Below, piece after piece: positions 1 through 64,000 of a stretch of DNA of 64,000 bases. Below the pieces are notes generated by a model. The model had not been told where the DNA came from and ran no database searches. It saw only the letters and a list, made by a program, of their open reading frames with translations. The stretch lies in assembly GCA_900088475.1 (NCBI GenBank), contig FLMG01001010.1, positions 238,959-302,958 of the forward strand, given 5' to 3'. Source of the stretch: Hyphochytrium catenoides. Its lineage: Eukaryota > Protista > Hyphochytriomycota. The number at the start of each line of letters is the position of its first letter. The stretch's first letter is position 1. The translations under genes and the position numbers were made by a program.

Positions 1-26
1 CCGAGAAAATAGTGGGGAGAACGTAC

Positions 27-1414
27 CAGCTTTGCCGTGGCAGAGGTAAGATTCTTGTTAAGCATCTCGACGGCTTCTGCACATGTGTACTCGAGCATAA
101 CATTTGCCTACAAAGAGCACCGATACCTGAGCTGAACTTCCTTTCCAAGCCTTCATGGCTGGTCGCCTCAGGACAACCGAGCGCATCTTCCCCTTCTGCT
201 TTTATCGTTTATCTCTATCACTAACGCCCGCCTTGGCCTCACTGAGGGTATTGACAACTGTCCACGGCGTCTTCTTGACTTATGTGGGTCCTCCCTCTAT
301 CTCTCGCTCAGACAAACTCCACATTCTGTCTAGCTTCTCTTATAAGCGCTTTTGCGTCTAACCCTTGTGTTAGTACAAGTCCACCTGCCTTGCCCAAAGT
401 ATCTGAGCCTCGGTTTTAGCCTTATGCTTATTGTCATCTATTTCTTGTCTTCGTTCCTCCCCATATTGGTGTGCTACTTACCCCTAGCCACAAGCAAACA
501 GAGTCCTGAGCAGGGTCTATCTCCGCATTGGCAAAAACGTTATCTGCCAGGCTAAACCGTGTCTGGAGCTTCTCTTCATTTTCCTTAAAAGGACACGAGG
601 ATGAGGATGATGACAGAAAGGGAAACACGTACACATAGACAGATTAAAGCAATGATGTTTGAGCAGTGGTTAGACCAGTCCAGAGTGTAGACAAACAAAG
701 CTACGCAGTATTTCCTTCCACTTCTTCTCGCCGATTGCCGTTCGTACTCAATTACTCCCCCTCTTTCCTTCACGTTTGCCATAGATCTCACTTGCCAAAT
801 TACCTTCTTTTCGTGCAGGAGCTGCACCATCGCCAGGGTCTTCTCAATGTCTGGTAGCTTTGTCTTCAGCTGGGCCTTATTCTTCAACATATGGCTCTCC
901 ATGAACTGATACTTCCTACGCCCGACCGACCACGGAAGACTCATTAGTTTGTGTGTGGCCGCCGTAGAGGTGCCAAAGGAGTGACAACTGCCAAGTGCGA
1001 CCATCTCTCTCGGGTGAAAAGAAGCTTGGAAACGATCGAGAACGGAAGTGCAAACCGGTAAAGTTCTTCAATGGCAGCGATGATGACGTCCACCGTCCCT
1101 AGTGCTCCTAAGGAACCTAGAAAGTCCTCAACGTTATCCTAGAGAGAGAGCATCGGTCAATGAAGAGAAGAGCCAGAGACAAAAAGGTACCCGGAGCACG
1201 AGTCCCGTTGAAAGACTCCAATGTGCACAATACACTAGGCACGAGCAATATAACCATCGCAACTAGCTGTAGGGGGTGCATAGAAAACGCCTCTCAAGAG
1301 CCGAAAATGAGGGTGACTTACGATAAAATTAGCCTTGGGGATGCCTCTGGGATTCCTCTCCCCAGTGAGCTTGGCTGTGACCTCGCTTACCGGCAGACTA
1401 GCTGTACTATCCAT
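27..1414 (-). CDS. PFDN3: Prefoldin subunit 3 (VBP1/PAC10 family), 3' end outside window
   Basis: Exons 1414-1322, 1138-1056, 915-804, 583-482 and 107-27 with phase-compatible GT-AG introns. Spliced protein: MDSTASLPVSEVTAKLTGERNPRGIPKANFI-DNVEDFL...EELYRKYQFMESHMLKNKAQLKTKLPDIEKTL...ENEEKLQTRFSLADNVFANAEI...VCLWLGANVMLEYTCAEAVEML. NPRGIPKA, KYQFME and LWLGANVMLEY are hallmark prefoldin-3 motifs. Confidence 0.95.
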
Positions 1415-2198
1415 AGCTAGCTTCTGATTTTCTACACAAAGTGCAAGGAGCAAGCTTTGCTGATCGAACCTCTTCCTGGCAGATAGCTTTTCTGAATGGA
1501 GAGAAAGAAGTACGAACCCGAGGAGGTGGCGGATTACCAAAGTGGAGGCGAAGAGAGGGCAAAGCTGTGAGGAAGATGAGACGTGGGGGCGAATCTTTTC
1601 AACATCGTATAGAGTTTGTACTCGTATCATAACCCTGTTCATGGAAATCCTGCCGCGCTCAACAGGAAGCCAAGAAGCTCCAACGCCGCTGAAGGAACAA
1701 ACTACGCCATCCTTTCATTGAAGATATGGCTTACTACTACAACGAACACTAGCTTGGTACTGTAGGAAGTGGTATTGTAGAGTGTTGACAATTCCATGTA
1801 AAAAAGTTCTTGCTGACATGTTAGCTGAGCAATGCACCGCGATGATGATGAACAAAGGAGGTAGAAGGTGGATGAAGAGGTAGCGCAAGCAACATCATCC
1901 TGGTGCTAGGGCCGACGACTGAAGTTTTGGAGGAAGGATATCTATTGAGGGCTTATTATGAGGATAAGTGTCACCTTGCAGAGCGAGGCTATTACTTCCC
2001 TGTTTGTAGCAATAAATAAAGAAGCGATGAAGTCCATGGAAGGGGCAATATACAGAGAATCACTTAAAGACACTAACCTTAAAGTAAGAGCTGTCCAAGA
2101 GCAATATGAGGTTTCTCAGTGATGGTTAATGGATAGATGATGATTGGCAGCGAGGGGAAAGAGGATCCCAGCCCCAAGACCAACAGAGTCCGCTATTT

Positions 2199-2354
2199 CT
2201 TGATGAACATCCCTAGATTCTTTAGCTTTATTGATGTATGCTGCTCACTGGCATCTCCATAAAATTAACTAGGAGCTTGATGAACATCCCTAGATTCTTT
2301 AGCTTTATTGATGTATGCTGCTCACTGGCATCTCCATAAAATTAACTAGGAGCT
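2199..2354. repeat. Perfect 77-bp tandem duplication
   Basis: cttgatgaacatccctagattc...aaaattaactaggag starts at 2199 and again, identical, at 2276. Confidence 0.95.
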
Positions 2355-2531
2355 AGAACCTACGAACCTAACCCGCACAATTGCACCTTATTCTAAAAGA
2401 CATGTACTGTTATCTTGAAAATGTCGTGACTTCGCCACTCGGTGTGGGATGAGTGACTGGATAGCTAGCTAGGTAGAATGATCTACCCAAGACAGAGAGC
2501 CCTTAGTGCATCCGCGAGGAATCCCTCCTGA

Positions 2532-3601
2532 CTAGCCCGATCGCTTAATAAACTGCTCTTCCATATACTTCCAAAGTACCGAGAACAGCATACCCTGCAT
2601 ACCGTTGGCAATGATTCTCGTCTTCAGACCACGACCAAAAAGGCCAGCCAGTCCATCGCTATCAATAACCATTCGAGCGGCAGCAGGATAGGAGATTGGT
2701 TCATGACTGGTCTGTTTCGTCGTCTTTATCACTCGAATAGAGTTTGATACGGTATCCGAGACAACAGAAGAGGTGAAACCAATAATCGCGTTTCTGCCAA
2801 GTTTGTGCAGCGTCTTATCTGCCTCCGCTTTTGGAAGCTTCTCTTGCAAAAAATTGTACGTCGCAAACCACGGATAGTGGCCAGCGAAGGTAGCTCCCGA
2901 CGCTGCCAGAGCACCGTGGTAGAGGACAGGGACGCCGCCCTTTCCAAGTTTGGTTTTGAGCACTGACATGCCCTTAGCACCATCCACTTGCAGACTAGTC
3001 TTCAAAGTATCGATAGGCATGAGAAAGATGCGCCAAAGAGCAGCAGTTCCAGAAGCCGCAAGGGTCTTTACTGCTACTGGGAGGTCCCTTGTTGCCGCGG
3101 TGTTATCAAGCAGCGCGAGCACTCCTGAGTTTGCAGCTGTGTCGCCAAACCTCGAGAGAGGGCCCTGAAGCAACGAGTGGGAAGTCTTAGAAGGACAAGA
3201 GTAGAAGCTGAAAACAAGAGCTCGCTACCTGTAAAAGCGCGGGTCCAACTCCACGATAGAATCGCCGAACTCCTCCGTCCTTATACAAGGCTTTCAGAGC
3301 CTCGGTAGTGGACGTACCATAACGGTACTGATAGTTCATCGTGGTCCTCAACCACATGAGGGACATCACCTGGATACCCATGGCAGCAGCCCCAGGAAGG
3401 CCACCTCCTAGCGCTCTCTTCCCTGCCTTCTTTAGTACCTCGGAAAAAGGAGGGTGCTCGGTAGTCAGAAGTACTGTGGACCCAGAGGGAGATTGGTCAG
3501 GTACGTAGCTCCACTAACAATGTATTGATGTCGAGTTCACCTGGTGCGTTAGCAAGCTCTGCCTGGGGCTTGATGGCAACGGTGGTAGCCGAAGGCGCCA
3601 T
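2532..3601 (-). CDS. Mitochondrial carrier family (SLC25-like) protein, ~312 aa
   Basis: Exons 3601-3541, 3473-3229 and 3164-2532. Three-repeat carrier architecture with [20 protein letters not shown] and [15 protein letters not shown] motifs. Confidence 0.92.
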
Positions 3602-6600
3602 GATTCAGAGAGGCGAAGAGCTCTGTTTTGAGTTAGTCCCCTACCAGTCTATAAAACAGCGAAGGTGCTGGCGACGTCAAAGTCCGTGGAGTTCTCCGAC
3701 AGACTCACCGCCAGCAGTCAATGAGGTGAACAAGAGAGGGAAAAAGAGCAAGTGAATGACAAGGCTTGACCCCCAAAAGCATTGCACTCTATGGGTAAGG
3801 ATCTTCTAAGAAACATTAGGCCAAGTTAGTGTTGAGGGTGCTTGAAGGTTGTCTCCAGGATATCCCAGTCTTTATCACTGTTGCTTCAAACTACCAGCTT
3901 GTCACAGGTGATGCTAAACAATAAAATGTATATCCTCGAGTTCTAAAACAGGTCACTGTAACTCTTGATTCTCCTCTCTGCCCTGTCAACGAGACAGAAG
4001 GGAGACAAACGAGGGAGAATAAGAAAGTGAAAGGCTAAAGAGATATTGATGAAAACACCATTCTGTAAGGAAGATAGCCAGACCCCAACATCACAAGAAC
4101 ACACCCAAATCTGATGATTGAAGGAAAGAAACATTTGTTTGCAAGGAATCGCTCCTAAGAGACTTTCTACCATTAAACCTGCATCATTGCTGATTGTTGC
4201 TGATTATGAAATATTCTCTCCTAAAGTTGCGGTTTGATGTCTGATCCCTCACCACGACAAGTGCCAAAAAGACAGTTTGACCTGCAGTATCCACTTGTAT
4301 TCTGAATAATACGGATTATGTAAAAGCTATCCGGAATGACCTCCATTTATAAAAGCTCTATTCGCAATAAAATTGCCGATGATGATCGAAAGGTGATGCC
4401 TTCCTGTCATTTATTGCCGCGGTTAGGCTCTATGTCCATTCCAGGTGGAAGAAAGAGCAAGGGTAAAGCTATAGTTCTAGAACTGAGAGCAGCTGTGTGC
4501 AGAAGAAGCATGGGAGCTAGCTCTCCTCTTGACAGGCATTCACGTCGGCTTGCCATCACGACATTTCCCGCTGCCCTCTCTCTGTCACCGTTAGCCTCTC
4601 ACACCATACCATGGCCGCCACAGTCAACAATGGGGCTTGAGTGAGTGGAGGGCTTGTCATGGAGTGCGGGTGCTTCCTACCTCCATCAACAAAAAGGATA
4701 TGCCGTAGAAGGAGAACTATCCTGTCCAGCTTGTTGTTATCACTGCTGTTCCCATCATCGCCCACGCCTTTTGTGCTCTCCCAAACAACTTCAACTTTTT
4801 GGGCGGTTACGTTCCAGATGATGACAGCTTTCTCACGCCCGTTCGCACGCCGTAAGTAGTAATTAGTAAGTGCGCAACAGAGATTTTGATTGATGGCTTG
4901 TGGTGGGGTGTCTCGAGGGAGTGGAGTTCTGGTACTTCTGGTTGGAACTGTGTAGGAAAGTGGCCTTTGGTTCGATGCGTCATTAGCCAATACCAATGCA
5001 GGCTATAAACCCTGAGAGATTATCATCACGAACTCTATTGCTGCGCTTGCTCTTATAAGTCTCTACAGTTGCTAAATAAAAAAGCATCAAGTGCTGAGTT
5101 ACGGTAGCTGTGATGGTCAGTATATATGTATTCTGATGGTCAGCACTTCTCTGCCTTTTACTTCTTAGCGCTTCGAATGGCAACGAGACTACTACTATGC
5201 GATCCAAGATTCTTAAACTGACAAAGTAACAAGAGACGTGCAGATCACAATCGCTGAGGCATGGTTGGTAATGCAAGAATAGGGCACTACAGTCTATACG
5301 GCAGGACGCATAACGGTGCATAGCAGAGAGTTTGTCACCCTTGAAAGCACGGGAGGTGTAGTACATAGCAACGTAAAAAGAAGGTGGCAGACACTTCCAG
5401 CCAAAAGTATGGCAAAGCGTGACGTTACTCTCGTGATGGGCCAGACAAGCTAGAGAAAGCATCCCGCTGCGCTCTGCCGTCTACTGATCTAAAAATGATG
5501 ACAAGAAGCGCCACATGTTGGGATCGGTGTACATATGTAAAGCTAAAAGGAAGGATGTATGTTGGGCTCCGTCTATAAGATCGTTTCTTATGATCAATAG
5601 AGCCTTGGCGCTTTAGCCAAAACAAATAGGGAGATGATGGAGTAACTAGTTGCAATATTGTTAGCAAGAGGAAGAATAATACTTAATAGAGAATAGTAAG
5701 GAGAAGTATGGTTCCTTTGCTAGAAGGATTCAACAACCAATCTTCCAGCATCTTATCCGTCTCACTGGCCCATGATGCTCCTTTTTTTGCTTCCTATAAA
5801 TAAGAAGGTTGTAGTTGCACTACTGCCCTCACTGTTCTTCTCAATCTATTTATCGTTTCGACGATGACTGAATGATGGGCCCCTTCTGGATGATGAGGGA
5901 TGGCGGGCTTTCAGCATAGCTCATTCTGATAGTGATGCTTAGCTTAGTACTAAGAAGAGCCAAGAACAATTGAATGCTGTATGCTAATCAACAACAACAA
6001 CCCCAAATGATAAAGGACAACTAGAACCCACTATACCTTCAACGATGAGTCAAATAGAAGTCCCACGCTTCTTCTGAATGACCGTTGACCGCAATGGTAA
6101 CATCATCATTATACTATTATTGATCAATCTGACTACTTCTTATCTGGACGATGATGCGAAATCATAAGAGAGATACTACCGCGGCGGATCACCTAATTAC
6201 CGCCTACAGAGCCCTTGTCATCCATCATAATATTATTATCATTATCACAGCTGTAAATATATCCTTGTGACAGGTTTACCTGGATCTGTGCTGAACGAAC
6301 TCTCAGTCTCTACCTCAGTGGCATCCACCAAGTGATGAACAGAAGAAGAAGGAACCATTATTGAGAGGAAGCAGATGACTCACTTCTTCTCAATCAAGCG
6401 AAAAAACAAGACAGACTGCGCCAGTTGGGCTGTAGGAAGAAGCGATCCGAATCCTGGCCGTTAGCTGCTAGCGAGCTTAGTTGAAGGTTCTTGTCTGTAG
6501 ATCTGAACTGTTGATGGGATGGAGCTTTGTCGCCGCCTTTGCGGTCTGTTAGATGATGGGAGAAACATCCTCCTCCTGAGCTCTTTTACATCGGTTATTC

Positions 6601-6959
6601 TCACGTCCTCTTCTGCTGCGGAATTGGCCGCCTGTCCAGAAGAAGAAATCACCTTTGAAGAATCCCGAGGAGGAATGGCGGATGCCGACAATCACTAGCA
6701 TTGAGTCACTGGTTGTGGTTATTCACTGATGGGATGAGGAGGAGGATTATGACCCTGCGTATCAAGCGTAATTTAAGAACGAGGAGGGTGCCCCGGTGCT
6801 GTGTGCGGCGTTGGTTAAGAAAGCCGCCGATAGAACCGAGTGAAGGAAAGCCAAAAACACCTATGAAGTAGCTCAATACACGCGGTGAGGTGCCAGCGCG
6901 TCATAAAAGGACAAGTTTCTCCGTGGAACAAGCCGCTGGAGAATAGACCAAATAGCACC

Positions 6960-9900
6960 ATGTCTGCCGTGCTGGACTACCTGTCATCTCCGCTTAGGAA
7001 CCTTATAACGCAGACACTCCAGTCTATCCTAAGCAAGTACATTGAGAACATCAAGTTGGACAGTCTAGGGGTCTTTGGGGAGCTGGTGCTCAACAACCTT
7101 GAGCTGAAACGTGATGTCCTTCGCAGTTCATTACAGATTCCCTCAGGTCGCTTACTCCAGCTCTCTCTAAGTAGCCACTGTGTCTCTGAAAAGAGTGTTG
7201 CATTTGCTGCCTTTCCAACGTATAATTCTTGTCGTCTGTCATTGTGCTTGTATTTCAGTCTGAATCAATGCACTCGACGGAGTGTTTGTTTTGCCTGACA
7301 CGAGCGTGTGTCATCTGCAGCTTTTGATATTACTAGGGGATTCCTGCGCGAGCTAAAAATTCTGATTCCATGGAGGCAGATACTGACTCAGTCAATAGAA
7401 GTGAGTTCTACCGTTGAGCAGTCTACGAAATTCAATAGACTTAAGATCAAATGGTGACGTTATAGGTCAAACTCTCAACGATTGAGGTCATTCTTACAGC
7501 CAGAGGAACGGAGGGACTTGAGGTAATGCCCCTTGATGGCCAAGAAGCTTTTGATGAATTTGCACTAGCCTTGCTCTAATAATGTTAATCTCCTCATCTC
7601 AGGACTTAGAAGTAGTTGCGGCACAAGACAACACAGTGGAGGCTAAGAGCGATGCTCCAACTAACAAAGAGAAGCGGCCCTCGAAGGGAGAAGTGCCAGG
7701 ATCTGCTCAAGGTGGAAAGGGATGGGGTCAGTCTCTGCTTAATAAGCTTGCAGGTGTGCCGGGAATCTTGTTAATGAGATTAGTGCTCCTCGGTCAAGCT
7801 GACGTGACTGTTTGTTTCAATCAAAAAGCTCATGTCACCATTTCAGTGACAAACCTTGTCTTTAAGTACGAACAGGAGGATATCGTGCTCTCTCTGGCGT
7901 TGGGAAGTCTGAATATATTCACCGCAAATCCGGACGCTAACTGGCAAAGAACAGCGACCGCGGCAGAATCTACTAACTCAAAGCTAGATCCTAGATTTTA
8001 CAATTTTAACTGTCGTCGTACTATCTTCAAGGTGGCGGAGCTGAAGGACCTCTCTATCTTTTTAGACAGAGCTGCGGTGCGAGAGACGAAGGTCAGGAGA
8101 GGTTCCTTTGGTGACTTGAAAAGTTCTCTTAGGCTTAGCTACGCTTACCCTCTCTACTTTCCTTGAACTGCCTGTAGGACGGATCAGTCAGGGTTGCTCA
8201 GATCAATGAGGCGCCTCTACTCAGCCGAACTGCTATAAACTGTCGAGCGATGTTATTGCTCGAAAGAGAGGAGGAGGAAGAGTTTCCAAACTCGTACCAG
8301 AGGTCAAAGACCGATGCACAAGGAAACCCAGAGGACCGGCCCACTTTTAAAGAGAAGTCGCCTATAGGAGAAGTAGAGGAGACGATAGCTCTGGGTCCCG
8401 ATTTGGTTTTGGATCCATTTTATGACGGTTCCCGTAAGAAAGACTGATGTTGCCCTTGCCCAAGTACTCCAATCTACTCCCGGCTCTCTAGACCTAACCC
8501 TCTCTCCCCTTCACATGACTCTGAATCCTAGCTGGTCGTCCTCCTTGCTTACCTAGCTACGCTGTGCCTGGTCTTGGTCCTGATCCGTTCTTCTAAACCT
8601 CCTTAACCTTCAAAATCAGAGAGTAATGCAGGGGGGTCTCTACAAGTGGAGGAGATTCGAGCAGTTGTTGACATTAACGTCGAAAATCTGGCATTCTCCA
8701 TCAGCGATCGGCAGATTGGTAAGAAGTTACCAACAGTAAGGCGCTCTGGGCCTTCATTGAAGCTTCTGAGCCCTTCTGTAGTAATGCTCCACAGATTTGC
8801 TCTGTTAGAAAGGCAAATGGCCTTAGAGATGAAAGAGGAAAGGAGAAGAAGGTCCAAAAGCTCACAGTTTGCTAGTTTTGACGCTCAAAGCGGAAAATTG
8901 AAAGAACCAACAAAACCTTCAGGTACTTTAATCGAACGCTAGTAGCCCTTTACATCTCTTCGCTTCTTCCTGGTATGTTAACTCTGCCACTTATAACTGT
9001 CCCTATTCGAGCCGTCTTCCCGCAAATCCTCTTTGGCGTTTAGGAGCCTATTGGACTGGTCACCAGGTGCTCATCGGTCCTTCTTTAGATGCTCCGAGCG
9101 AGAGAATGACGACAAAAATATCCAGTGGTGATAGAGATGTGGATGTGCTGGGTTCTGAGCCAGATTCATCCGCCACTTCTCAATCCTCTATATCCAACAA
9201 TGACTCTTCTTGGACGGGATGGGCGATGGGCCTCGTGTCTGGTGGCACTGGTACTGAGGATGAACTGGTCAAGGTACAATTAATTGTTCCTCGATGTGGC
9301 TCCCTGCTGCCGAGCGGCTGCTCACAAGTTTATAGGAACTATTCGAAGAGAGTGAAGCAGCGCTTGCAGCAAGGGAGAGGGAAAGAACGTTACTAGAAGA
9401 GGCCAGACAGGCAAGTGACGTCACTTGAAAAACAAGCGATTGGCTGAACTGCGTGCGTGGCCGGACTCGATATCTCACTTCATACATCGACCTAACCCGC
9501 TCTATGTCTTGCTCGTTCCACTCTCAGAATTACCGGTCAGGTTTCGTGGTAATGGCCGAGGTCAAGAAAGTAACAGTCACTCTTAGAAAGCATACAGAAG
9601 GCTTGACAAGCACGGCTGTCGAACCGGAGATCAACAATGGGGGCGAAGAGGAAGAGCTGGTCTTTGAGCTCGTCCCGGTTGCTAGTCTTGGTCTAGTTAG
9701 GGTTCCGGTTATCAAGCATAAGTCCTCGTAAGTGTTAAGCAGGGGAGAGGAGTGTCGTCCTTCTCATACGACAGATCGTTCAGCTCCGGTCATGAAATTT
9801 CTTAGCTGTCGTCCTCAGATGCCTGGAAGCCGCCAAATTATTGGGTTTGAACCGACTGCTTAACTTGTGAAGATGGTTTGTTGAATCTAACACAATTATT

Positions 9901-12900
9901 GTTAGTGCAAGAAAGGTCGATACTTTTAAGGTACTGGCAGCACTGGAAGTTGGCCGGATTCTAGCTCAGGTGAATAATTGTATAATGCGTGGGCTGCACT
10001 TCTGTAAAGTGTACCTGAACCTACCCGACTATCTCTGTAGCTAGAAGGCCTGTCTCATCTTGATATGATTCGTCGCGACATCAAGCTTGACATAGAAAGG
10101 ATTCAGTTTCGGGAAACGCTTCCTGAAGCGTCAAACTTGAAAGGTAGTAGTGAGTCTTACCGCCTTCTGATCATTGCATTGTGCTTATCAGCTCTCTCAT
10201 AATTATTCCTCAGTGGTTGACTGGGGTCGAACCATGGAAGAAGCAGAACGACGGCGCATTGCCCATCCCTACGACAATTGCTCCCTCTTTGTTGAGGAAA
10301 GTAGAGGGAGAAAGGCATTCTTAGGAGGGCAGGGTCATCGTACTAGTAGATTGAAGCAAGCAGAAGCTTCTTCTGCGACGTGGTAGGTTTAGTCAGAACT
10401 CGTTGGATAACGAAAGGAACTTTGTTTAAAACGGTGTTTCTAGGGTAATCTACCCCACCCTTGAAGGAGGCACATCGCGTCGGTCAACAGTGCCCGGCGA
10501 TCAGACAACAGTGTTGTGGGAGTGGTGCGAGAAGGAAGCTAAACGTATTTGCACTATACATAGAAAAGAGCGGATTAGGCAGAACCACCATCCGGCAGAA
10601 TACTTTTCATTGTTGGTTACTGAACTCCAGCAGTCCCTATCATTCTTTAGCGTGGACCCTGGGACACTTGATGTTACAAAGGAAGTGTGGGTACGTTAGG
10701 TCAATTTGTCGTGAGCTAGCTTACCTAGTGTTCCTGCCTACATCACTCCTGCATCAAAGTTACTCCGGCTCCTCGTGGCTGCTGCCAAGTACCTTTCCCA
10801 GTGTAATATTTCATCCCTGTTATATGCAGAGTATTCTCTCCAGATGCTTTGATGCCAAAGACTGCGAAACCATTAGTGCGCAAAAGGAGCTTCAATTCGT
10901 AACTCTGCTATTTACACTTCTGTCTAGACTAAAAGCAGAAGAAACAGGTACGCAGTCCTTACTCTTTCGCCTCTATGGCGGCATTTGAGCCGGTCATTCC
11001 CTGTTGAGTAGATTTAGACTGTAGTCAGTAGAAGAGATGCATTACTAAATGCAGAAGGCAGTTGAAATGAACTGAGAGTAGAGGGATGTCGGGATTGTGG
11101 TCTTCTTGGAATATAGCGTTGCTACGGGACATGCGCTATGGTGATACCACAGCGATGGCTGACAATTGACCAACGATCTTGATGACGGACAGGAGGAAGG
11201 ACTGAAAACGCTTTAAGGGCGAGAATCATTTTGGAGGTGGCTCCATCGACAAGCTCTACAGGAGATCACCCATCGCCAGGGGCCAGGAACCTTGTACTTA
11301 ACATAGCATCTTCCCGGTGTCATGTTCGCTATCCGCCCGCATTAACTCTGACAGTATCCGAAATTCTGGGACGCCTCCCCTCGTCCATTTCAACTGAGCC
11401 TAGGAGGAAACGGTCAGTGCGAAGCCAGTCATCCCTGGATGGCCGCATGGTTGCCTCCAGTGATCAAGGTATCATGATATTAGTACAGCAGGCAATCCTG
11501 AGACGCCCCAGATTGCTTCTTCCCAGAGTCCTTGCAGGATCCACTCCTTCTTTAACCGCTTAACCTCGTAAGTGTTTCGTGAGTTAGTTTACTGTCACCT
11601 TACCATCCCAATGGGTAATTTGCAGAGCAATCCACCGAACCGGAAGCAAGTGGTGATCCCGATATTGACCAGCAGATAGTCCATTTGAAGTTTTCGGTTG
11701 CACTCGAGGGTCTGTCGCTAACGATCCCGCCCATGCAGGGCGATTTGAAGAAGTCCCCCAGGTAAAATTCTCGAAGATGACGGAGAGCATCTCTAACCTT
11801 CTATGTCCCACTCCGAACATAAAAACCTATCGACGAGCTAGATCATTGTCTCACTTCGTTACCTCGTCTGCTCTGCCTGCAATAGCAGTCATCCCGAACT
11901 TGGTTTGGACTGTCATACGAACGAATGGCTCCATTTTAGCGTTTCCCAAGTGGTAGCTGTCTCTTCGATTGCTATGGAGGTAATTTGCCTCAGAGAAATC
12001 GGTGTCGACGCCACATATAGTGCAGCCCAGGGACTAACGTATCTCCCAGGAGAGAAAGATGAAGCTACCTGATTTATCTTTTGAGCTGCAACAGCTGGTT
12101 GTGGAGCTCAGCCCAGAGTCGGAACCTGACCAGACTTTCTCCCCTCTAGAGAGACTCCGCACTTCTCTTATGAAGATTGAGAAGTTACACCTTGGGTGGG
12201 GGGCAAGGCAAAATATTGCTGAAGGCGCCATGGGGGAGTTTAGTCCTCTGTGGCATAATACTTTGGCTCATATTGGGCAAGAGGTGAAGGTACCTCAATG
12301 TTCGCTTGTGGCTGGAATTGCGTGATGCCCTTACAAGGTGCCTCTTGTCTTGAAACCTTCCGAGATAGGGGTTACCCACCAGTGCCAAGCCTGAGGCGGA
12401 GGGCGTACAAGTCTGTCTCGCTGTAAATAGCCTAGAGATAGCTCTGAACGCCGAAACGCTTCTCACTCTCAAGCTGAGAATCACCCATATCTTCGAGGAG
12501 ATAACAAAATTGAAGGAGAGGGCTCTTTCACCATCCAGTAGCTCCATCGGGGTTTCGAAGCCCCTTCGCCCCGTAAAGGGTCAAGCACTTAGCCCGTTAC
12601 TGGATGCACTCCTGGTGGGCAAAGTAGACGGCCTGACCCTGGCACTATCTGTCAGGGCCGACCCCAGAAAGGTAATTGTCCGATCCGACGATTGACGATA
12701 GCGACGTCTTGTGCGTGACTGAAACCCTTCAAGCCGTCGTAGGGATTCTGCCCGGAAAGTAGTGGGAAGTTTCTGTAGGGCACGACGGAAGACGTATTGC
12801 GCTTAAAGGAAAGGGAGGCAATATCCATTATGTCCCTTACGTTTTGTTCTTCGATTTTTAGGGAAATTCGCCCACTTTGCCTCAGCTTGGCTGTCAGGCA

Positions 12901-15900
12901 GAGATAACGGAATTATCCATTCTTAGAAGAAGAAAGGCAAGGTGGGTGTCGGGCACGTTGCAGGCGCAAAGTATCAATTTGACATAAGGGCTCACCGAAC
13001 ACCACCCAGACTGCGACAGGATGCTGGAAATTTTATCCAGTTCTGGAATGATGGACCTATCCTTTACCGAGTCAAGGATAGAGTGGATCAAGGTCCAAAC
13101 AAGGGAAACACGTCATTTCTCGTTATCCGGGTTGTGTCCAATATCATACCTCCAGCCCTTGCATCCGTAATGGCAAGGTATGGCCACCGCGTTTTAGCAC
13201 TATCAAGACCTGGAGTTGGCGGCCTCTATCTCACCGAGTCTCTCTGGATTTGCGGTATTTGGACCCATAGAGTCCGCCTTACGTGACTTGTTCCCATGCT
13301 CATGTCACAGACTACCTGTCAATGGTCTCAGACCTCGGAAACAGGGCCGCGAGAAGGTTGCACTGGCCGTAATTGCAAGACTTGTATCGCTTCAAGTTCT
13401 TGCTGATTACTTCTTGAATGCAGCAAGAAGGATCCAGAGCCGGATCAGATCTCTGGTTAGTGGCTTTCTGGGTATCCTTTAACCTGTCAGTTGCGTGAAT
13501 TCATGGTGGATTCTATGGCGCTGTGAACGCCTGTCATTCCCGTTCAAGATTTCTTTCCTCCTGACCGCCTATTTGTCAGTATTTATTATCCTTCTTGTTC
13601 CCCTGCTCCGTGCACAGCTCAGGAGTGAACACATATTTGAAACTCCAATCTCCCCATTTTCCAGAAAGTTTGCGGCTTCTAACTGCACGCCCTAAACAGG
13701 TACCGGAAAGGGCACAATTTTATAGAGCCGGACAAGACATTGCAAGAAATATGGACCGACCATCGCCTGCTATTCCATCAAATTTTGATGGATGCGGTAG
13801 GAAGGAGAGCCTAAACCCCTTTGACATCAACGTACGATTGGATGTCCAAATAGGACGTATAGACACGTACCTCCCGTCTCGTATAGTACTCTGCCTTCCT
13901 AAGATAACCATCACTCCGGCGGTAGGTAAGTGGTGTGTAAGTGCTAGACAAGAAATAACGGCATCCGAAGGTGCAACTTTTCCGTAGGGAATGTTACTAA
14001 TGTCTAAATATCACTTGGTACAGCTGACAAAGATCTGGACTGCCATCTCCTGTCGATCGCTGCGGAGCTGGATGGTATAGCAGTTGGAATGTTCTATCCC
14101 GCTGACAGGAAGCCTGGCATCAGCATTGGTATGGAGAGTATAAGCACTAATGACTGACGGTTACTCGTTGTTTCTCACTATCAGGAGCTCTTTTTGAACT
14201 ATCAGCGTATTCACGGTCTAATGACTGAACCTTTAGTTGTTATACATACGATAAACCTGATAGCATCTCAATTTGATCTTCCTAACACTCCCGTTACTCG
14301 ACTAGGCACTAGACTTTTACCGGATGACTGGATTATTTCTCCCTTTTCAGTATCATGCACTGTGAGGATGATGGAACCCGTCGCAGAGAAGCCTCTGGAA
14401 CTACGTTCATCATTCTTAGTAACAGATTGGATTGTAAAGCTCTCAAGACCTAAGGTGAGACTATCTGTGTTCCTCCCTCTACCTATCTTTCCAAGCATTC
14501 TCTACAAGGCTATGCTCACCTTCCCGTACTTGCCCAGCTTATTTTTCTGACGGGCTGCCTTCGAGGATTACGATCTGGACCTGCGGCATCCTCAAGTAAG
14601 ATGGACGGTTTGGGGGCCGTTTGACTGTTTAAATCGTGTGCCATCTTCCCAATTTGCTAGTTAGAACTCACTTCCTGCAAAATACTCAGCAGAGGATCGA
14701 GAAGCATTTGATACATCGGGCAAGGTTGACAATTGGGTCTCTTGGCTGGTAGATGCCAAGCTCCGGCTTGGAACTATTAACTTAAGCATGTGGGTCTTAG
14801 CTACTGAATGTCTCAGTCCGTAAGATGGCAAGGGTTGTGAAACCTTCTCCACAGTCTTTGCCTTGTGTATGCCTTTCTTTTGCCATAAAGGTCACTGACG
14901 CTTCATAATGAACAATTTAGCTTGCTCCCTCAGGGGCCGAGTCCTGCCAGCAGTAGAAGTAAAGAGCTTAAGGCTGAAGTATCTTCAGTTTCAATCGGCT
15001 NNNNNNNNNNNNNNNNNNNNNNNNNNNNNNNNNNNNNNNNNNNNNNNNNNNNNNNNTCTACCGCCACACAGTGTCTCTTTGTTGAACACAGCCTTAAGAG
15101 GAGTGCCAGCTACCACCTCCCATAATCCAATGGGCCCTGACATCTCAGCGATCTTGCCTATTATTTGTACTTCCGCCAACTCGCAGCTTTCGAGCAATCC
15201 TGCGCTGGTGTGTGGCGTCTTTTTCTCACGCTACACTGCTCCTCCTTTGAATCAAGTGCTTTTGGATCAAAATCGACGCCAAGAAGTCGAGACGTTGCCA
15301 TGTAGAGAGAATGCGAAGGTCATCGCCAAACTGCTCACTATAAGAGCCCAGCTTCCCCCCATTGATATCTTTTTACCTCCGACCCTCCTGACATCTCTTT
15401 TGGAGCTTGTGCCCAACATGGCGGAACGTAAAGATCGTACACAGCGCGATGAGGGCGAAGTATCAGTCAGGGTAATAGTACCACCTTCAATTTTTTCTCC
15501 TTGGATCTACTACTTCTCGGCTTCTTTCGTTCACAATATACTCCTATAGCACACGAGAGTCTTTTGTCTTTGTGCTGTTCTCTTAGTTGCTGAGGTTTAG
15601 AACGTTTCCTTCTCGTAGCCCATCGTCTCAGATGGCTTCCGACTGTTTTAACTAACATGCTGGACTTCAGCTCTCTGAAAAGCCGGAAGAGGGCAGACCC
15701 AGCAGTAGCAAGACGTTGCTAATTCTACCAAACTTCACCTTAGAAGGTCTCCGTCTATTTATCCCTTCCACGACGTTAGATGAGGAGCGTATGTGCTTGC
15801 CCTTCAAGAGGGCACTGCTGCTTGGCTTATCGCGATTAAAGTGCATTGCTACGCATGAACCTACGGATTCTCTCTCGGATTCAACCCACGGCTTACTGGC

Positions 15901-18900
15901 AACTAGGGTGGCACTCACGATGGGTAAGATGGAAATTTGCGAAGCGCATATTAGCAGAAAGGTACTTCCAGATCCNNNNNNNNNNNNNNNNNNNNNNNNN
16001 NNNNNNNNNNNNNNNNNNNNNNNNNNNNNNNNNNNNNNNNNNGACTATTGTGCACCCTTTAGCTTTTGCACTTGAGGTAGAGCAGAGCGTTTTTCGACAG
16101 AAAGGAAGAGGGACCAGACAAAGCTCAGATCTGAGGTCGGTTAGTTCTTGCCTACCCACGTACCTAGGGACTATTTAGTACTCTAGGACTGATGTGTTCA
16201 ATTACGTTTCTCGTTTTGCAAAGACCTTTCGATGCGCCTCTTTTAAACTCTGTTAGTTTTGATTTCCACAGGAGTTTGGGTTGGACGGCTGCGTCTGTTC
16301 CAGTCATACATCTGTTGTTGTCACGATGATAGAGGATATGCCAATCGTCGCACACCTTACTCTCCCTCATACCTAAATCCTCCCACATGCTGCTCTTCTC
16401 AGGTTGGATATAGAAACAACAATTACGGCTTGTGTTCCTCCTATAGAGGTGAGATTAAGGGAAAGTCAGCTGGAATGGCTGACTACCGAAGTATATCAGT
16501 TCAGTGGCAGAAACGTTGGCCCAAGCGGAAGGGCTAAGGTACAAAGAGAAAGGAAGGCAAAAGAAAGTGATAAAGGCGAGGAGATAGTAACAGCATCGAA
16601 TGCCACGGTATCTCACTCATCCAAGCTCACAGTTGAGATGGAAGGCTGCCATGTTGAGGTGAGCGGCGTGAGTAAGGTCCCGTTTTGCCATGCTAAAATC
16701 TACTAACGGTCTTGCCAACTCTAGCTTCTTGCTGATGGAAAGGCGACAGAGACGGAGAGCTTAGAAAGCCCTACCATGGAACCATGGCCTTTGATGAGTC
16801 TCAAGGTTGGAGACACTTGCTTCAGCGCAGGCGAGCAGGGCCTCATCTCCGTAGAAAGTGTCGAACTTCAGATTTTGCGGCCGGATGAAGACTGTCCTTC
16901 CCCCCACGATATCGATGGCTCGCTGATATTTCCTTTTGGCTCACTCTGCCCTTTCTTTAGCTTGAAAGGGTCGAGAGAGCTACCCTTCCTCTCTGTAAGA
17001 TGGTCTACTACAATCGGGTGTGGCGAGAGGATCACGGAGTCTCAAGACGCACGTAAAGAGGCATTGGTAGAGCTTCAATTCGTCAAATTCTGGCTCTGGC
17101 CATACGCACTATTTCTCATCTCTCGGTTGCTGCGGAGCGTCTCTTTTCTCTCGCAAGCATCGCCCAACCGAGCAGGTTGGGAGGCTGGGAACTGCAGCGA
17201 GTACGAACTGACCAGACCCGAAGAAAGGAAAGCAGAAGCGGGCAGAATCTCTCTATTTAGCTCTATCAAGGCCTCCATTAATGGCATAGGAATTCACATG
17301 TCCCAAGATACCATGAACAAAGACCGAGAGGAAATCAGCATCAACATGGAAGATCTCTTCTTTATCTACTCTTCCTTGTCCTCACCGCCGGCTGAGTCCT
17401 GGCAGGTTGATAGCAGGAAAGATATGCGAGTTGTTAATGATGGGACTCTTTCACTCTCTTTGAATGGGTTTGCAGTACGAATTATACCTCTTTCTCAACG
17501 TTTGGTAGAGAGAACTGGCGCTCGCCTCACTGGCACTTGCAGTTCCATACTCCAGGCAAGTGGAAGACCTAGACCTTTTTTCTCATTTAACAGATTTGGG
17601 CTCTTTCTGTCTCATTTGTGTTCTTCTGGTCAGGATCTTTTAACTCCGGTTGCCATAAGCAAACTTGTCTCGGAACTCGGTGCATAATTAGAATTCCGTA
17701 ACAGGCAGAAGGAGAAAGGAAACCAATCTTCAGAAATATCAGTGGCGAACTTGAGATTATGCCCATAACTGTAGCTATCAGTCCTGAGCACATCTCTTAC
17801 GTATTTTCAACAGTCCAGAGCTTCCAAAGTGCTTTTGAGAAAGGTAAGGGTAAGCCTAACACTCGCTTGATCCTTGACAGGAAGCTCGGTGGCCCGCTTT
17901 CCCGAGAGCCTTCATCTGTTAGTAACCGCTTGGTTGACCTCTATATGAAACGTTAGCAGCCCAGAGCTCGCTTCCAGCTAATCGCTGGCATACAACAAGC
18001 CCTCGTGAAGGAAAAGGAAGAATTTGGCCCCGGGCCGTAATAGATACTAGCAGAGGTACTCTACCGGCGCTCTCCCAATACGTCATCCAAAGATGCAACC
18101 ACTTAAACGCTGTGTGCCAGGACCTTCTAAGCTAGTCGAGAGCACAGCCGAAAGAAATGATCTGGCTGATATGCAACGGAGCGATCATGGTGGACTTCCT
18201 AGAATGGGCGCGCTTACTCTAACAGAAGCACCTTTCGATGAGAAAGAGGTAGTATTCGCCTTCACCGGCCAATGGTTGGAGAGATGACCACCCTCTCGCT
18301 TTATGTTGCCGACACTCTTGCTCTGGACACATCACACATGAACTCTGAGACCCTGTAAATTCTGCTCCATAGATTGTACTGTATAAGGACGGAATTGTTC
18401 AAATCCAAGAGGAATTCCCTGGGATTGACTGGGATACTTTAGAAGTCGGGAGTCTCGTTAAGAGCCACATCAAGGTAAAAGGAGTGGCGGCTACCACGTC
18501 AAGCATACGCTCTCTTTTCAATATAGAGGGTTCTTACGAAGAAATTCGGATAGTTTGTCTTCTACATTCCACTATGGGGACTTGCCGCCTTTAGGTCAGG
18601 CATATGCATTGGCTTACTCATATGACACAGGATATGGCGCCAGACGTCAGTCAATCGCAGCTATCTCCCATGGACAGGAGGTCTTTGAAGTGGTGTGGCG
18701 TGAGGTGGAGGTATCCCGTACCCAGGCGTGCTGAAATGTGTATGTGCAACCCTTTGCCTTTACCCAAAGCGGCAGTACCCAGAACAGCTCTTGGGTATGT
18801 GTCACGTGATTGGTCCGTGATCGTGATTAGTCAGAATTATGACGGTCCAGTTCTGTAGTTCACTCTCTTGTTGTTAAACCTCCTTGGTGCGACGTTTTGA

Positions 18901-21900
18901 GTCAGTAGCAGCACAGCTCCTGCTTCAAATTAAGGGCCATCGCCTCTCTGCAAGCTTCTCAGTCTCTTGACGCTGCCCGCTACCACTGCACAGGGTTCAC
19001 CTACCCACTGTTGGTGCTGAGGACATTTTTCGGACGTCCATCATATGTCAGTTGCGGTGCTGGAACGATATTGAGAGGAGATTGATGCCTCTCGCAACCT
19101 TACTGGTAGGACGAACGTCCTCGGCAATGAGAATGTCTTATATGGTGCCTGGACGCCAGAAGTATTCGACAACGTAGCTTAGCGGCCACGTTATCAAGTC
19201 TTTAGCCCAATGCACACTAGCCCTTCACCTGGCCTGACAGGCCCCTCTCTTTGCCCCTTACCGATAGGTTCCCTTGGATGAACGTCTATTGGCAGCCGAG
19301 AAGCGTATCTCGGGGTATGGCTTTGCAGATGCGTTGGCGGCCTTCGTGGATTCGGGACAAGGAGCCGAGTCCAGGGAGGGCGTGCAGCAGGGGTGGCGGA
19401 AGTTTCTCCTCGATTCTCCTCCGTCGCCTGAATGGGAGCTTCTGTGGCTGGCGCCAGAAGAGCTGCAAAAGAGCGAGGTCAGGAGACAAATTTGCCTTAT
19501 TCTTTGATCTCCTCCTGGATATGCCCATCTCCGTGATCTCGCGGTGTAACAATGATGACGGATCTGCTGGGACTGATGCACCTCATATTTATCATCCAAA
19601 CTTACCACAGGCACTGGCCGTGACCACCCTCCTGCTTTCCTCCATCTCGGTTTCATCTGCTTTCCATCTCGAAGATTACCCTAGACTTAGCCTTTCAATT
19701 GTCTTGGAGGGGATCGAACTCCATGGCCTCGGGAGCGCGAAAGTCTGCAGGTTCTCTCCAAAAACGTGCCTTTGGTCCTTATGTCGTTCCGCCTCGCTCA
19801 CGCTTTGGAACATTATCTATCCATCCAGGCTAAAGAAGTACGAAATCACAGATACTCAAACGGTACGGACCCCCGAGTTCAATGACTTCACCTCTCTGAG
19901 CCATCTATAATCTTTTATGAGCTTTCCAGCTTTTCACAAGGAGTAATACTTGGCCTAATTATCTCTTCTAACACTGTAGCGTCCGAAGAAGATGCTTGCC
20001 ATTCGCTTTTCGGAGCTCGATGTTCAGCTCAGGACATTTGCGTCCTCTGAGAGTTCGAACTTAAGCAAAGGTTCTAAGCACACATATGAACCTCCATAGT
20101 TTCTTCCTTCCGAAACACGCTCCTTCCGTAAATAGGTCAATTTTGGTTTCCCCCCACAAGAAGCGAATGCTTTCTTCTACGTCATTGGCTCCTCGTCAAG
20201 TCCAGATTAACCCATGTAGCTGTTATACGATTGATACTCTTACCTCACTCTTTGCTACCTGTATTGCTGCTGCCCTAGACCATGTGGATCTTGCCATCGC
20301 TGTACAGACGGAGATATCCGTGAGTGCGTACAGATTGAAGGACATGACGGAGATCGTCTTTCTTGATCCTGCCTCGTTTACGCTGATCATCCAAAAGAAT
20401 AAGAAGACGGCAGAGGAAAGAAGACTATATATCTCGCTTAAAGTCGACGTCTTAGCCTTCAACGTCAGCACCACCTCCATCCTCTCAGTGCAGCATCTTA
20501 TAACCTCGTACTCCAAAATTCCGAAAACGGGAATGGCAAAAGACGGATGCATGTTTGAGGAGGAGCGGATAGTCCTGGTGAACTTGACGGGAAACGCTTT
20601 ATGGTACTTTGCACCCCTATCCTTCAGAGATTGACCGGGTCAACCCTTTGTTGATTGCCAAGAACCTTCGAGCCTGCGTTCACTCAGTACTTCCTGGTCT
20701 ACTGGTTACTTCTTCGGCTTAACAGCTTCTTTGCCCATAGGTACGGCCAAAATATGACAAGCGAAGCTTTGCACTTAGCTTCGGGGTCGAGTCAAAGCTA
20801 CTCTTGGCGGACTATTGCTTATCAAGAAAGGCTCCGCTTTGCATTAGACAGCGCCAGAGTCCCCGGTAAGAGTAATGCAGAGAGGAAAATTAGGCACCTG
20901 GACCTATCTTTTTGAAAGCAACAGGAGGAACGGGAGAAGTGGGGGAAGGGAAAGGGGGTAGGGCTTACGGACACTTGAAAAGCGTCAAGAGTAAACATTC
21001 GTGGAAGTATTCTCGGCCGGCCTTATAGGCTAGTAGCTGACATAATCCTCGCAGGCACCCCGGGCGTGTGGTCTGAGCCTGTCTCTGTCGCCAATCCTTC
21101 CTCTCTCCAACGAGTGCAGCTGCATTATGACGGTACTTCAACAAGCTCAGCTTATTCCTCCCTTGTAGAAGCGTTTGCGGGCCCGCAGATTTGCTTTATG
21201 TGGCTGAAAGTCCAGGATCATGGGTTGCAGAAGCACATATTACTTCGCAGCAGTCTTACTATCTCATCCTTGTTGGACCTCCCGGTAACTGTTACCCTCG
21301 GTTGGACCCTAACTAAGGAAGAACAAAGTCAACCGTTGGACTTGACAGATAAGAACCCAATCGAGCCTAGCGCACGTGCGCCACCGGATGAGGATGAAAT
21401 TACAGCCGACCGCCTTGCGCGACAGGTGAGCTTTGAACTTGCGGAACTCCAACCTTCAACAGAAGAAGGCGCATCTTTCTATCAGAGGCTCAGAGGCAAC
21501 ATTCAAACGACGTGTGGCCCTCTCGAAAGCAGCAGATACAGACTTGAGAGAGATGAGAGAACAATCCCCTCCGCTGGAACTACATCGAACCCAGCGGAGG
21601 CCCGATCATCTACGTTGACATCCTCTTCAAGAGCAACTGTATCTCCCACCGAGTTCTCTGGACCTTCAACCGTCATTGCGTGGGACTCTGACGTTCCATG
21701 TGAGTATGCTTGCAGAGAATGCAGGCGGGCGCACGTGATGCTTCCAACTGAGGACGTGAGACAAGAAGGAGGCAAATCCCTCATCTTCTCCATCCAATTA
21801 CTGCACAGCCAAGTCCAAAACAACGAAGAAAGGATAGTTCCCTTTGCTTCTATACCTATGCCCGTGAAGATTCCCTGTCGAGCACTCCAAACCTGCGCAG

Positions 21901-24900
21901 AGAGTCAAGGTAGCTCACACGATTGCCGTCGAAGATGTCGCAACCTAACGTCAATGTGAAGTCTTAGAATACCCTCACCTAGTCCAAGACAACGACTGCA
22001 ACCTCGCTTTTCCTGGAGGCTTTGCGGTCTTGACCCAGCTGACAGCACAAACAATCGTAGCAACAGAGGAAATCCAGGGCGATAGAGAGAAAGAAAGGGA
22101 GCTATGGGTCTGGGTAATCTTCAGGAGAGTTTCTTCTGCAGGTCGGTGGTCCGATATATTGAACGTTAAGGGGCCAAGCAAAGACTAACACCATGTCATC
22201 AGAGGCTTGCGGAGACCCATTGCCTCAGTCAACAGTGTTCGAAGCTAATGTGGGTTCACCTGCGTTGTGGTCCTGGATGAGTATTGAGGTGGGTTTTCTA
22301 AAAGCATGCTTTACTTCCATTTGTGGCCCCCGCCCTCCTGATCTGTATGATTCACTGCTCCTACTAACTTGCTCCCGGTAAAACCTCAGATTTGGCCGAC
22401 GGTCACAGTCCTCTCTCCCCCGGAGATCAAGGCGCAATATGCCTTTGCCTCAATGAGGTACGTAGGGTTAAAGCATGACTTCACCTCTTACGCTCAATTC
22501 TACCCTTGATGTGTGTGTGCAGTGAGTCGCAAGTGGGTGATGATCATATCCGTCCCTACACCCAGTTAAGCTTGCCACTTCATTCGTCCGTATCCCTCCG
22601 TCTGATTGAGTTGAATGAAGAGAACGAGAAAGAGCAACATCGTACTTTGGCAAGGGTTCTATTTCCTTCATTCTCCTCGCTATCGACTATCTTTTTGAAC
22701 TTCCCAGCGGCTGGGGAGTTAGAGGATGTCAAGGAGATGGAGAAGCCCACGACTAGGCCGATAATCTCTTTGGCCAGGGATCTGTCCTCCTGTGGGCCCA
22801 CCACTTACCTAGTGGTACAGATGCAAATAGAGGTAATGGTGGTAGCGTGAAGGGAGCGTCAATCCTCCTCTTGATACCTGCATAATTCACTACTCCTTTT
22901 CACTCCTATGCAGTCCCCCTATTCCTACCAGCCCTAAACCCTACGCAATCAGCATCTGATGTGTCTGCCGTCAGGCTGATGGCCATTAACCCCTTTGATG
23001 TCTAGATTGTGAACAAAAGCGACCTGAACCTTACCGTCATGGCAGAAAATAGTAACTTCAAGAAAGGCTCTCCAGGTGGGTATGGACTAGCCCGACTTGG
23101 TGAACGGCATCTAGGCTATGACACATTAATTCAATCTGAACGTGATCTCGCTCTTTGTTCCTTCACCGTTCCGTTTTTCTAGTTGTCATACTGAAGGGAG
23201 AGCGAGACTTCATACCTTTGGACGGCGATGGCAAAGAGACCAAACTTTTCGTGGCTATCCATACGTATGTCCTGTCCTTGTGGCTGGATACTTTCTTATG
23301 TTTCAGACTATCTTTTGCCTCCAGTCAATTATTTAATTGGTGTCACAGCTAGTGCAGTTCGACCACAACCCGTCCTTTAGTTCCGTACTTTCCTATCTTC
23401 CTATGTTCGACATAGCCTTCTTGTCAATTGAGCAATCCCTGTGTCTCTAGCTAATATTTTTATTCGAAGGGCGGAGGCCAAATGGTCGGAAGGTATATCG
23501 GTTGGTCAGGACTGCGTAGTGTTCTTAGTGCCCGCTGAAACTGACCGGAGGATCTTCTACCCATTGACAGCGCTCACTGAGCTGTCAGTGACTGGTAACC
23601 ATGCATAAGGCTACCTCTGTGAAAATTGTTTACTTTACTAACTGTCATCTCTTTGGCACGGACGTGCCCGTGCTTGAGATATTTGTCTAAAATGTGCAGT
23701 GCGTCCCATCTCACACCTTGTCGGTTAGGTCCTGCAAGGGTGACAGTACAGATTAGTTCGCGCATAATGCTCTGCAATACCACCGACATGAGCCTGTCTC
23801 TTTCCAGTCCGCTTGAGCCTACTTTCACTGTCATAAAGCCAGGCCATTCTATTGCACTACCTGTGCAGGAGGAGACTCATGACCTTCGAACTCAAAATGA
23901 CAGGAGTAATAAGGTCCAGTAGGAGATCTGTTAGGAGCAGATTTAACTGTGCTTCCAACCAATAGCATTAGCAGACTGATTAGTCACTTGATCCGCTTTC
24001 TGTCTTGTCTTTACAGAGATTTTTAGGAAGCTTTTCCCGCTTTTCGGGCTCGATACCACTGGAAAAGCAGTCGAGACTGCAGGTGCCTACCTACAGAATG
24101 AGCTTCACAGAGCGAGAAGACAATCCAAGGCCAGTTAGCGAGATGCAGTCAGGCCCTGTCTCCCTTATCCCTTCCGATATCCGGGTGCTGCTGGAGAGCA
24201 ACAGAGGTAGCCCCTCATACTTCATTTGACTCGCCCATGCTTTCTCACTGATTGCTTCTACCTGGCCCTGATTTTGTGATCCACAAATTCTTGCCGCATC
24301 ACAGAAAAAAATTCCCCATCTAGTAGACCATCAGAGAGGAATAGAGTTCTGGTGCCCTGTCAACCACGAGCGCAGGTATGGCTCTTGTTGCAGTCATGAT
24401 GGGTGATCTTAGATTGTACTACATGTTATCCTTACTTTTGTCTCGCTGCGAAGTCAGATGACCATCCCCATTGGCGGATGGTCTGCACTTTACTTCACCC
24501 CATCGTCCGGAGGATCTGTCGTTGTGTTGCTAGTCCCTTCTTCTAGAACCTCTGGCCCCTCTGACGGATGACCCAAATCTTTTACCCTTGTGAGATAGGA
24601 TGTACTCTTAAGCTACGAACTCAAAAAGGTCTCAGGTTGTTACGCTGTAGTCCTTTTCATTGATCCCCTGCCGCCTACTGTGATTGAGAACATCTCAAGG
24701 TGACTGATTACAGAGCGATTGCGGAGAACTTTTTCTGACTCCCACCAGTAAATGAGTCCTATGAAGAATGGGAAAGTGGGATTAGGGGAGGAACGGCGAA
24801 CAATTCAAATGAAGGATTGTTAGGATGATACCTGACTCTTATAGTGTACTTCTTGTGTCGTAAATTGATGCTCTTGCAGGCAGCCCTTGGAAGTTGCTTT

Positions 24901-27900
24901 AGTTGGCGCCGAGAAGAGGAGCCAAATTATCCCAGGCAATACCTCCCTAGAGTATGATTGGGTCCTGCAGGTACAGAAGAGATTGTCAAAATACTTTCCC
25001 ATTATAACTGACAAGGCCGAACTGCATCGAAGATTGACAGGGAAGGTGGTGATCCTGTTGCAAAGAAAGGAAGAGGTGCGTCTTTCACGTACGAAGACTC
25101 TGAAGACAGGTATTGCATTCTTTCTTTCCTCTGTCTTTCATAAGCTTGCTGTCTTTATATATATATTAGCCATACATCCTCTAGTCGCTGTTTCAGCTAA
25201 TACCATATGCCGGACGTCTCTAGGAGAGCAGACGAGAGAAGGACGCTCGATACGATGTACCAAGTCCACAATTCGTTCCGTATTCGGAGGTCTGGATATG
25301 ATTGGTCCCAGCCCATTTGGGATGTCCCAGGCCTTCAGTTTGCCACTCTCCGAAAGGAAAGAGCCGGCAGAAGAGATGGTAGTGTTGATAACAGTAACGA
25401 CGTACCGCCAAGTAAGAACTTGATTGTGAGAGTCTTTCCGAGAGCTGGCACCTCCGTCATAGTTCTTGAAGAGTTGGATGAACCGAATACCTTCAGCAAA
25501 GAAGAGATTCTTTTATCAGCTGACCGTCAGTATGGAAGAGATTTTGAGAGGGAGACTACTCCTGTCGAATTCAGTTTGGAAGGTTAGTAGCCCTTGATGT
25601 CTCTAGTTGCGCTTGGCCCGTGGTATATTCGCGATCCCGAACGTTTCGATCGAACTCATATCTTTTTTTCTGAGTCCCCGCTAGTAATACTTCTTCGGTT
25701 CTTGCATAACCTCTGACGCTGTGACTACACGTCCTAACCTCAAATTTGCCACGCAGTATTGAATGTCAGCTTGAGCGTGTTTGACGAATTTCAAGGTTAT
25801 AGGCTGCCTGATGACGCTGCTCTCTTACCAGATAGTGGCGGTGCGTACCCCTTGAAAGATGCTTCACTTGGCTGCGTCTCTCAATTATGAAAAGCTGGAA
25901 AAGTTGACTCGTTGAGCTTCCTCGGAGACTTTTCCTCGTCTTTCACTTATGCCAGTAAAGGACCATGTCTTCTGCCTCTTACAATCATTGTCATGCTTGA
26001 GAACATGTGGCTGATCTCCAGATTGATGGGTCCACCACAAAACTCTGACACGCTTATGACCAATCTCTGCTTCTCTCTCGCAATGTTCCCTTCGAAATTA
26101 TGCAGTGGACAGCCGATATCTCACTCAGGACTTTTCACGCTCTCATGTGGGATGTATGCCGGAGCTCGTCCACCTATCTTTCGATAATCTGCGTACGACC
26201 ATTGTAGCCACGAATGCACCATTCAAGGAAATGCTGAAATCCGCAGCACTAGGTAAGAGGTCAAGATGCACATTGTAAACAAAAAGAAAAAGAGAAGGGA
26301 AATTTCGCAGAGAAGGGAGTATGGTTCTTGTGGCCTTGGTGGCGCGGCTGACAAGGCAGAGGAGAATCCCAAGTGGCCGAAGCTGCCTCGAATTAGTAGA
26401 AAGAAATTATGAAGAAACAAACGGGATCTTATGCAAAAGTCTGGCCCATACATCCGCACATGGCTGTGAAGCTTAAATATCCCAGGTTTTAATAGCGGCT
26501 ACCCTAAGCCCTGAGGAAGGGCACTTGGGAAAAGGCTAACTGATATTGTTTAGGGGAGCTTTGCCACGCTGGCGGCTTTCAATCACTGGATTTTAAGGTC
26601 GGTCGCCTCCAGCTGGATAACTACTATGGTAGCCCTTGCGTTATCCTTGCCCAGCACGCAGTGAGCAACGTTACATACAAAGGTATACAATTTACTAGGC
26701 TAATCCTTACTCCTATAGGAGCCTTCCGGATCGAAAGTCTGTTTTAATGTTGCCTCATCGCCCATACGCAGCTTCTCAGCTTTAAGCTTCGTAGTTCATT
26801 ACTGTCAATATGGCTCTTCTGACGTCTGCACTCTCCTGCATTCGTAGGGAATAGAGAAGTGCAGGACGAGCAACAGGCTGCCTTGTCTCTTTACGTCAGC
26901 CGCGTCGTACCTTGGCGAGCGACAGGCATGGAGGCCTACCTGTATAAGGTCGAAGTAGCTTTTCATCCCGTAGTCATTCAGGTAGGACCCAAAAGAGAGC
27001 TACAGCGAGGGGGGTGCTTGAACGAGTCTTATGTTGGCTTACATTTAGGTCGAAGATGAACTAGCGAGGAAGCTGTGGGAAAAGGCTCGCCCACTCGTTC
27101 AGAGTCTCTCGGCGCAGAACAGGCGTCTGAGAGCGTGGATACAAACTTCCGCTTCTGGTTTCCACGACACTCTTTCCAGAAAGGTCGAAGTCGGGCTGGG
27201 CATGATACCTACGGCAACGCTCCGTCATCAGCTGCGTCGTAGAATCTACGTGGAGCAGCTGGACATCTCAAGGCTTTCCGTAATCCTTACCGCCCGTTTG
27301 ACATATCCTATCTTCCTAGGTGAGTCCTTTCCTTGTCATTCCCAGCCTCAGTGTGGTGCGCTACGCCTTCAGTTACAGGCTCTATGCTTGTAAATCTCCG
27401 CATCTTACGTGCTACTTGACCCTCTTACACCGAGATCTACTCGTTCAATCCCCCAAGCAGCTACTAAGCAACACCCCCTCCCCCTCCTCCATAGGTGTGA
27501 CGAGGACCCCTCTCACATTCACACCCTTTCACCTAAGGCACCTTCACGCCTTTCCCGAGCAGCTACTGAAGGAGCTGGCAGCCAATTACGTAGCGGACGC
27601 CCTACTGGGTTCACCAGCGGTGGTTGGCTCGCTAGAACTCTTAGGCAACCCGACGTAAGCATATACCCTGATCTTAGGGTTAGCTTGTTTGCTGTATGCC
27701 GACGGTTTGTGCTCTAATCTAATTTGGCGGACACTGTATCGTTTCCCGTGCGTCCTGCCATAGCCCTGCCATCGTGTGGATGAAGGATGATTATGTTCGA
27801 TACTTTGTACAGCATGCAATGAGAGTGTTTCGGTTCATCGTTAGTGCTACTTCCTGCTTCCCGTTGACCCGACATATGACTATTGTGCCTAATCAGAATA

Positions 27901-29727
27901 CTTTAGTGGCCTCGTCCGTAGCTTTTCAGCAGGAGTCTACAACCTCTTTGCTCTTCCGTTCGAGCGAATAAGGGAAGAAGGCTTCCACCTCAGCTATTTA
28001 TTTACGGGAGTAGGCCAAGGGCTCTCCGCTTTTGCATGGTAGCTCTCTTAACCTTGGTTTGATGTCTTTATACGCTGCCAACTTCCGGACAGCAATATGC
28101 GGACGAGCTAAGCTTTCTAACTGCTTATGTGGCTCAGCAGTGTTTACTACTCAGCTAACCTCCGCTATTGCACTCTCTTCTGTGGATGCAGGTACACTTC
28201 CGAGGGCGCCCTCACCTCCTTAGCTGGCTTCTCGGCGAGCGTAGCAAATAACCTACACCGCCTCTCGCTGGGTTCAGACGACCAATTAACGCTTTCGCGA
28301 GCTAGCCAGCCTCGCCGGTTCACGGAAGGGCTGTCACAAGGAGTCCAGGTGCTGCGGCTGCTCGTGCTAATACTACACTACTCTTACGTTTCAAACACCT
28401 GCTATGGCTGGAGTTCCGGTTATGCATTGGCTTCATCTGCTCTTATCGTGCTGCTACTCCATTGAATATTGGGGCTATCCCTTACCAGACGCCATGCGCT
28501 TTGTAGTCTCTCGGTAACTCTGTACTAGACGCAGCCTCTGGTGTCATCCTTGATCCGCTGGAGGCTTATCAGGCAAACAAAGGAATATTGAAAGGTAGGA
28601 GCCACGCATTCAACAGCCACGTATTCAACAGCCACGCGTACCAAGGATAGCTTACAAGGAACCCCTCTAACTTTGAGCTTGTCATGCCTTTTAATGAAAC
28701 CATATTCAGGTCTTGGCAAAGGCCTTCTAGGAGTCATCACCAAACCTGTTGGTGGAGTGGCTGCACTGGTTTCTCATACTTCTCAGGGTATAATCAACAG
28801 CACAGGAATAGGAGAGGTCCCAACACCTACAAGACCAATGCAATTTCTGGCTTTCGAAGTACGTGCCCTTCTATGTAGAAAGACAAAGCGGTTTGCTTTT
28901 CTCTGGACTAGCAAAAGTGGAACAAACTGAGCTTTGCAGTAGCCCAACAAGATTCGGAAGTAGTTTGATGGCGATTCCTATCTGTCGCGTTTTTTCCAGT
29001 TGCTTTTTCCTGGTCTTCAATACCCGCTGGCTAATGACGTCCTTTCCTAACGACACGGTAATGCCGTAGGTGCAACGCCAACTGCTAAGTGAGGTTAAAC
29101 TCTTTGAAGATGATTATATACTCCTCTACCTAGACGGCCAGATAATGGCACACCCTGATCTGGGGCGAGAGTTTGACAGAAAAGAAGATACAGATGCATT
29201 GAAGGGGTGCTGTGAATTGCAGGGAGAAGGCAGCATTAGAAGCCTCCCTGCTGGTACTCTAGTTACGCTGGCCCTAAGACCGCGTTGTCTAGTAATCCTC
29301 GAGAAATCAACCGGGAGCTATGTCGAGACCCCAGTCCAAGAGATCCCTGTCACTGCCATAACGGACGTAGGGCCGCTTTCTTCTCTATCCCTCTCTCCCC
29401 CGCCAAGCGTCAGAGTTTGCACTTATCAGTTCTCCTCATGCATGTTAAGAGAAGACTAGAACATTCTAACTCCTGCTATACTTCTCTGAAATCAGCCGAT
29501 CGTCTTTGTCTTTATCCTCGTGGCCTGCCCACTTGGCTTATACACTGCTACTTTTCATTCTGTAGGTTGGGCGGGTACCCGGAAGGCCCAATGCCCTTCG
29601 GATCGACTTCATACCTCAACATCAACCCAGCCAAGAGGAAAGTAGGGACAGCCTAGTCGTGGAAATGGATAGTCATGACATTACGTCCATGATTCAGATG
29701 TTCAGGAGCCTTAAGGAGGCGAAGTAA
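6960..29727 (+). CDS. VPS13B: VPS13B-like bridge lipid-transfer protein (many exons; internal exon structure only partly resolved; two N-gaps)
   Basis: The N-terminus is chorein-like (ILSKYIENIKLDSLGVFGELVLNNLELKRDVL...FDITRGFLRELKILIPW), followed by VPS13B-type NLVFKYEQEDIVLSL and KVAELKDLSIFLDR. The C-terminus has AVVGSLELLGNPT, TSEGALTSLAGFSASVANNLHRLSL and ATG2_C-like GLGKGLLGVITKPVGGVAALVSHTSQGI. ATG 6960 (tagcaccATG), stop TAA 29725-29727. That the middle exons belong to one gene is inferred from continuous same-strand exon-like ORFs. Confidence 0.85.
15001..15056. other. Assembly gap (N run)
   Basis: Run of n. Confidence 1.
15976..16042. other. Assembly gap (N run)
   Basis: Run of n. 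Confidence 1.
28600..28637. repeat. 15-bp tandem minisatellite (about 2.5 copies) in a VPS13B intron
   Basis: agccacgcattcaac agccacgtattcaac agccacgc, immediately after a GT donor. Confidence 0.8.
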
Positions 29728-30083
29728 AAGTGCCATTAGCGAGTAGTGGATCCTACCATAAACAGTCCATTCGGTCCCAATGTCATACATATAAGTTATA
29801 ACGACGTGATCTCAATGGAACTTCTTTTCCCTTGAATCATAGGTTTCACTAACCATCCTGTTGGCGCTGACGTGATGCAGCTGTTACCTGGCATAGCTGT
29901 GCCGTAAGGAAAATCTTCTCTCGTCCGCACTTTGGGACGTCACAGCCGCTCTAAGAGGTTAAAGACTATATGCCCCGCCGTAGTTCAGTCCTCGGAGGTC
30001 ACCATTCCTCCCTTCTAACTGCAGGTCTAGAGTCCCCATAAATAGTTGAATGCAGGTTCACTTGTTAACGTTGGCGTGGCATA

Positions 30084-31777
30084 CTAGTCTGTGGGATCCT
30101 TGCTATTGTCTGAACCTCTGTTAGCCATGGCCAGGGCTGTATACTTCATTCCTGACGAACCGAGCTTCTTCTTCCTGTCCGCAGCCTCAAGTTGCCGCAT
30201 CTTGATGTCTGCTTGGCGCTGGATCCAGTATTTCTAAGCAAGAAAAAAGGGATGCATTGAGTTTCTACGGAAAGGAGAATAGAGGGCTAGACTTTCGTAA
30301 AAGTTTCTAGACTCTTTTTATTGAAAGGTAGTCTAAAGAATGAAGCAGGACGTGATCCATTGATAACCAGAGGTAGGACCGATCGAGATAAGGATTATGC
30401 CGTAGATATGAGCATCCAAACGGAAAAATCATAAAAAAAAAGTCTCACCTGCTTAGCCGCGCTCTCCTCCATCATCTTTCTTAGCGAGTGGCCACCCTGG
30501 CCTTCTCCGTCTTGGCCGCCTTCGCTACCTCTGGAGCCCTTTCCTAATTCCAGATAGTCACGCTCTGCCAAGACGACCTCACGCTACCGGTGAGGGGGAA
30601 TAGCACGTGGCATTGAATGGAAGAGAGAGCAATTCTTAGCAAGGCCGGGCTGAGATTGCTATGTAGAATGCGAGAGAGTCGAAAGTGGGAAGCTAGGACG
30701 ACAGTCCCTCTAATAATGCACGCGGCAGAGAGGTTCCGTAGCTGGCTGGTGACCGATACCCTCAAAACTAGAAGAAGGTGAAGAACATTCCCCGCTGTGG
30801 GAAGGTGGGTCCAGGGCTTAGGTAAGGGACAGGTATGGGGATCTCGACAATAGTTACATACCCAATGGTCTCTGTCCTCTTTAGTTTGCGCTTCAATCTC
30901 TAATAGTACATCTCCTTTATTAGAGATGATCTGAACACCTCGGTCTGTACTCAGCTTCAACTCCTTAATATCAACGAACGATATGTTTCCGTCTTTGGTA
31001 GAGCCCTTTGGTCGCCAGGTCAGACTGAAGAGACAGTCACGGGAAAAGACCCGATGCGGTGAGTTTACAAGGATTTGGCACGGAAGACTAGGTAGCCAAC
31101 GAAATATGTTCAGATAGTGCGCTGCAGGCGATGGAAGGGGTGCGTATGATAGTACTTGTAGAGGGCACGCCGGAGGAAAAGGAGAGCAGAAGCAAGAGAT
31201 GGACCCTCGACGCAGCCTCAATGAAACATAGATCTCAACAACTGAGAAAGGGAAGGTAGGAGAGAGCTGTTAGGCTGACTTAGCCGATAGTGGCCGGATA
31301 TCCTCACAGAGGGGGACAGAGTTTAAGGCCAGAAGACAACGGTTTTGGCTTACCCTTCTTCTGTTGCGTTTAGGAAGATTCTGATTGTCTCCGAGCCCGT
31401 GCCAAAGCCAAAGGTGAATTTCTTTCGCTCAAACTCAAGACCTAAAGAGCACACAGCTCCTGAGTGTTCCACACTCTCTCTGTCACCCTGCTCCTCCTTT
31501 ATTGTTTCTGGTGATCTTATAGCGTCGTTATCACTTCGCGTGTCTTTTCACTGTCATTGTTGCTGAGCCTGATGTACGTCCTTTGCCCTAATTCAGCCTA
31601 TTCTCTTGTCCTAGTTTTTCCCCTTAGTAAACGAGATCGACTTTCTGCATCGATCGCCTTACCTTGCCGCAGGTAATCCAGCCGCTCATTGCGGAGTCTG
31701 TCCTCTTTGACAGTCTGCATCAGAGGCATGGATTTCAGAAGAGGCAGCTCCGATAGACACTCGCAGACGTTGCCCAT
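30084..31777 (-). CDS. Small PH-like-domain protein with N-terminal myristoylation/palmitoylation motif, ~216 aa
   Basis: Exons 31777-31663, 31441-31354, 31024-30862, 30583-30449 and 30233-30084, all phase-compatible. Starts MGNVCECL. PH-like core IRIFLNATEEGLTWR...GNISFVDIKELK...LLEIEAQTKEDRDHW. Helical tail ending KKKLGSSGMKYTALAMANRG. Confidence 0.8.
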
Positions 31778-32619
31778 GACTACTGGACTTCTACTCTCTC
31801 CTTTTTTATCTCAGTCAGCTATGGAGACATGTCATGGCTTTGCTGAACCTTTCGGGCACTTAACGCAGTGGCATGGGGATGCGGTACTTAACACCGTGGC
31901 ATGAGGAGGATGCCTGTAATAGACTGCGACACTGCCATTTGCTCTCTTACATAGCTTGGGCTAGATTGTACGCTGCAGTGAAGAGGCAATGCGGACAGAG
32001 ACTCGTTGACGATGCCGCCAGACTAGGAAGTCTTACTCATACCGAGGGAACGATGCGGTCAGAAGCTGGTGTTAATTATGCTGGTTCATTATAATGTTTT
32101 GAAGTAACTCTTCTTTGGCTTTTGCAGGCATTGTGACTTACCTGTTCTGGCCTCCTCTTCCTCGCATGTATACTTCTAGTAAGCCATGGATATCTCATAT
32201 ATCGAGGACGCTCTGTCTCCCTACAACACTGAAGTACTGTAGTCTAGGCTTCGAATACGAGACAATTGTTCCTCTCCTATCAGGAACGCAGCTTCTAGAA
32301 TACGGAATCCGTAGCCCTCATCCCTTCATATCCTGAATACAAAGGAGAGCTCGTTGGCCGCAGAGCAGAGCCTGGCTCCGATCTCTGTGAAGACCAGAAA
32401 GCGACAGATTTTTATAAATAGAGATCGCCGCTCAACTGAAAGAGCTTTGATATTTCTTCCGCTGATCGCTGCGCTCACTTACGAAGCTTTTCTTTTGGAC
32501 TCTACTTTGCTTGAAGAGTATCCCGCCTTAGCCTGTGAGCCAGCCAGATTGTGATCCAACCTATTCTAGGTCTTGCGTATACCATAGGTAAGGTGGGGAG
32601 CGAGTATCGCACTAGCACC

Positions 32620-34082
32620 ATGCAAACCCAGGATATTCCTCCCAACCAGACCATCTATGTCAACAATCTCAACCTCAAGGTCAGTACTTAATCTGAGAGA
32701 AAGGTGTCCGAAAGGTCCTAGCTTTTAGAAGCAAGGAACTGGGGCCCGAGGGTGGGGTGGCAAAGGTACTACTGAAGGGTGCGAAGTGTAGCTGAAACAG
32801 CAGTGGGGTGCTGCATAGGACTGCCTACGGGCCCATAAATAGATAAAAGAACAGTGCAGAATCTCACAGCTCCTTACTGTCGCAGATTAAGAAGGACACA
32901 TTGAAGAAGGAGCTTTACTCCCTCTTCTCTCAGTTCGGGAAGATCTTAGATGTAGTAGCGAGCAAGGCGGATGGCCTCAGAGGCCAGGCCTGGGTCGTCT
33001 TTGAAGATGTGGGAGCAGCTTCAAATGCCATGAGGATGATGCAGAGCTTTATTTTTTATGATAAACCCCTGGTAAGTGCTGTTCCTCCCGATTTTCTCTT
33101 CATGTTCGGTCGGTGGGTCATGATGGGAGCCATGTATGCTCGCATGCCGTTCGTCTCTTGCTCTTTATGCGAATCTATGGTTGCTGGTGTTAAAAAGCCC
33201 CGTTCCTACCGTAATTGTCAGCTCTACTCTTGCATTGTGCCTATCTGCCTCTCCTTCACTAGACTCCATTACCTGGACCCACTCTCTTGTCCCTTTCTAA
33301 CGGCAGGCCGTTCTCTGCAAACTCTTCGTGTTTGTTTGTGCTAACGCTCGTTTCTTGGGTCACCTATTCTCTTCTCAATTAGCGAATCCAATTCGCAAGG
33401 ACCAAGTCAGATGCAGTTGCTAAGCTTGACGGTACTTACAAGCCTAGAGAGAAAAGAAAGAGAGAGGAGAAGACTGCGACTGCAAAGAAGCAGCAGACAG
33501 CGACGGCAAGCAGAACATCAAACGCACCCCAGGAACCAGAAGTTCCGCATAACATTCTCTTCTGTGAAGATCTTCCTCCGGAGTGCAGTGACAGCATGCT
33601 CGCTATGCTCTTCCAGCAGTATCCAGGCTTCAAGGTACGGATTCATGGACAGAGTTAGGGATTCTTTCTATTTTACCTCTCTGTTCTCTCTGTCCGTTTT
33701 AGATATTCTCGTCCTTCAGCAATGAGTGTGCCTTCTATATCTAGAAGCAGTGGATATTTCATCAGGGCCATGCCTTTTGCTTTTTCCTTAAAAAAGAGGT
33801 CGTCAGTCTCCCTCTGTACCAAAGAGCTTATTTGCCTTTATCTTGGTTGACAATGCTCTCTTTACGCTGTTAAGCATCTTTTGCTTGGTATATGGCTCAC
33901 TGTGTCCTGGCCGCACCTCTTACTTCTACGCTGTCTATTAGGAAGTCCGTATGGTCCCTGGCAAGAATATGGCCTTCGTGGAGTTCGGAGACGAGATGCA
34001 GGCAGGCACTGCATTGCAATTCCTCAGAGGCTTCAAGCTCTCACCTACGGACTCTCTGAGCGTCAAGTTCGCCAAGAGATAG
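32620..34082 (+). CDS. U2 snRNP B''/U1A (SNF-family) two-RRM spliceosomal protein, ~212 aa
   Basis: Exons 32620-32679, 32886-33071, 33383-33634 and 33942-34082. [12 protein letters not shown]...[20 protein letters not shown]...RGQAWVVF...[16 protein letters not shown]; second [14 protein letters not shown]...[25 protein letters not shown]1A versus U2B'' cannot be decided from sequence alone. Confidence 0.95.
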
Positions 34083-35227
34083 ATACGGAGACAAAAGCAA
34101 GGGGACAGAGAGAGAGAGTTATCGATCCTGACGTCTTTGCTCTTTCTTCACTGAGTAGGCAAGGGTTGCTTGTGAAGCATGCTAAGATCACGATTACTAG
34201 GATGCGTCGCATCTTATATTCCCGTTCTCTGGTCTGTGGACTTCCACTTGCTGTCTTTCACTCGAGTCTCTCCCTCGTGGCCCTTGTCTCTTCTTCGATG
34301 GCTGCTTCTCTGTCCTTCTTTCCCTTCAGCCGTCCTCCTTTCCTCGCTCGCTCTAGTGTCAGATGCTCACCTTTCCTTCCTGTCGTGGATTAGGAATAAA
34401 TTCGATAAATTCCGGCCTATATAACAGATTCCTCCCTACTAATCACGGATATTGGCCCAACAACTGTCCCAATTCAAAAAAGTTGTTTCAGGAAATTATT
34501 CTGTCTTGTCATCATGAGTCTTACTTCAGCTTCTTCTTCTCTGCCTGTCTGCCTGTCCTTTCGGCTTTCGGCCCTCACGTCAGGGACCCGGTCATGCTGC
34601 AGCTCTTGGAACACCTGCACCCATAACAAAGACCAGAGAGATAGGGAATGGCCTTGCTCGCTTGTCCGGTGCTTCGCTCTCCCGGCCACTAGCACCAGAC
34701 GACATTCGGTGTCTGGGGCTTGAGTTCCGGCACTGTAACACGGAGAAGACGACGTTGAAGTCGCACGGTATCCGACAGATAAAGTCCCTGCTCTCATCAA
34801 AGACTATGGGGCTTCCATAGAACGCCAAGCACCCGCCCACAGATGTAAGGCAACTCTCATCTCTGGTGGTTAGGCCTGCACTACGAGGAAGGTTGCACGC
34901 ATTGCGCGGAGACCTACATTCACCGTCGTCAACAGGAACATAGTCCCGATGGAAGAACTGCAGCCGATACGTAGTACAGCGACCATAGGCGGAGCCATTC
35001 GACCTGTGTGGCTTCTGATGACCTCCCTAGCACGCTGGAAGCCGTATCTCTCTCTCTCATCCTACTTATTCGAGCAGATCCTGGAAGCAAGAAGGCTTAT
35101 ATATGGAAGGCATGGGACAGAGCGCATTCTCTCTTTTTTGGGTGTCCTCAGGAGACTGGGAAGGAGAAATTATGGGACCAAGCTTCTGCTGTCTCTTCTC
35201 CTCCTTTTACTTCTTTTCATCGGCACC

Positions 35228-38200
35228 ATGGATAGGTTAAGGAAGAAACCGAGGTAGGCATAGAAGCATAAAATCTGAGGCCGGGGAAGGCTAATGACGG
35301 GTTAGCTCCTAGTGAATCGAGAGAGAGAGAGAGAGAGATCGAAAGAGATAGAGAGAGACGGTCATATAGAGATGGGATAATTCAAGAGAGAAGAGGACTT
35401 GACACTCCAAGGTACGAAGAGTCAAAGTGTATCGGGGACTTAGGCTACATAACTCGTGAAATTTGAGAGACACAACGTTGTAAATGTCCTTGGAAAAACT
35501 ATACCGCTTACCTCCTCTCTCGGCAGCTCATTATTGACGCAGAAGGACAAGGAGGAAAGCATGTATAGGAACAATAAAGCAAAACGTTCACCAGAAACTC
35601 AAGGTCGAGAAAAACAACGTCAAACACAACGAGATTGGAAGAGAGAGACCGAAGGCAGCGCAGAGCAAAGGGCTAAGAAGTCGCCAGACAGAGTGAGCAT
35701 TACAAGCGCTACCGTAGAGAGTGAAGAAGAGGAACTGGCTGCCAAGTATCAAAAAATGTTGCGGATCGGGCTGCCAGCTGATCTCGTTCGACATAAAATG
35801 AAGCAAGAGCAGTGCCCGCAAACCGTCATCGACCGAGTCTTTCCCCTCTCTCTTGCTATAGTGCCCCGTTCTTCATCCACCTCCGTCTCGAACCCTACCG
35901 AAGGAAGTTTAAGCGTACAAGTCCTAGCAAGCGAGCTTGGGAGCCCTCCAAGAAGCCTAGCGGACGCGGACTCATACTCTCATTTGGGAGGTTACTCCCC
36001 CTTTCTCTTCGCAAAGAAGGTGATTAGTTGGCTGATGGGCGTGCAAAGCCAGCAAAAGCCGCGGATTGAAGCGAGAGACACGGAGGCTATCGTCTGTGCT
36101 GCCTCTAAGTTCAAAGGACTGTCTGAAGCAGGAAAAGAAGGATGTCATTGTAAGACGATTGGAGACGAGAAGGCCCTTGCTGTGAAGACAGATGAACCCT
36201 CCCTATCGAAGTATATTCAGATGCAGAAGGTAATCATCATCCTCACCGTGGCCCGATATGCGGGACTGTCTGAACGTCTCTGACCTCGTTGCCTCTCTCC
36301 TTGAGGTCGGCCTTCCCATAGATGCAATCAGGCATAAGATGAGACAGGACGGTAAAGACCCCAAGCTCTTGTTCCCTGAAGAAAAAGGAGATTTGGCGCC
36401 AAGGGTAAGGAGCTTTGTCTGCTAGGTAGTCCCTCAATTGGCCCTTGTTCTGTCTTGGGTGCCCTAAGTTCACTTGATCAAGCTACAGTTCTTGGCCAAA
36501 AGCCCATTATCTTAGTTCTTCAACCTGGTTCATCTGTGATATGTCTTCTTTCTGCTCGTGAGGGTACGGATAGCCAGTCCTCTTTCCGATGTTGTACAAG
36601 GTTCACATTTCCGCATCACACAGATCCTCGTCACTCTGACACCATCAATCTCAGGTTCTTCCCAAGATACAAGTGACACCACAGCGCCATCCACTTCCTG
36701 CTAACAGAGACCTAAAGAAACCTTCCCCCGCTAAAGCATCTTCAGCTCCCACAAGATCGACGTCGACTCTCTCCTCTCCTCGGGTACCTGCTGCGAAGAA
36801 GGAAAGAGGAAGTGCAAGAAAACTTCGCTGGGCGGAGGTTCCGCGCAATGTCATCGAACAAAAGTCAACATGCTTGTGGAACAGCGGGGTTGGAGAAATG
36901 ACTCACACTCTAAACCAAAAAATAACCAAGGCATTGGAGGACCAGGAATTTCTCCGTCTATTCGTCCACCATCCTTCTCCGAAGAGAAAGAAAAGGCTGG
37001 GAGAGGAAGAACCGTCCACTACTCAAAATGGAGATAAGGAAAACAACAGGAGCAAGAAGAGGCGACAGGGTGCTTCTCTCTTGGATCGCAATCGGTCTCA
37101 TAATGTGGCCATAGGGCTTGCCCGCATCAGGCTACGGCCTGAACTTCTCAAAGAGAGTATACTGTCGATGGAACAAGAAGGGGCAGGTAGACTTTCTTCT
37201 CCTTGAGTCCGAAATATCCTCCTAATAGCAGCATCAGCTACTCACATCGCCTCTTCATCTTATTTGCATCTTTTATGTTTACATATGCCGGATTCACTTG
37301 CCGTCGTTTCCCTATCGCAAGTTCCCGCTAGTTCCGTGTATTCTATTTCTTTGCTCTACCTGCTCTCTCAGTCTAGGTGTACTGTCCCCTCCATTCGTAT
37401 GGGTTTGAGTACTAGAGACACTGACGCCTATCTTAGGGTTAACGGCCGAAAAGTTGGTCCTACTTTCCTCGCTACTGCCTACTCCTGCTGAGGAGAAGAT
37501 GCTTCAAGCGTATTCCGGCCCAAAGACAGAGTTAAACGAAGTAATGTTGATAGACGAAGGACCAGTAGGGGCAATCTCTTCAGCACTGACTTTTCTTCCC
37601 AGGCTGAACAGTTCTTCATGACACTGATGCCAGCGGCAGAGGTGCGCCGGCGCTTGAACTGCTTGATCTTCAAATGTCAGTTCAGCCAGCGAGCGGAGAG
37701 CTTACGCGAGCAGATTCAGCTATTTTCCTTGGCGTGCCACCAAATCGTGTCAAGCACAAGCTTCAGGTACCTCTCCTCCCACTTGAAATCACTATACTAT
37801 CCTTCTACAATGTTATTTGGCCTATTCCGCTTGCTCTTCTGGTTTATGCGGCAGGAGAGGTATAAGTTTGCCTTTGTGCTAGGAATACGAGCGCGCCTCC
37901 ATCGTACATCGACCAGTTCTCTGGGTTGAGCACATCTTTCTCGTCTTCGCTTTCCTTGCCACAATCTAACTCTCAGCAATGGAATTTAGGCAGTTGATGA
38001 TCATCATCCTTCACATTGGAAATCGGCTTAACAACCCTGGCACCAACGTAGTCTTGACGAGGTTTGAACTCCATACTACAACGGTCCCGACTACAGCAGG
38101 AGATAATGAATCTGCTACCCGAGGAACAGGAGTAGCCGGTTTTCGCCTTTCTTCTCTTTTGGAGCTGGGTCGCACAAAGTCTGTGGATGGAAAGATCAGT

Positions 38201-39914
38201 CTTTTACACTATCTTGTCCGGCTACTCAATGACACCAACCATACGGGCGTTCTTGCCATCCATGTGGGTAGTGATTGGTAGGGAGCGAGCGATACGGATG
38301 AGCGAGGTCGAGAGGTTTAGCTAAGAAACGAAAGAGGAGGGACGTTTTGGCGGCTAAGCATATACAGGCTGGGTTTCTAGGAGGGCGACTGGAGATCGAC
38401 AAAAGAGTGACAGCAATATAGATAACGGGATGTTGATTGGTATGTACTGAATTTACCACCCACTTTTGCCGAGTAGGAAGAGCTAGAGGCTGTTTTGAAA
38501 GTCAATCGTCTATCCATTCCCGCCGCCAGGATGGAGTTTAAGTCTCTGCAGCACGGACTGGGACTTTTTCAAGATGAGATCAAGAAGATTGAGGTCAGTA
38601 CTTGCTTTAACCTTCCATTCGCCATCGCACTCCTCCTGCCTAGCTTCTTCTCGGATATCGTTATGTCTCTATCAACCCTGGTCAAGCTCTCCCTAGCCTG
38701 CTTAACATATCATGCCTCCCTCATGTTCTACAGAGCTCTCAGAGCTTGGACGAGTTCTTCAATAGTGGTTCTTCGTCTCTCCAAGGTATCTCGAAAGCAT
38801 TGGACCGATTAGGTGTGGAGGTGGAGAGTGTCTTTGACTACTTAGGGGAAGAAAAAGGAGATTGCATTCAAGAGATCGCTACCACCATACAGACATTTCT
38901 CTTGGTAAGAGTCCTTCGGTCTTTATTACTTCCAACCCAATGTGTGGCAGCGCACTCATTGTCCTCTCGGTAGCCCTTTCTTACTTTCTTTCAATTCATT
39001 TCGTTGCTCACGGGCTGAGTTACCTCCTCTCATCAGAGCTGGGCCTCTTCGTTGCTCCCATAATACACCTTCAATCTCCTCTATATGCCTATTCCTCTTA
39101 CTTCGTTCGTTCTCCTGGGGCCTCTAATGGCGTCTGCTGACCATGGATGGCACGGTAGGACCTCAGTCGAGCAAAGAACGATGTCGCAGAGATGGATAGG
39201 AGAAGGAAAAGGCTGCTCGCGTTAAACGAGAAGGAGAAGCAGAAGTGCATCCGAACTCCACCGTTGCAATCATCCACCACCTCTTTTCCGCGACCGTCCT
39301 ACCCAAATCAACAGACCGCAGACTACGTCAGCGGCACCACAACGGAGAGAGAGAACACCAAGAAGGAAAAGCAGCCCACGAAAATCGAGATCCCCAAGAA
39401 AGTGCTGTCAGTTATTCTCTGTCCAAATGGTCAAGATGAAGAAAACAACCGGTCAGACTTACCTCGTGCATCAAAGGAGAAGAGTCAACTTTTCAAGGAA
39501 GCGGAGGAGAACAGTCAGGCCCAAACAGTTATGATCCCATCTCTCCCCGTCCTCTCAGTTCCACCAACGACCATTGAGAGAGAGACCGAAAAGGAGAACG
39601 GAGAGCGTCTAATGGGCATTCAGCCACCTGTCACACCAACCATCAATGAAGAAGGGGATATTCCTTTGACGAATATGACGAAGGAAAGTTTGCCGTTTAC
39701 GCCAAACTTTCTTCAGTCAAACTCCGTCCCGCCAACTGAAGGCACGGAGCCTGTCCCTGCCAACCAAAAGGGCAACTCGAGCTTGTCCCTAACTCTAGCC
39801 CCATCTGATCTCTCCCTCTCAGCACGGCATCGTTCTCGCAAACGTGACAAACGATGCCGTCCCAGTAAGACCTCAAAGGAGAAGCAGCAAACAATAACAA
39901 CGTCTGCGGCCTAA
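35228..39914 (+). CDS. Formin (FH2 domain) with two CCDC53-like YxKML-x-GLP motifs; 3' end uncertain
   Basis: Probable start ggcaccATGG at 35228, exon 1 to 35253, exon 2 35527-36229, exon 3 from 36306. Motifs KYQKMLRIGLPADLVRHKMKQE and KYIQMQKVGLPIDAIRHKMRQDGKDP. FH2 signatures RKLRWAEV, LLDRNRSHNVAIGL, AEQFFMTL...RRLNCLIFK, ILHIGNRLN and GFRLSSLLELGRTKSVDGKISLLHYL. The last exon may be spliced differently and extend to about 40130. Confidence 0.9.
35319..35358. repeat. (GA)n microsatellite in formin intron 1
   Basis: gagagagagagagagagaga followed by degenerate GA repeats. Confidence 0.85.
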
Positions 39915-40173
39915 GGTCCAGAACTGGTGTCGAAATCCATTGCTGTAGCTCCAGGCAGAGGATCAGGAAGTACGACGCAGTCCCGCTGCTAGGAGAGGGT
40001 AATAGAACTGGAGCAAGAGTGGAAGAAAAGAGAGAAAGGCTGGATACAAGTCGCACCATATCCGGGGCCAAGTAGAGCCCTGGACATTAAAGCAAGGTTG
40101 AGGCGAATGCGACTTTATTCAGGCCCATAATGAGTTGAAGTAGCTCATTTCCCCATCTTTCTTCCCTAATGTC

Positions 40174-40619
40174 TTATTGGCCACCACGGAGCTGCAATAC
40201 CATGTGGATGGTCCCGCCCGCCACTACGTTATAGTCTGCTAACGTCTTATCATCTGACCTGTGAAGCGGAAGTCAACAGTTAGAGAATGTAGAAGATGCT
40301 GAGCCAACATAATGGGCAGTGTTAAGATAGTTCGTACAGTTGCTTCCCGCTATAAATTAATCTAATTTGATCTACTTGGATGCCCTCTTTCTCCTGAAGG
40401 GCCTGCTTGACATGAAGGATCTAAGGACGGGCAGGGGTTAGGACACCCCTTCGTCACAATCGTTACTGACTCCAGTGCTTACCGTATTGTCTGGCTCAAA
40501 GTTAAAGCTTTGCTTTTTGATGCGAGACCAGTATGCCAGAGTCAGTCAACAATGAAAGGACGTACAAAGGCAGCTTAATGTACCTTTCTCCCTGTTAAGG
40601 TCTTTATCATTATCTGCAT
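40174..40619 (-). CDS. NEDD8: NEDD8/RUB1 ubiquitin-like modifier, 77 aa precursor
   Basis: Exons 40619-40584, 40512-40483, 40420-40338 and 40258-40174 (introns of 71, 62 and 79 nt) give [77 protein letters not shown]. Ubiquitin fold with LRGG; EKEGI and RLIYSGKQ are NEDD8-like. Confidence 0.9.
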
Positions 40620-41188
40620 CTTCCCAAATCAGTCTAGCGTCACCAGCTAGGTTTGAGGCTTCCCTTGTGGTTCCAGGTTCTTTCCCTTCAACGTACTAGT
40701 TTGGCAATAGAGATCCAGCGGAGGGGCAGAGTTGGGCTTTAGTTGTCCTGGGCAAGAGCTATTTTCAGACAGAGATTTCTCTGCGCCAGAGTTCGCCTCT
40801 GCAATCTCCGACGCCTGTGCTAGTACATGTGAACCTGCAAAAATGGAAGTGGCATGATGAGTCTGAAGATCATAGAGTCTCACGCATCGTCAAGAACTCT
40901 TCCAAACTCCATAACTCGATTGAGTTGCCTGAAAATCAATTAATAAATAACCAAATCAAATCCCTCGATCGGTTATCACATTTACGCGGGAACTAATATT
41001 AGATATAACGGGTTCTTTTTCAAAAATTTGCTCACAAAGAGAACCATTCTCCATCTGGAAGTGTTATTCGAGGAATAGAATAGGCCGAGGTGAGTCCCAG
41101 ACAGAGATTTATTGCCAAATTTAGCTCTGTTCAGCCTGCAACAAGGACACAAGGACTGAGTAAGGTTATAAGCCACCATTCTGTCAGT

Positions 41189-44073
41189 ATGAGCTACGGA
41201 GGTCGAACAAGTCTTGGGAGCAAGGCTCATGTTCCTCGTCCGAATCAACAACGTCAGACGTTCTCCTATCCGCGACTGAAAACACCAGAGATTCTTCAGT
41301 GCATGCACGAACTTCAGGTGCCTCTCACGGAAGAGGAACTAACCACAGCCAACAAGGATGCGTTAAGAAGAGTGTACGAAGCGTTTATTGAGCTGTGCAT
41401 GGGTGCGTTCCTGACTATTTGACCGCCATTTTATGACCAGCTCTGACTTATTGCAATACAGGGATCTCCAAGGAGGAACTTCAGCAGCCGGTCTTCTCAG
41501 GATTGGATGCCCTAAACTATCCACAACTTCATGAAGATTCTATACCTGAGATGAACTTCTTTAGAGCACTGTGAGTATCTCTTTAGGGCCAATTTGGGTG
41601 TTCTGAGCTGAGCTTGCCCAATGGCCAAGGACTCTTGACCTCTGCTTGAAAGGCCCGCCCCAAGTTTATAGAGAGCTCCGCTTACTCATGGGGTGCACTT
41701 CAGTGCTACGAGCTCCTTGATCTCTGTGATAAGCTGTTGCTATTCCTCTCCTTCTCTGAACGATTCCCATCAGTCCCTGACCCCGCTATGTCTTCATCGC
41801 AAGGCTGGCATCTCCCTTGTGTCTCTGGCTCAGTAATGTCTCCCCATGCACGTCCGTCTAACCCTTAGCCTTGCACTAGGTCAAAGATGATGAACGTTTG
41901 CGGCGTCCATGACTTTTCGCTCAAAGACTTCATCTCCCCTGACCCTGCGCGGTTACGACGACACCTGAGTGGCCTCATTAACTTTGCAAAGTTTCGTGAG
42001 GAGAGAATTGCCATGTATGAGAAGCTCAGTGCAACCACGGTAAGGCTCGGCACATGAAGATATTCTGGGTTGGCGTAAGGAAGATGAACCAATGTAGCAA
42101 CAAGAGGCATTTAGGAAAATGGTTGTGTCGGAGTTGGTGGGGAGTGTCTAGCTGTGAGTAAAGGACTTGACAACTTTTGCGACCCGAGAGCGATCTTACT
42201 TATTTGAACACTTGCCCCTTTGAATGGCCCTAGGAGAACCTCATGGATCAAAAGCAGAGGGCGGAGGACGAACAAGCAGAGCTTAAACGTCAAGTTGAGG
42301 CCTTAAGGTGAGGTGTGAGGCCCGCAAGACCTAAGAATGTTTTTGGTCACTAATCGTTGTGCTTTGTATAGAGCTGAAAAATTGGCAGAGGAACCTGCCT
42401 TAAAACAGCTAACCTCTGATTGCGGAGAACTGGAGGATGAGATCAATGAACTTAATAAGCGCCAGGCAGTGCTAAGGCACGAGACGGCAGAACTCAAAAC
42501 TAACAACAACGAGCTGCGAGACGCCATTGTGCGTAGTTATCTCTTTTTTTCCTCTTCCTATCCTCCATTGCCACATGTTGAAAGCCAGCAAGAGCTACCT
42601 ATCTCCGTATCCAGTATTTGCGCCTTTACCCCTCATCTCGGTCTGTCTTGGCAATGCAGGCGACCAAGCAATATGAGATTCTTACGGACCAAGAAAAAGT
42701 TAGGACGCTGAAGGGCCAGGTGGTCAGCAGTCCAGCCAAATTCAAAAGGGTGAGTCTCGACGTCCCTGAGGTCGATTGTTTCTGCGTTCTCCCTGTTGCT
42801 GATCGGATGTGATAACAGGAGATTGAAGATATCAAGGAAGACTTGGAGAACGAGAAGGGAGAGCTTGCTGACACAGAGCGAAGGTCCAGAGACCTGCAGT
42901 CGTATCTGGATGCCATCGGCCGAGCGGACAAGGTACGCTATCTCTGGCGGATCTAGACACGAAGCGTGCTGTCCGAATCCAGAAAGGAGAGACTAGCTAA
43001 GTGTACGAGCAACAAAGGGCAGGGGCCTAGGAGGTGACTCAATGGTGAAAGAACGTTGGGACAATCTGTGTGACTAATATAACGGCAACAAGAGAATATG
43101 GCAGCAGACCAGCGAGTTGAGAAGCTGAGGGTGTCGGTATCATTAGTGAGAGTTATGCATAGGAGAATTTAAAAGAAGGGCGCTTGCTTGTTATTTTGAA
43201 CTCATTCTCTGGGGTTGAAGGATGCGCAAAAGGGCATCAAATTCCTTTTGGAGCTGGAGGAAGAAATGATGAGATGCAAGACGGCAAAGCGGGACCTGAA
43301 GACGAAGAAGCAGCAGATCAGAGAGAGCAATGCAGCAGCAGAAGAGGCTGAGGCGCAGAAGCAGGTAAAAGAGAAATTGCAGAGATATCTTCCAGTTCCT
43401 ATCTCTTTTTTGCGATTCGTAGTTTGGTACTATCGATGACATGGACGAGGCTATGCCTTCAAGGCTGACCCTTTTTACTATTTGCTTTACTGCGAACTAA
43501 AGTTTCTTCTGTACCAGCGTCTGAACCGCCTATTGAAGCAAAAGCAAGAAAATCTCACCAGCCTAAGGAAGACAGCCGACCTAAAATCCGAAGCCTCAGA
43601 TCAGGTGCCGTTCATTGGATAGGCTCGACCGTTTCCTGCATGAGAATAGTTCCTTTCTCTGGTTGCGTTAGAAGTAGCGTCATTTTAGTTCAAAGTGCCC
43701 GTCAATTATTATTACCTTCTTCCTTGGGGTATCCTTCGCTTACCCTGATTGTAGCATCCTACCTTATGCTTCTTGAGTATTCGTTTTCTACTGCTCTCTT
43801 TACCTGCTATGGTGACTCTGACTTACCATCCTGAAGGCCATGGACGCAGCAAGATCGGAATTGGAAGCTGCAGAGGCTGATAGGATGCAGGCGTTGGCGT
43901 TGGTGGATGAGTCCCAGCAGGCCCTCGCCCTCCTCAGAAACAAGATTGCGGAGGAGGAGGGAGAACATCAGGAGGAGATGAGAGATATGATCAGGGTGTT
44001 CAAGACCATGGAAGGCGCGGTATCTGGCTACCATGAGGCTCTGCTTGCACGACTTCAAGCGTCTGCAGCCTAG
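41189..44073 (+). CDS. NUF2: Kinetochore protein Nuf2 (NDC80 complex)
   Basis: About 10 exons. TFSYPRLKTPEILQCMHEL...YPQLHEDSI...KMMNVCGVHDFSLKDFISPDPARLRRHLSGLINFAKFREER (Nuf2 CH domain), then VVSSPAKFK and a long coiled coil. Stop TAG 44071-44073. Confidence 0.95.
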
Positions 44074-44367
44074 ATTTCACCCATTCTGTCTCATTTCTGA
44101 AAACTCCCTTTACATTCTCTTCTTTCTCAGTTGCATCCAATACGCCGTGCCTACTTTGATGTACGTGCACAGGTGCTTATCTCCCTTCCCACAATCTTTA
44201 CGGTGAGAAGCTCAACTGAATGTACAAAATCTATTAACAAAGTTAGCGTCAACTTCTCTCCGCCCCTTCCCATCGTCTTGATAATTGGTGTACATGGGTA
44301 TTTACAAGGCATGAGTACCTCACCCCGCCACTTGTTACATTATCCAACGTCTCTCTGGTAGATTACA

Positions 44368-47300
44368 TTAGACCGCCCGCGCATACAGCACTTCCGAGAG
44401 GTCAAACGGTTTAGTGGGACCCATAAAGATCTCGGTGGACTGCGGGCTTAAGTTAGGAAAGCAAACGATAACAAAGAAGGGGCCGTGTTAGCATGCAGAG
44501 AGAGCAGACATGCGGGATGGGGAACTAGTACCTCTTCAGTAGCTTTTGCAGTCTCTCTACCCTTCGATCGTAGAGGGAGGGCAGTTCTTTTTGTTGATGG
44601 TCCGTGTTACATAGAATCAAGGGGCCGCAACAGTTCATAAGCGATATGTGATTGTCGCAACGCTTCGTAAAAGACTTATTTACCTGACTCTTGGAGAGCT
44701 AGAAGTGGCCAGAACCGCATTATCAGAGTGCGGAATGCGTTGTTTAGGAGTTTCTGGTCCTTTTTCTGGGTTTTAATAGGCGATCAGGGAGATCAATGAG
44801 TCAGCGCTGTCGGGATCCGTGTTCTAATGACCTCTTCTTATCAGAACAGACGACTAGTAGGCCGGGTAAGAAGGACTGAGGGATCTCTCAAGCACAGACA
44901 TCCATAAGACTGATCCTTGTCGAGGAGACCCGCAACAAAAGCTACATCAAGACAGGAGTGATCCTAGAAAGACCTCACCTGTGATCGGTTCATCGCTTTC
45001 AAGGCAGCTTGCCATTCGGCAGCTACAAGATCTGCCATAGCAGAATCCCGCATAAGGATCGGGAAGGCATTTAGGGTGGGATCACAAGTTACTGCAGAGG
45101 GTGGGGCAGCCGTATTAGACTCTGTACAGTCAACCTCACTGGCGACGTAGGTCAAGTCAACAACCGCATCAAGCCACATCATGTTCCAGGAGAGATAGAT
45201 CACGGAATGCGATGGGACGCCAAGTTGTCTGAATCCAATAAAAGTGCAGGTCCTTTCGCAGCCAGAGTTTTAGTATCTTACCAGCTGCTTTAGAAGCGTT
45301 GAGGGCACTCGTTAGATATAGGAAGTACTGGACCACCAATGGCGCAAGGTTGATTGCCATGACTATGTTTGGAGGGAAGAGCTTTGCCACATCTTGCTCC
45401 TACCAAGCAGATAGATAGAGGTGACGGATAAGAGCTCAATAGAGATATGCGATGCGGCATCCCTCATTTACCTCTGTACTTAGCTTACTCATCGGGATGA
45501 CCTTGATTGATAGCTTAGGGACAATCCGCTCGGCTTGACCCATGAGCTTGGACCAGGCACTGACCGATCTGTTGAACTAGGGGAGGCAAGCCTTAGCGAG
45601 AATGAAGACAGTATCTAGTTGATCCTGTCATTGACCAATCTGAATCTCCCCCTCATAGCGGTTGCTTTTTCAGAGAATAGCTTAGCCCCTGTCGGGAGCA
45701 TGTAAGCAACTGAACATGGCCTTCTCCAGATGAAGGCATGACAGAAGCGGATATTGGATGGTTTACCCTTTCCTTTGTGGCTCCTCTCAAGCTCATGGCT
45801 GTCTGCTATTAACCGCCGTTCATTTCTTTGATTCTACAAAGGTAGACATACCTTGTCTAACTCGATCTCGCTGAAAGGGCTGCCGCCGGAAAGCGTCTTC
45901 TCTACCCTTGTTATGTCCTTTTGTCCAACAATATCCTCTAGGTGAACCAGGCACCAGCCGCAGCCAACCTCCACAGCTGAAGGTCCGTCGTCTCCTATCT
46001 CTCCATCACTGCTAAGTGTCGCGTCATTGTCTGAACGTCCATCGTCTGCTGAATCAGGTGTGTCGTGGTCTTCTTCCAAATCGCTCCCGGTTTCATCCCT
46101 CTTTTCCCTTCTGCCACGAGCTCCATGGTTATCTTTACTACTTTTTGTTGAGTCAAGTTTCGAGTTCCTTGTAGCTTTCTTCCTCATTTCCCTTTTGCCA
46201 TTTAAACTCTTCGGAGCTTTCAGGTGTATTGAAAGCTCGAACAGCAGGGCGAGGTCGGAGATTGGTTGATCGGTACGCAGCTGGATAGAGCAACAGTCAG
46301 AGAGGGACAAGACAATCAAATCAAGCGGCATTGGCGAAACTAAGAACTCAACAAAGCAGAACATTTACGTAGTCCTGCTCTTTCTTACCACAAATTTCGC
46401 GAACTCAGTCTTCGCCTGGCCGCGCTCAAAGATCCAGATATCTGGCTGTTTCGGGTTCCAATCGCAGGCAACCGTGTGGACATTGCTGACAAAATTCTCA
46501 CTAGAGCCCACCTCTCCCTTCTTTGGCTTTTTCATCAGGCAAACGCGGACAGTACGGCGAAGAACATCCTTCTCTCTGTCTTTGTCAGGTACTGGAATGC
46601 CAGACGACGTTTTTAGCGAAACAACCATCGTGGGTGTCGAAGCAGGCAGGCCGGTTGACATAGGAAGAGCTGACGGTGTGGGAAGAGAGGTTTGGACGTT
46701 GGAAGGGGCCGTTGCGATAGGTGGGCTTCTGGCTTTCTGCAACTGCGCAGCAATAATTTCTTTCTTCTCAGGAGCATCTGGCAGCGAGTATATCTGTGAC
46801 GAAAGCTGGGCAATTACCTACATTACCATAAAAGGATGTATTTAGTGATGCTCTAAGGATGCCCTTCCCCTCATAATCGCGTCTTATATCTCTCGCTTCG
46901 ATTGGAAGCTATTCTGGCTCTCTTACCTGAGGGGAAAGAGAGAGGAGCGCTCCTTGCAAAGTATTGCGCCTAATTTTAGCTATAGGTCCAAGCACTGCGG
47001 GCCTGAACGAGGATGGAATCCCGGAGAAGAGGGCCAAGAAGCGCTTTGGGTCAGGTGGTGGACCCCTTGCTAGCTTTCTGAAAGCTCGTAAGGTCTTGCT
47101 TTTAGCGTGGCCCATGGGCATTTCTTTCGTCTGGCCAGAAGATTGTTGAGCCACCAAAGTGAACGCAAACCGGAGCGGGACAGGGCAAAGTAAGAGGGTG
47201 CCTGAGCCAGGAGAGCAGAAAAGTGACGAAGTACATTGCAAAACGAGGACTAACAAGGGGTAGACCATGAAAGATATTTCTTACATTGCTGATGGACTTC

Positions 47301-50300
47301 AGAAGTCGCAAGAACTCGGAGAAATCTATCACTTTGTCTTGATCCTCATCAAAGTCCTCAAATATAGCCCGGTATTCGTCATCACGCAGCTACACAGTGC
47401 AGCCAAATAAATGGCATTAAGATGGAATATAATGCTCACACCAAGTATCAGAGGCACGGAGCGAGACATGCACCAATCTAGAGCTTTCGATGTGTGAGGC
47501 TCACATCATAGAAAGGGACACCACGCAACTGGGGGTGAAGAATAGAGGGCACTGCGCTTCTGGATAAAGTTAACCGCCATTGTCCCGTCAAGATAGAGGG
47601 CATCGAGCCAGTTATTATCTTACCTTGACCTTGATCACCTTGTCGACTAAGTATTTGAACTCCGAAAGAGATAGCTTTCCAGACTTGTCGGTGTCTAACT
47701 CTTCAAACATAGCTAAGATCTCGGCCTCAGTGAGGCGCCCAAGAGACATCCTAAAAGAGTTATCAGGAGGATCAGTCAGTGGAACAGTCTGGCTATCGGA
47801 GTGACCAGGTTATGTGAGAAGGTGCCGAAATTTTGAGCAGAGTAACCGTAGAGCTACAAGTCCTCCTTTTCCTCTCACCTTTTCTCACATAGGCGAGGGG
47901 TTAGAACCCGTAAGAACTCTTCTACATCCACACTTTCACTTCCATCGACATCCATAGCTTTCATCAGCCTTTGCATTTCCTTACTGTCAGCCTCCTGACC
48001 AAGAGCTCGCAATATGGCTCCAAGCTCGCCTAGTTCTGAGGAGCACAGAGTTACGACCACGAAGCTATCCCCTACTTCTCTCTCTCGAGTATTCCTTGAC
48101 CCATCCTATCTCTCCATACGTGTCCCTTGTGAGATAATCTCTCAGCCTATAGCATATGCCCCTCTTACTCACCTATCACTCCGCTCCCATCAACGTCAAA
48201 GTAGTGAAAAGCCCGCCTAATGGCCTTCTTCAATGCCCTCTGGTACTCAATGTCAGACTCCGCTCCAGACAGCTCAGGATCAGAAATGTTGTTATTCTTT
48301 CCTCGGTTTCGTTTACTCCTATTCAGGCTCTCCTCTTCGCTATCCGAGAACCATTCTTCGTTTTTCCTTTTGGGCTTAATGAGTTTACTCTTGACGCCAC
48401 GGTCGTCGTTGGACGATAATTTCTTACCGTTCCCTGACACCTCTGCTTCCGATTCTTCCATGGAGTCCTCATCATTACCCCTGTCAAGTGCGTCACCTTC
48501 TCTCACTCCTGTCTTCTTCTTGTTCTTGCTATGCCTCTGCCGAAAGTATTCTGCTTGCCCCTCCTCTTCTAGTCCATTCCTTACAGCCCCCTTTTTCAAT
48601 GGCCGTCGTGACACAATTCCTAACTCTTCTCCGGCGTCTTGCTCTTGTGGTGACCTTCTAACTTTTCCTCCTTGGTCTTCCAGCAAGCGATAGTAGGCAA
48701 TCCGATCAGATCCAGCCCTATACAGACGAGCTATAGCTTTCAGCTCAGCCGAAGAGAGAGAGAATGACAAAGACTCTGCGGCTTGAGAAAATGCACGCTG
48801 GCTAAGGGATCCTTGCGCCCTCTTATCCGCCTTCCGAAACGCTTTCAAAGCCATCTTCCTGTGAAATGAGGAAAAGCGTAGATGCTCCAAAAAGCTCTCT
48901 CTCACTCTAACTCCTCCTTCTGTGGACTTGCAGTTAGCCTTGAGCCATCTTATGAAGTCACTATAGGATACTTCCTGCTCCTTAGTGTCGGGGTCAAATC
49001 GCTGCGCAACATGAGTCACATCTACTTCTTCCAAGGGACCTAATAGAGAATGAAGCACTAAAGAGAAGTTTTCTACGGAAACTCTTCCAGTTCTCTTTTT
49101 GTCATAGGCCTTGAAGCCCTCCCTTAGTTCCGAGAACTGGACTCCAAGATCGCTAAGTCTCTTGGTTAACTTCAACCCAATAACCCCGAGTTCGTCCCCA
49201 TCGGGCTCGCAAAGTGAAAAGTCCTTGAACTGAGCAAAACTTATGTCGCAGCTTGTGCCCACTTTGAAGCAGGACAAGAGGACCAGGAGCTCCTCGTTAG
49301 AGGCTTCGATATCCGCTCTTTGCAACATCTTAGAGAAGTTTCTGCGGCTAATTCTTAACTCGTCGTCGTCCGCCGTTACGCCTCCCGCCAGCACCTGGAA
49401 TGTGGAGAAGAGGGCGTCTTCGGTACTCTTCATGCCCTTTCTTTTGCTCCTTGTCTCCGCGAGAATGTGGTCCCGCAGCTTTTTCGCTTTCAATGTCAGT
49501 TCCATAGTAACGCGTTCCTCCCATTCCTTCCTAGCCTGTCCCGTACCGGACCCGTATACAGCTTCCAGAAACTTTATATAGTTGACTCCACGACTGTTCC
49601 CAAACAGTTCTGTCACCTTGTCCGCGTCTTCAGCAGTCAGCGCTGAGACCTTCCGTCGCAGGATAAGCGTAAACATCCTCCTGCTGAGAATGCCAGTCCT
49701 TGAATTTGCCGTATGTGAGGCGCGATGTAGAGCATCAGCCAAGTCGTCAAGCCTCTCTGGACGCAGAGAGCTAATCTCCAAGGGCATGACCTGAGGCTCG
49801 CCCATCTCATCGCTGTGGCTGCGCTTACGTCCACCTCTCTTGTTATGGCTAGATTCTTCTCGTGTGCTTGCGTCTGATTCGGAAATATCGCTTGTAGACG
49901 TGAACTTGGGTCTTCGTTTATCCTGTTTCTTTGTCTTATGGTGATCAGATGAAGACTCTTCACTGGAACCGCCTGTGTGTCCACCTTTTCTCTTGCTATC
50001 GCACCGAATATGGGCTGCCTTAACTCTTTTATCGCGCTTACCATTGTCGAAAAGCACCTCGTAGTAGCCATCGCCGTGGTCCTTCTTGATGGCTCCTCGG
50101 AGATAGGCTTCCCCACCGTTACACCTTGCCCGAATGACCATGCCCACTCTCCATTCCGCCTCACTGTGCTGTGCAGCTTCTCCCTCCGAATTTGACTGGG
50201 CACTGTCATCCCCGGGAGAGCAGAGCCAGATGTTCTTACGCGAAATGCCCATTTCCCGGCCACCGTCATCTAACGTTATGTCGTAGGTATTATCACCATT

Positions 50301-53300
50301 GTCCCTTCTGATAGAGCCTGTCCGATATTCAGAAGATTTTTTCCCCTTTACCTTTACCCGCATCCCTGTCTTCAGTCTCCTTGGGATGTTCTTACTATCC
50401 TCACGGTCATTTTTGGGCTCCCACGACTTGTTACCCGGTAAGGGCTTAGACGTGTCGCTGTCCGACTCTGCTGCCGGCTGGATGTTTCTTAGAGGTACCT
50501 CGTGATCCTTGTCACCATCCTCAAACGCTACGTCATAAGTCCCATCTCCGTTATCGCGCTTGATGATGCCAGGATAGTGCTTCTTGCTGTCTCTACAACG
50601 AGCGTTCACCTTCGAGCCTTTCTTCAGCTTCTTCTTGATGCAAGCTTCTCTCTCCGAAAGGTCATCACCGCTCTGCACCTTCTTGGACGGACTCTCGGAG
50701 CGCTCGGTGTCAGACCCCTTGTCAATCTTGATATTCTTCTTGGGTACTGCTCTATCTCTATCCCCACTTTCGAAGGCCACGTCATAGGTGCCATCATTGT
50801 GATCTCCTCTGATGGTGCCACGGTAGTATGTGGTACTGTTTCTACACTTGGCAAGTACCTCCACACCGCGGCTCAGTTTGTGATCCGACGGATTATCAGC
50901 ATTCCCATTCCGTAGCTTGATATTCTTTTTGGCTACCGATCTGTCCCTATCTCCATCGTCGAATCCTACATCAAATGTGGCATCACCATTAACTCGCTCG
51001 ATGGTGCCAGGATAGTGTTTGGCGCTATTGCGACACTTTGCCAGGACCTTCATTCCTGCCTTCAGCTTCATCTCATCATCTGTGGACTCTTCCTTCTTCG
51101 TCTTNNNNNNNNNNNNNNNNNNNNNNNNNNNNNNNNNNNNNNNNNNNNNNNNNNNNNNNNNNNNNNNNNNNNNNNNNNNNNNNNNNNNNNNNNNNNNNNN
51201 NNNNNNNNNNNNNNNNNNNNNNNNNNNNNNNNNNNNNNNNNNNNNNNNNNNNNNNNNNNNNNNNNNNNNNNNNNNNNNNNNNNCCCAGGATAGTGTTTGG
51301 TGCTATTGCGACACTTTGCCAGGACCTTCATTCCAGCCTTCAGCTTCACCTCATCACCCGTGGTCTCATCCTTCTTCGTCTTCTTGGTAGGACACTTGCC
51401 ACTATCATCACTTTCAACCCTAATATTCTTCCGAGGGACTGCTTGGTCTCTATCTCCGTCGTCAAAGGCGATATCGTAAGTACCATCTCCATGATCACGC
51501 TTGATGGTGCCAGGATAGTGTTTGGCGCTATTCTTGCATTTTGCCAGGACCTTCATTCCTGCCTTCAGCTTCACCTCATCGTCAGTTGTTTCATGCTTTT
51601 TATCCTTCTTGGTAGGAGATTTGCCACCATCATCACTTTCAACCTTGATGTTCTTCCGAGGAACTGCTTGGTCTCTATCTCCATCTTCGAAGGCGATATC
51701 GTAAGTACCGTCTCCATGGTCACGCTTGATGGTCCCAGGATAGTGTTTGGTGCTATTCTTGCATTTTGCCATGACCTTCATTCCTGCCTTCAGCTTCACC
51801 TCATCATCTGTGGTCTCATCCTTCTTCGTCTTCTTGGTAGGAGACTTGCCACCATCATCACTTTCAACCTTGATGTTCTTCCGAGGAACAGCTTGGTCTC
51901 TGTCTCCATCATCGAAGGCGATATCGTAAGTACCGTCTTCATGCTCACGCTTGATGGTGCCAGGATAGTGTTTGGTGCTATTGCGACACTTTGCCAGGAC
52001 CTCCATTCCTGCCTTCAGCCTCACCTCATCATCTGCGGTCTCATCCTTCTTCGTCTTCTTGATAGGAGACTTGCCACCATCATCACTTTCAACCTTAATA
52101 TTCTTCCGAGGAACAGCTTGGTCTCTGTCTCCGTCGTCAAAGGCGATATCGTAAGTACCATCTCCATGGTCACGCTTGATGGTGCCAGGATAGTGTTTGG
52201 TGCTATTCTTGCATTTTGCCAGGACCTTCATTCCTGCCTTCAGCTTCACCTCATCATCTGTGGTCTCATCCTTCTTCGTCTTCTTGATAGGAGACTTNNN
52301 NNNNNNNNNNNNNNNNNNNNNNNNNNNNNNNNNNNNNNNNNNNNNNNNNNNNNNNNNNNNNNNNNNNNNNNNTTGCCATGACCTTCATTCCTGCCTTCAG
52401 CTTCACCTCGTCGTCTGTGGTCTCTTCCTTCTTCGTCTTCTTGATAGGAGACTTGCCACTATCATCACTTTCAACCTTAATATTCTTCCGAGGGACTGCT
52501 TGGTCTCTATCTCCATCATCAAAGGCAATATCGTAAGTACCGTCTTCATGGTCACGCTTGATGGTGCCAGGATAGTGTTTGGCACTATTCTTGCATTTTG
52601 CCATGACCCTCATTCCTGCCTTCAGCTTCACCTCGTCATCTGTGGTCTCATCCTTCTTCGCCTTCTTGATAGGAGACGTGTCACCATCATCGCTTTCAAC
52701 CTTAATATTCTTCCGAGGGACTGCTTGGTCTCTATCTCCGTCGTCAAAGGCGATATCGTAAGTACCGTCTTCATGGTCACGCTTGATGGTGCCAGGATAG
52801 TGTTTGGCGCTATTGCGACACTTTGCCAGGACCTTCATTCCTGCGTTCAGCTTCACCTCATCATCTGCGGTCTCATCCTTCTTCGTCTTCTTGGTAGGAG
52901 ACTTGCCACTATCATCACTTTCGACCTTGATGTTCTTCCGAGGAACAGCTTGGTCTCTATCTCCATCATCGAAGGCGATATCAAAAGTACCNNNNNNNNN
53001 NNNNNNNNNNNNNNNNNNNNNNNNNNNNNNNNNNNNNNNNNNNNNNNNNNNNNNNNNNNNNNNNNNNNNNNNNNNNNNNNNNNNNNNNNNNNNNNNNNNN
53101 NNNNNNNNNNNNNNNNNNNNNNNNNNNNNNNNNNNNNNNNNNNNNNNNNNNNNNNGGTCTCTGTCTCCGTCGTCAAAGGCGATATCGTAAGTACCGTCTC
53201 CATGGTCACGCTTGATGGTCCCAGGATAGTGTTTGGCGCTATTTTTGCATTTTGCCATAACCTTCATTCCTGCCTTCAGTTTCACCTCATCGTCTGTGGT

Positions 53301-54995
53301 CTCTTCCTTCTTCGTCTTCTTGGTAGGAGACTTGCCACCATCATCACTTTCAACCTTAATATTCTTCCGAGGGACTGCTTGGTCTCTATCTCCGTCGTCA
53401 AAGGCGATATCGAAAGTACCGTCTCCATGGTCACGCTTGATGGTGCCAGGATAGTGTTTGGCGCTATTCTTGCATTTTGCCATAACCTTCATTCCTGCCT
53501 TCAGCTTCACCTCATCGTCTGTGGTCTCATGCTGTTTACCCTTCGTAGAAGGTTTGCCACCATCATCACTTTCAACCTTGATGTTCTTCCGAGGAACAGC
53601 TTGGTCTCTGTCTCCATCATCAAAGGCGATATCGTAAGTACCGTCTCCATGGTCACGCTTGATGGTCCCAGGATAGTGTTTGGTGCTATTGCGACACTTT
53701 GCCAGGACCTCCATTCCTGCCTTCAGCTTCACCTCATCGTCTGTGGTCTCATTCTTCTTCGTCTTCTTGGTAGGAGACTTGCCACCATCATCACTTTCAA
53801 CCTTGATGTTCTTCCGAGGGACTGCTTGGTCTCTGTCTCCATCATCAAAGGCGATATCGTAAGTACCGTCTCCATGGTCACGCTTGATGGTGGCAGGATA
53901 GTGTTTGGAGCTATTGCGACACTTTGCCAGGACCTTCAATCCTGCCTTCATTTTCACCTCGTCATCTGTGGTCTCATCTTTCTTCGTCTCCTGGATAGAA
54001 GACTTGCCACCATCGTCGCTGTCGACCTTAATATGTTTCCGAGGAACAGCTTGGTCTCTGTCTCCATCATCGAAGGCGATATCGTAAGTACCGTCTCCAT
54101 GGTCACGCTTGATGGTGCCAGGATAGTGTTTGGTGCTATTTCGACACTTTGCCAGGACCTTCATTCCTGCGTTCAGTTTCTCCTCATCATCTGTGGTCTC
54201 ATCCTTCTTCGTCTTCTTGGTAGGAGACTTGCCACCATCATCACTTTCAACCTTAATGTTCTTCCGAGGAACAGCTTGGTCCCTGTCTCCATCGTCAAAC
54301 GCAATATCATAGGTACCGTCTCCATGGTCACGCTTGATGGTCCCAGGATAGTGTTTGGAGCTATTTCGACACTTTGCCATAATCTTAAGGCCTGATCGTA
54401 AGACTGGGTCATCTTCTTGTGAGTTAACCATCGGCACATCCTTTGTAGCCGACCTGGTCGGTCCCCGCCCCTCTTCTGCTGCTTGCTTTATGTCCCTTTG
54501 GGCCACAGAATGATCTCTGTCACCGTCATCAAAATGTATGTCGTATGTCCCATCACCATTGTCTTTCTTGATCTTTCCTGGATAAAATTTGGCACTTCCT
54601 CTACATCGAGCTAGAACCTTTTCGCCAAGCGTGAACGATACTTGGGCCTTCGTAGGTTTGTCATCTGACTTGCTCTGGGCATTAGGCTTCTTCGGTGCAG
54701 CTCGCTCAGAGTCACTTCTCCCCTCAGCAGTGGATCGGGAAAGCCTAGGTAGATGTTAATCTTAGGAGTTAGTAGATTGTGCTGCTTACGCTAGCGCAAT
54801 GACATCAGTGACGTTACCTCCTTGCTAGTCCAAGTGGGGGTTTCTTTGAAGGTTTCGTGCTAGATTGTCATTGGAGTCAGTACGTACAAAGAGTACCATC
54901 AAAGTGAGGCAATGGTCGAACCTTTCGTCCAACTCTATAAGCTCCCCGCCCTTCTTGGGCCGAGACCTAGCGTCGTCATCTGCAGGCCTAGGCAT
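44368..54995 (-). CDS. NPHP1: Giant nephrocystin-1 (NPHP1)-domain protein with N-terminal Tudor-like repeat array and EF-hands
   Basis: Candidate ATG 54995; exons 54995-54922 and 54859-54818, giant exon 54744-48173, then small phase-compatible exons to TAA 44370-44368. The C-terminal part matches recalled NPHP1 motifs: SSFRPAVLG, GIPVP...VLRRTVRVCL, FVSNVHTVACDWNPKQPDIWIF, DLALLFELSI, EVGCGWCLVHL, LSGGSPF, DPTLNAFPILM and terminal KPFDLSEV. The start codon is less certain than the rest. Confidence 0.82.
51105..51283. other. Assembly gap within repeat array
   Basis: Run of n; an apparent frame change coincides with it. Confidence 1.
52298..52372. other. Assembly gap within repeat array
   Basis: Run of n; an apparent frame change coincides with it. 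Confidence 1.
52992..53155. other. Assembly gap within repeat array
   Basis: Run of n. Confidence 1.
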
Positions 54996-55687
54996 CTTCG
55001 TGACTTGCTGACATCGACCAGCGCCCTAGTGCTTAATGGTCGGCCTAACCCCTGAGCTCCCAACAAAGTGCAGCCAAGCGTGTACCCTAGAGTCTGGAGC
55101 ACTATGACGGCATTGACGTTCATATCCTTGCTCATCAAAGTCCTATAAGGATGAAGACTGAAGACCAGACCCTCAGTGATGTGCCATCAACTCCTCGTTA
55201 TAGAGATCAGAACTCCTGCCCTGCAATGCTGATGAGACATTGTTGTCATTCTCACACCCATTCACTAGCCGGTAACGGCGCTGTGGTGTCTTTTCGTTCC
55301 TACGAGACCTTCAACTCTGTCTTCTCGAGGTGAAGCTTTCCAGCCAAGGAAGGAATCCATAGCTTTCAGCTTGCCGATGTATTATAACAGGCCAAGGGAA
55401 TCTTTCATCAAAGGGCTTCGAAAGCTTCGAATCTCCAGGCGCTGATCAGTGAGTGTCAAGCGGCAGAAGCGTCAGCATCTTCGGAGGCTTCGTTGCCGTC
55501 TGCAGGTCTGCGGTCTTCATCCGCAGTCTTCATCATTCGCATTGACCCTGCTCTCAACCTGGTACTAGACCTCAAAGATTGAGTAAGGCTTAGAGGTGGT
55601 GCCTGGTATGCCCTTGTTCGTAGCGGTATCTCCCCATTCGTGGGGTATTCGATCGACACGATGACTCGCATAGCATCAGATAGGACG

Positions 55688-58600
55688 ATGATGTCGTTTA
55701 AGAGGCATTGTGGTCTGTTGCTTCTCGGGGTACTCGCTACTCTTTGGCTTGCCCAAGGCCAGACGGGAGGTGAGGTTATAGAATCGTGTTAATAGGTTGA
55801 CGCAAATACTAATCTACGTGCAGCAGGATGCAAGGTTGATGACGATTGTGATCAGACAAGATGCCCAGCCAACACGAAGTGCATGGGCTGCTTCACTAAC
55901 TTGGGAGGTGAACCCTATGCCTTGGACCCGTTCGTGATGTCCGGTAGCAAGTCGCAGTGCGTCCATGGCCCATTGTGCCGTAACAGTACCTACGGTGAGC
56001 GATGGGATGGAGAAGGTTCCTTGGCTGGCTGACGCTTCTGTAAACTTTGTTAACTTGACGGCTTTGCTTTCTATTGGGTATGCCCTTAGATCTCATATGG
56101 TAGCAACTACTTAACAAGTTTATGTGTACAGGCAACTGCCCGGAGGGCTATGTGTGTTGGCTGAAGGCGATGCCCCCTAGCGATCCCGCTGACCGGAAAG
56201 CGTACCAATTTGGCTGCATCAAAGGTAATGGAATGGAAGCGACGGCTGCTGGTGGGGGGCGTGAACTTCTATATTGTTCCACCGCTTGCTATCCCTTGCT
56301 ACTACTTCCAATCCCACCTTCCCATCACACTCACTGTTAATGGCACTTCCCGGCAGCCTGTGGAATCGGTCGATACCGAAGCATCGAGAATGCTCCTCAA
56401 TATAACTGCCCATGGACAGGCAGTCCACAGGATGTGGTTGACAGAGAGGTAGGGAAAGTCCCGCTCAGATCACCGGCAAGAGAAAAGTGGCCTATCTACA
56501 GTAGGATACGAACACTTTAGTAGGAGTGTGCCTTACAAATAGTGTAGAAGGGCCAGGGCATCGGTGTTAGATTTTCCTTTTGCAATACATGCGTCTCGCG
56601 TGCTGACCTGCACCATGTGGCAGCACCGATTCTGCGTGTGGCAGCCCTATGAAAGAGTCTACCCGGACAGTGTGGATGCGAATGGGAATCGCTACATTTC
56701 CAAACCAGCGCCGCCTTTTTGCAAAACCAACCCGGACACAGCTTGGGAAAATGATCTGAGTCTCTCATACAGGAAAAACGATCCGGGCTTCGGGTGGAAT
56801 CAGAATGCAGTTAAGGTGTGTATGGGCAGGACTCATCCTGCTTCCGCTAAAGACACGCTGAAGTCGAGCTTCCTCTATTCTACCTCGTCCCCATAGTGCG
56901 CTTAAACGTCTTTGCTTCACATTGTCGTGGACTAGTCCAACTCTTCAGCTGCAAAGATACTCCAGAAAGGCGAATCCTTGCTCTGCTAACGCTGCAACCA
57001 CAGGTCATGAGTACCTACATTTTACAATCTCAGTCTACCCTCAGAGTCTCCCAAGATGGTCTTTATGGTCTTCTTCCTCGAAATGGCTCCAATGTGACTG
57101 TGAACGGTCATTCCATCCTAACACCATCCGCAACGCCCGAGCCAGTTGCCACTCCAACCAACTGGACCTGGACATCTAGTCCAACTCCTTCGGTAAGATA
57201 ATTGCGTGTCATTTGTTACTAGTATAATGGTTAGCCTTGATGCTCACTAAATTTTTGGGACCATGGGTTGCTCTTGTATCTGATCAATGGGTATAGGTTA
57301 ACTGGACATCCAACGCCACCAATCCAGCTTCATCAGAGGAGACTTCCCCATTCACCACTCCATCACCATCATCTTCCTCCTCTTTATCACCTTCAGCACC
57401 ATCATCGGCCCCTTCGCCTGCTCCGCCGACAGAGAACTCTGCCGGAGATACTCCTGCAGTGGCTCCCACTACAGGTCCTACTACTCCGGCTGCCCAAGAT
57501 GCTCCTTCAACTTCCCCCGTGGATTCAACCTCCTCTGCTCTTAGGCAGCCTCTAAATGCAGCTCCTGGGAACTCTGTTACGGAGCCTGCTTCTGTAGCCA
57601 TGGACACTACATCACTTCTTGAGGTCAGTCGAAGGACCTTGCGAGAAGCAGCTGAGGGTCAATCTTCTCAGGTGGCCTGGTTGAACGATTGTGGAGTTTT
57701 TAAAGATGCCTCGTCTTGCCCGTCACCCATCTGTCAATGGGTCAATGGCGATAATGGCAAGGCTTGCTCTTCATCTGAACTCTGTATCTCGGGGGTATGC
57801 TCGGAGGGAAAGTGTCAAGATATTTGCGCCTTTAACTTTCCCAAGGTAAGATTCATTATGTTAAATCTCTTTCAAGGGCTAGGGTTAGGGCGAACGCACC
57901 TCTAGGTGAAAGGAGTTCAGCCTCTTTCAATATGTTGTGAGGAAACACTTTTAGTGGGTAGCGGTACGACTGCACCACACAATTAACTGTCATTGTCTTT
58001 AGCTCTGCATGCCTTGCCTACCCCTACCTTTTTCGCTCATCGCACGGCCTCCGTACCCATCACCCTACAATGGCGCCTGCTACTCTACCTGTGTCAATTG
58101 CCCAGATGGTTATTATAAGGATGTGGCTGGTGATGCGAAGACGCTATGCAGACCTTGCCCTGCCTCTAGTGGTGAGATTTACAAAGTTCGATCAAGCATG
58201 TCATTTGCTCGCATGTCTTTCTTTGTAACTCTTATTTGTTACCTTCTTGCGGTATCAGGGTCTCATGCTCACCTTTCACTTCCTCTTTCCTGTCTCTGAT
58301 GGAATGTTCTTGATTCATAGCTTGGAGCTCTTCCCTTCAGCGTGATCGCTGCTGTTATAATGCCCCAAGCTGTGACAGCACGGTCTTCCAGGGCAGCTGC
58401 CGGTATTCTTCTCCTCTGTATGCGAACAATGGATCCTGTTCGTTTCCTGCAGGTGTGGACTTCTTCTACAGACCTTGTGTTGCCCAATTTTCTTCATTGT
58501 CGCCTCAATCACTTATGGTGAGACGTGACTTAACCTAGCAACAAAAGTCCTGTCAAAGTGCTAGTATCGATAAGAGTCTGACGTCCCTTTAGGCCAGAAA

Positions 58601-59329
58601 TATGGAGGAACTCGAAAAGCAACAAAAACCCGACTTGATCCTCCCTACACGATCTTTCCTTATCCAGTTGCTCTCGATACCCTTTGTCCGCCGTCAATCA
58701 CGGTGACAGAGAATTGTGGTCCTTCTCCTCCCTCCTGGCTTAGCAGAAACTGGAAATGGCTAGCTGTAGGAGGAGTAGCCGCTCTGCTTCTATTCTTGGC
58801 TGCAGGATTCGCTGGATTCATATGGTGGAAAAAGCGTAAACTAGCTGAAGAGGTATGTATATAAAGTTCAACGCCATACTTTTGGGAACTCCCTACCCTT
58901 CATGGTCTTTCAGTGGTGCTGAGCTATTGATAGCCACTTGAGATGTACTTGATCAGCCCTTGGCTCCTCTCTGCTTAGCTCCACTTGGAGTTTCTTCCCT
59001 CCTTCTGCGAAGGTTGTTCACTAAGCCTATTTTGATCGTAGGATGATGGAGGAGGAAGTAAGAAGGGGGACGAGAGAGCACCTCTTCTTGCAGAAGGTTC
59101 ATCTCCTGAAGGAAACCCGCAGCCATTTGTATGCCTTGCTGGTGGGGGGCAGGGAGGAGCCCTACCTCCTTTAGTAGGCCCAATAGGTAAAGAAACGATC
59201 TAGTACGGGGTGCCCAACGTTATCCCTTACTGGCTTCAGTCATTGAAAGCCTCTCTGCCGGCAGACACATCCAAAGCTCTAGAAGTAAGAGGTTTTGAAG
59301 CGAAGCAGCCTCCTGTCCCCCAGGTATAA
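55688..59329 (+). CDS. Type I membrane glycoprotein: signal peptide, Cys-rich modules, S/T/P stalk, TM helix, dileucine tail
   Basis: Signal peptide MMSFKRHCGLLLLGVLATLWLAQG. About 12 phase-compatible exons. Mucin-like TPSPSSSSSLSPSAPSSAPSPAPP stalk; CVNCPDGYYKDVAGDAKTLCRPCP (GCC2/GCC3/ephrin-receptor-like). TM WLAVGGVAALLLFLAAGFAGFIWW followed by KKRK; tail contains DERAPLL. Stop TAA 59327-59329. Confidence 0.75.
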
Positions 59330-59478
59330 ACTCGTTTGTTAGACCTCGGGACCAGAGGCAGGCTTTTGACTCGCCTCCTCGCTGTCTCTTACTTGCCACG
59401 TCCCTTCCAAATTTTGGGCTCCAACTCCCGCGCCTGCCATCGTGTCTTAAATACCCTGAACATGCCGATGCACGGAAG

Positions 59479-60440
59479 ATGCCATCCCTCAAAAGTATGT
59501 AGAGCGAGATGTACTTAGTTTCTTCGCTTACTTTAATGCTTCGTGAGGTTCCGCTTACATTCGTTCTCTGTTGACACTGCTGAACGCTGGTTCTCACTGT
59601 TCTCTCTAGAACTGCGAAAGTTCTCGTCAAGGAAGTTATCGTCGAAGACAGTCACGCCCCAACTGTCGGTCCGTCGCCCATCGTCTTCTGCATCAGCATC
59701 TATGCAAGCTACCATCGCTGGCATAGTTAAAGGAGCTGCTATCTCTTCCTCATCTTCAACCTTAGTCTCCCATTCTCATTCTCAGAGCTCTGTCCCTGAA
59801 GGAACAGCTCCAAAGCTTGCTGAAGACGGCAGCTGGGATGAGTTATGGGATGTAAGACTATTGCAACTACTTCTCTCTCTCTACAAAATGAACCTTCAGC
59901 CACTCTGCATTCCATGTCGACCTTGGAAGCCGTCTGCCGTTCCAAGTACTCATTCACCTTTTTGATCATCATCTCTTCTCTCTTTATCTAACTGTAGCTA
60001 TGTGAGAGAAGTCCGTCAGCACTACTGGATAAGGATAGTCGAGGTTTGACAGCCCTCCACCACGTCGTAGCTGAGGAAAACACTGAGCCGCAGATGGTGG
60101 AACGCCTTCTAGAATTCTGTCCCGAGGCTGCCAGAGTCCAGGACAATGAAGGGTGTCTACCCTTACACAGGGCAGTGGCAGTAGAGGGCAATGTAAATGT
60201 ATGTCTCAATGCTTCAACCCTCACTAGCTGTATATCACAAGCTACCTTGTCCTGTGTAACTCAGCATTTGATTACGAGCTGACCACATGGTGTCTGCCCT
60301 CTACGTTCCTCTAGGCGGTCATTCTCCTTATCAACGCTTACCCCGAGTCAGTTCGCATTCGAGTGAACAAGGATCTACCATTGGACATAGCTGCAGACAG
60401 CGCGATCATTGCCATTCTAAAGGAGGCCATGGCATCATAG
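59479..60440 (+). CDS. Small ankyrin-repeat protein, ~194 aa
   Basis: Exons 59479-59494, 59610-59851, 59998-60198 and 60315-60440. Ankyrin-like DSRGLTALHHVV...VERLLEFCPEAARVQDNEGCLPLHRAV...LLINAYPESVR...LPLDIA. The start exon is tentative. Confidence 0.8.
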
Positions 60441-60809
60441 GAGGGATCATACCACACTCCCACAACGAAGCAGCGTTTCTTCTTTCGGCTATGCATCAGG
60501 AACTATGTCGTGTTCTCTGTTCACTGCCCATATCAGCTTAGGCGTGGACTCTTTCACTTTAAGTAGTATGGTATCCCCTACGTCTTGTTACTATTCTCTG
60601 TGCTGCTGCAATGATCTCCCCATTGCATGTGGTCGCCGTTGGCTGCCCCATACAGAGTCATCCCGTATGCCCTACGTGCGATATGGTGTTCTTCTGAGAT
60701 ATTCTTGGCTTTGTTTCTATTGACATTTTCTTTTGTCCTCGCCGCTCTTCCTTAACAAATTACTTCTCATAGCCTCGGACTAATGGCACAAGTAAGATAG
60801 AGGCTTTAT

Positions 60810-63800
60810 TTACGATGAGGGCCTCGGTCCATCCTCCTGATCATAGTTCCGCAACTGCTGCCCTCCCTCATTTTGATTCTTCACGTCATTTGAGGAAGCA
60901 CGATCATCTTGCTTATCTTTGCATCTGTCGGCCTCCTCCTTGTCTTCGCTGTACTCCCAACAATCGTCGCTGAAGATGTCGCAGGAGCTCAGAGGACTGA
61001 GGGACCAAGATACTATACTGTTCATACTATTCGAGCGGGAGTCTCGACCCTCATTGGCCTGCTGCTTAGGCGTGTCTTCCTCTTTTGGTTCGGTCTCTTT
61101 CCTGGGGGCTGACGTTTTTGTCTCAGCAGAAGTTCGGCGGAGCTTCTCCCTCAAGAATTTCTCTTCTTGTGCTCGCCTCCTCTCTCGCGCTGCTTCTTCT
61201 TTTGCCTTTTCCTCTTCTATCGCTGCTATTATCTGCTTCTTTTTCTCATCTAAAGCCTCCAGTCGGCGCCTTCTCTCTTCTGTCACTTCCTGCTGATCGT
61301 ACACAACGTGAGAATGGTGAAGGTTAGAGACTGGGGCCGAACAGATGCCGAAGTTCTTTGTACTCCAAAACATTTGACATCCGTTATCTAAGCCATGCGA
61401 TGGTCTTAGCCATGACTATCTCTTGTCGTTCCTGTAGCTCTCTGTACCTTTGTTGGCTCCCCCGAGCCCTCGTAGATGTCCTTCAAACTTTGGCTGCCCT
61501 CGACTGCAGAGGACGAGGAAGAAGGAAGGAGAGAGATAAAGGGACCAGAGGAAGACGGGGATGACGTCTCAGAACCCTCAGATTGCACTCTCTTGGCCTT
61601 ATGCAGCGCCTCGAGCCTCTTCAACTCAAGAATCTGAAGATTTGCTGCCTTCCTGTCCAAAAGAGCTTTGGCCGCTGCCTGCTCCTCTTCCCTCTTCTTC
61701 TGATTCTCTCTCTACCCGTACAAGGAAGAGGAATGTGAGGTGTTGGTGAAGAGTCACATAAGGAGCCAAGAATGGACTGAGGGACGGGAGGATGCTGAAC
61801 TTCTCGAGCTGTAGAGTGATGTCCAATTGCAGGGATTGGAGTGACTCAAGAAAGAGGAATAACCCGGCGAAGATAGAGTAGGAGATGAAGCCGAACAACT
61901 GAAAGAGTGAATGTAGAGGGAGGAGAAGAATGCGACTTGGGCCGAGATATATAACGTACCTGGATCGCCAACGCTCTTTCTTGGACTTCTTTCAATTGGA
62001 CCCTGAGCTTGGCCTCATCTCTCCGTGATTCTCCTCTGCCTGTCTTCTTCTCGTCACGTCCTCTCTCTTTCCGGTATTCACCATCTTCCTGAACCTCCTT
62101 CTTCGCCCTTGTCTTCTTCATTTTGGTGGTCTTCCTCTTCGTCACTCTTTTCTTGCCTCTCTCTCTCACAGTGTTTAGGCTGCTACAATCGCTAATGACG
62201 CTTTGACTTTCCTCTGTCTCGTCGTCTTCTTCACTGACGCCATCCCTTTCACCCGTTAAGGATGAGAGAGAGAAAGAGTCATCGGCGCATTCCTCCTCCC
62301 ACAGGCTGCTTTGAGGNNNNNNNNNNNNNNNNNNNNNNNNNNNNNNNNNNNNNNNNNNNNNNNNNNNNNNNNNNNNNNNNNNNNNNNNNNNNNNNNNNNN
62401 NNNNNNNNNNNNNNNNNNNNNNNNNNNNNNNNNNNCTCCTTCCTGATCTCCTCTCTGCTTCTTCTAGGTCACGCCTCTCTCCGCTCCCCCATTCAGTCAA
62501 CTGTCTCTCTATCCTTTTGTCATCCCGAGACGAAAGGGAGAGAGAAGAGAGAGTGAGGCTGGACAGCGAGGATACTTCATCAGAAGGTTCTGCAAGGCTA
62601 ACTTCAGGATCTTGATTGCTTTCTTTCGGCCTTCGATGAAGAGCTCGCTTCTTTGGCACTGGAGGACTGAACAACAGCAGCAGAGATTGGCTAATGAGTA
62701 CGAGAGCTAAGAAAAGGACAAATTGTGCAAAGAACCTGTTGCTTTCTCGTTGAGGATCCTGTGCTAGTGATGAGAGAGAGGCGAACTTGTCCTTTAGTCG
62801 AGAGCGCGATATCTCCCGTCCAGAGCTCTCTGATGGGATCAGACGAGGTCAATTCTTCATGACTAGGAGCGTTCTGGAAAACGGAAAGGGAGACCAAGAA
62901 GCTGCACGAAGAGAAGGAGAAGAGAAGAGTAGGAAGATACTCGAGAGGAGGATCAGAATGTAGTTGACAGAGAGAGAGAGAACGAGCAACAGGTCCACTA
63001 GCTGGCTAGTCAGCAGCAAAAGAGATGAGTGATCATGAACGGAGGCTTGCAAGACTTGACTAGGTGGTAGGGAGTTAGACTCTGACGACGAGAGACAGAG
63101 ATGAAAGAAAGCAGAGAGCACCAGAAGAGACAGACGCCGAAGCTGGGGGACAAGCGAGGGACACAGCGAAAGGATAGACTGCCACACAGCGAAAGGATAG
63201 ACTGTCATGGTAGGCAAGAGACAACTCTTTATCCAGATGTACCTGTTAGCTGAGGAGCGCCGAGTAACTTCTCCCTGGATTCTTTCCTCTTTCTCTCTAT
63301 CTCTTCAGCTTCCTTGAAGGCACTTTCTACTAGTGGCTTCGTAGTCTGCTCGTGCTGCTGAAGAAAGTGCGAGATAGAAGAAAGCACATCCATCCCTTAG
63401 GCCAAAGTTAGAAGCATCCTCTCTCTTGCCTATCCGGGCTCTGCTGGTCGTCTTCTCTTATTAAAGCGCGCTCTTCTGTTGCTTTAAGTGTCGCTCCGTT
63501 CCCTTTCAACACAACTTGTCAGACGGCCGGCGGGCTTATTTCTCTCTCTCTAGTGCTCCCTCTCTCTCTCTTTCTCTTTTCTCTGTCTCTCTCTCTCTCT
63601 TCCCCTTCGCCTCTGTCCCCTGATCGTCCCGTCGTTGGTGCTCAGAGAATGCTTCTTTCCCCTCTCTCCAGCTCTCTCATGTCCTCCCGCTGCTCTGCCT
63701 GTCTTTCTACTGTCTTCCTGTTCGCGAATGTCTTCAAAAGTAACATCTTGGACTTCTTGGCTCTCCTCCTTGGCATGTCTGTCTCTCTCTAATGTGTCTT

Positions 63801-63871
63801 CTAACTTTTTCTCCTTTCCTTCAGTCTCTCCTATCTTTCCTCCTCCCTCCCTTCTGTCCACCTTAGGGTCC
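60810..63871 (-). CDS. Partial gene for an E/K/R-rich low-complexity coiled-coil protein of unknown function (5' end probably outside window; exons unresolved)
   Basis: A series of minus-strand charged ORFs (60810-61373, 61406-61660, 61846-62169, 62279-62674, 63550-63861) separated by pyrimidine-rich intron-like stretches. No recognisable domain. Confidence 0.5.
62317..62435. other. Assembly gap (N run)
   Basis: Run of n. Confidence 1.
63161..63204. repeat. Short tandem duplication, period 23 bp
   Basis: acacagcgaaaggatagactg at 63161 and 63184. Confidence 0.85.
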
Positions 63872-63934
63872 TGCCTGCAATTGAGAGTTCTTTAATTGTC
63901 TCTCTCTTACTTTGTGTCTCCCCCCCTCTGATGC

Positions 63935-64000
63935 TCTCTCTCTCTTCTCCTCTCTCTGTTCTCTCTGTTCTCTCTGTTCTCTCTCTCTCTCTCTCTCTCT
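63935..64000. repeat. (CT)n / ctctctgtt microsatellite at window end
   Basis: ctctctgtt x3 followed by a pure CT run. Confidence 0.9.

Follow-up and report, generated by a model that had tools for sequence, protein, structure and literature searches.

Among the core ciliopathy proteins is nephrocystin-1 (NPHP1), with lineage-specific adaptor functions generally attributed to its N-terminal half; in animals the protein consists of a coiled coil, an acidic stretch, an SH3 domain, an NPHP1-C2 domain and a helical domain. A computational study defined the family by an SH3 or EF-hand portion combined with NPHP1-C2 and the helical domain, with N-terminal SH3 domains in some clades and EF-hand domains in others, and suggested that the transition zone could be under Ca2+ control (Zhang and Aravind, 2012; PMC3495828). 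Since this N-terminal region varies by clade, the coiled coil and SH3 domain are not family-defining outside animals (PMC3495828).

The 64,000-nucleotide stretch of Hyphochytrium catenoides DNA analysed here, hereafter the window, contains a minus-strand gene that, judging from its sequence, very probably joins a Tudor array, EF-hands and a nephrocystin-1 core in a single product (Table 1). From ATG 54995 to the stop at 44368, the model comprises 14 exons and 13 introns (72–275 nt), all beginning with GT and ending with AG; the predicted ~2,900 aa agree with the protein of more than 2,500 aa anticipated in an earlier note on this DNA. From the N- to the C-terminus the product consists of a Tudor-like array (a 225-nt tandem repeat), a degenerate EF-hand region, a calmodulin-like module, and a C2-plus-helical domain. 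It shares with animal NPHP1 the C-terminal C2-type sandwich and helical domain, as recognised through structure and feature matches of an oomycete orthologue; in contrast to animal NPHP1, it has neither coiled coil nor SH3 domain, is about four times longer, carries a four-EF-hand module at the place of the SH3 domain, right before the C2, and is extended further upstream by degenerate EF-hands and by Tudor-like barrels, at least 21 in number. Pfam detected no SH3 domain in the gene and returned Tudor and EF-hand families instead. The earlier proposal that Tudor barrels had replaced the SH3 domain has to be corrected accordingly: calmodulin-like EF-hands occupy that place, and the Tudor array extends the protein beyond them at the N-terminus.

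Table 1. Predicted features of the gene and assembly gaps in its array; positions are those of the window.
Feature	Position	Strand	Basis
Exon 1, proposed start codon ATG 54995–54993, donor GTTCGA	54922–54995	-	sequence reading
Giant exon 2: Tudor array, low-complexity linker, degenerate EF-hands, calmodulin-like loop 1	48173–54744	-	
Tudor-like array, unit 75 aa (225 nt)	49995–54638	-	TRF, Pfam, unit alignment, own-genome scan, pN/pS
Assembly gap of 164 N, frame kept at this length; length by repeat register 185 + 225n nt	52992–53155		
Assembly gap of 75 N, frame lost at this length; length by repeat register 143 + 225n nt	52298–52372		
Assembly gap of 179 N, frame lost at this length; length by repeat register 126 + 225n nt	51105–51283		
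Degenerate EF-hand region, ~four helix-loop-helix pairs, Ca2+ ligands missing in most loops	48666–49787	-	Pfam
Calmodulin/centrin-like module, four EF-hands	47285–48236	-	loop reading, Pfam, alignment to G4YYP5
Loop 1 of module, end of exon 2	48174–48197 plus split codon	-	
Loops 2–4 of module (exons)	47879–48035, 47624–47750, 47285–47389	-	
Conserved linker exon before C2 (KLARGPPPDP ... IPSSFRPAVL)	46927–47130	-	family profile E 5e-9, profile positions 1–52
First half of NPHP1-type C2 (VVSLK ... VRVCL ... NVHTVACDW ... IWIF)	46389–46817	-	family profile E 4e-25
Second half of C2, ~75-aa acidic insert (LLFELSIHL ... EVGCGWC ... LSGGSPFSEIELD)	45852–46280	-	family profile
C-terminal helical domain, six short exons, end ...PTKPFDLSEVLYARAV + stop	44368–45576	-	weak collinear profile matches, motifs
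Helical-domain exons	45472–45576, 45282–45399, 44979–45091, 44684–44765, 44532–44586, 44368–44446	-	

The EF-hand NPHP1 of the oomycete Phytophthora sojae (G4YYP5, 735 aa, listed as 'Calmodulin') is collinear throughout with the corresponding part of the gene, from the four EF-hands via the linker and C2 to the helical domain, and shares its linker pattern KLxRGxP...PSxFRP. Identity to the oomycete form is only ~36–48% in the best-conserved exon. Four EF-hands stand directly upstream of linker and C2 within one protein in G4YYP5 (P0005) and in P0009, P0014, P0015, P0017, P0018 and P0033; the window gene likewise has four canonical loops and phase-consistent splicing into the linker exon. The metagenome relative P0015 also resembles the window gene in the degenerate EF-hand region upstream of its calmodulin-like module. 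No Tudor unit was found in the oomycete NPHP1-like proteins or on the P0015 contig. The claim that this architecture had not been described stands for one part and falls for the other: the EF-hand form of NPHP1 is already known, having been published in 2012 (PMC3495828), and the Tudor array on NPHP1 is a new layout, of which no description was found in the literature.

The lack of a Tudor array in oomycete NPHP1-like proteins, together with an in-frame ATG (MPMGH...) at the start of the linker exon, could be taken to mean that two same-strand neighbours, a Tudor/EF-hand gene and an NPHP1-like gene starting near 47121, have been wrongly joined. Such a misjoining is extremely improbable: the unspliced EF-hand frame would continue to 47105 and overlap the ATG of the supposed second gene; the intron between EF-hands and linker is a clean GTAAGA...CAG intron of 154 nt, in phase; and in all oomycete orthologues the same linker joins four EF-hands to the NPHP1-like domain within a single protein, so that the junction in question is conserved. 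The environmental contig L017, discussed below, contains all three parts within one intronless ORF.

From the last gap (51104) to the stop codon (44368–44370), the exon chain of 4,935 nt or 1,645 codons is phase-consistent across 12 GT-AG introns, from six Tudor units via the EF-hands to the last NPHP1 exon, and its sole stop is the terminal one. At the other end, exon 1 ends in phase 2 and joins in frame to the acceptor at 54745/54744; within exon 2, no in-frame ATG was found upstream of the first Tudor unit. Three N runs divide the giant exon 2 into stop-free frames of 529, 206, 338 and 977 codons and are its only interruptions; all three are located within the array, flanked on each side by the same repeat on the same strand. 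At each gap, the missing length implied by the repeat register differs from the N run as written and would bring the flanks back into frame; an uninterrupted frame is thus plausible, and the effect of the gaps is limited to the unit count, leaving only the true array length uncertain. The earlier note had read one continuous frame apart from N-gaps, at least 21 repeats, two sets of EF-hands and a collinear NPHP1-type domain; these readings are borne out by the unbroken 1,645 codons and by the results that follow.

The array units each consist of a ~52-aa barrel and a ~23-aa charged linker. One diverged first unit, near-identical central units and five diverged last units make up at least 21 units, 17 complete and four cut by gaps; Tandem Repeats Finder recovers the 225-nt period in each of the three assembled blocks, with 89–90% matches. 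Minus-strand translations of the units reach the Pfam models 53-BP1_Tudor (115.6 bits, cut-off 22), Tudor_5 (96.3, cut-off 31), SGF29_Tudor (94.7, cut-off 23.8) and Tudor_3 far over the cut-offs, and the PDB profile match is 53BP1 Tudor-1 (E 4e-5). An AF2 model (pTM 0.35) predicts five-stranded barrels (pLDDT 80–86) without tandem-pair packing, connected by unstructured linkers (pLDDT <50); Foldseek matches the barrels to the Tudor domains of 53BP1 (E 1e-5, probability 1.00), BAHCC1, SGF29 and SETDB1. The units are SH3-like five-stranded barrels of ~50 aa that curated Tudor models recognise. Differences between units are concentrated at third codon positions of the Tudor frame, with pN/pS of 0.22 as opposed to >1.6 in out-of-register frames; this marks the array as protein-coding and subject to purifying selection.

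Three gaps within repeats, two of them out of frame as written, in a genome with several other Tudor arrays that are broken at contig ends, raise the question of a scaffolding error, in which the blocks beyond the gaps would belong to another Tudor-array gene and the real gene would have only the six units next to the EF-hands. This is very improbable, since the units flanking every gap belong to the same subfamily (82–95% nucleotide identity, AKC...HYPGTIKRDH signature), whereas the other arrays of the genome are clearly different (38–41% amino-acid identity); the 5' block closes with a diverged first unit beyond which lie an intron and a start codon, the arrangement expected of a true gene start; and at least 17 units are likewise present on the environmental scaffold L016.

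Pfam matched one pair of the degenerate region (48942–49136) with EF-hand_7 (2.3e-14, 53.9 bits); most loops of this region deviate from the EF-hand pattern, for example DKKRTGRVSVEN. That pattern, twelve residues with ligands at loop positions 1, 3, 5 and 12 and a hydrophobic position 8, is present in all four loops of the calmodulin-like module (DVDGSGVIELGE, DVDGSESVDVEE, DTDKSGKLSLSE and DEDQDKVIDFSE), which is itself divided between the giant exon and the three following exons; the third loop scores 32.1 bits with EF-hand_1 (Pfam), and the module aligns with the four EF-hands of G4YYP5. The chances that the module confers Ca2+ regulation appear about even; it would make the attachment at the flagellar base, or its partners, Ca2+-responsive, for example during Ca2+-triggered flagellar shedding or retraction at zoospore encystment.

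On sequence and model comparisons linked through the oomycete orthologues, the C-terminal ~600 aa are the conserved NPHP1 core, C2 plus helical domain. With a profile built from the oomycete "calmodulin" proteins, seven of the nine best matches in the 64-kb window were exons of this gene, in collinear order; the second C2 exon scored E 6e-12, or 8e-15 with an updated profile. The matches in the helical-domain exons are weak (E 0.46, 1.6, 0.0046 and 0.62) and collinear, and rank within the top nine of 2,066 window segments; the splice phases of these exons are consistent, and they share motif pairs with the oomycete proteins (TCDPTLNAFP/TCEPALKLLP, MRFWP/LRMWP, PFDLSEV/PFHVREV). Exact exon ends are least certain for 44979–45091 and 44532–44586. 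A phmmer search of exon 46389–46817 against 1.84 billion proteins yielded 13 matches (best 4e-8), G4YYP5 among them. Genome-wide, only one locus matches the oomycete-family profile; by its predicted sequence, the gene is the only NPHP1 orthologue of its genome. The model of G4YYP5 (mean pLDDT 58, a modest confidence) matched 'nephrocystin-1-like isoform X3' with residues 255–735 at TM 0.63 over 377 residues; three nephrocystin-1-type clusters reached TM 0.63, 0.58 and 0.48, compared to ~0.25 for unrelated rows. Its sandwich matched almost only C2 domains, at Z scores of 5.6–7.9 (values <8 being middling by the tool), and language-model features gave 0.96 and 0.92 to nephrocystin-1-type clusters found in the structure search. 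Through this oomycete orthologue, the window gene is likewise assigned an NPHP1-type C2 sandwich with the helical domain behind it.

No annotated NPHP1 was retrieved by exon word search, exhaustive exon search, profile word search, or from PDB; the structural link depends on a model of mean pLDDT 58, and one language-model match is named 'putative Nephrocystin 4'. These points would fit a different C2-plus-helical family that merely resembles nephrocystin-1, a very improbable explanation given that the three nephrocystin-1-type clusters are the only structural matches spanning both sandwich and helical part, and that the same clusters head the independent feature search. Moreover, published profile analysis places EF-hand-bearing proteins in NPHP1, with Phytophthora among the species (PMC3495828), and the gene is single-copy in a genome that possesses other transition-zone genes, namely B9-C2 genes, found at four loci, and one RPGRIP1-type C2 (C2-C2_1). 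As an NPHP1 core, the C2/helical part would assign the protein to the flagellar-base module NPHP1-4-8; nephrocystin-1 is characterised by transition-zone localisation and by binding to NPHP4 and RPGRIP1L.

The architecture is not confined to the window gene. Two environmental contigs also carry a Tudor array, EF-hands and an NPHP1-like domain in this order, with Tudor units of the same subfamily that have Cys in place of the Trp of the 53BP1 aromatic cage: contig L017 (P0033) encodes five Tudor units, four EF-hands and the NPHP1-like domain within a single 1,198-codon ORF free of introns, and scaffold L016 (P0031) has at least 17 Tudor units, EF-hands and NPHP1-like exons, collinear on one strand (E 1e-37 to 6e-18). 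Unlike the window gene with its at least 21 units, L017 has neither the degenerate EF-hand region nor introns, and L016 contains the degenerate EF-hand module in three copies. The window units share 43–50% identity with the NPHP1-linked units of L016 and L017, but 38–41% with other arrays of their own genome; this closer relationship suggests that the fusion predates the split of the three lineages.

The methyl-lysine/methyl-arginine cage of 53BP1 is formed by Trp, Tyr, Phe and Tyr plus Asp. In the HMM alignment to 53BP1, the position of the AKW Trp is taken by a near-invariant Cys in the array units, the Tyr (HYPG), Phe and Asp (FDDG) are retained, and the Tyr after DDG is changed to Asp; the barrels thus lack a complete aromatic cage. 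In oomycete Tudor arrays and in the other arrays of the Hyphochytrium genome, the cage-Trp position is occupied by Tyr or Phe. Since two of the four cage aromatics are replaced, reading of a ligand through a classical methyl-lysine cage is improbable; a function of the barrels as methyl-mark readers appears doubtful, and whatever ligand they bind is probably recognised in another way. The barrels share the five-stranded SH3-like fold with the 53BP1/Crb2-type Tudor domains of the Royal family, with 53BP1 Tudor-1 as best sequence and structure match, yet they are not packed as a tandem pair. Multi-Tudor scaffolds such as Drosophila Tudor and the TDRD proteins provide an analogy by which many barrels in one chain suggest multivalent binding; in contrast to these scaffolds, the window units are minimal barrels and not extended Tudor domains, and their context is ciliary, unlike that of chromatin and germ-granule Tudor proteins.

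By this analogy, the array could be a long multivalent arm for a repeated ligand and not a passive spacer, a tentative proposal that may well be wrong. An array without specific ligand, an expandable spacer or bulky tail whose size matters and not its binding, is unlikely as well; it would be in keeping with the incomplete aromatic cage, the homogenising central units (89% nucleotide identity), the wide variation in copy number among lineages (5, at least 17, at least 21), and the oomycete orthologues that manage without an array. Purifying selection is, however, stronger on the barrel core than on the linker (pN/pS 0.18 vs. 0.38), and surface residues (Cys, HYPG, DDGDRD) are retained in three lineages, which speaks against a mere spacer.

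One EF-hand NPHP1 gene with a Tudor array, functional proposals included, is likely to be the best explanation as a whole. In one branch of oomycete-related protists, the N-terminal half of NPHP1 has been expanded to a giant Tudor array and predicted Ca2+ sensors; this layout, kept in at least three lineages and under purifying selection, suggests that Ca2+ controls the transition zone and introduces a candidate arm for multivalent binding. As a highly speculative extension, the array and the calmodulin-like module would together turn NPHP1 of heterokont zoospores into a multivalent flagellar-base tether that is switched by Ca2+. In such a tether, doublet microtubules or periodic transition-zone structures (transitional helix or rings) would present the repeated or modified ligand to which the barrels bind, and upon flagellar shedding or withdrawal at encystment a Ca2+ signal would release or tighten the attachment. 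If such a tether exists, it would provide a first molecular handle on heterokont-specific transition-zone structures, and a non-chromatin role for 53BP1-type Tudor arrays; the practical value remains modest pending localisation of the protein. The same kind of Tudor array occurs in several other genes of the Hyphochytrium genome and of oomycetes, Phytophthora included; 53BP1-type Tudor arrays recur as building blocks in these organisms, and in the present gene their fusion partner is a ciliary and not a chromatin protein.

The minus strand carries three long open frames (52266-54506, 51068-52249 and 48165-51071), with nothing but N runs between them, that contain a tandem repeat with a period of 225 nt and 89-90% matches; each 75-aa unit exceeded the Pfam cut-offs for 53-BP1_Tudor, SGF29_Tudor, Tudor_5 and Tudor_3 by a wide margin. 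The array holds 17 complete and 4 gap-cut units, at least 21 in total, a count that is a lower bound since the gaps fall inside the array; unit 1 and the last five units are diverged, and the central units are near-identical. An origin of the array as a satellite with a chance open frame is ruled out by the distribution of differences among units, which are concentrated at third codon positions of the Tudor frame, and by pN/pS; the low values in the Tudor frame (0.22 overall, 0.18 in the barrel, 0.38 in the linker), compared to values above 1.6 in the out-of-register frames, mark this as a coding array under purifying selection. All three N gaps of the gene lie within the array, and stop-free repeats of one subfamily, in one orientation, flank each of them on both sides. 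At their assembled lengths, one gap preserves the frame and two disrupt it; the repeat register calls for missing lengths of 185, 143 and 126 nt, each plus multiples of 225, which equal the N run in none of the three gaps, and each of which would mend the frame. Judged by this register, the reading frame is likely continuous across the gaps; beyond the last of them the gene runs to the stop without interruption, and the rest of the argument is independent of the gaps.

The splice sites, read by hand and then checked by a script that counted stops and followed the frame from each exon into the next, define a gene model of 14 exons from the ATG at 54995 to the stop at 44368-44370; all 13 introns (72-275 nt) are of the GT..AG type, six with a GTAAGA donor. 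The 1,645 codons from 51104 onward contain the terminal stop only, and encode in this order six Tudor units, a Ser/Lys-rich linker, a degenerate EF-hand region with one pair recognized at Pfam EF-hand_7 level (53.9 bits), a calmodulin-like module with canonical ligands in all four loops, and the C-terminal domain. Loop 1 of the calmodulin-like module lies within the giant exon and loops 2-4 follow one by one in the next three exons, so that the Tudor/EF part is inseparable from the downstream part at this point; Tudor array, EF-hands and nephrocystin-1 (NPHP1) core belong to one gene, with a predicted protein of ~2,900 aa as assembled. The earlier note, which had read here at least 21 Tudor-like repeats, one continuous frame apart from the N gaps, degenerate EF-hands followed by a four-EF-hand module, and a protein of more than 2,500 aa, is borne out, with continuity across the gaps themselves at the level of likelihood.

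The C-terminal domain matched no Pfam model, and a word search with exon 46368-46817 gave no match; a language-model feature search with the same exon alone yielded only unrelated cnidarian clusters (0.88) and was discarded. With exon 46389-46817 as the query, an exhaustive phmmer search returned 13 matches (best 4e-8), among them G4YYP5 of Phytophthora sojae (735 aa, under the name "Calmodulin"), a protein of Aphanomyces and EF-hand proteins from metagenomes, in which four EF-hands are followed by the C-terminal domain of the window gene. The family profile built from these matches (A3) recovered exons of the window gene with E-values of 4e-25, 6e-12 (8e-15 after the profile was updated) and 5e-9; in a scan of the whole 64-kb window without filters, seven of the nine best segments were exons of this gene, collinear over profile positions 2-392 of 448, and a search of the 61-Mb genome for the A3 family found a single NPHP1-like locus. 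In a word search, the profile retrieved oomycete and unnamed proteins only, without any named NPHP1, and a PDB sequence search with it returned nothing under E 0.28.

The connection to NPHP1 runs via the oomycete orthologue. In a language-model feature search with residues 236-735 of G4YYP5, the leading clusters were from chordates, namely "SH3 domain-containing protein (Fragment)" (score 0.96) and "nephrocystin-1-like" (score 0.92). The AlphaFold model of residues 255-735, of modest quality (mean pLDDT 58), matched "nephrocystin-1-like isoform X3" with a TM score of 0.63 over 377 residues, the chordate "SH3 domain-containing protein (Fragment)" cluster with 0.58/0.63 and "nephrocystin-1-like" with 0.48/0.65, and unrelated rows lay near 0.25; the sandwich of this model (residues 94-290) matched almost only C2 domains (Z 5.6-7.9). 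NPHP1 has been defined by SH3, NPHP1-C2 and helical domains, with a variable N-terminal region that carries SH3 in some clades and an EF-hand in others, and Phytophthora is among the species listed (Zhang and Aravind, 2012; PMC3495828). Based on feature search, predicted structure and this published definition, the C-terminal domain is identified as an NPHP1 core, as the earlier note had proposed, by a route other than sequence searches, which, run with single exons or with orthologues, returned no named NPHP1. The motifs of that first reading also fit the human NPHP1 sequence, a point that counts as a lead only.

Within this NPHP1 gene, the calmodulin-like module occupies the position of the animal SH3 domain. 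The proposal that Tudor barrels had replaced SH3 is therefore not upheld: the EF-hand module holds the SH3 place, and the Tudor array is a further addition. This N-terminal array is conserved. Among the proteins returned by a word search with the 979-aa open frame, two decisive ones come from environmental genes, both without a name. The protein P0033 (1,198 aa) has five Tudor units, four EF-hands and an NPHP1-like domain (E 8e-81 against A3) in a single intronless ORF at positions 6001-9597 of a 33.6-kb metagenome contig (L017). P0031 (1,675 aa) has nine Tudor units, three degenerate EF-hand modules and the first part of a calmodulin-like module, and its model ends at an intron position of the window gene; its 90-kb scaffold (L016) carries further Tudor exons upstream, at least 17 units in total, and downstream the rest of the EF-hand exons together with five NPHP1-like exons, collinear on the same strand (E 1e-37 to 6e-18). 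The loci differ in G+C content (window ~48%, L016 ~44%, L017 ~58%), and the layout is common to three lineages. Their Tudor units share a signature, DDGDRD together with Cys in place of the cage Trp of 53BP1, and are 43-50% identical among the NPHP1-linked arrays, compared to 38-41% between the window units and other arrays of the same genome; this greater proximity suggests a fusion that predates the three lineages. In the unit alignment, Tyr or Phe takes the cage-Trp position in all other arrays compared (P0032 and P0034 of Phytophthora, P0035, P0038, and contigs C167 and C227 of Hyphochytrium catenoides).

The oomycete NPHP1-like orthologues are without a Tudor array. Phytophthora has Tudor-array proteins with 13-14 units, and these were considered as N-terminal parts wrongly split off from the NPHP1 gene of oomycetes; this was rejected, based on the absence of similarity between the C-terminus of P0032 and the N-terminus of P0015, a metagenome EF-hand NPHP1-like protein, and on the contig of P0015, where no Tudor unit was found.

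The claim that the architecture is undescribed holds in part. Our literature search found no paper joining nephrocystin-1 with a Tudor domain, nor any paper on PITG_07078, PHYSODRAFT_483418 or G4YYP5; but the EF-hand form of NPHP1 is already known, and the complete layout also occurs in the two environmental genes.

A profile of the 17 units matched Tudor-1 of 53BP1 (E 4e-5), PHF20L1 and KDM4A, and Foldseek matched the modeled unit to 53BP1, BAHCC1, the ADCP1 Agenet domain, SGF29 and SETDB1. In a two-unit model (pTM 0.35), two five-stranded barrels (pLDDT 80-86) are joined by linkers of pLDDT below 50, which looks like beads on a string and not like a packed tandem Tudor. Tyr, Phe and Asp of the 53BP1 cage are kept, but Trp is changed to Cys and the last Tyr to Asp; these changes make a classical methyl-lysine reader doubtful.

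Such arrays recur in the Hyphochytrium catenoides genome on five other contigs.

Tudor arrays on other contigs of the Hyphochytrium catenoides genome
Contig (locus)	Positions	Content
C227 (L013)	134-4363	at least 20 units; 1,639-aa open frame; two N-terminal CxxC...CxxC zinc-finger-like motifs
C4079 (L015)		same array family as C227; occupies whole 1.76-kb contig
C3755 (L012)	39267-40541	same array family as C227; at contig end
C167 (L011)	140168-142771	at least 12 near-identical units, signature KLEEGDKVEAQFKGGSKFYKGKITRCRVDGTYDIEYEDGDKEQ; 1,363-aa open frame
C402 (L014)	17000-24620	five units at contig end; weak EF-hand matches downstream, same strand, under Pfam cut-offs

Since they share one array family, C227, C4079 and C3755 probably represent one gene split by assembly; a weak EF-hand pair lies upstream of the C227 array. 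C402 would be a second gene in which a Tudor array precedes EF-hands; downstream on the same strand, an AVGF/ACGF/AIGF motif marks four short repeats, PUB-like by eye, one of which gave no match in a Pfam scan. A Tcp10_C (CPAP G-box) match on another Tudor-array protein, P0036, an apparent second basal-body link, was rejected because it falls within a Tudor unit and, at 29 bits, stays under the cut-off of 36. In the pelagophyte Aureococcus anophagefferens, an "alpha-kinase" of 753 aa (P0043) combines three Tudor units of this type with an alpha-kinase domain, another case of such barrels outside chromatin proteins.

B9-C2 genes at four loci and one RPGRIP1-type C2 indicate that the transition-zone toolkit is present in this genome. 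The C2/helical core would anchor the window protein at the transition zone, and the Tudor array could act as a multivalent arm or spacer; the four canonical EF-hands may sense Ca2+, in line with the suggestion that these complexes become responsive to Ca2+ through the EF-hands of NPHP1 and NPHP4 (Zhang and Aravind, 2012). A possible link to the transitional helix was hinted at in the earlier note; in the available part of one review (PMC9010356), this structure is covered by ultrastructure only, without mention of NPHP1.

Among the window neighbours are a mitochondrial carrier gene at 2532-3173 on the minus strand (Mito_carr, E 1.4e-15) and, at 7582-8166 on the plus strand, a weak match (21 bits, far under the cut-off) to the N-terminal region of VPS13. 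A gene for the WASH complex subunit CCDC53 lies at 35456-36283 on the plus strand, ~8 kb from the NPHP1 gene, and its counterpart on L016 (5487-6929) is 2-4 kb from the equivalent NPHP1 gene; this proximity may represent microsynteny conserved between the two organisms.
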